From Anthoceros angustus (lineage: Eukaryota > Plantae > Anthocerotophyta), in contig VJWM01000103.1 in the NCBI GenBank assembly GCA_010909165.1, forward strand, positions 930,001 to 994,000: a stretch of 64,000 bases of DNA. The letters run 5' to 3'. A model generated the notes under the pieces. The model had not been told where the DNA came from and made no database searches. It saw only the letters and a list, made by a program, of their open reading frames with translations. Positions within the stretch are counted from its first letter, which is position 1. Every line of letters begins with the position of its first letter. The position numbers and the translations under genes are program-made. This document shows positions 1 to 64,000 of the stretch, one piece after another.

Positions 1-125
1 ACTTCGAGCCAAAGAAATACACTAGGTTCGATCTAGGTCAAGGCCATTCAATTGAATGCGAATGAACTCTCCTGTGAAAGAAGCACCACTTATTCGACAT
101 CCGTTCTAGCTCCGCTCATTAGCAG

Positions 126-2828
126 ATCTTACTATGCAGCCAACTTGGTGAAATGCGGGAGACCAGCTCTGGGAGCCTTAGTGAGCTCAAATCACAGTTA
201 ACACTAGAGCTTGCGCATGTTAAGGAGAAGGTTCGCCTATTCTCCCACTAAAGCATAACGTTCAAACAATAAGACACACAAAGTATTGGAGGCGTTTTGG
301 TCATTAGGTGTCTCACCTGTTAAGTGTTTCACACTGTTTGCTTGTTTCTGGACCCTGAAGAGTTCCAGGTTTGCATTTCATGAACTTCAAACCAAATTGG
401 TTGCAGGCAATGGTTGACGCTAATGAGTTGAAGGAAAGGATGGAAAGGGAGCGAGATAGGCTGGAAGCGAAGCTGCGGCAACAATGCGAGTGCCAACAGG
501 ACAGAGCAGCAGAGCTAGAAAAACAGGTCTAGTATGTCCCATTTGAAATTCTACCATCATCCTGCTCTCATGGAATTCATCTGAAGTCCACTCTGGCCTT
601 CTCTGAAACCATGGTCCTTCATACAGAATAGGTCAATACTGGATAGCAAACACACTTTGGAGACAAGATACACGGAGCTGAGAACAAAGTTTGACATTGT
701 GGATAGAGATCTTGAGGAGAGGCAACAGGTACATTTTCATGATTTTTTTTTGGTGGAGAGTTAGAGAACCATGTTGAACCTGCCGTTTGCTTCCTACAGT
801 TATCAATAAGGGGCGGTTCATGTGCCTGGGTGCAGGAATGTGCTCAATTACGGTCAGAGAATAGAACTTTGGCCAGTGAGAAGAGTGAAGCTGACAAGAT
901 GCTAAACAGGCATTTGCTACGGCTAACTGCACTGGAGCAAGAAGTAGGTTGCAGGTCCTCTAAGCATGGTTATGGAGTCACTAAAGAGTACCATGCAAAT
1001 TTTCATGCCATGGTGCAGAATCAGGAGTATTTGATGGCACCTCTTAATGTTTCACTCTCTGCAGATCCAAGAGAAAAACCAAAAAATTTGCTGCTTGACA
1101 ACGCAGCTTGAGGCTCAAGCAGCCCAACGGTACACTTTCCTTTCGACCTGCAGCCTTCAGCCCAAATTTCATGCTGCGTTATTTGAAGTTGCTCTTCTCA
1201 TATCTATGCCCGTTTAACTTTCAGGGAAGAGGTTGAAGGATCGCTGAAGGAGTGGAACTGTGCAGCTGATCGAGCTGAGCAAAGAGCACTAGCTAGTGCT
1301 GCTGAGGTTGAAAGATGCCAACAGTGTATTGACAAGCTTAAGGTGAGCTGGGAGTGTCAATCAGACAGGGAATGCTATGCACTTTGTCACAGTGGGCATC
1401 AACACTGAGAAAGCCCTACGATTTTTGCCTTTGCGCAGGCTGATCTTCGTGCAGCGAAGTCAAAAGTTAAACTTCAGGGGCAGATGGCAAGCCAGCAAGA
1501 CTGCCTACTGAGTGAACGTCAGGCGTCTATGGACAAGAGTGCCGTGGAAATAGCCAGCTTGCGGCAGGAGATATCCCAGCTTAAGTCGGAGCTTAATAAT
1601 GCAAAGGAGAAGGTGAGTATCTTCGGCACATTGTGGCTGAGCTCCAGTAGGCTCCAGGGACTGAATACCCTGCTTCGTATGTAAGGATTAAACACAGCAT
1701 GTGAATTTGTCATTTGCAGGGAGATGAGGCACTAGAGAAGTACGATGAGGCACAGGAGGCAATGAAGTCCAACCAGCAGATGATACAGTATGTTCCCACT
1801 TATTTTGTTATCTTACTGATGAGATATTCTTAATTGCAAACGTTACACCCTGTGATATTCGTCATTTGCGCAGGTGGTTAAATCAGCAACTCACAGACCT
1901 TCAGCTAGGAAAACCGGGATCTGGTGGCACTTGCTCATCGCGATACTTGTACCGGCCAACCACATCATACTCTACAGCAAGAGGTCCTGGAACGTGCCTC
2001 TCATCAGCAGGCACATTGGGTGGGTCGCCATCACCTGTTATTGGGTACAAGAGCCTGTTTCCTGGTACAGCTTCCTACATGTCATCAGTGAATATGAAGA
2101 CTGCTGGTGTTGGACTGAGCCCAGGCCTTTCTTCCACTCTCTCGGCTGTGAACTCAAAGCTTCCCTGTGCTGCCGCAAGGGCAAGGGGTTCAGCAATGCC
2201 TTCCGGGTCGGGGATAACCAAAGTGCAGTATAAGCCATATACAGCTGGAGCTTGCCCTAAGACTGGGTCCATACCAGTCTTAGGATCCACAGGAACAGCT
2301 GCTGCTACAACAAACTCCCTTACGAGCTCAACTTATTGCTTTTGGCCAAATGGATCAAGTTCCTGGTTTTCAAGACAGCAGCAGGATGCAGGTTTGTCAT
2401 CCAGCTTGGCTCATGGCCAAACATCACCATCACGGTGCCAAGCAGCATCATTAGCAGATGCTGCCATGAGTACAGAGGGATACAAAACCTCGCCTCCTCG
2501 CTGCCATGCTTCTTCAGTCACTGCTTCCAGAGTATCCCCTCCTAGGTGTCCAGCATCTGGTGGTTTAAGATCATCACCAACTTGCCGAGGTCGAGCATTT
2601 GAGGACTTCAAATCTCCACCACGGTGTCAGGCATCAGGGGGATACAAGTCATCCATAGCTGACACTCGGTTGTCGGGAGGTTACAAATCAGGTGTTTTTG
2701 CTTCAGGTAGTGGGAAAAGCGGGGTCACAACTTGCAGCAGAGCCGGATGTGCAGATGGTGAGTGCAATACCTATCAGTGTTATGGCTCGTCAAACTCAGC
2801 AGATCGAAAACTCCTGCTGTCCTGCTGA
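126..2828 (+). CDS. SAS6: Spindle assembly abnormal protein 6 (SAS-6/BLD12)-like: coiled coil and C-terminal tail; 5' end (head domain) lies upstream of the window
   Basis: GT-AG exons splice in frame: 126-230, 407-526, 627-728, 836-943, 1065-1129, 1225-1342, 1439-1612, 1720-1787, 1874-2828 (TGA). Long coiled coil (LRSENRTLASEK...LTALEQEIQEK...IDKLKADLRAAKSKVKLQ) ending in KSNQQMIQWLNQQL, which matches the conserved end of the SAS-6 coiled coil as I recall it (NEKLITWLNKEL in animals). Confidence 0.75.
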
Positions 2829-3409
2829 GACTATTTTTGTAAATCTTGCTTCCATGCGATGTCAGAAGACCAATCTAACCATATGTTCGGCTGGAATTAT
2901 TTGCAGTTGATGTGATACCGGAAGGCTGGTTGCACCCTGCACAAGGTTAATGCGGGAACAATTGCTAGGTGTTGTTCATGGAGTGGGGTTGGTGTATTAC
3001 TAGTGGTTTCTGTAGGGAAGGAGGTATTGGGTGAACGGAAGATGAGTTGAGAGGGCAGCTCAGTATTTCGTTCGTTGGTGATCACTTTGCTGTGTTCCAC
3101 ATTTTCTGTAAAATAAAGGTTCTTCGTCCATGTGGCTGGGCATAGCAGCATCTGTTATGTCTCTTAGCCATGCTCTCTGGATGTTGCCTTACGCTCTACC
3201 TTGTTTGTAGCTGGTGGGGTGGACGTGGTTGTTAATTCTTTCTATTGAAGATACAAGATTTGGACCTCTAGGGATCCATTGAGATAGGACAAATTTGGCG
3301 TTTCCGGCTAACCCTCTAGGTTGTTAGACCGGTCGCGGAAGGTTAGGCACGCTGTTAACAAGTACGCTTCACCAGAGGCGGCGAGTTGCGTCCCACTGCC
3401 AGTGTCCTT

Positions 3410-5259
3410 TCAGGGAGAATGGACTTTCCATGTACTGCGAGGACTTGAGTAGGCTTGCAACTCTGAGTCAAGTGCAACAAGACTCTTCAGTTCCGAGTAA
3501 CTGTCGTTTTCATCCTCCACTTCAAAATCTTCGCCGTTCTTGTGCTGGATGACCCCGTAGCGCACTCTGTCCCTATCCTTGGGGTAAGTCCAGTACAGAA
3601 AGGTGTACATGATGCAGCACAACCCATAGCCAAGGAAGAAACATGTGAAGAGAGCTTTCCCAAGAGCTACAGCGTTGCTCCGATCTTGCAAAACGCCTCC
3701 CACGTTCCCTTTGGGCGAGGATTCGTATCCGAACGCCCTTTCAGCCAGCAGACCCACAAGCTGTGTAGCAAAAGATGCAAATAAAGACTCGAAAAACCTG
3801 TCCAGAGCGTACACAGTGGTTCTCCCGCTCTCCTCCACAACCTCTGAACAAATGGGACTGTCAAAGGCAACACCCAGTTGAAGCTCAGCCCTGCTCTAAG
3901 CACAAAACACAGCACAGGTCACAAATTTGCACAAGTGATGGACACTCACCCGTTCGTAGAAGGAGCCATGCCTGATACAAGAAGGCCCATAAGGACCAGC
4001 CAACCTCCGTGCTCCAGTGCAGTGGATGGATCTCGGGGCAACATGAGGAATAGAATTGCTGCCAACGGCACTGCTAAGGCAGACTTGACTTGGGCCAGGA
4101 AAATCCTTCCTGAGTCTGGGAAATGCTTGGCCAGGAAGTCCGCTATCTGCCCTCCCACCAGAGCTCCGATAGCACGTGCAAAGGAGTCGACTGTGAGAAT
4201 AATGGCTGTGACGCGATGAGAGAATCCCACGAGCTCTAACCACATAGGGCAGAACGCCATGGCAGCACCTGGAGTGGTTCCAGGAACCCCTTGTGCCACA
4301 ATCACCTGGAAGCTCCGTGTTTGCACGATCTTCCTTGCTGTCAAACCAAATGCTTTCAGCTGCAGCCACACCTGACCCTTCTTCCCATCAGCTACCCTGC
4401 AGAACGGCACACCAGAATGTGAGGCAGCTGTAGCTGCATCCAACTTCACACTAGCAGCCTTGAAGGAGCTTTTTCCTCACCTTTTGGCTGCCGGGCGAGG
4501 GTCGATGACAAACATGTACACCATCAAGGCGACAGCAGCACTGACGAGTGCCACCAGGAAGAAGGCTATCCGCCAGCCCTGAACTCCGAGCACCGTAGTG
4601 CCAGCAAGCAGAACTGCCAGAGAACCGCCAGACATGACCCCAGCCGTGTACGCCACATAGGTCCAGCTGAACGCAGACCCTCGATTGCTCACTTCAGTCA
4701 GGTCCGCCACGGTGGAGAGTATGGCAGGGAAGGCCAATGCCAGGCCCACTCCACACACGGACCTCGTGAGCGCAAGCTGTTTGTTGCAACATGACATCAA
4801 AACGATCAGTCACATCCCCACAACCTCAACCCGATAAGCAAGAACTACAACAACAACATCAAGCACGCCGCAAACCTGAAGATACGTCTGTGAACAACCA
4901 GCAGCAAGAGTAGAGGCTGCCCAGATTAGCACACCTGCAGCAATGGTGTTGGGCCGATTATAGTGCATAGCCACATAGGCGCTGGCAGGATAGCATAGCG
5001 TCTCCACCAGCCTCCTCACCGTCGTGAGCGTGCCCAGGGCGGTGGGCGACACCCCGAGCTGTATGCCCACCTCCCTGTACACCGCGGGCAGCAGCACGCT
5101 GTCTGCCCCATCCAGCACAACTGCAACGTTCACCAGAATCAGAGTCAGCAGCCCCGACTTGGACATCTCCATTACCCCGCTCCTTGCTTCCAGCTCCCTC
5201 AACGCATTCCGCCTGCTCCTTCTCGCAGCCGAGGCCCCCTGCTGTCTGCCTCCAAGCAT
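3410..5259 (-). CDS. Major facilitator superfamily transporter (plant spinster-like/UNE2-type), paralog A
   Basis: Exons 5259 (or 5172/5166)-4876, 4776-4481, 4396-3950, 3857-3410, all GT-AG and in frame. Family motifs: LILVNVAVVLDGADSVLLPAVYREVG, GWRIAFFLVA, SFQVIVAQGVPG, PICSEVVEESGRTTVYALDRFFES, LYWTYPKDRDR. Confidence 0.9.
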
Positions 5260-5577
5260 GTGTCCAACAAAGATGCACGTTGGGAATGTTTGTCATGAAT
5301 TTCCCACTCGCCCAAAAATTTGTGGCACGTCTTGAGATCTCGCGCTTAGGCAGGTACCTAGTACGAATTGTGGAAGGGCGGTGACAGGACCGCAAAGTAA
5401 AAAGTGAAAAATCATCCTTGATCAAGGACACCGTTATCTCTTGCGGCTCAACGAGTTGTTGTTGCACCTCAAAATCTAGCTAACCTCGTTGAAGGGAAGT
5501 TTGGCGTCTAGGTTAGAGGAAGTTGATCGAATGAAGATGTAGACAACTTCTTTCACCAACGGAAGGGCCTACTCTTG

Positions 5578-7368
5578 TCAGGCTCGTGATCTCACATGGC
5601 CGAGCATGTGAGTCGTCTCGAGCACAGCCTCTGGAGCGTGGGTGTCATCGACGTTGAGCTCCTCCTCTACATCATCGTCTTGCTGGCAGACATGCTTGTA
5701 CTCTGCCTGGGTTAGTGCAGAGGAATGCGGTTCCTCCACATCAGTCTCTGCCAATTCGACTTGCAGCTCCACTTGGGAGACCTCCCAGCGTATCCTGTCG
5801 CGGTCTCTGGGGTAGGTCCAGTACAGCAGGGAGTAGATGAGAGCACAGACGGTGTAGGGAAGTCCGAAGCAGGAGTAGAGAGCTTTGGCAAGAGAGTCGG
5901 CATTGTGGGGGTCGGCTTCCTTGGCTGCGCCCATCCGGTAGCCGAAAACTTTGGAAGCCAGCAAGCCCACTGCCGGTGTTGCGAAGGCAGCCAGCAGCGA
6001 TCCAAAGAAATGGTCCAAGGCGTACACAGTAACTCCGGACTCGGAGTGGACGATCTCCGCGTATATTGGGCTGTACAGCACAGGGCCAAGAGTTGCGTGA
6101 GCGTTGTCAAGATTGGGCAGATGTCATGCTGATGATGGGCAAACAAAGTGAAGAGTGATGGAGAATTGGGTCACACACCTGTTTGTGGCAGAGTCCAGGG
6201 AGGAGGTGATGAAGCCTAGAATGCAGAGGGTGACCCCGTATTGCCACATGGCGGAGGGGTCAGGTTGGAGCCCCAGCAACAAGACTGTTGACACGAAGAC
6301 AGCCGAGACCGTGCACAGCTGCGCCGTGAGGATTCTTCCAGCGTTAGGGAGGAGAAGCGCAATGGAGTCCGCAGCCAGGCCAATCAAAACAGTTCCCACT
6401 GCACGAGACGAGGTGAAGAGAGTCTGGAGATAGGTTGTCTGGCCGTGGGAGAAGCCCATGAGCTCGAGCCACATGGGAAAGAAAGCAGCAGCAGAGAGGG
6501 GGAAGCTCCCTGACATGCCCAGACTCGCGAGCACCTGGAAACTGGGAATATTAACCACCTTTCGGGCATCAGCCAGAAATTCTGCGAGCTGTGCCCTGAA
6601 GGGCCGTGCCGGGTCGTTGATGACTTTGCTTGCCCTGCAGGAGAAGGAGGAGTGGTGACGGCGGGTTGAGGCATAGCTGAAACTCCTTCACAAGGGCAAG
6701 GGCGGAAGCTGGAGTACCCACAGAGAGAAGTCGGTGGAAGGCGAGACACAGAGGGAAAAAGCGGCCGACAGATCTGCTCTTCTAGTATCCACAAGAAAGG
6801 CATACACCAGGAGCGCTATGAGCTCGCTCATGAGCGCGACGCAGAGGAAGACGAGCCGCCAGCCCTGGAGCCCCAGAGCGGTGCTTCCTGCGAACATAAT
6901 GGCCAACACCCCGCCCAGGATGCGGCCCAGCGTGCCGGTCACGTGCAGCAGGCCGAATCCCAGCCCCCGGTGGGTGGCGTCCGTGGAGTCGGCCACCATC
7001 GACAGGACGGCGGGAGCAACCAGCGCGATGCCTATTCCGCTCATGGCCCGGGTGAAGGCCACCTGAGCGAAGCTCTGGGCCGCTCCCACCCCGGCAGTGG
7101 ACACGGCCCACACCGTCATCCCCAGGGCAATCACGGTGGCCCGGTTGTAGGAGGTTGCCAGCACCGCGCTCAGAGGGTAGCACAGACTCTGCACAATGCT
7201 CCTGGCCAGGGTGAGCGACCCCAGTCCCGCTGGCGAGATGAGCATTTCCTTGCCGATCTCCTGGTACACGGCGGGCAGCAACGCCACATCCGCGCCCTCC
7301 ATGATGTACGCCAGGTTCAGCAGCACCAGGTTCACTTGCTTCTGCTTCTTCCAACCTCGCCGCCCCAT
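5578..7368 (-). CDS. Major facilitator superfamily transporter (same family), paralog B
   Basis: Exons 7368-~6722 (donor position uncertain), 6634-6179, 6070-5578. Motifs: LVLLNLAYIMEGADVALLPAVYQEIG, GWRLVFLCVA, IPSFQV, SPIYAEIV...VYALDHFF, LYWTYPRDRDR. Confidence 0.88.
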
Positions 7369-7604
7369 AACCTGGAATGGCAGGCGACGCCACCGCCCCG
7401 CCCCAACGCTTCCACTGCACCGGTACCGGCACTCGGCACTCGGCACTCACAATCGCGCAGGCCTCCAAGTTGCTCTCAACTTTTGATTCCTATGGGCTCT
7501 CACCCCGCTCCTTCCAATTTGTCGCCGTCGCTCCACATGCCAAGCGCGCGCACACATTTCCAGACATCCTCCCAACTCAGATCCGAATGCTGAAGGTTGC
7601 ATAT

Positions 7605-7720
7605 CTTCGCCGTCCTTTCGCCGTCCCTTCGCCGTCCCTTCGCCGGCCCGTCGCCGTCCCTTCGCCGTCCCTTCGCCGTCCCTTCGCCGTCCCTTCGCCG
7701 TCCCTTCGCCGTCCCTTCGC
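7605..7720. repeat. 11-bp minisatellite (CCCTTCGCCGT) x ~10.5
   Basis: Directly visible head-to-tail repeats with a few substitutions. Confidence 0.95.
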
Positions 7721-8149
7721 TCACTGCCTGACTTATTGCATACATCCCATGGGAATCCGGACGAGAACGTGGGCTTCGGGCTTCGCAATAGAGAGAAGCC
7801 TTTCCCCGCCAAAGTGCCAGGGTTCCGTAGTATAAATGAATGTACAGTACACACCACACGATCAAGGCCCCAAGCTCCAAGGACAACTTCCCATGGGAAG
7901 CTCTTGTACATACAATAAGCGCAAAGCACGTGCCTTTCAAAAGAAGGCTTCAAGTTTTAACCCTACACGACCTACAAACCTGGTATGTACATACAAGTGT
8001 AGGGACCTACCCATATTTACCCAGAAGTGTGTACATACATATGTAGCTACATACCTTTACATATCTGTACAGCCCCAAGTTTGCGGAAGCCCGTTTTGGG
8101 GAACCGTGGTGGTACATAGTCAATTACGAAACGCCCTTTAACAGTGTTA

Positions 8150-10550
8150 TCAGCCTTTAACATCATCGGCAATCGCCAACAAGCTACAGATATCCGGGCT
8201 CGGGTAATGTTGGAGAAGCTTGAGATTCGAAGTGAAGTCCCCGGCTAACAACCTATCCCTCACAGAGATCAGCATCGCACAGCACACCCGTAGTAAAATT
8301 TCCTGCAACATGACCCACATCCATCAGCTCCATTTCAGAGACAACGCTAACTAGGTTCCCCAACAGCGTGACAATGTTGAGCAGCTTGCATTAAGACCGA
8401 GTCCTTACCATAGGTCCGTCAGGGTTGCTCAATAGCGAGTCCCACAGGCGCAACGAGTCCGGAAAACTAAATTCCTGTGTCAGTAAGAGCGTGATCCACC
8501 TGAAAGCATAGAATTGTGGATTGACCTGACGAAATGGGAGCCCGTCAGTAACGCCGGCGGCAGGGATTCAAGTAACCATGGGCACGCCTGAGAGCAACTG
8601 AGTAACCCTTCTCAGCCACGTACCTTCGTTGTCACTTCCAGATGACGCCAGAGCTCTTCGTCATGCCGTCTGAGCAGGGACGTTAACTGAGCAATGGTAG
8701 ATCGGATGCCCACAGCACTATTATCCAGCTGCTGACAGAAATGATCTCGAAAGTCACTCAACAACTCTACAAAGCAGAAGAACGCATCCGCCTCCGCATG
8801 AGCCTGGATAACAACAACAGCAGGAATTGAACTCAACCAACCGGCTCTGTGCTTCACTGAACGAAACCAAAACGCCGAGGACACCAGCACCTAGAACCTG
8901 ACAGTAGAGATAGGCGAAAGATTGCATGCCATCAAATTGCCTTACAGCATTGGTCCCATCTGGATCTGTCCTGAACACGTAGAACAAAGGTGCCAGCACT
9001 TCATTCATGCCTTGCACATAGCGTATTCCAGGGTTCAGCTTCGCAAAGATAAAAAGTGTTCGCTTCAGGCATTCCTGTGGAAATTTGCCGATAGCAAGAA
9101 TTACGGTGTAGCGCAGAGAAACAAGACATGCACGACCTCCACTAACCACACAGACTACTTACACTGTAGACAGCCATGACGGCCATGTGCAACTTTGCAC
9201 ATTGGGCGAATGCAAGACATGACAGTCATTCATGAACTGACAAACCTGGTTTTCCAGGGCAGCTGGAGAATCTCCGCAAAAAAAATGCATATCAGGGTGT
9301 GTACGCTTCACATCCCGGTCTATCTGTTCAGACAGCTCTGTATCCTGCCAGGAAAAAGCGTTTGACGTAAATAGATAGAACACTTTCCATTCAATACCCT
9401 GCCCAACCTGTTGAACATGACTGACCTGGAAATATCGATGCCACACACTAGTTTGTCCAAGGCTCAATGGGTGGTCATCATGGGTTATGTCTTGTCGTTG
9501 CAGAGACCCCTTGACATCCTCGTCACCTGAGGCTGCCTCCAATTCGGCCTTCCTCCTGGTCAGCTCTGACTGCAAATCACATGCGAGGCAGAGTACGTGA
9601 GCCTTGCCTCTGAGAACAGGTTCTTTCAGCATACAATTCCCAACTTGACAACTCCTCAAATCAATAGACCACCGACGGAACTCGACACTTACAGGATTTA
9701 CAAGCAGCTCTTCTCTGAAGACCGCATATTCTGCTCGCTTTTTTGCAAGCTCGGATTTCCACTCATCACGAGACTTGGGCAAGTATCCGAGAAGCACCTA
9801 AGGCAGATACATCATCAGATCGTACAACAACCCAGAACTACACGTTCACAAACGAGAGGCTCATAACCATCTCCAAAGCCTTCTGCGTGCGAAGAAACTG
9901 CTGCACTACCGCCAAGATTCAAGTCACAAAGAAGCTCACCTTCCATGTTGTAGCCCTGATGTCTCCGACATCGGGGATGCCTTGAGCAGCCAGACGCTGC
10001 AGCTCACCTAATTGTATCCGCTTCTTCGAAAGCTGCTCAGCAAAGTGACAACCACGGAGAGTTCCATGAGCAGCACAACCACGTCCGACATGCGTACCTG
10101 GAAGAGACAAGTGCCTACCTCAGCAGCAAACAGACCAACCCGGGCATCGAACGAGCTGGTTCTCTGAGGAGCCTCCGTGTCAGGCAAGGACGGCGCACTG
10201 GAAGCGTTGGAGTCCGCACCCGCTGACGGCGCAGTCGCGGTCGACACAGCGCCAAGTTTTTTCCCTTCACTGACATTTTCCACCTTGTACACCTCCTTCT
10301 CAAAATCAGTCCCAAAATCGTCGCTAATCACCTTCGGCTTGTAGGCCTTCTTCACTCCGCTGTCCCAGAGCGAAACGTCCGACTTCCCCTTCCCTTCCCC
10401 CTCCCACTGGGACTTCGATCTGGCCCTGTCCTTACTCGCATTCTCCGGGTTGTACCTGCTCCTGGCAGCGGAAGCGGGCTTGGAGGCCCAGGCTGAGCTG
10501 TTGAGCCAATCCGGCACAGGCTTAGCATTTCCAGATCGTGCGGCCATCAT
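8150..10550 (-). CDS. TBC-domain Rab GTPase-activating protein (TBC1D13-like, Gyp1 superfamily)
   Basis: Nine in-frame GT-AG exons: 10550-10119, 10032-9940, 9797-9693, 9569-9426, 9344-9246, 9074-8946, 8803-8624, 8525-8409, 8302-8150 (TGA). Arginine finger IDRDVKRT and glutamine finger YVQGMNE intact. Also DHPLS, EADAFFCF, FYAFRWITLLLTQEF, LRLWD. Confidence 0.93.
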
Positions 10551-11329
10551 CTTCGGCCGATACCGGCACTCCAACCTCAATCTCTAACCAAACATCCCTC
10601 GCAATTGCACGCCAAAAGCGCCGCCATTTTTCTCCTATCCCTGCCTCCCACCATCCTAGATCCGATGCACCAGCTTCCAGCCGCCCCACCTTCTCGTCCC
10701 AGCCCTAGCAAACCCTGGCTCTCCCTCTCCCGCATCCCAGCCCGCCTCAAGCCGTGCAAACACGGCGCGCACTCCAACTGCTCCAAATTGCGAGAGACCG
10801 AAGCGAGCCCGAGTCCGACGGCGGCTGCGTCCGCGCGATGGCGCTGGAAGGCCAGAAAATTTGGAGCGCGGCTATGGCTGCGTGGCAGGCGGCGGAGGGG
10901 GGCTGGTACGATCCAGGATCCGCCTTCGTGCTGCTTGTCTGCTTCGCTGTTCCCGCGCAAGCCGCGGGGGGAGCTGGAGGCTGTTTCTCGTTCTTGGCTC
11001 CAGAGGTTGCTGGGATTGTGGGATTGTGGACGCATGCGCGGATTTACCTACGACTCACCTCGTACCCTGCGCCTTGCCACCTGGACACACTCACGCCCGC
11101 CAAATATGCTCGCCCGCCCTTCTTTATTAGGTAGCAGGGGCCCATCACGCGGTAAAATGTTACGAATTTGCTACGCAACGGGTACGCGTAGGCAAACCGC
11201 GGTCCTATGGGCGCGGAGATGGGCCACCATTTGCGCCTCGCCCCCTGTCCACACTTCCTGCCATTTCAATGCCCCCACTTCACTGCCGTGATATCTCGTG
11301 GCTTTGCAAGTGCCCGCAAGCGCGTAGGG

Positions 11330-11665
11330 CTGCCGGCTAAAAGGTACCCACAGGTTTTGCCACAATCGGGTTGCATAGCCTGAGATCGTAGAGAGATACC
11401 TAGTTTCTATAAGCGTATCCAAGGGAGGGTTCAAAGTGTAGGGTCTTCCAATGGGTTACACTACAACTCCCCTGCGGGGTGGTGGGAATTTGTAATGTCT
11501 ATGAGCTGATTCGCTCCCCTCAGCGGGCTGCCCTCTGGAGATGGATCAAAGTCAAGCTTAATCCTGCTATCCCCTGGTTTTTGGCAGGGGATTACAATTT
11601 TGTGAAAAGCGACACGATGTAAAAGGGGTTCCCATCGACCCCTTGTGCCGATGCTGAATCCTGGG
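11330..11665 (+). mobile_element. L1-type LINE endonuclease (APE) remnant, N-terminal part
   Basis: Degenerate ICNVY and IPWFLAGDYNFV (GDFN-type) motifs; continues in the downstream copies. Confidence 0.6.
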
Positions 11666-12238
11666 CGGGGATGCCTTGAGCAGCCAGACGCTGCAGCTCA
11701 CCTAATTGTATCCGCTTCTTCGAAAGCTGCTCAGCAAAGTGACAACCACGGAGAGTTCCATGAGCAGCACAACCACGTCCGACATGCGTACCTGGAAGAG
11801 ACAAGTGCCTACCTCAGCAGCAAACAGACCAACCCGGGCATCGAACGAGCTGGTTCTCTGAGGAGCCTCCGTGTCAGGCAAGGACGGCGCACTGGAAGCG
11901 TTGGAGTCCGCACCCGCTGACGGCGCAGTCGCGGTCGACACAGCGCCAAGTTTTTCCCTTCACTGACATTTTCCACCTTGTACACCTCCTTCTCAAAATC
12001 AGTCCCAAAATCGTCGCTAATCACCTTCGGCTTGTAGGCCTTCACTCCGCTGTCCCAGAGCGAAACGTCCGACTTCCTTCCCTTCCCCCTCCCACTGGGA
12101 CTTCGATCTGGCCCTGTCCTTACTCGCATTCTCCGGGTTGTACCTGCTCCTGGCAGCGGAAGCGGGCTTGGAGGCCCAGGCTGAGCTGTTGAGCCAATCC
12201 GGCACAGGCTTAGCATTTCCAGATCGTGCGGCCATCAT
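11666..12238 (-). pseudogene. Truncated, frameshifted copy of TBC Rab-GAP exons 1-2 (possibly an assembly artefact)
   Basis: MMAARSGNAKPVPDW... and LSKKRIQLGELQRLAAQGIP are duplicated with frameshifts; the TBC core is missing. Confidence 0.6.
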
Positions 12239-13772
12239 CTTCGGCCGATACCGGCACTCCAACCTCAATCTCTAACCAAACATCCCTCGCAATTGCACGC
12301 CAAAAGCGCCGCCATTTTTCTCCTATCCCTGCCTCCCACCATCCTAGATCCGATGCACCAGCTTCCAGCCGCCCCACCTTCTCGTCCCAGCCCTAGCAAA
12401 CCCTGGCTCCCTCCCCTCTCCCGCATCCCAGCCCGCTCAAGCCGTGCAAACACGGCGCGCACTCCAACTGCTCCAAATTGCGAGAGACCGAAGCGAGCCC
12501 GAGTCCGACGGCGGCTGCGTCCGCGCGATGGCGCTGGAAGGCCAGAAAATTTGGAGCGCGGCTATGGCTGCGTGGCAGGCGGCGGAGGGGCTGGTACGAT
12601 CCAGGATCCGCCTCGTGCGTGTTCTGCGCTGTTGTTCCCGCGCAAGCCGCGGGGAGCTGGAGGCTGTTTCGTTCTTGGCTCCAGAGGTTGCTGGGATTGT
12701 GGGATTGTGGACGCATGCGCGGATTTACCTACGACTCACCTCGTACCCTGCGCCTTGCCACCTGGACACACTCACGCCCGCCAAATATGCTCGCCCGCCC
12801 TTCTTTATTAGGTAGCAGGGGCCCATCACGCGGTAAAATGTTACGAATTTGCTACGCAACGGGTACGCGTAGGCAAACCGCGGTCCTATGGGCGCGGAGA
12901 TGGGCCACCATTTGCGCCTCGCCCCTGTCCACACTTCCTGCCATTTCAATGCCCCACTTCACTGCCGTGATATCTCGTGGCTTTGCAAGTGCCCGCAAGC
13001 GCGTAGGGCTGCCGGCTAAAGGTACCCACAGGTTTTGCCACAATCGGGTTTATAGCCTGAGATCGTAGAGAGATACCTAGTTTCTATAAGCGTATCCAAG
13101 GGAGGGTTCAAAGTGTAGGGTCTTCCAATGGGTTACTCACAACTCTGCGGGTGGTGGGAATTTGTAATGTCTATGAGCTGATTCTGCCCCTCAGCGGGCT
13201 GCCCTCCGAGATGGATCAAAGTCAAGCTTAATCCTGCTATCCCCTGGTTTTGGCAGGGATTACAATTTGTGAAAAGCGACACGATGTAAAAGGGGTTCCC
13301 ATCGACCCCTTGTGCCGATGCTGAATCCTGGGCGGGGATGCATGGCTCAATTTGAAGACCCTGGTCAACTTGCCTTGCCTCTTGCAACCCAGCTCACGTC
13401 CTATAATTGGACAAATCTCTAGGAAAACCTATCCCGAGGAGACTAGATAGGATCTATGTCCCGACCTCTATGCTTTTCCGTGTCCAGTGGTTTTTCCATT
13501 GTTAAAGATGCTGCTCTGGACCATACTCCATTCTCCTATGCCTTACACGCACTCAATCCCGGTTGTGCTCTTGCCTCTCGGCGGTTGTCGTATGAACACC
13601 AAGGCTCAAGCTAGGGGTGGAAGAGGATCCGGGGCATCTTCCAACAACTTGAGACGAGGGATGATCTTTCCGGCTTAATAAATTCAAGGGCATGAGGCTC
13701 CTCCTCCTCCTTAAGAGAAGGTCTTGACATTAAAAGGAGGAACGCAAGGAGAAGCGGCCGTTGAGGGATGCT
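11666..13772. repeat. Near-identical re-copy of 9972-11670 (TBC exons 1-2, upstream region, LINE remnant)
   Basis: Sequence identity with 9972 onward; differences are almost all short indels in homopolymers. The join is at the microhomology CGGGGATGC. Confidence 0.9.
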
Positions 13773-14810
13773 CCGGCACTCCAACCTCAATCTCTAACCA
13801 AACATCCTCGCAATTGCACGCCAAAAGCGCCGCCATTTTTCTCCTATCCCCTGCCTCCCACCATCCTAGATCCGATGCACCAGCTTCCAGCCGCCCCACC
13901 TTCTCGTCCCAGCCCTAGCAAACCCTGGCTCCTCCTCTCCCGCATCCCAGCCCGCTCAAGCCATGTGCAAACACGGCGCGCACTCCAACTGCTCCAAATT
14001 GCGAGAGACCGAAGCGAGCCCGAGTCCGACGGCGGCTGCGTCCGCGCGATGGCGCTGGAAGGCCAGAAAAATTGGCTGCGTGGCAGGCGGCGGAGGGGCT
14101 GGTACGATCCAGGATCCGCCTTCGTGCTGCTTGTCTGTTTTCGCTGTTCCCGCGCAAGCCGCGGGGAGCTGGAGGCTGTTCTCGTTCTTGGCTCCAGAGG
14201 TTGCTGGGATTGTGGGATTGTGGACGCATGCGCGGATTTACCTACGACTCACCTCGTACCCTGCGCCTTGCCACCTGGACACACTCACGCCCGCCAAATA
14301 TGCTCGCCCGCCCTTCTTTATTAGGTAGCAGGGGCCCATCACGCGGTAAAATGTTACGAATTTGCTACGCAACGGGTACGCGTAGGCAAACCGCGGTCCC
14401 TATGGGCGCGGAGATGGGCCACCATTTGCGCCTCGCCCCTGTCCACACTTCCTGCCATTTCAATGCCCCACTTCACTGCCGTGATATCTCGTGGCTTTGC
14501 AAGTGCCCGCAAGCGCGTAGGGCTGCCGGCTAAAAGGTACCCACAGGTTTTGCCACAATCGGGTTGCATAGCCTGAGATCGTAGAGAGATACCTAGTTTC
14601 TATAAGCGTATCCAAGGGAGGGTTCAAAGTGTAGGGTCTTCCAATGGGTTACTCACAACTCTGGTGGGAATTTGTAATGTCTATGAGCTGATCTGCCTCA
14701 GCGGGCTGCCCCTCTGGAGATGGATCAAAGTCAAGCTTAATCCTGCTATCCCCTGGTTTTTGGCAGGGGATTACAATTTTGTGAAAAGCGACACGATGTA
14801 AAAGGGGTTC
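13773..14810. repeat. Third copy of 10563-11640 (region upstream of the TBC gene)
   Basis: Identity from CCGGCACTCCAACCTC onward, with indel noise. Confidence 0.9.
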
Positions 14811-15406
14811 TCGACTTGTGCGATGCGAGGTCTGTCCCTGGGCCGAGGGATGCATGGCTCAATTTGGAAGACCCTTGGTCAACTTGCCTTGCCCTCTTGC
14901 AACCCAGCTCCCTGTCCTATAATTGGACAAATCTCTAGGAAAACCTTATCCCGAGGAGACTAGATAGGATCTATGTCCCGACCTCTATGCTTTTCCGTGT
15001 CCAGGGTTTTTCCATTGTTCCGGGTACTGCTCTGTCGGACCATACTCCAATTCTCCTATGCCTTACCTGCACTCAATCCGGTGTGGCAACTCTTGCTGCC
15101 TCTCGGCAGATTTATCGTATGAACACCAAGCTGCTCAAGAAGCTAGGGGTGGAAGAGAGGATCCGGGGCATCTTCCAACAACTTGAGACGAGGGATGATC
15201 TTTCTGGGCTTAATAAATTACTGAAGGGCATGAGGCTCAGCTCCTCCTCCTTAAGAAGGTCTTGACATTAAAAAGGAGGAACGCAAGGAGAAGGCGGTCG
15301 TTGAGGGATGCTCGCGTACTTCATAGAGCTGCCTATGTCAATCCACCGCTCGCTTTTCCGCCTTACGGGTGCTCGTTTCAAAGCGGATTGTTTTGAAGAA
15401 GCTCTT
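14700..15406 (+). mobile_element. L1-type LINE ORF2 endonuclease fragment (repeated at ~13200-13770, 15710-16395, 16710-17367, 18040-18311)
   Basis: APE motifs GDYN, SYNWTN, RRLDRIYVP and LSDHTPI, followed by the YRMNTKLL linker typical of L1 ORF2. Confidence 0.8.
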
Positions 15407-16395
15407 TGTTAGAGTAAATAAAGTTTGGTTAAACCTATACACATTTAGGTTGTATGGAGTTATGTTAGGTACATTATTGAACGGTCCATATATGTGGTAT
15501 TTAAACATTTTGTATATGCGATATCAATTCTAACTATCTAAGGTTCAAGCTCTACTTTTGCTTGTTTATTTTTCATGGTATCGAGCCTAGCTCGATTCTT
15601 GAATCTCCATGCGCCATGTCGAGACGAGGATGTACTGCTAGGTGCACGTGTAGGTAATCCCGGGTCGAGGTGACAGGAAGACCACCACTTAGGCCCATCA
15701 ATTTGTACCTCTGAGATGGATCAAAGTCAAGCTTAATCCTGCTATCCCCTGGTTTTGGGGGATTACAATTTGTGAAAAGCGACACGATGTAAAAGGGGTT
15801 CCCATCAATTGTGCGGCTGTGTCCCGCCGGAACCGAGGGATGCATGGCTCAATTTGAAGACCCTTGGTCAACTTGCCTTGCCTCTTGCAACCCAGCCTCG
15901 TCCTATAATTGGACAAATCTCTAGGAAAACCTTATCCCGAGGAGACTAGATAGGATCTATGTCCCGACCTCTATGCTTTTCCGTGTCCGTGGTTTTTCCA
16001 TTGTTCGCAATCGCCTGCCGGACCATACTCCACCTTCTCCTATGCCTTACCGCACTCAATCCGGTGTGGTAACTTTGCCGCTCTCACATTTATCGTATGA
16101 ACACCAAGTCGCTCAAGAAGCTAGGTGGAAGAGAGGATCCGGCATCTTCCAACAACTTGAGACGAGGGATGATCTTTCTGGGCTTAATAAATTACTGAAG
16201 GGCATGAGGCTCAGCTCCTCCTCCTTAAGAAGGCTGGGTGCTGACATTAAAAAGGAGGAACGCAAGGAGAAGCAGTCGTTGAGGGATGCTCTGGGCAGAC
16301 TTCATAGAGCTGCCTATGTCAATCCACCCTGCTCTGCTTCTTCTGCTCTTACGCGGGGTGCTCGTTTCAAACTGGATTGTTTTGAAGAAGCTCTT

Positions 16396-16567
16396 TGTTA
16401 GAGTAAATAAAGTTTGGTTAAACCTATACACATTTAGGGTTGTATGGAGTTATGTTAGGGTACATTATTGAACAGTCATATATGTGGTATTTAAACATTT
16501 TTGTATATGCGATATCAATTCTAACTATCTAAGGTTCAAGCTCTCGCCTTTGCTTGTTTATTTTTCA
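16396..16567 (+). mobile_element. Copia LTR family 1 (~170 bp, TG...CA); other copies at 15407-15575, 17368-17529, 18312-18466
   Basis: Starts TGTTAGAG, ends TTTTTCA, and is immediately followed by a PBS. Confidence 0.85.
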
Positions 16568-16580
16568 TGGTATCAGAGCC
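16568..16580 (+). promoter_or_regulatory. Primer-binding site complementary to tRNA-iMet
   Basis: TGGTATCAGAGCC; also at 15576, 17530, 18467, ~19613 and 20769. Confidence 0.9.
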
Positions 16581-19500
16581 TAGCTCTGATTCTTGAATCT
16601 CCATGCGCCATGTCGAGACGAGGATGTACTGCTAGGTCTGCACGTGTAGGTAATCCTGGTCGAGGTAGACAAGGAAGACCACCACTTAGGCCCCATCAAT
16701 TTGTACCTCTGAGATGGATCAAAGTCAAGCTTAATCCTGCTATCCCCTGGTTTTGGGGGATTACAATTTGTGAAAAGCGACACGATGTAAAAGGGGTTCC
16801 CATCAATTGTGCGGCTGTGTCCCGGCCGGAACTCGAGGGATGCATGGCTCAATTTGAAGACCCTTGGTCAACTTGCCTTGCCCTCTTGCAACCCAGCCTC
16901 GTCCTATAATTGGACAAATCTCTAGGAAAACCTTATCCCGAGGAGACTAGATAGGATCTATGTCCCGACCTCTATGCTTTTCCGTGTCCGTGGTTTTTCC
17001 ATTGTTCGCAATCGCCTGCCGGACCATACTCCATTCTCCTATGCCTTACCGCACTCAATCCGGTGTGGTAACTTTGCCGCTCTCACATTTATCGTATGAA
17101 CACCAAGTCGCTCAAGAAGCTAGGGGTGGAAGAGAGGATCCGGGGCATCTTCCAACAACTTGAGACGAGGGATGATCTTTCCGGCTTAATAAATTATCGG
17201 GCATGAGGCTCGCCTCCTCCTTAAGAAGGTCGACATTAAAAGGAGGAACGCAAGGAGAAGGCCGTTGAGGGATGCTCTGGGCAGACTTCATAGAGCTGCC
17301 TATGTCAATCCACCCCGCCTCGCTTCCGCCTACGGGTGCTCAAATGGATTGTTTTGAAGAAGCTCTTTGTTAGAGTAAATAAAGTTTGCTAAACCTATAC
17401 ATTTAGGGTTGTATGGAGTTATGTTAGTACATTATTGAAATCATATGTGGTATTTAAACATTTTGTATATGCGATATCAATTCTAACTATCTAAGGTTCA
17501 AGCTCTCGCCTTTGCTTGTTTATTTTTCATGGTATCAGAGCCTAGCTCTGATTCTTGAATCTCCATGCGCCATGTCGGCCCAGGATGTACTGCTAGGTGC
17601 ACGCAGGTAATCCCGGGTCGAGACAAGGAAGACCACCACTTAGGCCCCATCAATTTGTACCTACAGATATCGTGCTTCTTACCTCATATGCGGATGCTGA
17701 CTCGGCTTCAAATGCCAACACTAGAAAGAGTCTTTCAGCTTATTGTTTCCTTCTAGCCTCTGGGTCTGTTAGTTGGAGTTGCAAGAACCAAGCTTCTCTT
17801 GCTTTGTCTTCTACTGAAGCCAAGTACAAAGCCTTGATAGATGCCTGCAAGGAGGCAAAGTGGGAACGTCAATTCCATGATTCAAAATCGGTCAAACTAA
17901 TCCCACTAACTTGTTTTGTGATAATATGGGTGCTATAGCTTTAATTGCTAATCCTAGGTTTCATGCTAGGACTAAACGTGATAGAGCTTTACCACCATTA
18001 CATTCGGATGTTGTCGAGAGGTATAGTTAAGTACATCGTATGAACACCAAGGCTGCTCAAGCTGGGGTGGAAGAGAGGATCCGGCATCTTCCAACAACTT
18101 GAGACGAGGGATGATCTTTCCGGCTTAATACCATTCAAGGGCATGAGGCTCGCCTCCTCCTCCTTAAGAAGGTCGACATTACAAGGAGGAACGCAAGGAG
18201 AAGGCCGTTGAGGGATGCTCCGGCACTCATAGAGCTGCCTATGTCAATCCACCGCTCGCTTTTCCGCCTTACGGGTGCTCGTTTCAAATGGATTGTTTTG
18301 AAGAAGCTCTTTGTTAGAGTAAATAAAGTTTGCTAAACCTATACATTTAGGTTGTATGGAGTTAGGTACATTATTGAACAGTCATATATGTGGTATTTAA
18401 ACATTTTGTATATGCGATATCAATTCTAACTATCTAAGGTTCAAGCTCTACTTTGTTTATTTTTCATGGTATCGAGCCTAGCTCCGATTCTTGAATCTCC
18501 ATGCGCCATGTCGAGACGAGGATGTACTGCTAGGCACGCGTGTAGGTAATCCCGGCCGAGTACAGAAGACCACCACTTAGGCCCCATCAATTTGTACCCA
18601 TGTGATATCGTGCTTCTTACCTCATGCGACACGATCTTGGCCTGTCAAATGCCAACACTAGAAAGAGTCTTTCAGCTTATTGTTTCCTTCTAGCCTCAGT
18701 TAGCTGGTTGGGCAGAACCAAGCTTCTCTTGCTTTGTCTTCACCGCCAAGTACAAAGCCTTGATAGATGCCCGCAAGGAGGCAAAGTAAACGCGTCAATT
18801 CCATGATTCACATCGTCAAAACTAATCCCACTAACTTGTTTTGTGATAATATGGTGCTATAGCTTTAATTGCTAATCCTAGGTTTCATGCTAGGACTAAA
18901 CGTGATAGAGCTTTACCACCATTACATCTGGATGTTGTCGAGAGAGGTATAGTTAAGTACATCAGCATGTAAGAAAACACCGTTGATATTTTTCACTAAG
19001 GCTCTTCCTAAGTACTTTAAGCACCTAGAGTCTCTAGGTCTTAGGGAGTTTCATTTCTAACCACATAGCCTTGCTACTTGAGCCATCGGGATGGCCTCTT
19101 ACAAATTTCACAGGGGCTTGAGGTTATACTAGTTGGTAACTCCTTAGTCTACTAGTTGTCGTCACACAGTGCTTTTACACATTGTTTTAAAGGCATCCAT
19201 GGTCGAGCCGCTTTTAGTTAGTCAAACTATCATACAAGAAGTCGGTGTGGATGAAACTTCGTCGAGATCTAAACGTGAAGAGACGAGCTCTTAACGTTAG
19301 AAACTGAAAGCTAGTGGATAAACTACTTAGGCAATTTAGAAACCAATTTTTGCTTAGTTACCTTCTGATGGTAGTTTGTGTGCTTTTGGCACCACATTCC
19401 TCCCATTGTAGTTGGAATATAAGGCAGACCACGTGGTTCTGTATCACGTTGGTTAGTCTAACTAGACCTAGTTATAAATGCAGTTAGTTAACTGACAAGC

Positions 19501-19746
19501 TAGTTAAAGGACACACCCATTCGATAACCGCTATTTAAGGCCTACCAATGTACCCACCTATTCAGTTGTTAATAGATCATCTTTGATGTGTCTGCTTCCG
19601 TGAATTCCAACTTGGTATCGAGCCTAGCTCGATTCTTGAATCTCCATGCGCCATGTCGAGACGAGGATGTACTGCTAGGTGCACGCAGGTAATCCCGCGA
19701 GGTACAAGGAAGACCACCACTTAGGCCCCACCATCAATTTGTACCC

Positions 19747-20211
19747 ATGATATCGTGCTTCTTACATGCGACACGACTTCCAAATGCCAACACTAGAAAG
19801 AGTCTTTCAGCTTATTGTTTCCTTCTAGCCTCTGGGTCTGTTAGTTGGAGTTGCAAGAACCAAGCTTCTCTTGCTTTGTCTTCTACTGAAGCCAAGTACA
19901 AAGCCTTGATAGATGCCTGCAAGGAGGCAAAGTGGGAACGTCAATTCCATGATTCTGTAAATCAGTCGCAAACTAATCCCACTAACTTGTTTTGTGATAA
20001 TATGGGTGCTATAGCTTTAATTGCTAATCCTAGGTTTCATGCTAGGACTAAACGTATAGAGCTTTACCACCATTACATTCGGGATGTTGCTGAGAGAGGT
20101 ATAGTTAAGTACATCAGCACAGAAGAAAACACCGTTGATATTTTCACTAAGGCTCTTCCTAAGTACTTTAAGCACCTAGAGTCTCTAGGTCTTAGGGAGT
20201 TTCATTTCTAA
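19747..20211 (+). mobile_element. Ty1/copia RNase H remnant (other copies at 17680-18035 and 18640-19060)
   Basis: RKSLSAYCF...VSWSCKNQ...ALSSTEAKY...LFCDNMGAIALIANPRFHARTKRIE...YIRD...DIFTKAL. Confidence 0.92.
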
Positions 20212-20569
20212 CTAATAGCCTTGCTACTTGAGCCATCAGGATGGCCTCTTACAAATTTCACAGGGCTTGAGGTTATACTAGTTGGTAACTCCTTAGTCTA
20301 CTAGTTGTCGTCACCTGAGTCTGTTTACACATTGTTTTAAAGGCATCCATGGTCAGAACAGTTTTTAGTTAGTCAAACTATCTGTACAATACAAGTCAGT
20401 ACAGTGGATGAAACTTCAAGCTGAGATCTAAACGTGAACTGACAGTATCGAGCCTTAACGTTAGAAACTGAAAGCTAGTGGATAAACTACTTAGGCAATT
20501 TAGAAACCAATTTTTGCTTAGTTACCTTCTGATGGTAGTTTGTGTGCTTTTGGCACCATTCCTCCATTG

Positions 20570-20781
20570 TAGTTGGAATATAAGGACCACGTGGTTCTCA
20601 GTTGGTTATCTAACTAGACTAGTTATAAATGCAGTTAGTTAACTGACAAGCTAGTTAAAGGACACACCCATTCGATAACCGCTATTTAAGGCCTACCAAT
20701 GTACCCACCTATTCAGTTGTTAATAGATCATCTTTGATGTGTCTGCTTCCGCATTAGCAATTCCAACTTGGTATCAGAGCC
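20570..20781 (+). mobile_element. Copia LTR family 2 (~200 bp) plus tRNA-iMet PBS (second copy ~19409-19625)
   Basis: 9-bp terminal inverted repeat AGTTGGAAT...ATTCCAACT, TATA-like TATTTAAG, PBS TGGTATCAGAGCC at 20769-20781. Confidence 0.75.
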
Positions 20782-21098
20782 ATGTACACTCATGGCTTCC
20801 ATTGCAGCAGATCCCTTGATCATTCTAATCATGAGATTGCTGTTGCCGACAGAATGCTTAGTAGAAGATTGTCTCTAATATAAACTATTGTTGAATAGCT
20901 TTAATTGGATCTGCAAACCTTCTCTATGCATCCTCTAGTTCAGAACTGGATGTTCTGAATTCAAAAAAAAAAAAAAAAAGTTTCTGAACATTAACAAGTC
21001 ATCCAACCGGGTACTGATCTGACCCAAGGGCGCTTAACCATGGAGTTCTGGTCAGGAACGGGCTATGAGTCTTCATATCTCATCGGCACACTTCCAAT

Positions 21099-21515
21099 GT
21101 GCAGGAAAAGAGAGAGATGGAGCGTCAGGACAATGAGGATTCCCCATCCTCTCCCCCCAAACTCGCATTCTCACATTTCTCCAGGCCTTGTTTCCTGCAT
21201 CAGGCTACGTGCCCATCACGTCAAATGGCTAGGAATCCTTGCGAATGGTCTCAGCTCGCCAGTGCAAACAATCGGAACCACGAAGGCCCGCATTTCAGAT
21301 CCACAATTTTTAATGAACTCGCTCCTAGATGGGTGCAATCTGCGGCACAAAACCTTGGAGAGGATCTCCTGCGCCTAATCCTTGCCAGCAGGATCAATCC
21401 AAGTGGCCACTCAATCACTCGTGCTCGCATACACATCCACGTCAAAAAAAAGCAAACTGCACTTTTAAGGCGATCTTGTCCTCGGGGCGTCTCGGTGCCT
21501 CCTGCCACTTCTTGA
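21099..21515 (+). mobile_element. Possible LINE ORF1 remnant
   Basis: IFNELAPRWVQSAAQNLGEDLL...RARIHIHV loosely resembles plant L1 ORF1; weak. Confidence 0.3.
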
Positions 21516-22359
21516 GGAGCAGATACTTAATAATGTCCTCTTCTCTAACCTAGTAGGACGAGGATTTGTCAGGATTGGATCGGATTGCGGTGGATTTGAG
21601 TCTCAGGCAGTGCAGGCAAATCTCGATAGGAGCTCAAAATCCTCGATTTTGTCTTGGAAGACTTCGTGAGGCGCCGCCTGCTCGCGGCCCGGTGCGAGGC
21701 GCTCAACAAGGCCTTGTTGCCGTCATCCGCACTGTGATTGGGCGAGCGCCTGCGCCCTGCCGCCCCTAGAATGGCGCGCGCCAATGGGCCGCAATCATAC
21801 CGAAACGACAACAAGTTGTCGTTTGAGTGAGTATTTACCCGCATCGAGTGAACGTGGCCGATTTTTGCATTGGTTCCAAACCGGTTCTTACTGGCGCCGT
21901 TTCACATTTGCACGCGTATCCTCCTGGAATTTCCATTTCACCACCAGGATTTCCGACAATTTCTTCAGTTCTTCCTGCTGATGATTCATATTTCCCAAGT
22001 GATTTTGAGACATATCCTCCGCTGAAAATTGAGCCAAGTTCACCACCGTCAGATCCTTCGGTTTCGGTTCCTTTGGCTCATGCTACGGCCTTGTGGGATC
22101 AGCTTGCGAAGACAACAAGATTCTTGGTGGATCTAACTGCTGTTCGCACCCTGGAAAATTCAGCAACTCCGAGTTTGCAAGCTTCTGATCTGCCAGATCC
22201 AGAGCTGGTGTAATTAGTGCATGGAGTGTTGGCTTGGCGGAGTGGGGTAACATTGCCGCCAATCTTTAAAGAATATCGTGCTTTAAATTCTAACTCGTGA
22301 TCTCGGCGCCTTATCATAACAATTCGTCGGCTCACGCGTTCGGTTTGAGTGCTCTTGAG

Positions 22360-22637
22360 ATGGCGGGCATGTATGGCTCTTCGGTGTCGCCCTCACGACC
22401 TCCGTCACCCACTCCACCACCACAGGGTACACCCATCGGACCACCACCGATTTCTACTTCGACACCTGGGCCTTCATTGCCGTACTTCAACATCGTGAAC
22501 GTCAATACTGACTTCAAGGAGAAGGACACGTTCAACGGCACAAAGTTTGAGGTGTGGTCCAAGCGCATGAAGACAGCGCTGAATACGAGGGATTTACTCC
22601 CCATTGTGGAAGGTACCGTCCCTCAGCCCTCCGAGCC
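22360..22637 (+). mobile_element. Ty1/copia gag N-terminus, truncated
   Basis: Pro-rich leader, then FNGTKFEVWSKRMKTALNTRDLLPIVEGTVPQP (copia gag signature). Downstream of the PBS at 20769. Confidence 0.8.
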
Positions 22638-25600
22638 CCGTTGTAAATCGACTTGAGCCTGAAATCTTCCCCTGTTCTAAAAAACAGCCTATAGTAAAAG
22701 GCCCGTTTTCCTAGTTGTGAGTGGATGCTTGATTCTGGGTTTCCGGTGCCCCGGGAACATTGGTGTTGGTCGGATGGGGCAGCTAGTCAATTTAAAGCAT
22801 GTAGGCCTTCTTACTTTGTTGCACCTAAGCTTGGTGGTGGTTGCAAGATGCTATGGTCGTTCTTTGGCGTGGGCATGGCAAAGCGAACATGAGGCAGTGC
22901 AATCTTGAAAAGGGCATTGCGGGCTGCGAGTCCTCTCCGAATGCTCCTCATTGCGATGCACCCTCGATGTTGTCACTTAGAGAGAACATCTCACCGCAAC
23001 AACGTCGTCTGAAGTGGAGAGCATCATCCATAGGAGCTTGGTGATTGGGAAAAGGAGGTGAGCAGGAGGAACAAGTTTAATTGTGACCCAATACAGGTCA
23101 AAAAATGCATAGCATATATGGTTTCTATTCTGGACCCAACTCAAGCGAAAATGCGCATGTTGGCATGTACATCTTGTTGTCTTGATCGCATTCTCTATGG
23201 CCCATGCAGGATCTGGAGACTCGTATCCATTAGGCCACATGGACAACCCACGGAGGAGCCGTACTCGGAGAAGAGGCCGGGATCTTTGAGTCTGGCGGAT
23301 ACCTTCGCCGTTTGCTACTCGGGAGGAACAAGGAGCTTTGGAAACTACCGTTGATGGCCTTGACGATGATGTATGGAGGATGTGTGGACATGGCCGACCT
23401 CCCAGAAGTTGGTGATACGTGTTGTTGTGCACGACATCAAGACAGGGGCAATTGTTTTACTCGTTGCACAGCTTGAAGCAAACCCTACTGTAACAAGTGG
23501 TGCCCTTGGAGCAACTCAACATTCCGAGTGGGAGAAGTGGTTGTCTGTATACTACACACTCCACACGACGGCTCGTGTACACACCGGGTCAAGAGAATGA
23601 GGAGTGCACCCTTCATGCCGATCGTGTCCTAAGTTGCAAGATTGAATTGCGGTGTACACCGATAGTGAAGGTGTGGAGTGCTATTCTTTAGAGGGGAAGC
23701 TCTCGAGTGACCACCTTGGTAAGAGAAAGCAACTCGAGCCTTGTGCTAGAAAGCACATGTGCGTAATGATTGGTCACCTCTATTGTACGAGGCCCACGCT
23801 TTGTAACATAACCACGCGACCACCAAATGCTGGTCACTAACTATTTGCTCACTAACCAAAGTTGTCACTAACTGTGGCCAGTGCACCGAAAGTTATTTTG
23901 CAAATGGGTCTTGTCCATGTTAACACGCTTGATACATGGCTTCTTTAGGGGTCTGAAGGTCCAAGCGGGATGCACATAGATATGCCGCTTGCATTCATGC
24001 AAAACACTTATTCCCGTGGAATTTGCTTACAAGGGCATTTGCATTAAAAGTTGAGTTCTGGTCTCGGGACACATGATTATCCGCCACACGCTCAAGCCCA
24101 CTTTCGCCAATTGACCCCGGCGTGGTGTCTCGGCCTTGTCCTTGGTGGCACATAGTCTGGCTTTAAATGGCGTGATACCACAATCGGGTCGTCATCATCT
24201 TCGCCTGAGCTACCAGGAATGCAATGGCCGCCATGTGCTCTAACTTGGGTCTGTGATTTGTCGAACCCCGCACACCCTCCTCCCGGTTCCTTGATGATGG
24301 GAGAAGCCATGGGCAGCCGAGGCAAGGAGCTTGATGGAAGCGAAGGTTTTGGCCGCAATGCGCGGTTCCAAGATCAAGACCGCGGCGGGCGCTGCACATC
24401 GGGCTTCGCGAAGAGGGAGCGTGGATGCGCCATATGCCTGGAAGACCTCAAGTCGCCGAATTGCGCAGGAAGGGATGTCGACCGTTGTTGAGGATGATTG
24501 TGACATGGGCGTGTTATATAATGAATCAAGGATGGCGGTGGAAAGTGGCGACTCTTGATGGCGCTGGTTTGCCCACTACGCAATGGAAGCATCTTAGCTA
24601 CGGTCTTGTGATTGGGGCCGTCTTCCACATTCGGATAGCTGGACATGGCGTGCATGTTGTTGTGCAAGCCCTTTTAGGCGGCGTGCTTGGATGTAGTTGT
24701 TACCCAAGCCTCGTAACTTGATCCCTCCCGTGTGAACCCGAGTTGGAAAGGATGTTGTGTGGCATGTGCTAATGCAAGACGGGTTGAAGGCATGTTTCGT
24801 TAATGTCAAGTGCGAGGTAAATCTTGTTGCCTCATGTCGGCAAGTTTATCGCTGACCATTGTATGTGGATCAACCAAAAAGAAAACGGGCCTCCTTAACA
24901 ACCCTACATTTAGGCATGGGTGCCTAGAAACTCAAAACCACGCAAGCCGACCATACCAAGACAATCACTTGACCGTCTGAAGTCCCTCCTTGACATGCTC
25001 CCTCTTAGCCACCCAGTCCAGATATTTGGCGATTGTGGGGCTCAGCCAATACACCTGGATGTCTTGCGGGGTAGCCTTCGGGATGGCAATCATGCTGAAG
25101 TTTGTCGCCAAAACCATGTCCTCCTCAATTGCAGTGGGGTGACCACGGACACCTGAGTTTAGGAGCTGGTACACCCCCTCTGAATTTGGCTCCTGCTCGT
25201 AATAATAAGCCATGATCACCCTACTGCCAATAGGAAACACCTTGCCGCTTTGCCATGCTTTGTCAGCGCTGGCTAGTGGCGCATCGCGGCCGATACACGT
25301 AGCACATAGAACTCCACATGCTCTACATTTCCCTTGGGAGCCGCACCATAAAGTTACTACCCGCACGGACCGTGTCCGCCTCATAAGACCTTGAGGCATG
25401 GGTGGGGGGCACTTCATCCACATTCTCTACGACCATTGAGCACCCTTGTGCTTCCCACGGATGTTTCTTTTGGGGCCTGTTCCCATTCTTCCTTTCTCCT
25501 CGGCTTCGAACTTGACGCCGAGGAGGCGCGCCTCTACCGGACTACTGCCGCATGCCGCTCTCCTTTCCTTCATTGGTTTTTTCTCGATTCGCCCACTGCG

Positions 25601-28359
25601 CGAACTCATCAACCATTTCAAAAGTCACCATTTCATTCGCAGCCCACCTTCTTCATTGGGCATGATGGGCCCACCACCACTTGCAAGAACACCGTCACGT
25701 CGACCAAGCTGGTCAAGAGCACCAGACATTGATTCTTGGTTGCAAGTATGTTCCGATCGATTATGTGCACCGCCTCCACATCGCCGGATGCTCCAAAAGT
25801 TTTTGATGTTCGCCGATTGAGGGCGCCATCCGCAACAACCCTATCTCTATAACTTGATTGGCACCAATCATCACGGTATCCACTGCGCCACCCTCATCTG
25901 GATCTCCACCGCCACCACACCGCTACCAAGCGTTGGACATCACCGGTTGTCGTCAATGCCAAATGGACACTTTGGTCCGCATCACTTGCCACATGATCCA
26001 AGATATTGGTCAGTAGAACACCACGACTCCTCGCCATTCGTCACATTTATCAACACATTCAATTGCGGCCACCTCAAGTTATCACCGATTCACAAGACTC
26101 TGGACACCACAACCATTTCATCACCTACATCCACACCTCCACTCGAATACCACTGGAAGGCACCCGTCGAATAAGAGCGCACAATACACCCGTGACCAAC
26201 GAGCGAGGCGCGGCCACCGTTGTAGCTTGTGGCTGGTCATCCTGCACGGACAAACATGTACTCAAAGTGTAGACAACGTATCTAGTTTCAACAAAGCAAT
26301 GCCCTCACAAACCCACACCGATGTCCTTCGGAGGAACACGCACACATGCCAACTTGCCGTGCATTCCTCACCAACTTCAACCCTGAGGGGACCTTGTGTC
26401 TGGCCTTGGTGGAGTAGGAGCTATGTCCAGAACGAGGCGCTCGTGTGGTCACTGTGTGGGGACAACGTCATCTTCAATTTGTGAGTCTAGCACCACCAGA
26501 CGAGTAATCGCTGCCCAAACATGCGCGAACAACACGAGGCTTTTCCTCCGGGCATTGGGGGCGAAGGAATTCACGTAGGCTTCATGTGCCTCCCTTGGCC
26601 TTGCAAGCAAATTCATCCTACACTGGTGGAGAAATATCGTTGACATCGGGCCAGTTGGCATAATTGCACTGGACCAGTTCGATGTCGTATGATGACAAAA
26701 TTTAGTCGCAGACTTCCAACAAATAAAATGGACAAGACAACAAACACTGGAGAACGTGGAACATACATATTGGAGACTCAAGATTTTTTGTCTGTGGCCA
26801 ACCAATTCTTCGGTGATTGTGACTCAATGTCTTTCCATCATGTCATGGCCGGTCTCCAATGCACTCGAGGAACTCTTTCTCCCAAGTGTCTCGCTGGTCC
26901 TGCTCCCATGGAAGGAGCTTCCTCCGGTGCTTTGATCACCAACCTTCGCTCTCAACCATGATGCAGCACATCAAGATTGCACTGGACGTGGGCAGCAACA
27001 ATGTTTGTCAAGTGCCCGACAGTGCAGATATCGTGGAAGCAATGGCCACATGGAGTGAACACCATCTCGTTACAGCGTACCACCCGCCATGACACACATT
27101 ACACTTTAGGACACCGAGCTTGCGCTTTGAAGGAAAACCAGTTGCGTGAGAAAGGATCACCTTGGCCTTGGCACCACATGACTAGGTGGTGCCAAGGCCA
27201 CCTCCGTCCGCCACCCACCACTACATCACCAAGTCCGAACCCATCCACCAGAAACCAGACATCACCGAGGCCACCACCGCCCACCAACCTACCACTACAT
27301 CACGAATGCCACCACACCGACCTACCCCTACAAGATGGCCATAACCCGCACACAAGCCATGCACTACATCACCAAGGCCACCAAAAGCTCACAGACCCAG
27401 ATGAACACCAACCAATTCCTCACCATCCGTCAAGTGATCACCCACCCTTCCACCAGAGAACACATGAGTCACCACCCCTTGAGCACCCCTACCACCACCT
27501 CACCATCCGTGAACGACCAGAGCACCCAACCTGTCCACCCAGCAAGACATCACCATAAGGAAAACATCGGTCACGGACACCTCGTCCGTGTGCAAGAAGA
27601 ATCCACACTTACCGCGTACAAACACTACACGCCGTACGGGGCATGACTTGGCGGGAGGCAGGAGCCGACACCCACGCAGTGATCCATGTTACATGCCCGG
27701 TGAACCTGGAGAACATCCTCATGTTTTCAAGAGAAGCTGGTGTCCGAGCTTGTTCCTCAGCTTTTTTCTCCTTCAACCGGTGAACACCCTCGAATATTTA
27801 GTTTTGTCAAGCATGAATTCGAATCATCGTCTCGCGAATACTCGCCAAGCCCTCCACTATTCATGACCATGTCGGCAAGCTGGACCTTGGTGTTGCCCAA
27901 ATCCAAGAGTGCCTCCTCCCCATCTTTTGACAAAACATCCTCCGCAAAGACAAGCTTCCAACTCGCACGAATTTTTCCAGCACCTCATCCATGACAACCT
28001 TTGGTGCCCATGGCTCAAGACACGAGCCCGGCCAGTGTCACTTTTCTCCGCCACGCAAGATCAATTGGAGACTGCCTCCTTCTTGCCGGCCTCCTCTTCT
28101 ACATTCTTTGCACCGGAGGTCCGTCCTTCATGGCCTTCAGCTTCCTCTTCCAACTCGGAGAGCTCCAGAGATTGCCGAGGATCGCCTCGTGGTCGCTCGC
28201 TCACCGGCTGTGAGTGGAACACTCTTCCACATCAACCTCCGCTCCTGCATCATCACCGCCACCACAACAGTTGTGAAGAATCGCTTGTATTCTCTCAGAT
28301 GGGACTTCCACTGTGATTTCTTCTCCATCACGCCTTATCACTTCCTCTTCTCACCTAAA

Positions 28360-29050
28360 TAGTACTCAAACCAATTCACACGCTTGCCAAGCTTCTTCTC
28401 GATTAGGAACCCAAGTGCCTGGCCGTGGCACCCTTTGCGATACTGGTGGGAGCCCGCCCATACGACTTCTCAACAAGACTATCAACATGCATCCACTCTA
28501 TGTCGACGATGGGTCAGATCCCCAAGAGGTATCCATCATTTCCATTAGTGACTCGGCGATCGGGCATTTGCATGAACCGCCTCCAAAGTGTAGCCATGTT
28601 TTGAAATCCATTGCCATGTCCTCTCGCGGTGGCATCAATTCGACAACTTTGTTGCACAAGAACCTCGAATGGAGCAACAGTACCCGGTGAGACGCCGACG
28701 CTCATCCGATGTCGGAAATGACTCTTCACCAAATCCAAGTGTATGGGACGCCCGTCCGATAATGCGACGGGATTCGAAATCCAATGTACTGTTCTGCCTG
28801 TGAACTCCGGCGCAAAATTTATGGATTCCAATGCAATATACCCATGCACGCCTACCCTCTGCCTGCAGTCGCACATGGTTTTTAAGCACCAAGATATACC
28901 GCCCATTGGATACATCCAGTAGCACTTGTACTGTCCATGGGTCTCCACCTTCGATTAGGTGGATAATCAAATGCTCCATCGAATTTTCGTTGACGGCATA
29001 TGCATTTCCAATTGCACCATGATATCATAACTTCGAGCTTCGCCGCAGAA
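28360..29050 (-). mobile_element. CACTA/En-Spm transposase C-terminal remnant (diverged copy)
   Basis: MEHLIIHLIE...WMYPM...GYIALESINFAPEF, with frameshifts. Confidence 0.75.
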
Positions 29051-30459
29051 CCTCGTAGATATCAATCTCCTTGCCACATATCCAACGTATACATCGCGCA
29101 TATCAAGTGCTTTATGGCTGCCCGGACCAATGCGGACGAGAATCCAATTGGCCGCGGGTCTCCAACCGTGAACTCCGATGCAAAATTTATGGATTCCAAT
29201 GCAATATACCGCCATGTCACGCCCTCGGCGGGCCGTTGCGCACATGGTTTTTAAGCACCAGCATATACCGCTCCATTGGATACATCCAGCGCACTTGTAC
29301 CGTCCCATGGGTCTCCACCTCTTCGATTAGGTGGATAATCAAATGCTCCAGAATTCCAGCGTTGACGGCATATGCATTGTTCCAATTGCCATGATATCAC
29401 AACTTCGAGCTTCATCGCAGGAACCTCAGAGATATCAATCTCCTTGCCACATATCCAACGGTACATCGCGCTAAGCCGTGCGAAGGCCTTATACGGTGGC
29501 CCATCTAGCCATCCCCGTAAAGCCATCGGCAAATATCGCATGCACATACGTGGCTTTTCGATTACCTTAAGGCCTTTGAAGCAAGCAGCAATGTTAGCAC
29601 TAAATCCGGTTGGAGGCTTCATTATGCATATCTCTACTCTTCACATTCTAAACTATTAGTCGGTAAGACATAGTTTCATCAGCGTATGTGCGGCGTGACA
29701 ACCTTTGGTGCCCATGGCTCAAGACACGTGGCAGTGTCACTTTTCTCGCCCGCGCAATGATTGGAGACTCGTCTCCCTTCTTGCCGGCCTCCTCTTCTAC
29801 ATTCTTTGCGGGGAGGTCATCCTTCTTCATGGCCTTCATGCTTCCTCTTCCCAACTCAGAGCTCCGGAGATTCTTTGGGAGGATCGCCCTGGCATTCTCG
29901 GCTCCGCGGCAGTGGAACACTCTTCCACATCAACCTCCGCTCTGCATCATCACACGCACCACAACGGTTGTGAAGAATCGTTGTATTCTCTGCGAGATGG
30001 GACTTCCACACAATTTCTTCTCCATCATCACTTATCCCTTCCTCTTCTCAACTAAATAGTACTCAAACCAATTCACACGCTTGCCAAGCTTCTTCTCGAT
30101 TAGGAACCCAAGTGCCTGCGTGGCACCTTTGCGATACAACAGCGTGGGAGCCCCGCCATCTGACTTCTCCAACAAGATCAACATGCATCCACTCTATGTC
30201 GGGGCAGAGTGCATGATCCCCAAGAGGTATCCATCATTTCCATTAGTGACTCGGCCCGATTTGGGCTTTCTGCCCATGAACCTACCTCCAAGGCAGTGTG
30301 TAGCCATGTTTTGAAATCCATTGCCATGTCCTCTTGCAGGGCATCGTATTCTGACCTTTGTTGCACAAGAACCTCTGAATGGAGCAACAAGTACCAGTGG
30401 AGACGTCGAGGCTCATCCGATGTCAGGGAAATGACTCTTCAGCCTGCAAATCAAGTGCT

Positions 30460-31696
30460 TTATGGCTGCCCGTCCCGGACCAATGCGGACGAGAATCCAA
30501 TTGGCCGCGGGTCTCCAGCCGTGAACTCCGATGCAAAATTTATGGATTCCAATGCAATATACCCGGCCGCCATGCTGCCCTCTGGCCGGGCCCGTTGCCG
30601 CACATGGTTTTTAAGCACCAGCATATACCGCTCCATTGGATACATCCAGCGCACTTGTACCGTCCCATGGGTCTCCACCTCTTCGATTAGGTGGATAATC
30701 AAATGCTCCATCGAATTCCAGAACGTTGACGGCATATGCATTTCCAATTGCACCATGATATCCACAACTTCGAGCTTCATCGCAGGAACCTCAGAGATAT
30801 CAATCTCCTTGCCACATATCCAACGGTACATCGCGCTAAGCCGTGCGAAGGCCTTATACGGTGGCCCATCTAGCCATCCCCGTAAAGCCATCGGCAAATA
30901 ATACTGCATAAGCACATGCCAGTCGTGGCTTTTCAGCCCGGTTACCTTAAGGCCTTTGAAGCAAGCAGCAATGTTAGCACTAAATCCGGTTGGAGGCTTC
31001 ATTGCGCATATCTCTACCTTCACAGCGTCCAAATCATTAGTCGGTAAGACATAGTTTGCATCTGGCATGTGCAGCACGTCGTCAACCTCAATGGGCCATA
31101 GCCAGGGCTTGGAATCAGTATCTTCCATATCGAAACGCGTCGCAAGCGTGTCAGTCTTCCCCGTAATAACTCCCCAAAATGCCTTGGCATTGTTCACCTC
31201 TACATGCATAACATCCTTGACCCATATTTTGGGAATATGCCTAAAGTACGGTAAACTCCGGAGCAGAAGTGAATCTCGAGTGACACCCCAAACCCTGGTG
31301 TCCTTCCTAGTCCTAGGATCTGCTTCTCGCCAACGGTCCATCTCCGCCAAAACATCATTAACGGTGCGAGGAACTGGGTGGGCCTTGTTTCAATGCGGTT
31401 GTCAAATGCATCTGCCAGCATGTGGCGGCGGGGGTCGTCTGGGTAGTTGCACCACCTCCGACTGCCTGGGTATACCATCTTCTCCAACTCCACAGACCAC
31501 CTAGCCTCCAAGTCGATGCGCAATCCACACACGCAAGATGCCCTTTTACAAGCTCAGCCAAATTACCCATGCAGAATCGACGGCAAATAGTAGCAAGACG
31601 GAGCGTGAAGAAACGGCCCCGGCCGGCCTTGGGCTTGGAGAAGTCCTCCCTTGAGGTATACACTCCACAAATCACGCAATTCTTGGGTGTGAGCAT
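30460..31696 (-). mobile_element. CACTA/En-Spm transposase (TnpD; Transposase_21/DUF4218 region), best-preserved copy; re-copies at 29055-29680 and 32140-33005
   Basis: KGHLACVDC, DVMHVEVN, GLKSHDWHVLMQYYLPMALRG, HLIIHLIEE...RWMYPMERYMLVLKNHVRQRARPEGSMAAGY. Confidence 0.92.
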
Positions 31697-34252
31697 GGTT
31701 AGGTGACCACTAATTTCGGAAACGGGCGAAACCGTCTCTAAGTGGTGTTTTGCATTACGATTGATTTCTTAACAATTGAAATTATGTCCATTTTGACCGA
31801 TATTTTTAGGGCTATTCGCTTTTAACTTATAGATATATTTAAATTTTATATCTGGAAAATTAATTTATTTGATATATTATTAGATTAAGTCTTGCTATAT
31901 ATGCTAGGGACAATTTATTATACAAACTCGTAAGGAATGAAGCGGGAAGTAGGAGGCGAAACGAAGGATGCTCGCTGACTTTTAAGGAGTGATATATGAT
32001 GAGTTATCCACTTCCATCAGGTTGCTCCTAATGTTGAGACTCACAAGCATGGATTTGTGCATGTGATCAGTCGCGAATCGAGCTGCAGGCTCAACCTTGG
32101 GCCAGCGATGAGGATTATCGGCTTATTGTCATGCCCATGGAGTCCTTGCCACATATCCAACGGTACATCGCTAAGCGATGAAGGCCTTATACTGAGGCCC
32201 ATCTAGCCATCCCGAAGTCCAAAACAAATACTGCACATACATGCGGGCTTTTCGGCTAATTACCTTAAGGCCTTTAGAAGCAACAGCAATGTTAAAATCG
32301 GTTGGAGGCTTCATTGCGCATATCTCTACCTTCACAGCGTCCAAATCATTAGTCGGTAAGACATAGTTTGCATCTGGCATGTGCAGCACGTCGTCAACCT
32401 CAATGGGCCATAGCTAAGGCTTGGAATCATTATCTTCCATATCGAAACGCGCCGCAGGCGTGTCAATCTTCCCCGTAATAACCCCCCAAAATGCCTTGGC
32501 ATTGTTCACCTCTACATGCATAACATCCTTGACCCATATTTTGGGAATATGCCTAAAGTACGGTAAACTCCGGAGCAGAAGTGAATCTCGAGTGACACCC
32601 CAAACCCTGGTGTCCTTCCTAGTCCTAGGATCTGCTTCTCGCCAACGGTCCATCTCCGCCAAAACATCATTAGCAGAGGAATCTGGGTGGGCCTTGTTTC
32701 AATGCGGTTGTCAAATGCCGCCAAAGATGTGGCTGGGCCGTCTGGTAGTTGCACCACCTCCGACTGCCTGGGTATACCATCTTCTCCAACTCCACAGACC
32801 ACCTAGCCTCCAAGCCTCGCATCGCAATCCACACCGCAAAGATGCCCTCGCATTTTACAAGCCCAGAAATTACCCGCTCGGAGAATCGACGTGGCAAATA
32901 ATGCAAGACGGAGCGTGAAGAAACGGCCTGGGTCAGTCTTGGGCTTGGAGAAGTCCTCGCAGGGTATACCTGTCCACAAATCACGCAATTCTTGGGTGTG
33001 AGCATGGTTAGGTGACCACTAATTAAAGCAAGTAAACCGCCTCTAAGTGGTGTTTTGCATTACGGTCAGATTTCTTAACAATTGAAATTATGTCCATTTT
33101 GACCGATATTTTTAGGGCTATTCGTTTTTAACTTCATAGATATATTTAAATTTTTATATCTGGAAAATTAATTTATTTGATATATTATTAGATTAAGTCT
33201 TGCTATATGCTAGGGACAATTTATTATACAAACTCGTAAGTGACCGGGAAGTAGGAGGCGAAACGAAGGATGCTCGCTGACTTTTAAGGGTGATAATGAG
33301 GTTATCCACTTCCATCGTACCGTTCTAATTGAGACTCACAAGCATTGGATTTGTGCATGCAATCGCGAGCTCAACCTTAGCGCGATGAGGTTATTGTCGA
33401 CCATGTGGAGTCCCTACATGGCTTCGCTAGAGCTATGTCGTGCAGGCAGGGTGGTGTGGCCGGTGGTGGCGTGATAAAATTTGGGGTCGGAACCAGTTCT
33501 TACTGGATTTGGTAGCTTGGTGGTGCAGGTGCGGTGGCTTTGTGCGGAGGGCGTTTGGGACCGTTAGCCGTGCGGCAGGCTTTTCCTGGAACGTGGAGCC
33601 GTAGTGCGGCCAAGGCAGGTGCGCACGGCTGAAGCGATGGCACCACCAGCCACCGGCCTTGTAGTTTTTTTTCCGTGGTGAGTCCCTACATGGCTTCTGC
33701 TAGAGCTTTGTCGCGCGCGCAATAGGTGGTGTGATGGCGGCAGGATCGCGGCGCAGAACTGGAGTCGTAACTAAGTTCCTACTGATTTGGGAGCTCGGTG
33801 AGTGCAGGCAATAGTGATGGGTTTGTCGGAAGGTGTTTGGGTCCGCCACCGTGGTAAGCGTACCGCCTTCCAGCGAGGAAGCGCAGTGGTGCGGCAACCA
33901 GGGTGCGCAGGCGAGGGACAAAGCCGGCTGAGGTGAAGGACACCATGTCACTAGTACCCAGTAGGGTGGAAGGCTCGACAACAGGTGGCGAGGCACGCGA
34001 TAATTCCGGCAGGTCAAGCGCCTCTGCAACCAAGATGGACAGAACGCTTAGGCGCCACCGGCTAGGTTGGATAGCTGCACAGTGACTGGCTCGCAAGGAC
34101 ACGACATTCACGAAAAATTGGTGGAGCATTGGTGTTGGCACTACAGTGATATGGAATTGTCAACTACAGGTGTGAATGTCCACAAAATAACCACGAGTGT
34201 TGGACTAAAGGAGGCTATTGGAGGTGAAGATTAGATCAAGAGGATAAAAGCG

Positions 34253-34700
34253 TTGCACAACGGCCCCCGGGCAAAAGTTAATTATAAGTCCTATCGAGGC
34301 CTTCGGACAAGAGGCTATCACTTCCGGACCATTGCGGCCGATGCCAACCAGACTGCAACACAAGACAATTGGGTTTATGGGTCATTCGATATGGTGGGTG
34401 CCAACCGGAAAGCGGACTTCTACGGACGCATATGCCAGATCCTTGAAGTGGAATGCGAAGGGGGGGACGTCACCACCATCATCCTCAACGTCCATTAGTG
34501 CAGTGGGCTTGGATAGACAATCAACCATTGCGCGCTGATTTCGATTGGCTTTTGGGGTTAGGTGTGGACACGAGGAGACCTTTGGTGTATGCGGCGTGAT
34601 CATCGTGACTGCCCATACACATTCCCTGCATTTGACATGTGTTCGCATCGGACGTCATGCGCCCAAAGTGGATGGTTGGTTGATTTGCACGCCTATCGGC
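34253..34700 (+). mobile_element. CACTA transposase C-terminal (DUF4216-like) remnant, opposite orientation
   Basis: NGP...GYHFRT...TQDNWV...DFYGRICQILEVE. Confidence 0.7.
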
Positions 34701-34811
34701 TAGATGGGACTCATCGGCTTTCGATTGACATTTTCATATGAACCACCATGTTAGCCTAGATGAGACTCATCAGCTTTCGATTGACATTTTCATATGAACC
34801 ACCATGTTAGC
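34700..34811. repeat. 56-bp tandem duplication
   Basis: CTAGATGRGACTCATCRGCTTTCGATTGACATTTTCATATGAACCACCATGTTAGC x2. Confidence 0.9.
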
Positions 34812-34919
34812 CCCCCAAACCACTCCTGAAACACCCAATTCACAATAACAAAGTTGTGAGGCGAAGACATACTAGTCAAATACTAGTCACACGTTTGAGC
34901 AAGTGTGTGATTTTCATCA

Positions 34920-35870
34920 GATGATGTCATCCTGACCACAAATAGTCACAACTTATTAGCTGAAGTAAAACACTTGCTCAATAACAAGTTTGAAATGAAG
35001 GATATAGGGAGATGAAATTTTGTTTGCGTATTCAGCTTCTCCGTGTAACGGCTGAAGGATTGCTCATTATCCACTAGTACAAGTACTTATGTGCAAGAGA
35101 TCTTGCGAAAGCTTAAACTTTATCAGGCCAGACCACCCACGACAATCTTTACAATAGGTGTGAAGCTCACGAGCCTACAGTGCTAACAGACTGCAAAAGA
35201 AATCAAAGAAATGGCTCTTGTGCCCTACAGACATGCCATAGACAGTGTAGGAAACTGGACACGCCCCGATATTCAATATTCTGTAAGCATGGTATCGCAG
35301 TTCTTGGAGCATCCCGGCCGTGCTCACTAGGTGGTTGCCAAAAGAGTTTTTCATTACTCAAAAGGGACCCAGTGCTATGGACTTGCTTACAAGAGAAGCG
35401 GGCATGCACAACTTACCTTAAAAGGGTTTACAAATGCAGATTGGGCATCTGCCAATGACTCCAGAAGGAGTCTCTACACCTAAAATTGTTTTCTTGTGTC
35501 ATCTGCAGCCATCAATTGGAGCTGCAAAAAGTAGGCATCAATTGATGGATCAAGCCAAGTATTAAAGCTTGATAGATGCATCGAAGGAAGCAGCATGGTT
35601 ACGCACCTTTCTCTCAGATCTAGGGCAACAACAAGTCGAGCCGATGCCTCTCATGTATGACAATATGTCTGCATTAGCGCTTGTTGCTAACCCTAGGTTT
35701 TATGCGAGGACAAAACAATATATTAGGGATGTTGTCGAGCATGGAGTGGTGAAGGTAGACTATGTTTAGACAGACTCCAACACTGCAGATATCCTGATGA
35801 AAAGTCTTCCTCAGCACAAGCATTATCAATACATGGAAGGTCTTGAGCTCATGGACTTCAAGATATTTTG
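34920..35870 (+). mobile_element. Degenerate Ty1/copia RT-RNase H remnant
   Basis: DDVIL...KFEMKDIG, VPYRHAI, TRPDI, KEAAWLRTFLSDLG...YDNMSALALVANPRFYARTK...ADILMKSL; contains stops and frameshifts. Confidence 0.85.
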
Positions 35871-36120
35871 AAAGATTAAGACTTATCTAGGTGATGAGGG
35901 GAAGAGGGAGGAAGCCTCAACTTCCTATTGTGGTGTGTGTTCTTCTTCCAGCCAGACCTATGACTCTTGCGCGGTGCTCACAATAGCCATGTTACCCTTC
36001 AACAACAACAATGGGCAGCAGCTGCTGTATCAAAACAGATTTCAGCAGCAACAGCTTCATTAGAACAGAATTGGGCTTTGCTACTGCAAAACAAAATTTT
36101 GCAGCAACAACTGCAGCACA

Positions 36121-36182
36121 TGTACAAGAGATTAGGCCTGTACAAGAGATTAGGCCCGTACAAGAGATTAGGCCAGTACAAG
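36121..36182. repeat. 18-bp tandem repeat (NGTACAAGAGATTAGGCC) x ~3.4, within a CAG/CAA-rich tract (35990-36600)
   Basis: Directly visible. Confidence 0.9.
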
Positions 36183-37419
36183 TTGCATCATAACAAGAGT
36201 TGTCAACAATAGTTGCATCACAAGAGATACGGGCAACTACAATTGCTTCAGAGCAAGATGGAGTAGTAGCAAATACATCGCTAGAGCAACAGCAATAGGC
36301 AGCTGAAATAGCACACGCATTGCTGTAGGTATGGCAATGAGCAGCATTTGTTGTGCATGCATCACTAGAGGAAGAACAATGGGCAGCAATTGAGCATGCA
36401 GCATTAGAGTGACATCAATTAGGAGTAGCTACACATGCATTTATACAGCATAAGCGATGGGCAATAGCACCTACGCATGCATTGCGACAACAATAGCCAT
36501 GGGCCGGCAACTACTATTTGGCTATAACAATAGCAATGAATAGTAGCAGTTACGCATGCATCGTTACAACAATAGCAGTGCGCAATAGGGTGTGAGCTTG
36601 GGATGGTGACCACTAGTTATGGAAAAGAGCAAAAATATCTTCAAGTGATTATTTTCATGATTGAGTTTTTATTTAAATATTATCTAATAGTTTAAAAAAT
36701 TGGAATTAATAAAATTATGAATATTTTCTGAGTATTATTAAATTTAATAATAATTTAGTATTTTTATAAATTTAAGATTACATAAATTAAAAGAGGCAAA
36801 ACCTTAATAGTCACCTATTTTGTCATAGTTGTAGAAATGAAAGTGATCTTTAGCGTGGGATTATGTTTTTAATAAAGATAAAAACCCTCCTATAAAGAAA
36901 GTCTTGATAAAAACAGAGACACTTAGATTAAAATGTAGCTTTAATCGAAACATTTCTTATATATAGTACTTTAGGACCCTCTGGTTCCGGAAGCGCGTCT
37001 AAAATCAAGCCTCGTCTTATGGACATTGTTATCTATAAATAAATTTTACGATTCTCCATGTCTCCAGAGTGTTTGAAATGATTTTCATTTTCACGGATAA
37101 AGTAGTTTTTTACAATTCTTTATATCTTTTAATCTTTTGTATTCCTTTTTGCTCATCAAGCCGGCAATTACCGGCAACCTAAACTTCATACATTCGTGCC
37201 CACACGACTCTCTCGGTATTGGTCTCCACGATAGGACGCTAGCGCTACATGAACAGTTACCACCCATTCAAACCTTGTGGGCAGACATAGCTTGACATTA
37301 GGCATTATGCCCAGCTTCACCGCGGATCACAGACACCCTACGGGTTACCCACCCCAGAAAACAAACTTTCGTGCGACAACTCGTCTATTTCAATATTCTC
37401 GATCTGCCGGTTTTAAGTT

Positions 37420-39545
37420 TCATACCATCCTCCTCTTTGACTTGGATTTGGCAACTCGATTCTCACACCTTTTCTTGAATATTTCGTCGGAGCAGGAAAG
37501 GAAGTACGAGAGGCTGTCAAAATCGCATCCAATGGCCACCGCATACTCGTATCTTGGTTGTATCCGCGATGATAGGCTGTAGCTCATGAACTGGGGAAAA
37601 TGAACCAATTCCTTGACGTCCTTCTTTAACACTGTCAATAGATAGTCCACCTTTGGCTTGATGCACTGCTCCATACTATGACCATAGATACACGGGTACA
37701 GAGCAATCATCCTGCCAGCCGAGGAAGCAGCAGAACCCATGAATGAGCGGATTGGAAAGAAGATAATAGAGGTAGCTAGAGGACAGAAAGCATAAGACAC
37801 TGCACCTTGCAATGTCGTCCTTGGAAATTCCAAGACTTCGAAAATATTCTGTCTTGACACGTAGATTATCCTCTACGCTGTAATTAAAGATTGACGCCCA
37901 CCTGAAGACCCGACTAAGTTGTGCAGGTTCCAACTCTAGCTCATTTTTGAAAAATTCAGTAGTTTGCATTATTTTGCCTTCCAAGCTCAGGGTAAACATC
38001 TGCCCAGGAAACAGGATAGGTGTTCAAAGTTAGAAGAGATTGAAAGGGATTATATCCTGCACACAGCCTGCTAACATCCGACGCTCAGAGAAACGCACGA
38101 ACCTGAGGATGTGATGTGAAGTATTTGTGCACGTTCACTAGGCCAAAGCCTTGCATGAATTCCATAATTTGATCAATCTTGTTCAAGCCGATACTTGCAA
38201 GACTCGGGTGCTTTGAGTAGGCCTTAACAATGTCCTCAGGCTGCAGGAAACGAAAAAAACAGAGACACATCCTGTGAACTCTACTACCAAAGCCTATCCT
38301 TTTTCCTTCAACTAGTCTCCATCAACAGCCAATAGGTCCAGAACACAGTCACCATGCTCAACGACTGCATCTAAATCTTTAACAGCATCTATGACAGATT
38401 TTCACAAACCTTAAGGCCAAGGTCGATGAGCTTACGAGTCATGGGAAGGACCTTACGCTTCATGTTAAAGGTTAGAACCTGCGGAGAACGGAAGATAACT
38501 TTCACCAGCTGCTTCTGAGAGAATCCCAGCTGCTGAAAATATTCAACCTGTGTCAACACAAAACAAACAGTCTCAGATACCGCTCTATACCTCAGTTAAA
38601 AAGATAGTTATCCACACAGCATCCTTCTGACTAGACCTTACTAAGAAGATAAGAGCGGGCAATGTTCACGCTTCCTGCACCTTGCAAATGCCTCAAAAAA
38701 TATCTCCTGCTCGACACAGAACGACTGAATTACAGGTCTTGCCATTCACCAGCGAAAGTCAACACTCTCACAGCCAACTGAACCATTCAGCGTCCACACG
38801 CTCCCCACAGCAGATAAGAGCTGACCAAACCAAGGGGCGAACCACGACACGAGAGGGTGACGAAAGGACCAACCTTCGGCCGCAACGACGTGTTCACGCT
38901 GCTGCTACCCAGATACACGTTCTCAAACAAACACTTGGCAGCCTGGGCTTTACTCAACCCCACTTCATCAGTCAGGAAATTGGCAACTTCCGTGAGCTTG
39001 GCCAACGATATCCGCAAAACGGCGGATCGCACAGACGACCCTAAATGCGATTGAAGCTTGGCGAGGTTAGCTTCACTCAGCCCCCATTCCCTCAAAAACT
39101 GCACCCTCGTCTGCACATTGGTAGTGAGCATGAACTTGGAGTCCACCATGTCGAATCCCAGCGGTTCCGTAATACTTTCCAGCATCTCGTCATCTGAACC
39201 CAGCTCAGGAGCGACTAAGCTCTCCCCCATTGCAGCCAGCTTCCAAGCCCTGCCCGGCTCCCCCACCTCCCGACCAGGGCTCGCCTCCACATCCACCATG
39301 GCCGCTGCCGATGAATACCTACCACCTCCATGCGAATTCGGCAGCAACGCCAGGACTCGAGGACGGCTCGCAGAAGGCACCGCATCCTCCCCTGACGCTC
39401 TCCCTTGCCCGTCACAAGCCCCCCGGAACCGCCTCACCGCACGCCATCCTTCCCCCAGCCCCACAGATCCGCGCAGTTTCTGGACGAGGCATCGCAGCCC
39501 CGCTCCTGCATTCTTCATCACATAATCCCTGCGCCCAACAAGCAT
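37420..39545 (-). CDS. mTERF-family (mitochondrial transcription termination factor) protein, probably organelle-targeted
   Basis: In-frame GT-AG exons 39545 (or 39518)-38874, 38547-38410, 38240-38103, 37999-37806, 37711-37420. mTERF repeats: LRPKVEYFQQLGFS...FRSPQVL, NYSVEDNLRVKTEYFRSLGIS, IKPKVDYL, FPQFMSYSLSSRIQPRY. The N-terminus is Arg/Gly/Ala-rich, like a transit peptide. Confidence 0.9.
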
Positions 39546-40362
39546 TCACAGTTCCCTGCGCCCGACAAGCATTCACAATACCGGACGAGGTTCGCTTAGT
39601 GTGGTTAGAAGAAAGCCTAAAAAGGGGTTAGTCCCCGCTGGTTAGGGGCGAGGTGGTTTTCCATGCATGAGACCATATAGTGCAAGACTTACGTCACCTC
39701 AATTTAGTTCATGCAGTACGGTTTTAGAACTACATTGTTGCTGAAAAGGATATTGAAACAATGTTGAATGATTTTATTGTGTTTTTAGTAATACTTTATT
39801 GTTGTAGCAATCAACTCACTATCGTAGTGTCTCTATATGCAGTTCTATCAATCTCCCAAGGCCATTAAGGCCTGTCACTCACATGCCTCGCCTTTCCGAG
39901 ATCATGCTATGCACATATGCTACCATGGTTTCAAGCTCGTTCCGTCGGACCGTAGTGGTGTAGAATGAGATCACGGTTACCACCATTCAGGTAGGAAATC
40001 TGGGTTAAGGAAATCTTTACCTTCCGCGCACACATTTTCAAAAGACTTTGTTTCAGCCCGTTCCTGCAGCAAGTTGCTTTGCAAAGCCAGCTCGATCTTC
40101 ACAATGCGACCGGCCCCTGCAATAAGAGAGAATGTTCCAGCTCGCGTTGTAGCCTTCAATTTGTAACTGCGTTGTGATCTGTGCCATCTTAACCGGTATA
40201 GATGTGAGCTGTCCTGAAGCTTGCACTTAGAGAATTAAACAGCACTTACATAAATCCTGCAGAGGAAGCCTAGCCGGTGTTTAGGGGGAAGCTTGTGCTT
40301 AGAAGCCAACGTGCACTTAGTAGCAACATTAGGGAGAAGCTTAGACTTAGGATTAGTCTAAA

Positions 40363-42430
40363 ATGGATCTAAATATGTGTACTAGTGTAGATGAACTACC
40401 TCCTGATGTGCCATTTGTTTTACAGTTGCCGAAGGCTGGGACTTTCAAAAGCAGCGACCTCCATTGGGTTCTATCAAGTGAGAAGCACTCACGGTGGACA
40501 CAAGGTCACGAGAAGACCATGCGAATTGCTCATATCCCGTTTAACTGAGTAGAAGACTTTGTGGCGAATGGCATCCGATGCGAGCATGCTACCAACTTCT
40601 ACAAGAAGGACTCTAAAGGGCCCAAGTTTACCTCGTCCCAATACTCCTGATCCACCCTTACATACACAGTGTCCGCCTTCTTATTGCTGAATGTGGTGAT
40701 GTCTTCTTCTTGTGTAAAATCCTTTTGCATCAAGATCTTGACTCATGGCTCTTGTCTGATTCGGTGTTCCTACCGAGGACTTGAGCAACAGACCTAACTA
40801 GGCCATCCATGGCACGAGACATGCAAAGTTCTCGAGGAAAGTGTGAAACATGGGTGCTGCGAACTTTAAGTGAAGCTTACTATTATGGCCAAAAGTGGCG
40901 AGATTGGGCTTTTGAAGACAAACATCTCGACATGGCGGTATCCTTTGTCATGGAGTTTCTTACGGTGGCATGGCTCGAGATGTCCATGCTTGTCGAGATG
41001 AGAAAAACGATTGGGTTAGACATTGCCTTTACTGTAACATTTCCATAGATGAGATCATGCGTCGGTATACAGAGGCTTTGTATGCCAAGCAGTGCCTTAT
41101 CAAAAGATTAGGGATGACTTCTTGCAACGGTACGATGTAATCAACATTGCTAGAAATGTGGTCATAGGTGATTGGAAACTTCACCTTGATGATTCAACTT
41201 CAGTTTCCTTTTGGATTAGGCAAAATGCTTCCATGGTGTTCTATCAATCCACCGAGGAGCAACCCTTTGCCTTAGGTATCCAAACTTCTTTCATGGTGGA
41301 ATCTATGATTAAGTATGGGAATTGCAGTGTTTTGGCTTTGGATGCAACCTTCGGCATGAACAAGTACAAATACCACTTGTTCTCATGGCCTTGATCGACA
41401 CTTAAGCGGTGTGTGCATGGGCTATCACAGGCAACAATTGAAACATTGGTGGCATGGTTATCGACCTGCGTCCGGGTTGAGCGGCATGATTCTACTTGGA
41501 CAAGGTAGCTTCCTTGTGGGCCCAGAAATCTGCTATTCAACAAGTCTGGACTCGTAACATGCCCATCTTCTTGTGTTTGTACGTCACGAAGGCATGGAGG
41601 AAAAATCTATTGAAGAAGGTAAGGTCAGAGCCGGACAGGATCTCGATTTGGGCTGAACTTGGTGAGATCATGTATGTCAATGGGTTTTCCACTGCAGATA
41701 TTTGTGTGGCTGCAGCAGAAGCTATATTGGACTTGTTCTATGCACGTTGGGCAGAAAGGCAAATTGCGTTTGTTAAATACGTTAAGGAACAATGGGGCGG
41801 GACCATAAGTATGTGCCATGGGACCTTCAAGTTCATGCACTTCGTTCCTGCTCTCCTGTTCATCTCTAACTGAACTGCTTGTTATTTTGGAATAGCGATG
41901 TGGCTCTGCCATGCGAGGATGCTGCCACATGCACATGTTGGGCAGAATACCACTTCCGCTGTTGAAGCCTTCCACAGATACATGAAGGAGAGAGCATGTG
42001 TTTCCAAGTCCAATTTAGCAGGCCGTCGAATGGATTGGCTGCTCCACCAGCTTGTGAACGTTGTTGCACGACATTTTTGGTATCAACATTTTATAAAGGA
42101 AGGTGGTTATACTCGCAACAAGAAGCAAGAGATGTTAGAGGAGACAACACTTGCAAGTGCTGAAGGTATTCCGATTAGTTCAGTCATATTGCCACACTCT
42201 GAACATGTGTCTGCCCAGTGCCTGTCCACTAGCTCGCCTGGAAAATAGTACGTCATAGACCATGCTTTTTCACCATGGGCTACATGTACGTGCCCCATGG
42301 GTCTCAAGGCCTTCATCTGCAAGCATGTTATTCGTGTGCAACAACTTCTTGGTGTCTGGAAGATGGCCTTTGTTAGATCTCGTGAAAGTTCTCGGACAAA
42401 TGGAGCATGATACCTTGCTAGAGACAACAA
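40363..42430 (+). mobile_element. MULE-like DDE transposase with SWIM zinc finger, disrupted by stops and frameshifts
   Basis: RDDFL...PFALGIQTSFM...ALDATFGMNKYKY (first catalytic Asp), FLCLYVTKAW, NTTSAVEAFHRYMK (catalytic Glu), RRMDWLL, and SWIM CTCPMGLKAFICKH at ~42285-42326. Confidence 0.85.
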
Positions 42431-43949
42431 ACCCGGCTCTAACAAGGTCTCCTTAGGACTGGTGGCGGCTCCACGGTCACTAGTTGGAAGGTGGACACGG
42501 TCTAAGGTTCACAAAAGCCACCCAAAACCATGTTTTCTGATTTCATTAAAAAAAACCCAAACTAGGAGCAAATCATAGAGGATCTTTTCCGTATTTGTAT
42601 GTCGCATCTCATATTAGTTTGGCTAACCAGCGGGTACATTGCCTATAAAGCAGATTTGAAAATCGTGGCAATTTTGTATGGACAACCAAAAAGCACAAGC
42701 GCAATGGAAAGTCCACATGTGTTGCGTCGGTGTCACACCGTCATGGTCGCCGCTCTGCATTAGTGGGGAGGGTCGTGGTGGCACGGGGCGTTACGTGCAT
42801 AAACCTTGCATCTGCCAATGGTAGGAGTGGAGGAAGATTTCGGACGCCTACCGCTCATGTCTCAGCACTGCGCGACCCCGTCTGCGAATCGTTTGGAAGT
42901 GGCTTGCCGCCTCGAATATTTGCGCGATGGAGACCCACCTCTCGGCGGGAAGCGAGAATTCCACATGGCGATGGAAATTGGAAGTTGACCGCGGTGGTGG
43001 CAATCACAACATGGGCGGGTTCCTTTCAAGCCTGGAGTGATCCGCGCTTCATTGCTTGGTCCTTAAGGAATTTGGTTGAGGCTGGCGGTGCAAACTCGCG
43101 ACACTTGCAGCGTGTTGATCAACACAGGATTCCACTCGGGGTTGGAGCGGTGTGAATGGTGTGGAGGGCAAAGGAGCACGACATGTCCAGTGTACTTGGT
43201 GGTCAAGGATAAAATTGGAGAAAGTCATGCTACATGTGTGCAGGCGGTGTTAGTGCGGCTATCTGAAAGCATTGATCATGTTTGTATTGTGACACATTGT
43301 CATATCATGAGTGTTTTACGTGAAATGATTAACATTATCATCATTGATCTCTGTGAAATCCTTACCTTGCCTTTATGTGCGACACGCCCATGTTCTCGCT
43401 CATCAATACCGGCGTCAATCTTCTGCGAACACATTCTCGAATCGTCACCACTCCCATGCTTCCTAGCTTTCTGCTCCACCGGCCGTGTTCGTTGTCTAGT
43501 GCCTCCGGGGACCTTGCTTGATGTGTTTGTTGTGTTCATAGCCGCATGCACGTTCTACCAAAGTGCGATACCACCGTCGGTGCTTAAGACCACACCGGTT
43601 CCTCCTACCGAATCCTCGAAACAAACACGTAGCCTATCCGCATCCGCGACACACCTCGATCGTGAGCAAAGTTTTCCAATCCTACATCCCCACCATCGGG
43701 TGTCAAGCACACCCGGAGGAGGGCTCTTCCACCTTCACTTGCGCTCCGCATCCCCAAGGACCATTGAGTTGTCGCCGCGGCTTCACCACATGCCATATGA
43801 CCCTTGGTCTCGGGCTTCCTCGTTGGTCTCTACTTCACACATATGAACCCGGGCACCACCATGTTGTTCACCATGGGCTCCTTATTGAACGTCTTTCCGC
43901 CTCCATAGCCCTCCTCGCCCACCTCCTCCTCTTAGTCGTGTCCATGGAA

Positions 43950-44600
43950 TTGATTCAAGGTCCATGAATTGAGCGCACACAGGATCCACATCAGCATGAC
44001 ATTACGGCATAAGCGAGCAGTGCTATCATACCCGATCCTGCGCGCCCGTCCAGACCCAATCTCCCTCTCAGATACGGTGAATCAACCTCTTCAAGAGTCT
44101 TAGGGGCTTCGATGGAAACAACCCGATCATCCGCGTGTTGTAACACAATTTTAGTTCCACGCTCGTTCGGCAAACACGTTGTCACTCCACCGCCAAGTTG
44201 CGTCGGTTCTCACGAGCACAAGCGGTTGAGGCACACAATCCTTATCCAAGCTCCTGGCGCAAGTGAAAAGTCCACGTATCGGCTGTCCTCGACAATCTGT
44301 CACATTGGTTTTATGCATAACATGTCGTCCACGGCACCCCACGCTTCCATCGCACTTCTCTCACCATAGATGTGTCATCCGAGAATGGAAGACCCAATCT
44401 GAAATACAGGATGTGGTGATGCCTTTGAACGCATGATGACCCCTTCAAACTCGCCTTGGTAAATCTTGTGTCATACTCTCGTGATTGGGGATCTAGATCC
44501 AAGCCTCAGGGAGGTCTAACAACAACAAAGCATACGGTCGGGGCTCTACAAACGGGCCATGTTCACTATGTTGCCACATATCCCGACCTTGCTGGGTTTT
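43950..44600 (-). pseudogene. Beta-class DNA amino-methyltransferase domain (N6_N4_Mtase-like), frameshifted
   Basis: Reading across frameshifts: YALLLLDLP-x-GLD (motif IV, D-L-P at 44516-44508), then SKPLRLLKRLIHR (motif X, K at 44109), EGDWV-LDGRAGSG (motif I, 44067-44030) and RNVM-x-DVDP (motif II). The order IV-X-I-II is the beta permutation. Confidence 0.72.
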
Positions 44601-45076
44601 TCTGGCTTGGAGTCGTTCACGATTGTCATCAGCTTATCCTCAGATGTGGTCGATTTCAAGGCACGTTGCGACTCCTCCATCTGCTTCCAAGCTCTGGCCT
44701 TGAATATGTGCTCCTTGAAGTTCTCAGGTAGGGCACCCCACTCAAGGCAAGTGTTGGCACTGCGACATGAAAGACACATCCCCACCTCAAATGCAAGCGG
44801 ACGTTCTCTAATGATATGCGGTGTGAATGCCTCCACTTTCCATGACTTATAAGGACAAGAAGCGGCACAAGAGAGAAACTACGATTTGGGTATAGCTAAG
44901 TGTTCATCGAGGACGATTTTTGAAGGCGGTGGAAGTTACTAATTTGATTCACCATGCGATGTCGGGATATCGTTCTGAACCTCTTCAAATGTCTCACAGT
45001 GCAAATGCTTGGCGATGTCACATGGATGAGGTTGAGTTTTTGGCCTTGTCCACCCACACGAACATTTGTTTCAATG

Positions 45077-45900
45077 TCAATTCTCGGCCGGACTTTCATG
45101 CATCTTGTCTTCAAGTTGTTGTTCCAGTGCGCTGATGCCACGAAACACTTCCATACCCTCAACGTATACTAAGCTCCTTTGTGTCAATGACCAAGTTTGC
45201 TCTAACTTGTTGTCTTCCTTGAATTCTGGGCCTTGTATTTGGTTGAGCCCGAGTGCTTCCACCCTCGAGCAAGCTTTGTCTCCCACTTCTCAAAGATTTC
45301 ATCCACGTACTTCCACACCTCATCATCAACCTTCGCAACACAATAATCCAGTGTCCGGTTGTCCACGAGGCGGTGATAACTGACCTTAGGTCCATGCTTG
45401 GCTGCATCCCACTTAGGAACCCTGCCCAGCCGGGCATATATCTCCAACTTCCAGTCTAAGTCACACTTCAGCCCATCAGCTAGCCTGGCCTTCATCTCAG
45501 TTCTGATGTACCTCACACGGTCGATGAAAGTAAAAGTCTTCCTGGCATCCGCAATGGTGTTGTGATCAGTGGCAACTAACCTCATCTCCTCATTTGTGAG
45601 GCCAGCAAGAACATATGCATCCATCCACTTGTACTCTTGAACCAATGGATACAAGTCGGCTAGTCTAGATCGCTGGAAGGAATGATTCCTCCCAATACAT
45701 AAAATTTGTACACCCCGATCCACCTTATCCATGTCAAAGAAGTTCTTGTTGGGACCGGGCGGGTCTACAATGACAATCATGGGCAGCACCACCACCCACG
45801 TGGAATGCTTCATCTTTTGCATCAAAGCCTCCACCCAAGCCAGTCTAGCTTACGTACCTTGCCACAAAGTTCTTACGGAGGTCTACTGATGGACAGCTTT
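45077..45900 (-). pseudogene. ParB/Srx-like domain upstream of the methyltransferase on the same strand (probably the same protein)
   Basis: 210-aa ORF 45202-45834: VEALMQKM...PMIVIVDP...ILCIGRNHSF...AYVLAGLTNEEMRLVATDHN...TFIDRVRYIR. This fits the ParB pattern L...I...P+++V...+IxGxH...V+.+.EE...A..N...+..+++. Confidence 0.55.
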
Positions 45901-46499
45901 AACGTGGACTCCCATACTCTCTTTTCCATTGCCTCCCTCGCAACATCTCTCCCTCGGCCCTCGTCATCGCTAGCTGTCATCCGTGGCTCTGACGCATCCT
46001 TGGCCTTCTCTATGAACTTTGGGAGCTCTTCCCCTCTCGGACATCATGTGCCATTCGTTTGCCGCACTTGTTGACCTTCCCACCCGCCGTCCTCCACGCG
46101 ATTGCCCCTCTCAATCCCTTCCTCTTTTCCTCGATTGTCTACCCAAGCGGGTCGGCTTGAACCCTTGAGTGCCATGGGCAGACCCAAATCCCGGTCCGTT
46201 GCATCCACCTCGCCCCATCGTCATCTTCCACGTCTTCGTCGGGGCTGGATATGATCCACCGGCCTCTCGGGCCATCGGCATGCCATCGCCAAACCCCTCA
46301 TTGTCCTGGTCCCCACCCGCATCCTCATCTTCGTCTTCGTCGGCTAGAGGTTAGGGTGACATCATCGCGTGCCATGGGCTAGGAAAAACCAGCGGCGGAG
46401 TGTGGGCGGACTGTTGCTTGGACTCAAGCACCGGACGTCCGTGGCCGCAACCCTCTTACCAGGGCTTTCATTTCGCAAACTAGTTCAAACGTGTCCCGG

Positions 46500-47796
46500 A
46501 ATTATATTTTGTGCCACCACCTTTTGTTGGTTTCCGCGCAGATCATGCATATCGGTGGCGGTTGCGACACACTGTGATGGATGGATTTACTGATCCCATT
46601 AGCACTAGGAGTTGCCATTTGATTTCCACTCGGCGCAGATGCCATGCTAGGGGCCTTCTCGCAGCGATGCCCTTTCGATGTAAGCAATGCATCATCCGCA
46701 CACCTTCTAAACATTGCTGGTGCAAAGCCTTGTGGAAGACACGATGTCCATCACCGTGTCGCAATGCCTCCAAAAGTTCTTGCCTTTTCCGCTCTGGTTG
46801 GCGCCACAATGTCAAAGTTCTTCAGCAGAGTATACTCTAATCCATTGCGGGTCCAGACGAAGAGGCTCCTTGTGCTTGAGCCAGATCAGCAATATGACGT
46901 ACACCTGCTCATCCTTCATGACTGACTGTGTGAAAACAACTGCTCCCGCACATTTCTTTTGGCTGGTGTGGTTCGCATCTTCCTCCATCAACACATACAA
47001 GAAGAGCAAGTCTTGATTGGGTCGTTGTTGCACTGTCCAACTTCTCTTTGTAATGTCAAATGGCGAGATCATCTTGTACATCCGTGGATCAAGTCAATAT
47101 CGGACCGCTTGTAAGGACTCGGAAAGATGCCTTGGTCGGAGGATGCTCTTGTGGAAAGACCCGCATCGGTGGCGCGATTTGAGTTGTCCTTGGGTCTGGG
47201 CTCGTCGCCTCGTTCAAGGCACGTGAGTCTGCCCTTCCCTCGCGCCTTTTTTCTCCACCGGAGCGTCCTGCGATTTGTTGGAGTCATTCTTCCGCTTCCC
47301 CTTGAGGAGCCATTACATGCAACTATGAAAGAAGTGAGATCACGAAGTGTTTAGATTGTTAAAAGTGATACACGCATGAGCTGCAACTTCTCGGAACAGG
47401 GCGATCTGTGTGCGGGAGTTGGAGTTGATGCTCACAGACTAGCCCAGCCTGCACCCTCGAGACAACACAATTGCCGCAGCGATGAGGAGGTCGGCGGTGT
47501 CGATATCTGCTGCCGGCCCGATGGACAAAGTGCGGGTGAGTGTGAGAACGACCCGTTTTCTCGGTCTTGGCAATCTCTTGCTTTTCCGCCCACACATAAG
47601 CTAGATGGAAATACACATCTTCCCAAAGCGAGAATGAATCTATACCATCCGAGAAAGGGGAAGGTGGGGTCATTTGTGCCTTCATGAAGGAAGACACAGG
47701 CAAGGCGAGCTCGTAATCAAGCAACTCCTTAAATGCTTTGTCGCGGCCGTGTTTTGCCATTGTCCCGGCTAATGTGGCAAATGCAAATTTGAGCAT
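46500..47796 (-). pseudogene. Unassigned frameshifted ORF segments in the MULE cargo (N-terminal part of the cargo gene or a separate gene)
   Basis: Successive protein-like frames at 47359-47796, 46812-47081 and 46543-46815; no motif recognised. Confidence 0.4.
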
Positions 47797-47922
47797 ATTC
47801 TAAGGTATATGCTAGTTATGCCACAGCTAAAATAGTGTTCATGGCATAACGATGGGCACCTAGAGTGATTCGGCCACCGACTAGCAGTACCGCTAGCGTT
47901 TCCTACCGGCGCAAAGTGGGCA

Positions 47923-49526
47923 TGTGGGCTACGGACCTTGGGGTTAGGAAATAAGTGGGGTTTTGTTTTTTGTAGGTTGGAATAGTAAAATAAGGCGGAA
48001 AAGGAGGAATAAGCACGGATGGCGCTTGGACGGGACGAGGTAAACAACGGACCACTCCCGACTAAACAGCGGACCACTCCCGGAGTAAGCAACGGACCCG
48101 ATACCACTGGAACCCGACTACACTCCGGAGCAAGTCCCGGAGAAGCTCCATACCCTGCCTTGAGCACGGGGTGAGTCCGGACCCCTCACGGCCGTAGCAG
48201 GATAAGCGCCGAAAGCAACTTTGAATTAGTCAGGAGGATGATTGAGGCACCACGTCACCCTCGGCGGAGGGCCGGACTTCAGGCGGGTCCGAAGGAGGCG
48301 AGGGAAGGCCCGGGATAGTGCGGCCACAGGGGACCTTGGGGCGTTGTTCGGCAGCGGTGGCGGTGAGGGAGCGGCCCGGAGGCGGAGCGAGGGGCGGCGA
48401 ATGTGAGTGGCACCACACCTCACCATGGAAGAAGGGGCCAGCGAGTCGGAGGCGATCGGGAGCGGAAGGACTCCAGGGAGAGCCACGGAGGAGTCCCGTG
48501 AGGAAGAAACCGGGCGCGAGTTCGGACCACGAGGTCCGGACTCACGAAGGAAGACCGGACCACGAGGTCCGGACCTCGAGAAGGAGGCGGACCACGAGGT
48601 CCGGACCCGAGACAAGGTCGGACCTAGCCGGACTCGGGAAATAAGCCGGACTCACGAGTTCGGGAGTCGAGGCAGACCTCGAGGTCGCTGCGGCGATGAG
48701 GAGCCCCGACTTCGCTAGAGGCGATAGCCGGTGGCCCCGGCGGACCGAGGCCGAGGAGGATGGCGTCGTAATAGCGGTTGTCGAACGCCGTGTAGCCAAC
48801 GGAGAGAGGAGGCCCGCCTCACGGATCATCCGATTGGGCGCCACAAGCTGTGAGATTGGACCACCCATCCGTGGAACCCGATCTTCAGCCCACGTGAAGG
48901 AGATAGGGAGGAAATAGGATGGTAGGCGGCCGATTAGGGCATCTTGGTAGCCATCTCGAATAGGTGTAATAAAGCGCCGACCTTGGGCGTAGTATAAGAG
49001 GAGGCCGCTCTAGTAAAGTATCTTTCTCTTGGTGTTGATGCGCACGGACCTTTGTGGCGTCTTCTTGCTGAGTCACGAGTCAGAGCCGACTCGGGAGGAT
49101 CAAGGTCCGTGGACTTAAGCGTGTGGTGGTGTGTGCGGGGAAGGTGGGCGGACCCTTGTTCGTCGAGCGGTCAGCGTCGGCAGGCCCGGGCGTGGCCGGA
49201 GGTACCGGGAGGTGTAGCGAGCCGGACGGGAGGCCGGAGCAGCGAGGAGGTCGGGTAGCCAGCGTCTTTTCAAGGTTGATAAGCGTGAGAGGAAGCGATG
49301 GGAGGGGATGAAAAGCAGTGGCGAACGGCGGACGCAACGGGTCCTTAAGCGTTTGGCCACACGGGCTGTCGGTGAAGCGTTATAAATAGTTTATGTTGTG
49401 TGAGTGTTAAGGTGAAGTGGACTAGAAAGGTGAGAATCGGTGAAGCAGCCATCATTCTCTTGGGAGCGGACTCCATACCACAACGACACGGGATTGTGCG
49501 CGGCATCATCGCAAAGTCGCGCCACA
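47923..49526 (+). mobile_element. Ty3/gypsy (Athila-like) 5' LTR, ~1.6 kb, TG...CA
   Basis: Starts TGTGGGCTACGG, the same point that follows the PPT at 59254 and 60702. Ends GTCGCGCCACA, the same point that precedes the PBS at 62353. TATAAATA at ~49381. Confidence 0.88.
48523..48606. repeat. ~33-bp tandem repeat x3 in the LTR with core CGGACCACGAGGTCCGGAC
   Basis: Directly visible; recurs in the other LTR copies. Confidence 0.85.
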
Positions 49527-51564
49527 TTTTGGTATCAACATTTCACAAAGGAAGGTGGTTATACTACAAGAAGCAAGAGATGTTAGAGGAGACAACACTT
49601 GCAAGTGCTGAAGGTATTCCGATTAGTTCATCATATTGCCTCACGAACATGTATGCCTTGATTCACTAGCTCGCTTTGGAAAATGGTATGTCATAGACCA
49701 TGCTTTTCACCATGGAAGAAGGGGCCAGCAGTCGCTTGGGGCGATCGGGAGCGGAAGGACTGAGGAGAGCCACGGAGGAGTCCCGTGAGGAAGAAACCGG
49801 GCGCGAGTTCGGACCGAGGTCCGGACTCGAAGCCGGACCACGAGGTCCGGACCTCGAAGGCCGGACCACGAGGTCCGGACCCGAGACAAGGTCGGACCTA
49901 GCCGGACTCGGGAAATAAGCCGGACTCACGAGTTCGGGAGTCGAGGCGGGACCTCGAGGTCGGCTGCAGCGAGGAGCCCCCGACTTACGCTAGGGAAAGA
50001 ATGGCCGGTGGCCCCGGCGGACCGAGGGGAGGCAGGAGGATGGCGTCGTGTGTGGCGGTTGTCGCCGCCATATAACGGCAGGATTCGGGAGAGAGGAGGG
50101 CCCGCCTCACGGATCATCCGATTGGGCGCCTGGCTGTCGGGGCGGAGATTGGACCACCCATCCGGGGCGAGACCTTCCAGCCCACCCGTGGCGAAGGAGA
50201 TAGGAGGAAATAGGATGGTAGGCGGTGATTAGGTATCGGCAGCCATCAGCTGAATAGTGTAATAAAGCGCCGACCTTGGGCGTAGTATAAGAGGGGGCCG
50301 CTCTAGTAAAGTATCTTTCTCTTGGTGTCTGGAAGATGGCCTTTGTTAGATCTCGGAAAGTTCTCGGACAAATGGAGCATGATACCTTGCTAGAGACAAC
50401 AAACTGGCTCTAAAGGTCTCCTTAGGACTGGTGGCGGCTCCACGGTCACTAGTTGGAAGGTGGACACGGTCTAAGGTTCACAAAAGCCACCCAAAACCAT
50501 GTTTTCTGATTTCATTAAAAAAAACCCAAACTAGGAGCAAATCATAGAGGATCTTTTCCGTATTTGTATGTCGCATCTCATATTAGTTTGGCTAACCTAC
50601 ATTGCCTATATGTATTTGAAAATCGTGGCAATTTTGTATGGACAACCAAAAAACAAGCGCAATGGAAAGTCCACATGTGTTGCGTCGGTGTCACACCGTC
50701 ATGGTCGCCGCTCTGCATTAGTGGGGAGGGTCGTGGTGGCACGGGGCGTTACGTGCATAAACCTTGCATCTGCCAATGGTAGGAGTGGAGGAAGATTTCG
50801 GACGCCTACCGCTCATGTCTCAGCACTGCGCGACCCCGTCTGCGAATCGTTTGGAAGTGGCTTGCCTCGAATATTTGCGCGATGGAGACCCCACCTCTCG
50901 GCGACCGACTCTGAAGAGAATTCCACATGGCGATGGAAATTGGAAGTTGACCGCGGTGGTGGCAATCACAACATGGGCGGGTTCCTTTCAAGCCTGGAGT
51001 GATCCGCGCTTCATTGCTTGGTCCTTAAGGAATTTGGTTGAGGCTGGCGGTGCAAACTCGCGACACTTGCAGCGTGTTGATCAACACAGGATTCCACTCG
51101 GGGTTGGAGCGGTGTGAATGGTGTGGAGGGCAAAGGAGCACGACATGTCCAGTGTACTTGGTGGTCAAGGATAAAATTGGAGAAAGTCATGCTACATGTG
51201 TGCAGGCGGTGTTAGTGCGGCTATCTGAAAGCATTGATCATGTTTGTATTGTGACACATTGTCATATCATGAGTGTTTTACGTGAAATGATTAACATTAT
51301 CATCATTGATCTCTGTGAAATCCTTACCTTGCCTTTATGTGCGACACGCCCATGTTCTCGCTCATCAATACCGGCGTCAATCTTCTGCGAACACATTCTC
51401 GAATCGTCACCACTCCCATGCTTCCTAGCTTTCTGCTCCACCGGCCGTGTTCGTTGTCTAGTGCCTCCGGGGACCTTGCTTGATGTGTTTGTTGTGTTCA
51501 TAGCCGCATGCACGTTCTACCAAAGTGCGATACCACCGTCGGTGCTTAAGACCACACCGGTTCC

Positions 51565-53050
51565 TCAAACTTTGCGGCGCCATGGCAACTCGACCAAACA
51601 AGCGTACTCCCTCTTTGGAGGAAGAAGGAGAGCCGAAACCTTGTGGAGGATTTCGTCAGCCAACTTCAATGGGAGGATCGGATGCAGCTCATCCAATTTT
51701 CAAGGGGTCCTTCGAACGGCGGCTCGGTGGTAGAAAGTATCGCCACCCTGCTCCCACGCCTCTTGAAGCTTTGAAGGATGCCTTCTTGAAGCGATTCCGG
51801 AATTGACCAAGAGCTACGTATGTCCAAACTCGAGAATCAGGCGAGGCAAGACGGAGAAGTTGGGATCGTACATCGAGCGGTTCTGCGCCGAGATCGACAC
51901 CCACCCACACCACCATGCAAAGTGATGCGTTGGTTCGCGGGCTTACCTAAGCCAATGGCTAAACACGTCCGTTGGCGAAAGATGTGAGCAAGGCGGTCCG
52001 GGCGGCGGAGAATTACGAAGAATCGATGCACCAGCGATCGAGGGCGCCTCTAGGAGGAAGAAGAAGAAGAAGAAAGCGGGGTCGGACTCAAGATGAAGAG
52101 TCCTCGGAAGAGGAGGATGATGAGGCGAGGTGGCATCGGAGGAGGAAGAGGACTCGAGGAAGAATCAGGATGCCATGGAAGAAGAAGAACCTCGTCAAGA
52201 AATAAAAGAGTGAGTGCGGAGGGTGGAAAAGAAGGAGGTTATGATACCGTGCGAGAGGTTCCATGACCCAACCCGTTGAAAGAAGTAGCGGGTGAGGAAG
52301 ATTTGGAACGGGTGATGAAGAGGGTGGAGGAGTTGACGATCAACCAAGTGAAGGACAAAAGGCGGGAAGGCGGCCACCACGCAGTTCGAACCCATCGTGG
52401 TGTGCGGTATGCCAGGCACTGGGCACTCAATCTATGCAGTGAATGGGAGGATGCTTACAGTGCAAGAAGCACCCCGGGCGATGCAAACGATGTATCCACG
52501 GAGGTCCATCCATACACCCTCCGATGCAACCCGAATGGGAGGACCACCGGAATCCCGGGTGATGGTCTTGGGCTGGGAACCGGGCTACTCAACGCCGCCC
52601 ATATCCCACGCAAGGTAATGGAGATTTTGAGCAGTTGTGTGGGATTATGCGGCCGGGCACATGGCGGCGTGTCCGAATCCTCGTTCAAGAACAGTGCGCT
52701 CGCCACTCGGCAGGAGCCGACCCACGCCTCCCTTCCTAAGGCTGCGCCATGCTACAAATTGAGGATGCACAGGTGGCGGAGTGGGAAGAGGCGCCGAAGG
52801 GACTTGGAACGGAGTGGTACGGCGAGGAGGAGAAGGCGGATGGAGGTCTTGGAAGTGTCAACCGGCCGGAAGGAGCGAAAGGAGAGGAGGAGGAAGAGGA
52901 GGAGGAGGAGAAGGCGGATACGGAGGGCGGGACACAGCAAAGGAGGCAACTCCAGCTAAGGAAGGAGAGTTAAATCAGACTGCTCTGCGGAGGCCGCCGG
53001 TCAAGCCTCCGGAACGTTGGGAGCGGACCCACCCAAAGCAACACCTCGGT
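51565..53050 (+). mobile_element. Gypsy gag region, frameshifted (second copy at 62550-63750)
   Basis: ALKDAFLKRF gag motif, acidic/basic tracts, and a CGMPGH-type zinc knuckle near 52400. Confidence 0.75.
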
Positions 53051-53269
53051 TTCCACCGGATGTGGTCGATTTCAAGGCACGTTGCGACTCCTCCATCGCT
53101 TCCAAGCTCGGCCTTGAATATGTGCTCCTTGAAGTTCTCGGTAGGGCACCCCACTCAAGGCAAGTGTTGGCACTGCGACATGAAAGACACATCCCCACCT
53201 CAAATGCAAGCGGACGTTCTCTAATGATATGCGGTGTGAATGCCTCCACTTCCATGACTTATAAGGACA

Positions 53270-56200
53270 AGAATGTGGAGGTAAGGGTAGTGTCTCATAC
53301 GGACCCCAGTGGTTCGTAGAAATTATGGGGTGTGTGATCAAGAACGCCTGGATACGGTCGGAGTGAACCTCATCACGAAGCCACCGCAAGAGGCAGTTGG
53401 GGTTCACGCTTTGAGCCATCCACCAAAACCCTTGATGGCGGATATGTCACGGAGCGCCTGGGAGTTGTCCGAGTCAAGCCACCATAGCGGAGCCCCTATA
53501 CATTGGACTTGTGGTCATCAAACCGCGGACCTAGGTATGGCTTTGGGACGTCCGTGGCTCGGGCTTGCTCGACAAAGTTACACTTTGGAAGGAAGGAAAT
53601 CCACTTCAAACCCGTGGATTGGGATCCAAGGTCGAGAGGGAAGGGTGGCTCTCACTTGGAGTAAGGATACATCTTGTGGGGAAAGCTGAGCACCACGGAG
53701 GGTACACCTCGGATAGTACGGATGATGAAAGGGAAGACACAGGACGCCTACCCTTTCCCCAAAATCACATGGTCGAGGAGGAGATGGATTACCGGAGGAT
53801 GCCTTTGGAGCGGAGGTGGAGAGGTCGCCGATTGCTTGGGTGGGCGCAGAACAAGAGACGGGGCGGCGGTGAAGAAGAGGGTCCAAAGATGAAGAGGTGG
53901 GACCGAAGTAACCCGCTCACCTCGGACGAACTCTTGAGAATGGGGATGCGAGAGGGCGATCCCGAGTGGAGGCGAGGGGTTTGGGGCCGAGGCGACGAGG
54001 CAGGAGAGTGAACCCGGACGGCGTGGAAGAAGTGGAGGTCGGCCAGCAAATTCACAGTTTAAAAAGGCATGCCTCCGGACTGAAGGAAGGACTAAAGCAA
54101 CTTTGGGGAGTTTTGCGGTGTTCGCCTTCAAGGTCACGGACATGAAGGGCATTAGAAGTGGGAGAGCATAAGATCGATTTGAAGCCGGGAGGCGGTGATA
54201 GTGACCTTAGGTCCATGCTTGGCATCCCACTTAGGAACCCCGCCGGCATATATCTCCAACTTCCAGTCTAAGTCACACCACCCATCACTAGCGGCCTTCA
54301 TCTCGATTCGATGTACCTCACACGGTCGATGAAAGTAAAAGTCTTCCGGCATCCGCAATGGTGTTGTGATCGGTGGCAACTAACCTCATCTCGAAGCCAC
54401 CGCAAGAGGCAGTTGGGGTTCACGCTTTGAGCCATCCACCAAAACCCTTGATGGCGGATATGTCACGGAGCGCCTGGGAGTTGTCCGAGTCAAGCCACCA
54501 TAGCGGAGCCCCTATACATTGGACTTGTGGTCATCAAACCGCGGACCTAGGTATGGCTTTGGGACGTCCGTGGCTCGGGCTTGCTCGACAAAGTTACACT
54601 TTGGAAGGAAGGAAATCCACTTCAAACCCGTGGATTGGGATCCAAGGTCGAGAGGGAAGGGTGGCTCTCACTTGGAGTAAGGATACATCTTGTGGGGAAA
54701 GCTGAGCACCACGGAGGGTACACCTCGGATAGTACGGATGATGAAAGGGAAGACACAGGACGCCTACCCTTTCCCCAAAATCACATGGTCAGAGGAGGAG
54801 ATGGATTACCGGAGGGATGCCTTTGGGCGGAGGTGGAGAGGTCGCCGATTGCTTGGGTGGGCGCAGAACAAGAGACGGGGCGGCGGTGAAGAAGAGGGTC
54901 CAAAGATGAAGAGGTGGACCGAAGTAACCCGCTCACCTCGGAGCTCTTGAGAATGGGGATGCGAGAGGGCGATCCCGAGTGGAGGCGAGGGGTTTGGGGC
55001 CGAGGCGACGAGGCAGGAGAGTGAACCCGGACGGCGTGGAAGAAGTGGAGGTCGGCCAGCAAATTCACAGTTTAAAAAGGCATGCCTCCGGACTGAAGGA
55101 AGGACTAAAGCAACTTTGGGGAGTTTTGCGGTGTTCGCCTTCAAGGTCACGGACATGAAGGGCATTAGAAGTGGGAGAGCATAAGATCGATTTGAAGCCG
55201 GGAGGCGGTGCCGGTCAATCCACAAGCTCAACCCCAAGTATTCGATCAAGGTGAAGGAGGTCCTTGATAAGTACAGGAGGCGGACATCATTTTCCCCATA
55301 TCAGCAGAGTGGGTTGGATTGTGGTGGTCCCAAAAGCGGCCGGACAAATTCGGGTATGTCAAGATTGGAGGAAGCTCAACGCGGAGAAGGACCACTTCCT
55401 GCCATTCGTTTGCCGCACTTGTTGACCTTCCCACCCGCCGTCCTCCACGCGATTGCCCCTCTCAATCCCTTCCTCTTTTTCCTCGATTGTCTACCCAAGC
55501 GGGTCGGCTTGAACCCTTGAGTGCCATGGGCAGACCCAAAATCCCGGTCCGTTGCATCCACCTCGCCCCATCGTCATCTTCCACGTCTTCGTCGGGGCTG
55601 GATATGATCCACCGGCCTCTCGGGCCATCGGCATGCCATCGCCAAACCCCTCATTGTCCTGGTCCCCACCCGCATCCTCATCTTCGTCTTCGTCGGCTAG
55701 AGGTTAGGGTGACATCATCGCGTGCCATGGGCTAGGAAAAACCAGCGGCGGAGTGTGGGCGGACTGCTTGGACTCAAGCACCGGACGTCCGTGGCCGCAA
55801 CCCTCTTACCAGGGCTTTCATTTCGCAAACTAGTTCAAACGTGTCCCGGAATTATATTTTGTGCCACCACCTTTTGTTGGTTTCCGCGCAGATCATGCAT
55901 ATCGGTGGCGGTTGCGACACACTGTGATGGATGGATTTACTGATCCCATTAGCACTAGGAGTTGCCATTTGATTTCCACTCGGCGCAGATGCCATGCTAG
56001 GGGCCTTCTCGCAGCGATGCCCTTTCGATGTAAGCAATGCATCATCCGCACACCTTCTAAACATTGCTGGTGCAAAGCCTTGTGGAAGACACGATGTCCA
56101 TCACCGTGTCGCAATGCCTCCAAAAGTTCTTGCCTTTTCCGCTCTGGTTGGCGCCACAATGTCAAAGTTCTTCAGCAGAGTATACTCTAATCCATTGCGG

Positions 56201-56855
56201 GTCCGACGAAGAGGCTCCTTGTGCTTGAGCGGATCAGCAATATGACGTACACCGCTCATCCTTCATGGTAGCGTGACAAACACCTTGGACATCTAAGAAA
56301 GTGCTTGGGCGGAGACTCAATTGAGCCTACACCGGAGAAATGCTACTTTGGAATGACGGAGGGAATCTTGGGGCATCGGGTGTCGGCGGGGAATCGAGGT
56401 GGACCGGGACAAGGTCCGGGTCATCCGATCTCCACCGCCCGGCAGACCTAAAGGAGGGAGAGGTTTCACAGGAATGGTGGGATACCGCGGTTTATTAAGG
56501 ACTTTGCGAAGAGGCGGCTAAGTTGGAACTCTGCGGAAGGAGGAGGTTTGGACAGTCTCGGGAGAGAGGAGGCCTTGGGGTTCTGAACACCTTGGTAAGC
56601 GCACGGTTCTAAGAGGACGGGGGAGCAAGAAATTTCATGTGTGTAGATGTGTCCGCTTTTGCTATCGGAGTAGTCTTGAGCGGAAGGGCGACAAGCGGGA
56701 TTATCCGTATACTACGCGGGCACTCACCAGCGAAAATACACAACTCTGAGGCCGAAGCCTTGGGTATGGTATATCTTTGTCAAGAAATTCCGACACTACA
56801 CACTACCGGTGAGTTTGTGTTCTATGTAGACCACTTTGGAAGCATCGGTGAATAA
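53270..56855 (+). mobile_element. Gypsy pol fragments (protease, RT, RNase H) interleaved with re-copied MULE cargo
   Basis: GRPWL (protease, ~53545 and ~54560); IDLKPG...VKEVLDKY...VVPK (RT, 55080-55400); PEKCYFG, LGHRVS, FIKDFA and VDVSAFAIGVVL...EAEAL...FYVDH (56280-56855). Confidence 0.85.
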
Positions 56856-58664
56856 GGCGGACTGCTTGGACTCAAGCACCGGACGTCCGTGGCCGCAACC
56901 CTCTTACCAGGGCTTTCATTTCGCAAACTAGTTCAAACGTGTCCCGGAATTATATTTTGTGCCACCACCTTTTGTTGGTTTCCGCGCAGATCATGCATAT
57001 CGGTGGCGGTTGCGACACACTGTGATGGATGGATTTACTGATCCCATTAGCACTAGGAGTTGCCATTTGATTTCCACTCGGCGCAGATGCCATGCTAGGG
57101 GCCTTCTCGCAGCGATGCCCTTTCGATGTAAGCAATGCATCATCCGCACACCTTCTAAACATTGCTGGTGCAAAGCCTTGTGGAAGACACGATGTCCATC
57201 ACCGTGTCGCAATGCCTCCAAAAGTTCTTGCCTTTTCCGCTCTGGTTGGCGCCACAATGTCAAAGTTCTTCAGCAGAGTATACTCTAATCCATTGCGGGT
57301 CCGACGAAGAGGCTCCTTGTGCTTGAGCGGATCAGCAATATGACGTACACCGCTCATCCTTCATGGTAGCGTGAAAACAAGCTCCCGCACATTTCTTTTT
57401 GGTGGTGTGGTTCGCATCATCCTCCATCGACACATACAAGAAGAGCAAGTCTTGATTGGGTCGTTGTTGCCTCCAACTTCTCTTTGTAATGTCAAATGGC
57501 GAGATCATCTTGTACATCCGTGGATCAAGTCAATATCGGACCGCTTGTAAGGACTCGGAAAGATGCCTTGGTCGGAGGATGCTCTTGTGGAAAGACCCAG
57601 CTGGCGCTTGATTTGAGTTGTCCTTGGGTCTGGGCTCGTCGCCTCGTTCAAGGCCTGTGAGTCTGTACCCTTCCCTCGCGCCTTTTTTCTCCACCGGAGC
57701 GTCCTGCGATTTGTTGGAGTCATTCTTCCGCCCCCCGGAGCCATTCCGTATGCAACTATGAAAGAAGTGAGAACACAGAAGTGTTTAGATTGTTAAAAGC
57801 TGATACCTGCATGAGCTGCAACTTCTCGGAACAGGGCGATCTGTGTGCGGGAGTTGAAGTTGATGCTCACAGACTAGCCCAGCCTGCACCCTCGAGACAA
57901 CACAATTGCCGCAGCGATGAGGAGGTCGGCGGTGTCGATATCTGCTGCCGGCCCGATGGACAAAGTGCGGGTGAGTGTGAGAACGACCCGTTTTCTCGGT
58001 CTTGGCAATCTCTTGCTTTTCCGCCCACACATAAGCTAGATGGAAATACACATCTTCCCAAAGCGAGAATGAATCTATACCATCCGAGAAGGGAAGGTGG
58101 GGTCATTTGTGCCTTCATGAAGGAAGACACAGGGCAAGGCGAGCTCGTAATCAAGCAACTCCTTAAATGCTTTGTCGCGGCCGTGTTTTGCCATTGTCCC
58201 GGCTAATGTGGCAAATGCAAATATTGAGCATATTCTAAGGTATATGCTAGTTATGCCACAGCTAAAATAGTGTTCATGGCATAACGATGGGCACCTAGAG
58301 TGATTCGGCCACCGACTAGCAGTACCGCTAGCGTTTCCTACCGGCGCAAAGTGGGGCATGTGGGCTACGGACTTCCTTGGGGTTAGGAATAAGTGGGGTT
58401 TTGTTTTTTGTAGGTTGGAATAGTAAAATAAGGCGGAAAAGGAGGAATAAGCACGGATGGCGCTCGGACGGGACTTGAGTAAGCTGACCACTCCGGACTA
58501 AACTGACCACTCCGGAGTAAGCAAGCGGACCCGATACCACTGGAAACTCCGGACTACACTCCGAGCAAGTCCCGGAGAAGCTCGGATACCCTTCGAGTCG
58601 CTGGAGTAAGTCCGGACCCCACTCCCGACAGATAAGCACGGGAAAGCAACTTTGAATTGAGTCG

Positions 58665-59230
58665 GGAGACGGACTATTTTGGCATCACACATCGCAAGAC
58701 AGCGCCCTACAACCCGAAGGCTAATGGGTTGACGGAGAAGACCAATGGACTCATCTGCCGTATCCTGAATAAACTTACGGTTAACTATGCACACGATCGA
58801 TACCAAGTTGCCGCCGCTTCTGGGCAGAGCGAGAAGGTAACCACGCGAACTCCTCTAACCTATGGGCATTCGCCCGTTATGCCGGTGGAGTTTGCGGTAC
58901 CAACGCTGGATTATGATGGAGAGCCGGTTAGCGGATGAGAGCCAAGCGAGCGCTTGGGGTTTGTCCAACACACGGAGGGTCGGGAAGAGGCGGATGCAAC
59001 ATGCAGAATCAACGCAGGTGTGGCATGGCAGCGCCGAATCGGGAGTATGTGAAGGCGGGAGATTTGGCCCTCCTTTATGACATATGCACTTTCGGGCAAA
59101 CTTCACTTGAGGTGGATGGGTCCTTACCAGTGGTGCAGTGTGCAAATGGGTCCGTCAACTCGGCGGTTGGATGGGGCTGCCAACCCGGGTGAGCGGGTGG
59201 CGTGTAAAGAAATACCATGCCTAGTGTTGG
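58665..59230 (+). mobile_element. Gypsy integrase C-terminal half with GPY/F module, no chromodomain
   Basis: FGITHRKTAPYNPKANGLTEKTN...LTYG...PVEFAVPT; GDLALLY; the WMGPY...ANGSV module is also seen at 60550-60660. Confidence 0.88.
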
Positions 59231-59242
59231 CGAGGCGTAGAT

Positions 59243-60545
59243 GAGAGGGAGTATGTGGGCTACGGACTTCCAGGGAAATAAGTGGGGTTTTGTTTTTGTA
59301 GGTTGGAATAGTAAAATAAGGCGGAAAGGAGGAATAAGCACGGATGGCGCTCGGACGGGACTTGAGGAAGTAAGCGGACCACTCCGGACTAAACCGGACC
59401 ACTCCGGAGTAAGCGGACCCGATACTATGGAAACTCCGGACTACACTCCGAGCAAGTCAGAAGCTCCGGATACCCTTGAGTACGCTGGTAAGTCCGACCC
59501 CTCGGGTCGAGCAGGATAAGTACGCCGGGAAAGCAACTTTGAATTGAGTCGAGGGCGGACTGGGAGGCACGTCACCCTCGGCGGGAGGCGGACTTCCAGA
59601 CGGGTCCAAGGAGGCGAGGAAGAAGGCCCGGGGATAGTGCGGCCACAGGGACCTTGGGCGTTGGGCAGCCAGGGTAGCAGTGAGAGGAGGCGGCGGAGGA
59701 GGCGGAGGAGCGAATGTGGCGGAGGTAAGCACCACCTCACCATGGAAGAAGGGGGCCACGAGGGTCGCTTGGGCGATCGGGAGCAGTGGAAGGACTCAGG
59801 AGAGCCACGGAGGAGTCCGTGAGGAAGAAACCGGCGCGAGTTCGGACCACGAGGTCCGGACTCTGAAGGAAGACGGACCACAGGTCCGGACCTCGGAGGA
59901 AGGCCGGACCACGAGGTCCGGACCCCGACAAGGTCGGACCTAGCCGGCGGACTCGGGAGGCGGACTCACGAGTTCGAGTCGAGGCAGACCTCGAGGTCGG
60001 CTGCGGCGATGAGGAGGAGCCCCTTGACTTACGCTAGGAAGCGGATGGCCGGTGGCCCCACCGAGGACCCGAGGCCGAGGAGGATGACGTCGTGGTAACG
60101 GCGGTTGTCGAACCGCCGGTATAACGAGATTCGGGAGAGGAGGGCCCGCCTCACGGATCATCCGATTGGCGCCCTGGCTCGGGACGGAGATTGGACCACC
60201 CATCCGTGCCCAGACCTTCCAGCCACACGGCGAAGGAGATAGGGAGGAAATAGGATGGTAGGCGGCGATTAGGGCATGTAGCCATCGGAATAGAGTGTAA
60301 TAAAGGCGCCGACCTTGGGCGTAGTATAAGAGGTGAGGCCGCTCTAGTAAAAATATCTTTCTCTTGGTGTTGATGCAGCGTTCTTGCGGACCCTTGGGCG
60401 TCTTCTTGCTAGCAGTCTGAGTCCGGCGAGCCACGGCACTCGGGAGGCGATCAAGGTCACGGTGACGGACTTAGCGTGTGGTGGTGTGTGCGGGGAAGGT
60501 GGGACCCTTGTTCGTCAGGCGGCGGTCGTCGGGCCGGGCAAGCGG
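59243..60545 (+). mobile_element. Polypurine tract plus 3' LTR (incomplete copy)
   Basis: GAGAGGGAG at 59243-59251, then the LTR start at 59254. Confidence 0.8.
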
Positions 60546-60689
60546 AGGTACTTGAGGTGGATGGGTCCTTACCAGTGGTGCAGTGTGCAAATGGGTCCGT
60601 TCAACTCGGCCTGATGGATGGATTGCCAACCCGGGTGAGCGGGTGGCGGGTGAAAATACCATGCCTAGTGTTGGCGGAGGCATGCAGAT

Positions 60690-62349
60690 GAGAAAGGAGT
60701 ATGTGGGCTACGGACTTCCTTGGGGTTAGGAATAAGTGGGGTTTTGTTTTTTTGTAGGTTGGAATAGTAAAATAAAGGCGGAAAGGAGGAATAAGCACGG
60801 ATGGCGCTCGGACGGACTTGAGTAAGCAAGCGGACCACTCCGGACTAAGCGGACCACTCCGGAGTAAGCGGACCCGTGACTGCCGACTCGGACTACACTC
60901 TGACAAGTCAGGAAGCTCGGATACCCTTGGTCTGGCAGGGGTAAGTCAGGACCCCACTAGTCGAGCAGGATAAGCACGGGAAAGCAACTTTGAATTGAGT
61001 CGGGAGGACGGACTGGAGGCACCACGTCACCCTCGGCGGGAGGCGGACCTCGAGGTCAGGAAGGCGAGGCGAGGAAGAAGGCCCGGGGATAGTGTGCAGG
61101 GACCTTGGGGGCGTTGTTGACGGAGCGGTGAGAGGAGCAGCGGAGGAGGCGGGAGGCGGCGAATGTGGCGGAGGCACCCACCTCACCATGGAAGAAGGGG
61201 GCCGAGGGAGTCGCTTGGGCGATCGGGAGCAGTGGAAGGACTCAGGAGAGCCACGGAGGTCCCGTGAGGAAGAAACCGGAGTTCGGACCACGGTCCGGAC
61301 TCTGAAGGAAAACCGGACCACAGTGGGACCTCGGAAAGGAAGGCCGGACCACAGGTCCGGACCCCGAGACAAGGTCCGGACCTAGGCGGACTCGGGAAAT
61401 AAGGCGGACTCTGAGTTGGGAGTCGAGGCAGACCTCGAGGTCCGAGCTGCGGCGATGAGGAGGGGCGCCGACTTACGCTAGGGAGGCGGAATGGCCGGTG
61501 GCCCCGGCCGAGGACCAGGGAGGCCGAGGGAGGATGACGTCGTAATGTGGCGGTTGTCGGTGCCCGATAACGAGTTGCGGGAGGAGGGCCCGCCTCACGG
61601 ATCATCCGATTAGGCGCCACAGCGGGAGATTGGACCACCCATCCGAGCGGAACCAGAATCTTCCAGCCCACCGCCAGAGGAGATAGGGGAAATAGGATGG
61701 TAGGCGGCGATTAGGGCATCTTGGGCTGGCCGCCATCCGAATAGGGGTGTAATAAAGGCCGACCTTGGGGGCGTAGTATAAGAGAGGCCGCTCTAGTAAA
61801 GTATCTTTCTCTTGGTGTTGATGCAGCGTTCTTGCGGACCCTTGGGCGTCTTCACGCGAGTCACAGCGAGCGCGACGACTCGGGAGGCGATCAAGGTCTG
61901 ATGACGGACTTAACGTGGTGGTGTGCGAGGGAAGGGCGGTGAGGACCCTTGTTCGTCGAGGCGGTCCAACGTCGGCGGGCCGGAGCGTGTGAGCCGGAGG
62001 TACCGGGAGGTGTGCGAGCCGGACGGAGAGGCCGGCGGAGCAACGTGGAGGTCCGATGTAACCACTTGCGTTCTTTTCCAAGGTTGATAAGCGTAGAGGC
62101 GATGAGGAGCGGATGAAGAAGCAGTGGAGCGGACGCACGGGTCCTTAAGCGTTTGGCCACAGGGCTGTTCGGTGAAGCGTTATAAATAGCTGGTGTAAGC
62201 GAAGATTGAGTGTGTTAAGGTGAAGTGGACCAAGAAAGGTGAGAATCGGTGGCAAAGCCGCAACGGAGCTATCATTCTCTTGGGAGCGGACTCCATACCA
62301 CAACGACAGGATTGTGCGCGCGGCATCCATCGGTGAAAGTCGCGCCACA
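60690..62349 (+). mobile_element. Polypurine tract plus full LTR copy (60702-62349)
   Basis: GAGAAAGGAG, then TGTGGGCTAC...CGCCACA. Confidence 0.85.
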
Positions 62350-62352
62350 TTT

Positions 62353-62369
62353 TGGCGCCGTTGCGGGGA
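62353..62369 (+). promoter_or_regulatory. Primer-binding site complementary to plant tRNA-Asp (typical of the Athila lineage)
   Basis: TGGCGCCGTTGCGGGGA versus the expected TGGCGCCGTTGCCGGGGA (one C missing). Confidence 0.85.
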
Positions 62370-64000
62370 AATCGTTCCGTAGCAAGCGTGGATGCGTGGA
62401 GGCGTGAGGTAGTTAAGGACGGTGCTAAGAGAGCGGACGTTGTGGCCCCGCGTGCTCCGAGCGAGAGAGGAGCTCGAGGCGAGACACCGGCCGCGGGAGC
62501 GGTGGACTTGCCGGACCAAAGCGTAAGCGCCGGGAAGTAAGGAGCGGTTCCTCAAACTTTGCGGCGCATGGCAACAACGTCGACCAAACAGCGTACTCCA
62601 TCTTTGGAGGTAAGAAGGAGAGAGACCTTTGTGGAGGATTTCGTGTCGCCAACTTCAATGGGAGGATCGGATGCCGCGGCTCATCCGGTCAAGGGGTTCT
62701 CAGGACAGCTCGGTGTCGAAGAGTATCGGCCACCCGGAATGCCCCACCCTCGTTGAAGGATGCCTTCTTAGAGCGATTCGTGGAATTGACCAAGAATGTG
62801 TCCAAACTCGAGAACACAGGCGAGGCAAGAGGAGAAGTTGGGATCGTACATCGAGCGGTTCTGCCGAGGATCGACACCACCCACCACCATGCGGTGATGC
62901 GTTGGGCGGGCTTACCAAAGCCAATGGCTAAACACGCGTCCGTTGGCGAAGATGTGAGCAAGGCGGTCCGGGGCGGTGAAGAATCGATGCACCAGCGGAG
63001 CGCTCTAGGAGGAAGAAGAAGAAGAAGCGGGGTTGGACTCAAGATGAAGAGTCTTGGAGGAGGATGATGAGACCGAGGTGGCATCGGAGGAGGAGGAAGA
63101 GGACTCGAGGAAGAATGAGGATGCCATGGAAGAAGAAGAACCTCGTCAAGAAATAAGAAGAAGCCCGTGAGAAGCGGAGGGTGGAAGAAGGAGGTTATGA
63201 TACACCGCCGGAGAGGTTGCGACCCAACTCCTCAAAGTAGCGGGCGAGGAAGATTTGGAAAAGTGATGAAGAGGGTGGAGGTTGACGATCAACCAAGTGA
63301 AGGACAAAGAGCGGCGGGCGGCCACCACCCGAACCCATCTGGTGTGCGGTGCACCACGGCATGGGCACTCAAAGTGCCCCTCCGGACCTGAAGTGGAGTC
63401 GATTATGGGAGGAGTCCGAGGAATGGGAGGATGCTTACAGTGCAAGAAGCCCCCGGCGCGATCCGATGTATCCAGCGGAGGTCCATCCATACACCGCCCC
63501 CGATGCAACCCCGAATGGGAGGACCACCGAATCCTTGCGGCGTGGTCATTTGGCTGTGGGAACCCGGGCACTACTCCAACGTGTCCCATATCCCAGCAGG
63601 TAATGGAGATTTTGAACGGTTGTGTGGGGATTATGGCGGGCATGGCGGCGATGCCTTGTGTCCAACCTCGTCAAGCAGTGCTGCCACTCCAGAGCGGCCG
63701 ACCACGACGCCTCCCTTCCTAAAGGCCCGTGCTACAAATTGAGGATGCAGTGGCGGAGTTGCAAGAGGGAGTCCAAGAGCTAATGTGGTCCGTGGTCCCG
63801 GATCTTTGTTTGGTGATTGTGATGCCATCCAGTTGGAGTTGCACGAGATGATGCCTCGCGCACATCCGCAAAAGGTGAGGATCTGTGCTGCAGCGTTGCC
63901 AGCGTAAAGTACCTCCGGCGAGCTAGAATGGATTTGGTCTTAGAAGCATTGTTCGAGGCCAAGTTGTGCGCCCGATTTAAAGCGGCATTGTTGTGACAAA

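Follow-up and report, generated by a model that had tools for sequence, protein, structure and literature searches.

A ParB-like and beta-class amino-methyltransferase fusion gene in Anthoceros angustus, probably an accessory gene of a DUF7869-type DNA transposon family

Cut-and-paste elements encode accessory regulators such as CACTA TnpA, VANDAL VANC and MuDR MURB, and Mutator-like elements (MULEs) capture genes. ParB proteins have a consensus GxxR motif with a CTP-binding arginine. Methyltransferases (MTases) also travel with mobile DNA: DNMT3/DNMT genes are carried by LTR, DIRS and LINE elements (PMC12344493), and the MTase domain of DIRS1 has been judged inactive through substitutions (PMC4738411). 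Permuted, bacterial-type amino-MTases are found in eukaryotes as bdelloid N4CMT (PMC8885841) and Marchantia DN4MT1 (10.1101/2021.02.12.428880), both of them host enzymes with SPPY and no ParB, a term found in neither paper. In amino-MTases the last residue of the motif must be aromatic, and N4CMT loses its activity when the Ser and Tyr are mutated (PMC8885841). ParB_N and N6_N4_Mtase domains are fused in phages and prophages at ParB-terminase loci (PMC4738411). In the literature that we searched, no eukaryotic DNA transposon with a ParB-fused bacterial-type amino-MTase is known; the family analyzed here is described in none of it, and DUF7869 was likewise found in no paper.

The locus lies in a 64,000-nucleotide stretch of Anthoceros angustus DNA (contig VJWM01000103.1, positions 930,001 to 994,000; hereafter the window). 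An initial annotation had proposed that the minus strand at 43950-45900 hides a ParB-like plus beta-class amino-MTase gene, carried as cargo by a Mutator-like transposon. Our analyses confirmed a ParB-like/beta-class amino-MTase fusion of bacterial or phage type in a plant DNA transposon family. The gene resembles known beta-class MTases (PF01555; M.RsrI, M.MboIIA, CcrM, M.BceJIV and DpnA) in its motif order (IV, X, I), profile and model similarity, but motif IV is mostly DxPYG in the family and DLPRG in this subfamily, motif I lacks Phe here, and the gene is eukaryotic and contains an intron. It has the same two-domain order as the phage fusions, and its relatives match phrog_67 and phrog_498; unlike those fusions, it has a long helical linker, an extra N-terminal domain, GGNHS rather than GxxR, and a transposon context. 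With N4CMT and DN4MT1 it shares a permuted bacterial-type amino-MTase in a eukaryote. N4CMT matched the family profile with E values of only 3e-4 to 7e-4, and no link of the family to either enzyme was found, DN4MT1 being set apart by description only. As in DIRS1 and the DNMT-carrying retroelements, a mobile element bears an MTase-fold gene, but those elements are retroelements with MTases of other classes, whereas here a DNA transposon has a ParB-fused beta-class MTase as a gene of its own. TnpA, VANC and MURB are likewise second genes of elements with element-specific repeats and would share a likely self-targeted role, but this likeness is a functional analogy only, with no sequence relation seen.

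The eight peptides quoted in the initial annotation were all found on the minus strand where it had placed them (45705-45676, 44590-44549, 44549-44508, 44505-44470, 44112-44074, 44053-44021, 44006-43995 and 43992-43981), collinear and in three frames over 45705-43981. The gene is thus present in the interval first proposed, but its true span is longer at both ends (Table 1). As references we used the nearest complete genomic relative (L011) and a version of it lacking its GT-AG intron (L012). Exon-wise alignment to the nearest relatives gave seven pieces between 47125 and 43838 with 35-60% identity, and an additional N-terminal piece aligned as far as 47350, so that the window is collinear with L011/L012 over ~3.5 kb without foreign pieces. 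The order is N-terminal domain, acidic low-complexity stretch, ParB-like domain, helical linker, intron, MTase and short tail. The sole long open frame in the gene, 45849-45205, has relatives in plant sequencing-run contigs at 58-61% identity. Frameshift-aware alignment with a profile built from 15 MTase domains of the family, closest relatives left out, recovered the whole beta-class domain end to end with 54 bits, compared to at most 24 bits in 112 other window tiles and at most 19 in 60 shuffles; when frameshifts were penalized more heavily, 31 bits stood against a null of 22. A first profile (BLOSUM, seven distant relatives, stiff frameshift penalty) had given a nonsignificant 28 against a null maximum of 27, and the deeper HMM succeeded. 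The MTase domain in the window is real.

Table 1. Features of the gene-bearing region, in window coordinates
Feature	Position	Strand	Evidence or remark
SWIM-type MULE transposase remnant, probably outside the element	40363..42440	+	SWIM E 2.9e-5; ZSWIM RNaseH-like E 4e-4, below cutoff
Candidate left end of gene-bearing element, 14-bp motif	42441..42454	+	Common to L011 3' flank, same orientation; suggestive only
Whole ParB-like plus beta-class amino-MTase gene (DLPR subfamily), frameshifted in assembly	43838..47350	-	Collinear frameshift-aware alignment to L011/L012
Conserved C-terminal tail, KEPMVN block	43838..43928	-	59% identity over 29 aa to L012
Beta-class amino-MTase domain	43963..44583	-	Profile alignment, family PF01555 matches
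Motif I region, EGDWxxDGxxGSG	~44069-44030	-	Alignment
Motif X, KPxxL	~44110	-	Alignment
Motif IV, DLP(R)G	44516-44503	-	Alignment
Putative intron, limits approximate (donor not clear)	44732..44931	-	At position of L011 GT-AG intron, absent from L012
Helical linker joining ParB and MTase	44932..45255	-	Exon-wise alignment
ParB/Sulfiredoxin-fold domain and following helices (predicted); family motif GGNHS, here GRNHS	45256..46013	-	Relatives, AlphaFold model
Family palindrome, core GGACGTCC, one base short	46429..46443		Only window match besides its two mosaic copies; matches L011 site
N-terminal domain without assigned fold, common to L009/L011/L012	46780..47125	-	Alignment, 35% identity; no Pfam match
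TG...CA LTR, Gypsy-type retrotransposon	47923..49530	+	Just upstream of gene, at expected head-to-head transposase site

Of the Pfam profiles that the initial annotation had proposed to search, PF01555 was detected in several relatives (E 7.6e-18 in the Ginkgo relative); separate pieces of the window gene gave no significant match, and the ParB profile matched none of 29 family members, three of which showed DUF6551 weakly. Modeled with AlphaFold (pLDDT 78, the first helices missing from the model), the ParB piece matched ParB-family structures over its residues 1-97 (Myxococcus ParB, Z 6.2, rmsd 2.2 over 68 aa). The top 11 rows of this comparison, the best at Z 6.2, were all ParB-like; a wider structure search placed PadC first (Z 5.7), and the structure-atlas neighbors were ParB_N and ParB_N+N6_N4_Mtase clusters, including viral ones. 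An atlas feature search with the same piece returned weak, unrelated clusters. The modeled scores, modest (Z under 8; Foldseek E 0.66) yet concordant, suggest that this part adopts a ParB/Srx fold. Because the family has GGNHS or GGGHT and lacks the GxxR arginine, its use of CTP is uncertain.

The motif order in the window, IV then X then I, defines a beta-class enzyme. The family MTase profile matched DpnA, M.BceJIV, CcrM, MboIIA and RsrI with E values of 1e-11 to 1e-8. A model of the DLPR half-domain likewise retrieved BceJIV, MboIIA and CcrM first (Foldseek E 1e-4 to 6e-4; best 1.2e-4), and the C-terminal part of a DLPR relative matched PF01555 at 2e-5, just under the cutoff. Most relatives have DxPYG as motif IV and DLFSGSG or DLCxGxG as motif I. 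These DxPY-type relatives probably write 6mA, because motif IV starts with Asp and the nearest structures are adenine MTases. The motif IV expected to be DPPY-like in the window instead reads D-L-P-(R)-G. All three clade members with a readable motif (L001, L002 and L012) have DLPRG, with the Arg encoded by three different codons (AGA, CGA and AGG) in the three relatives. The window has D-L-P, two bases and G, corresponding to the L002 codons minus one base, and no single-base change there could restore Tyr or Phe. The DLPR subfamily therefore departs from the amino-MTase motif (D/N/S/H)PP(Y/F/W), and motif I departs from FxGxG, reading DGRAGSG in the window and DDGSGPG in L012, with Phe absent. 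With Arg in place of the motif IV aromatic residue and a motif I without Phe, the proposal of a 6mA/4mC writer is doubtful for the subfamily of this copy.

The subfamily is nonetheless under purifying selection, with a dN/dS of about 0.15: values were 0.13 for the MTase of L002 versus L012 and 0.13-0.16 for ParB. The window and L012 MTases differ by a pN of 0.38 and a pS of 0.81, at which synonymous sites are saturated. The DLPR protein thus appears to be kept for some function, with canonical methylation doubtful. Judged from these sequences, a pseudo-enzyme that flips or binds bases is slightly favored; an amino-MTase still active with Arg replacing the aromatic residue is a weaker candidate, and some other chemistry has only a small chance. 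A pseudo-enzyme binding its own element seems somewhat likelier than an active 6mA writer.

A profile from close relatives identified full-length family members in Chara braunii, Riccia sorocarpa, Adiantum nelumboides and Ginkgo biloba, and the MTase profile added Ceratopteris, Riccia fluitans and environmental contigs. All named relatives come from lineages with flagellated sperm, and the occurrence of the module in Chara, Riccia, Adiantum, Ceratopteris and Ginkgo indicates that it is old. No close viral or prokaryotic relative of the family was found, the only such matches being C-terminal, at three loci; a metagenome scan with the DLPR alignment was blank. In a tree of ParB regions, with rows picked from profile-search matches and midpoint rooting for drawing, the window falls into a clade with L011 supported at 100/97. 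L012 corresponds to the L011 gene in spliced form, with three introns removed (L011:2406-6737 versus L012), despite a stop and a frameshift; it is apparently a transcribed, broken DLPR copy. In Chara, the gene model CBR_g41648 fuses two ParB-MTase copies ~25 kb apart (L003:10001-12200 and 35701-38487), and a third, fragmented copy lies at ~44400-46300 of L003. No transposase was seen at the Chara locus, which is 43% N.

The neighbors of these relatives bear on the transposon that carries the gene. In Riccia, a DUF7869 (PF25273) transposase lies in the same insertion as the gene and head-to-head with it at L008 (E 3e-54), the same transposase lies downstream of the gene at L004, and the elements are marked by palindrome arrays that occur only within them. 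The L008 element (L008:2877-14161) sits between two LINE halves and is internally rearranged relative to L004. At L011, a DUF7869-type N-terminus is encoded head-to-head ~0.7 kb upstream of the gene (27% identity, E 3e-16); this is the sole DLPR-clade locus with a visible transposase, which the contig end cuts. The DLPR clade also has its own palindrome, which occurs seven times within the L011 element but is absent from the host flank; the single window site lies within the gene. Downstream of the gene are host genes, not a MULE, in L011 and a host ubiquilin gene in L009. Thus, the initial annotation's placement of the gene in a Mutator element was not supported: the readable neighboring transposases (L004, L008 and L011) are DUF7869-type and never MULE, and the linkage that it had proposed to test in other copies was seen at none of the 15 loci fetched, several of which are short.

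We consider it probable that a streptophyte DUF7869-type cut-and-paste family carries this gene as its second, accessory gene, here in an element that abuts or is inserted into the 3' end of a MULE and has been split by a Gypsy retrotransposon. Neither a profile of 41 sequences nor the L011 N-terminus detected a DUF7869 remnant anywhere in the window, including 42.4-43.9 kb, where one had been suspected by eye; the partner transposase is therefore assigned from the relatives (L004, L008 and L011), in which it occupies the same element. Its expected site in the window is filled by Gypsy sequence, which continues from 47923 to the window end, and the window shows neither a far end nor a target-site duplication of the element. 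The candidate left end has a chance expectation of about 1-2.4%, is located just 3' of the MULE SWIM finger, and coincides with a jump in run X1 contig depth, a crude measure, from 0 to 140 across 42441. Two other candidates were set aside: the GGTCCGGACC palindromes at 48.5-49.9 kb, which are part of the LTR and not of the element, and, as a possible partner, the CACTA (DUF4218) remnant at 28-33 kb, from which a host mTERF gene and the MULE separate the gene.

Building on the N-domain/ParB/linker/beta-MTase architecture, the DUF7869 genes and palindromes of the relatives, the selection and the spliced relative, this accessory-gene reading would work as follows. The element would abut an unrelated MULE at the latter's 3' end, its own transposase displaced beyond the window by the Gypsy insertion. 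By analogy with ParB on parS, the ParB part may clamp the element's own palindromes and so deliver the MTase fold to element DNA, making the protein a self-targeted regulator, either a transpososome helper or an anti-silencing factor like CACTA TnpA or VANDAL VANC. The DLPR branch would then, marginally more probably than otherwise, bind or flip bases without methylating. In non-flowering plants, the module could be a source of 6mA or 4mC that has gone unrecognized, and it could give an element a novel means of self-protection or self-regulation. The element palindromes are the obvious candidate binding substrate, and the conserved DLPR variant bears on whether an MTase fold persists as a reader or shield.

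An unlikely reading, although the foremost of the alternatives, is that a SWIM-type Mutator captured the ParB-MTase gene, or an entire nested element, and mobilizes it as cargo in convergent orientation. The MULE remnant, which may resemble the At1g60560/At4g13970 SWIM family, is indeed convergent with the gene across a gap of ~1.4 kb, and gene capture by MULEs is known. However, none of the 15 fetched loci has a MULE near a relative, and a metagenome scan with the MULE piece was blank. No long inverted repeats enclosing both genes with a 9-11 bp target-site duplication were found in 39300-50500 or in the whole window, a test weakened by the noisy assembly and the LTR insertion. Read depth also differs between the two: Illumina contigs cover the gene deeply but leave 41591-42378, within the MULE remnant, empty. 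We do not count the apparent second MULE-plus-MTase copy (49.5-58.7 kb) as independent support for capture, because it includes the same LTR junction and has microhomology joins; it is the same locus.

Rather improbable is a more elaborate version, in which a phage-derived ParB-MTase would load on element palindromes to mark or shield DNA, the DLPR branch would have been rewired under selection, and the module would here have switched to a Mutator transposase as a portable self-marking or anti-silencing cassette.

There is also a slim chance that the adjacency is an assembly chimera, or that the gene is a stranded, nonautonomous fragment without a partner here. The assembly invites this suspicion. 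Window segments 9972-20781, 27992-33359 and 53366-55210 contain staggered duplications of 1-1.7 kb in which gaps outnumber substitutions; a long-read assembler probably stuttered in its consensus there, and tandem arrays in this genome therefore need checking. At 49516-58668, Gypsy gag/pol alternates with pieces of 42063-48236 through ~10-bp microhomology joins, a demonstrable mosaic and likely itself an assembly chimera. No short-read contig spans the MULE-gene stretch, and the family is apparently high-copy. Against this reading, the gene is collinear with its relative over 3.5 kb without foreign pieces, and the mosaic repeats the order of MULE end, spacer and gene, which suggests that reads spanned the junction. 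The same noise probably affects the gene itself, which has 24 deletion-type frameshifts, no insertions and two stops in 2.3 kb, with one unbroken stretch of ~580 bp. The mosaic, staggered duplications and microhomology joins point to a noisy long-read consensus, and short-read contigs of run X1 have one extra base at each of the breaks 44552, 44394 and 44380, although X1 may be from a relative rather than the source, so that other copies may account for these bases. Most breaks are probably sequencing error, and the copy may therefore not be dead.

That the motifs are chance or noncoding look-alikes, as the six or more frame changes required and the lack of Pfam matches in the window pieces might suggest, has virtually no probability and is already refuted by the profile score (54 versus 24 bits), the 46-60% identity to relatives across ParB, linker and MTase, and the codon-position bias.

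The window holds several further features. LTR copies of ~1.6 kb with TG...CA ends and GGTCCGGACC palindromic repeats are located at 47923-49530, 59253-60551 and 60701-62353; a purine tract lies before the copy at 60701, and after it come a TGGCGCCG primer site and gag. The CACTA-type transposase remnant occupies 28500-33100 on the minus strand (DUF4218 E 1e-25). Site 34587 resembles the 42441 end motif, with the AAGGTCTCCT core in both, and may be the end of the CACTA remnant. Copia RT/RNaseH remnants lie at 17672-20157 and 34920-35856 on the plus strand, and LINE endonuclease-like pieces at ~11490-15160. The host mTERF gene at 37423-39545 on the minus strand (PF02536 E 1e-16) is head-to-head with the MULE, and its first exon is an unbroken frame of 252 codons, unlike the repeats.
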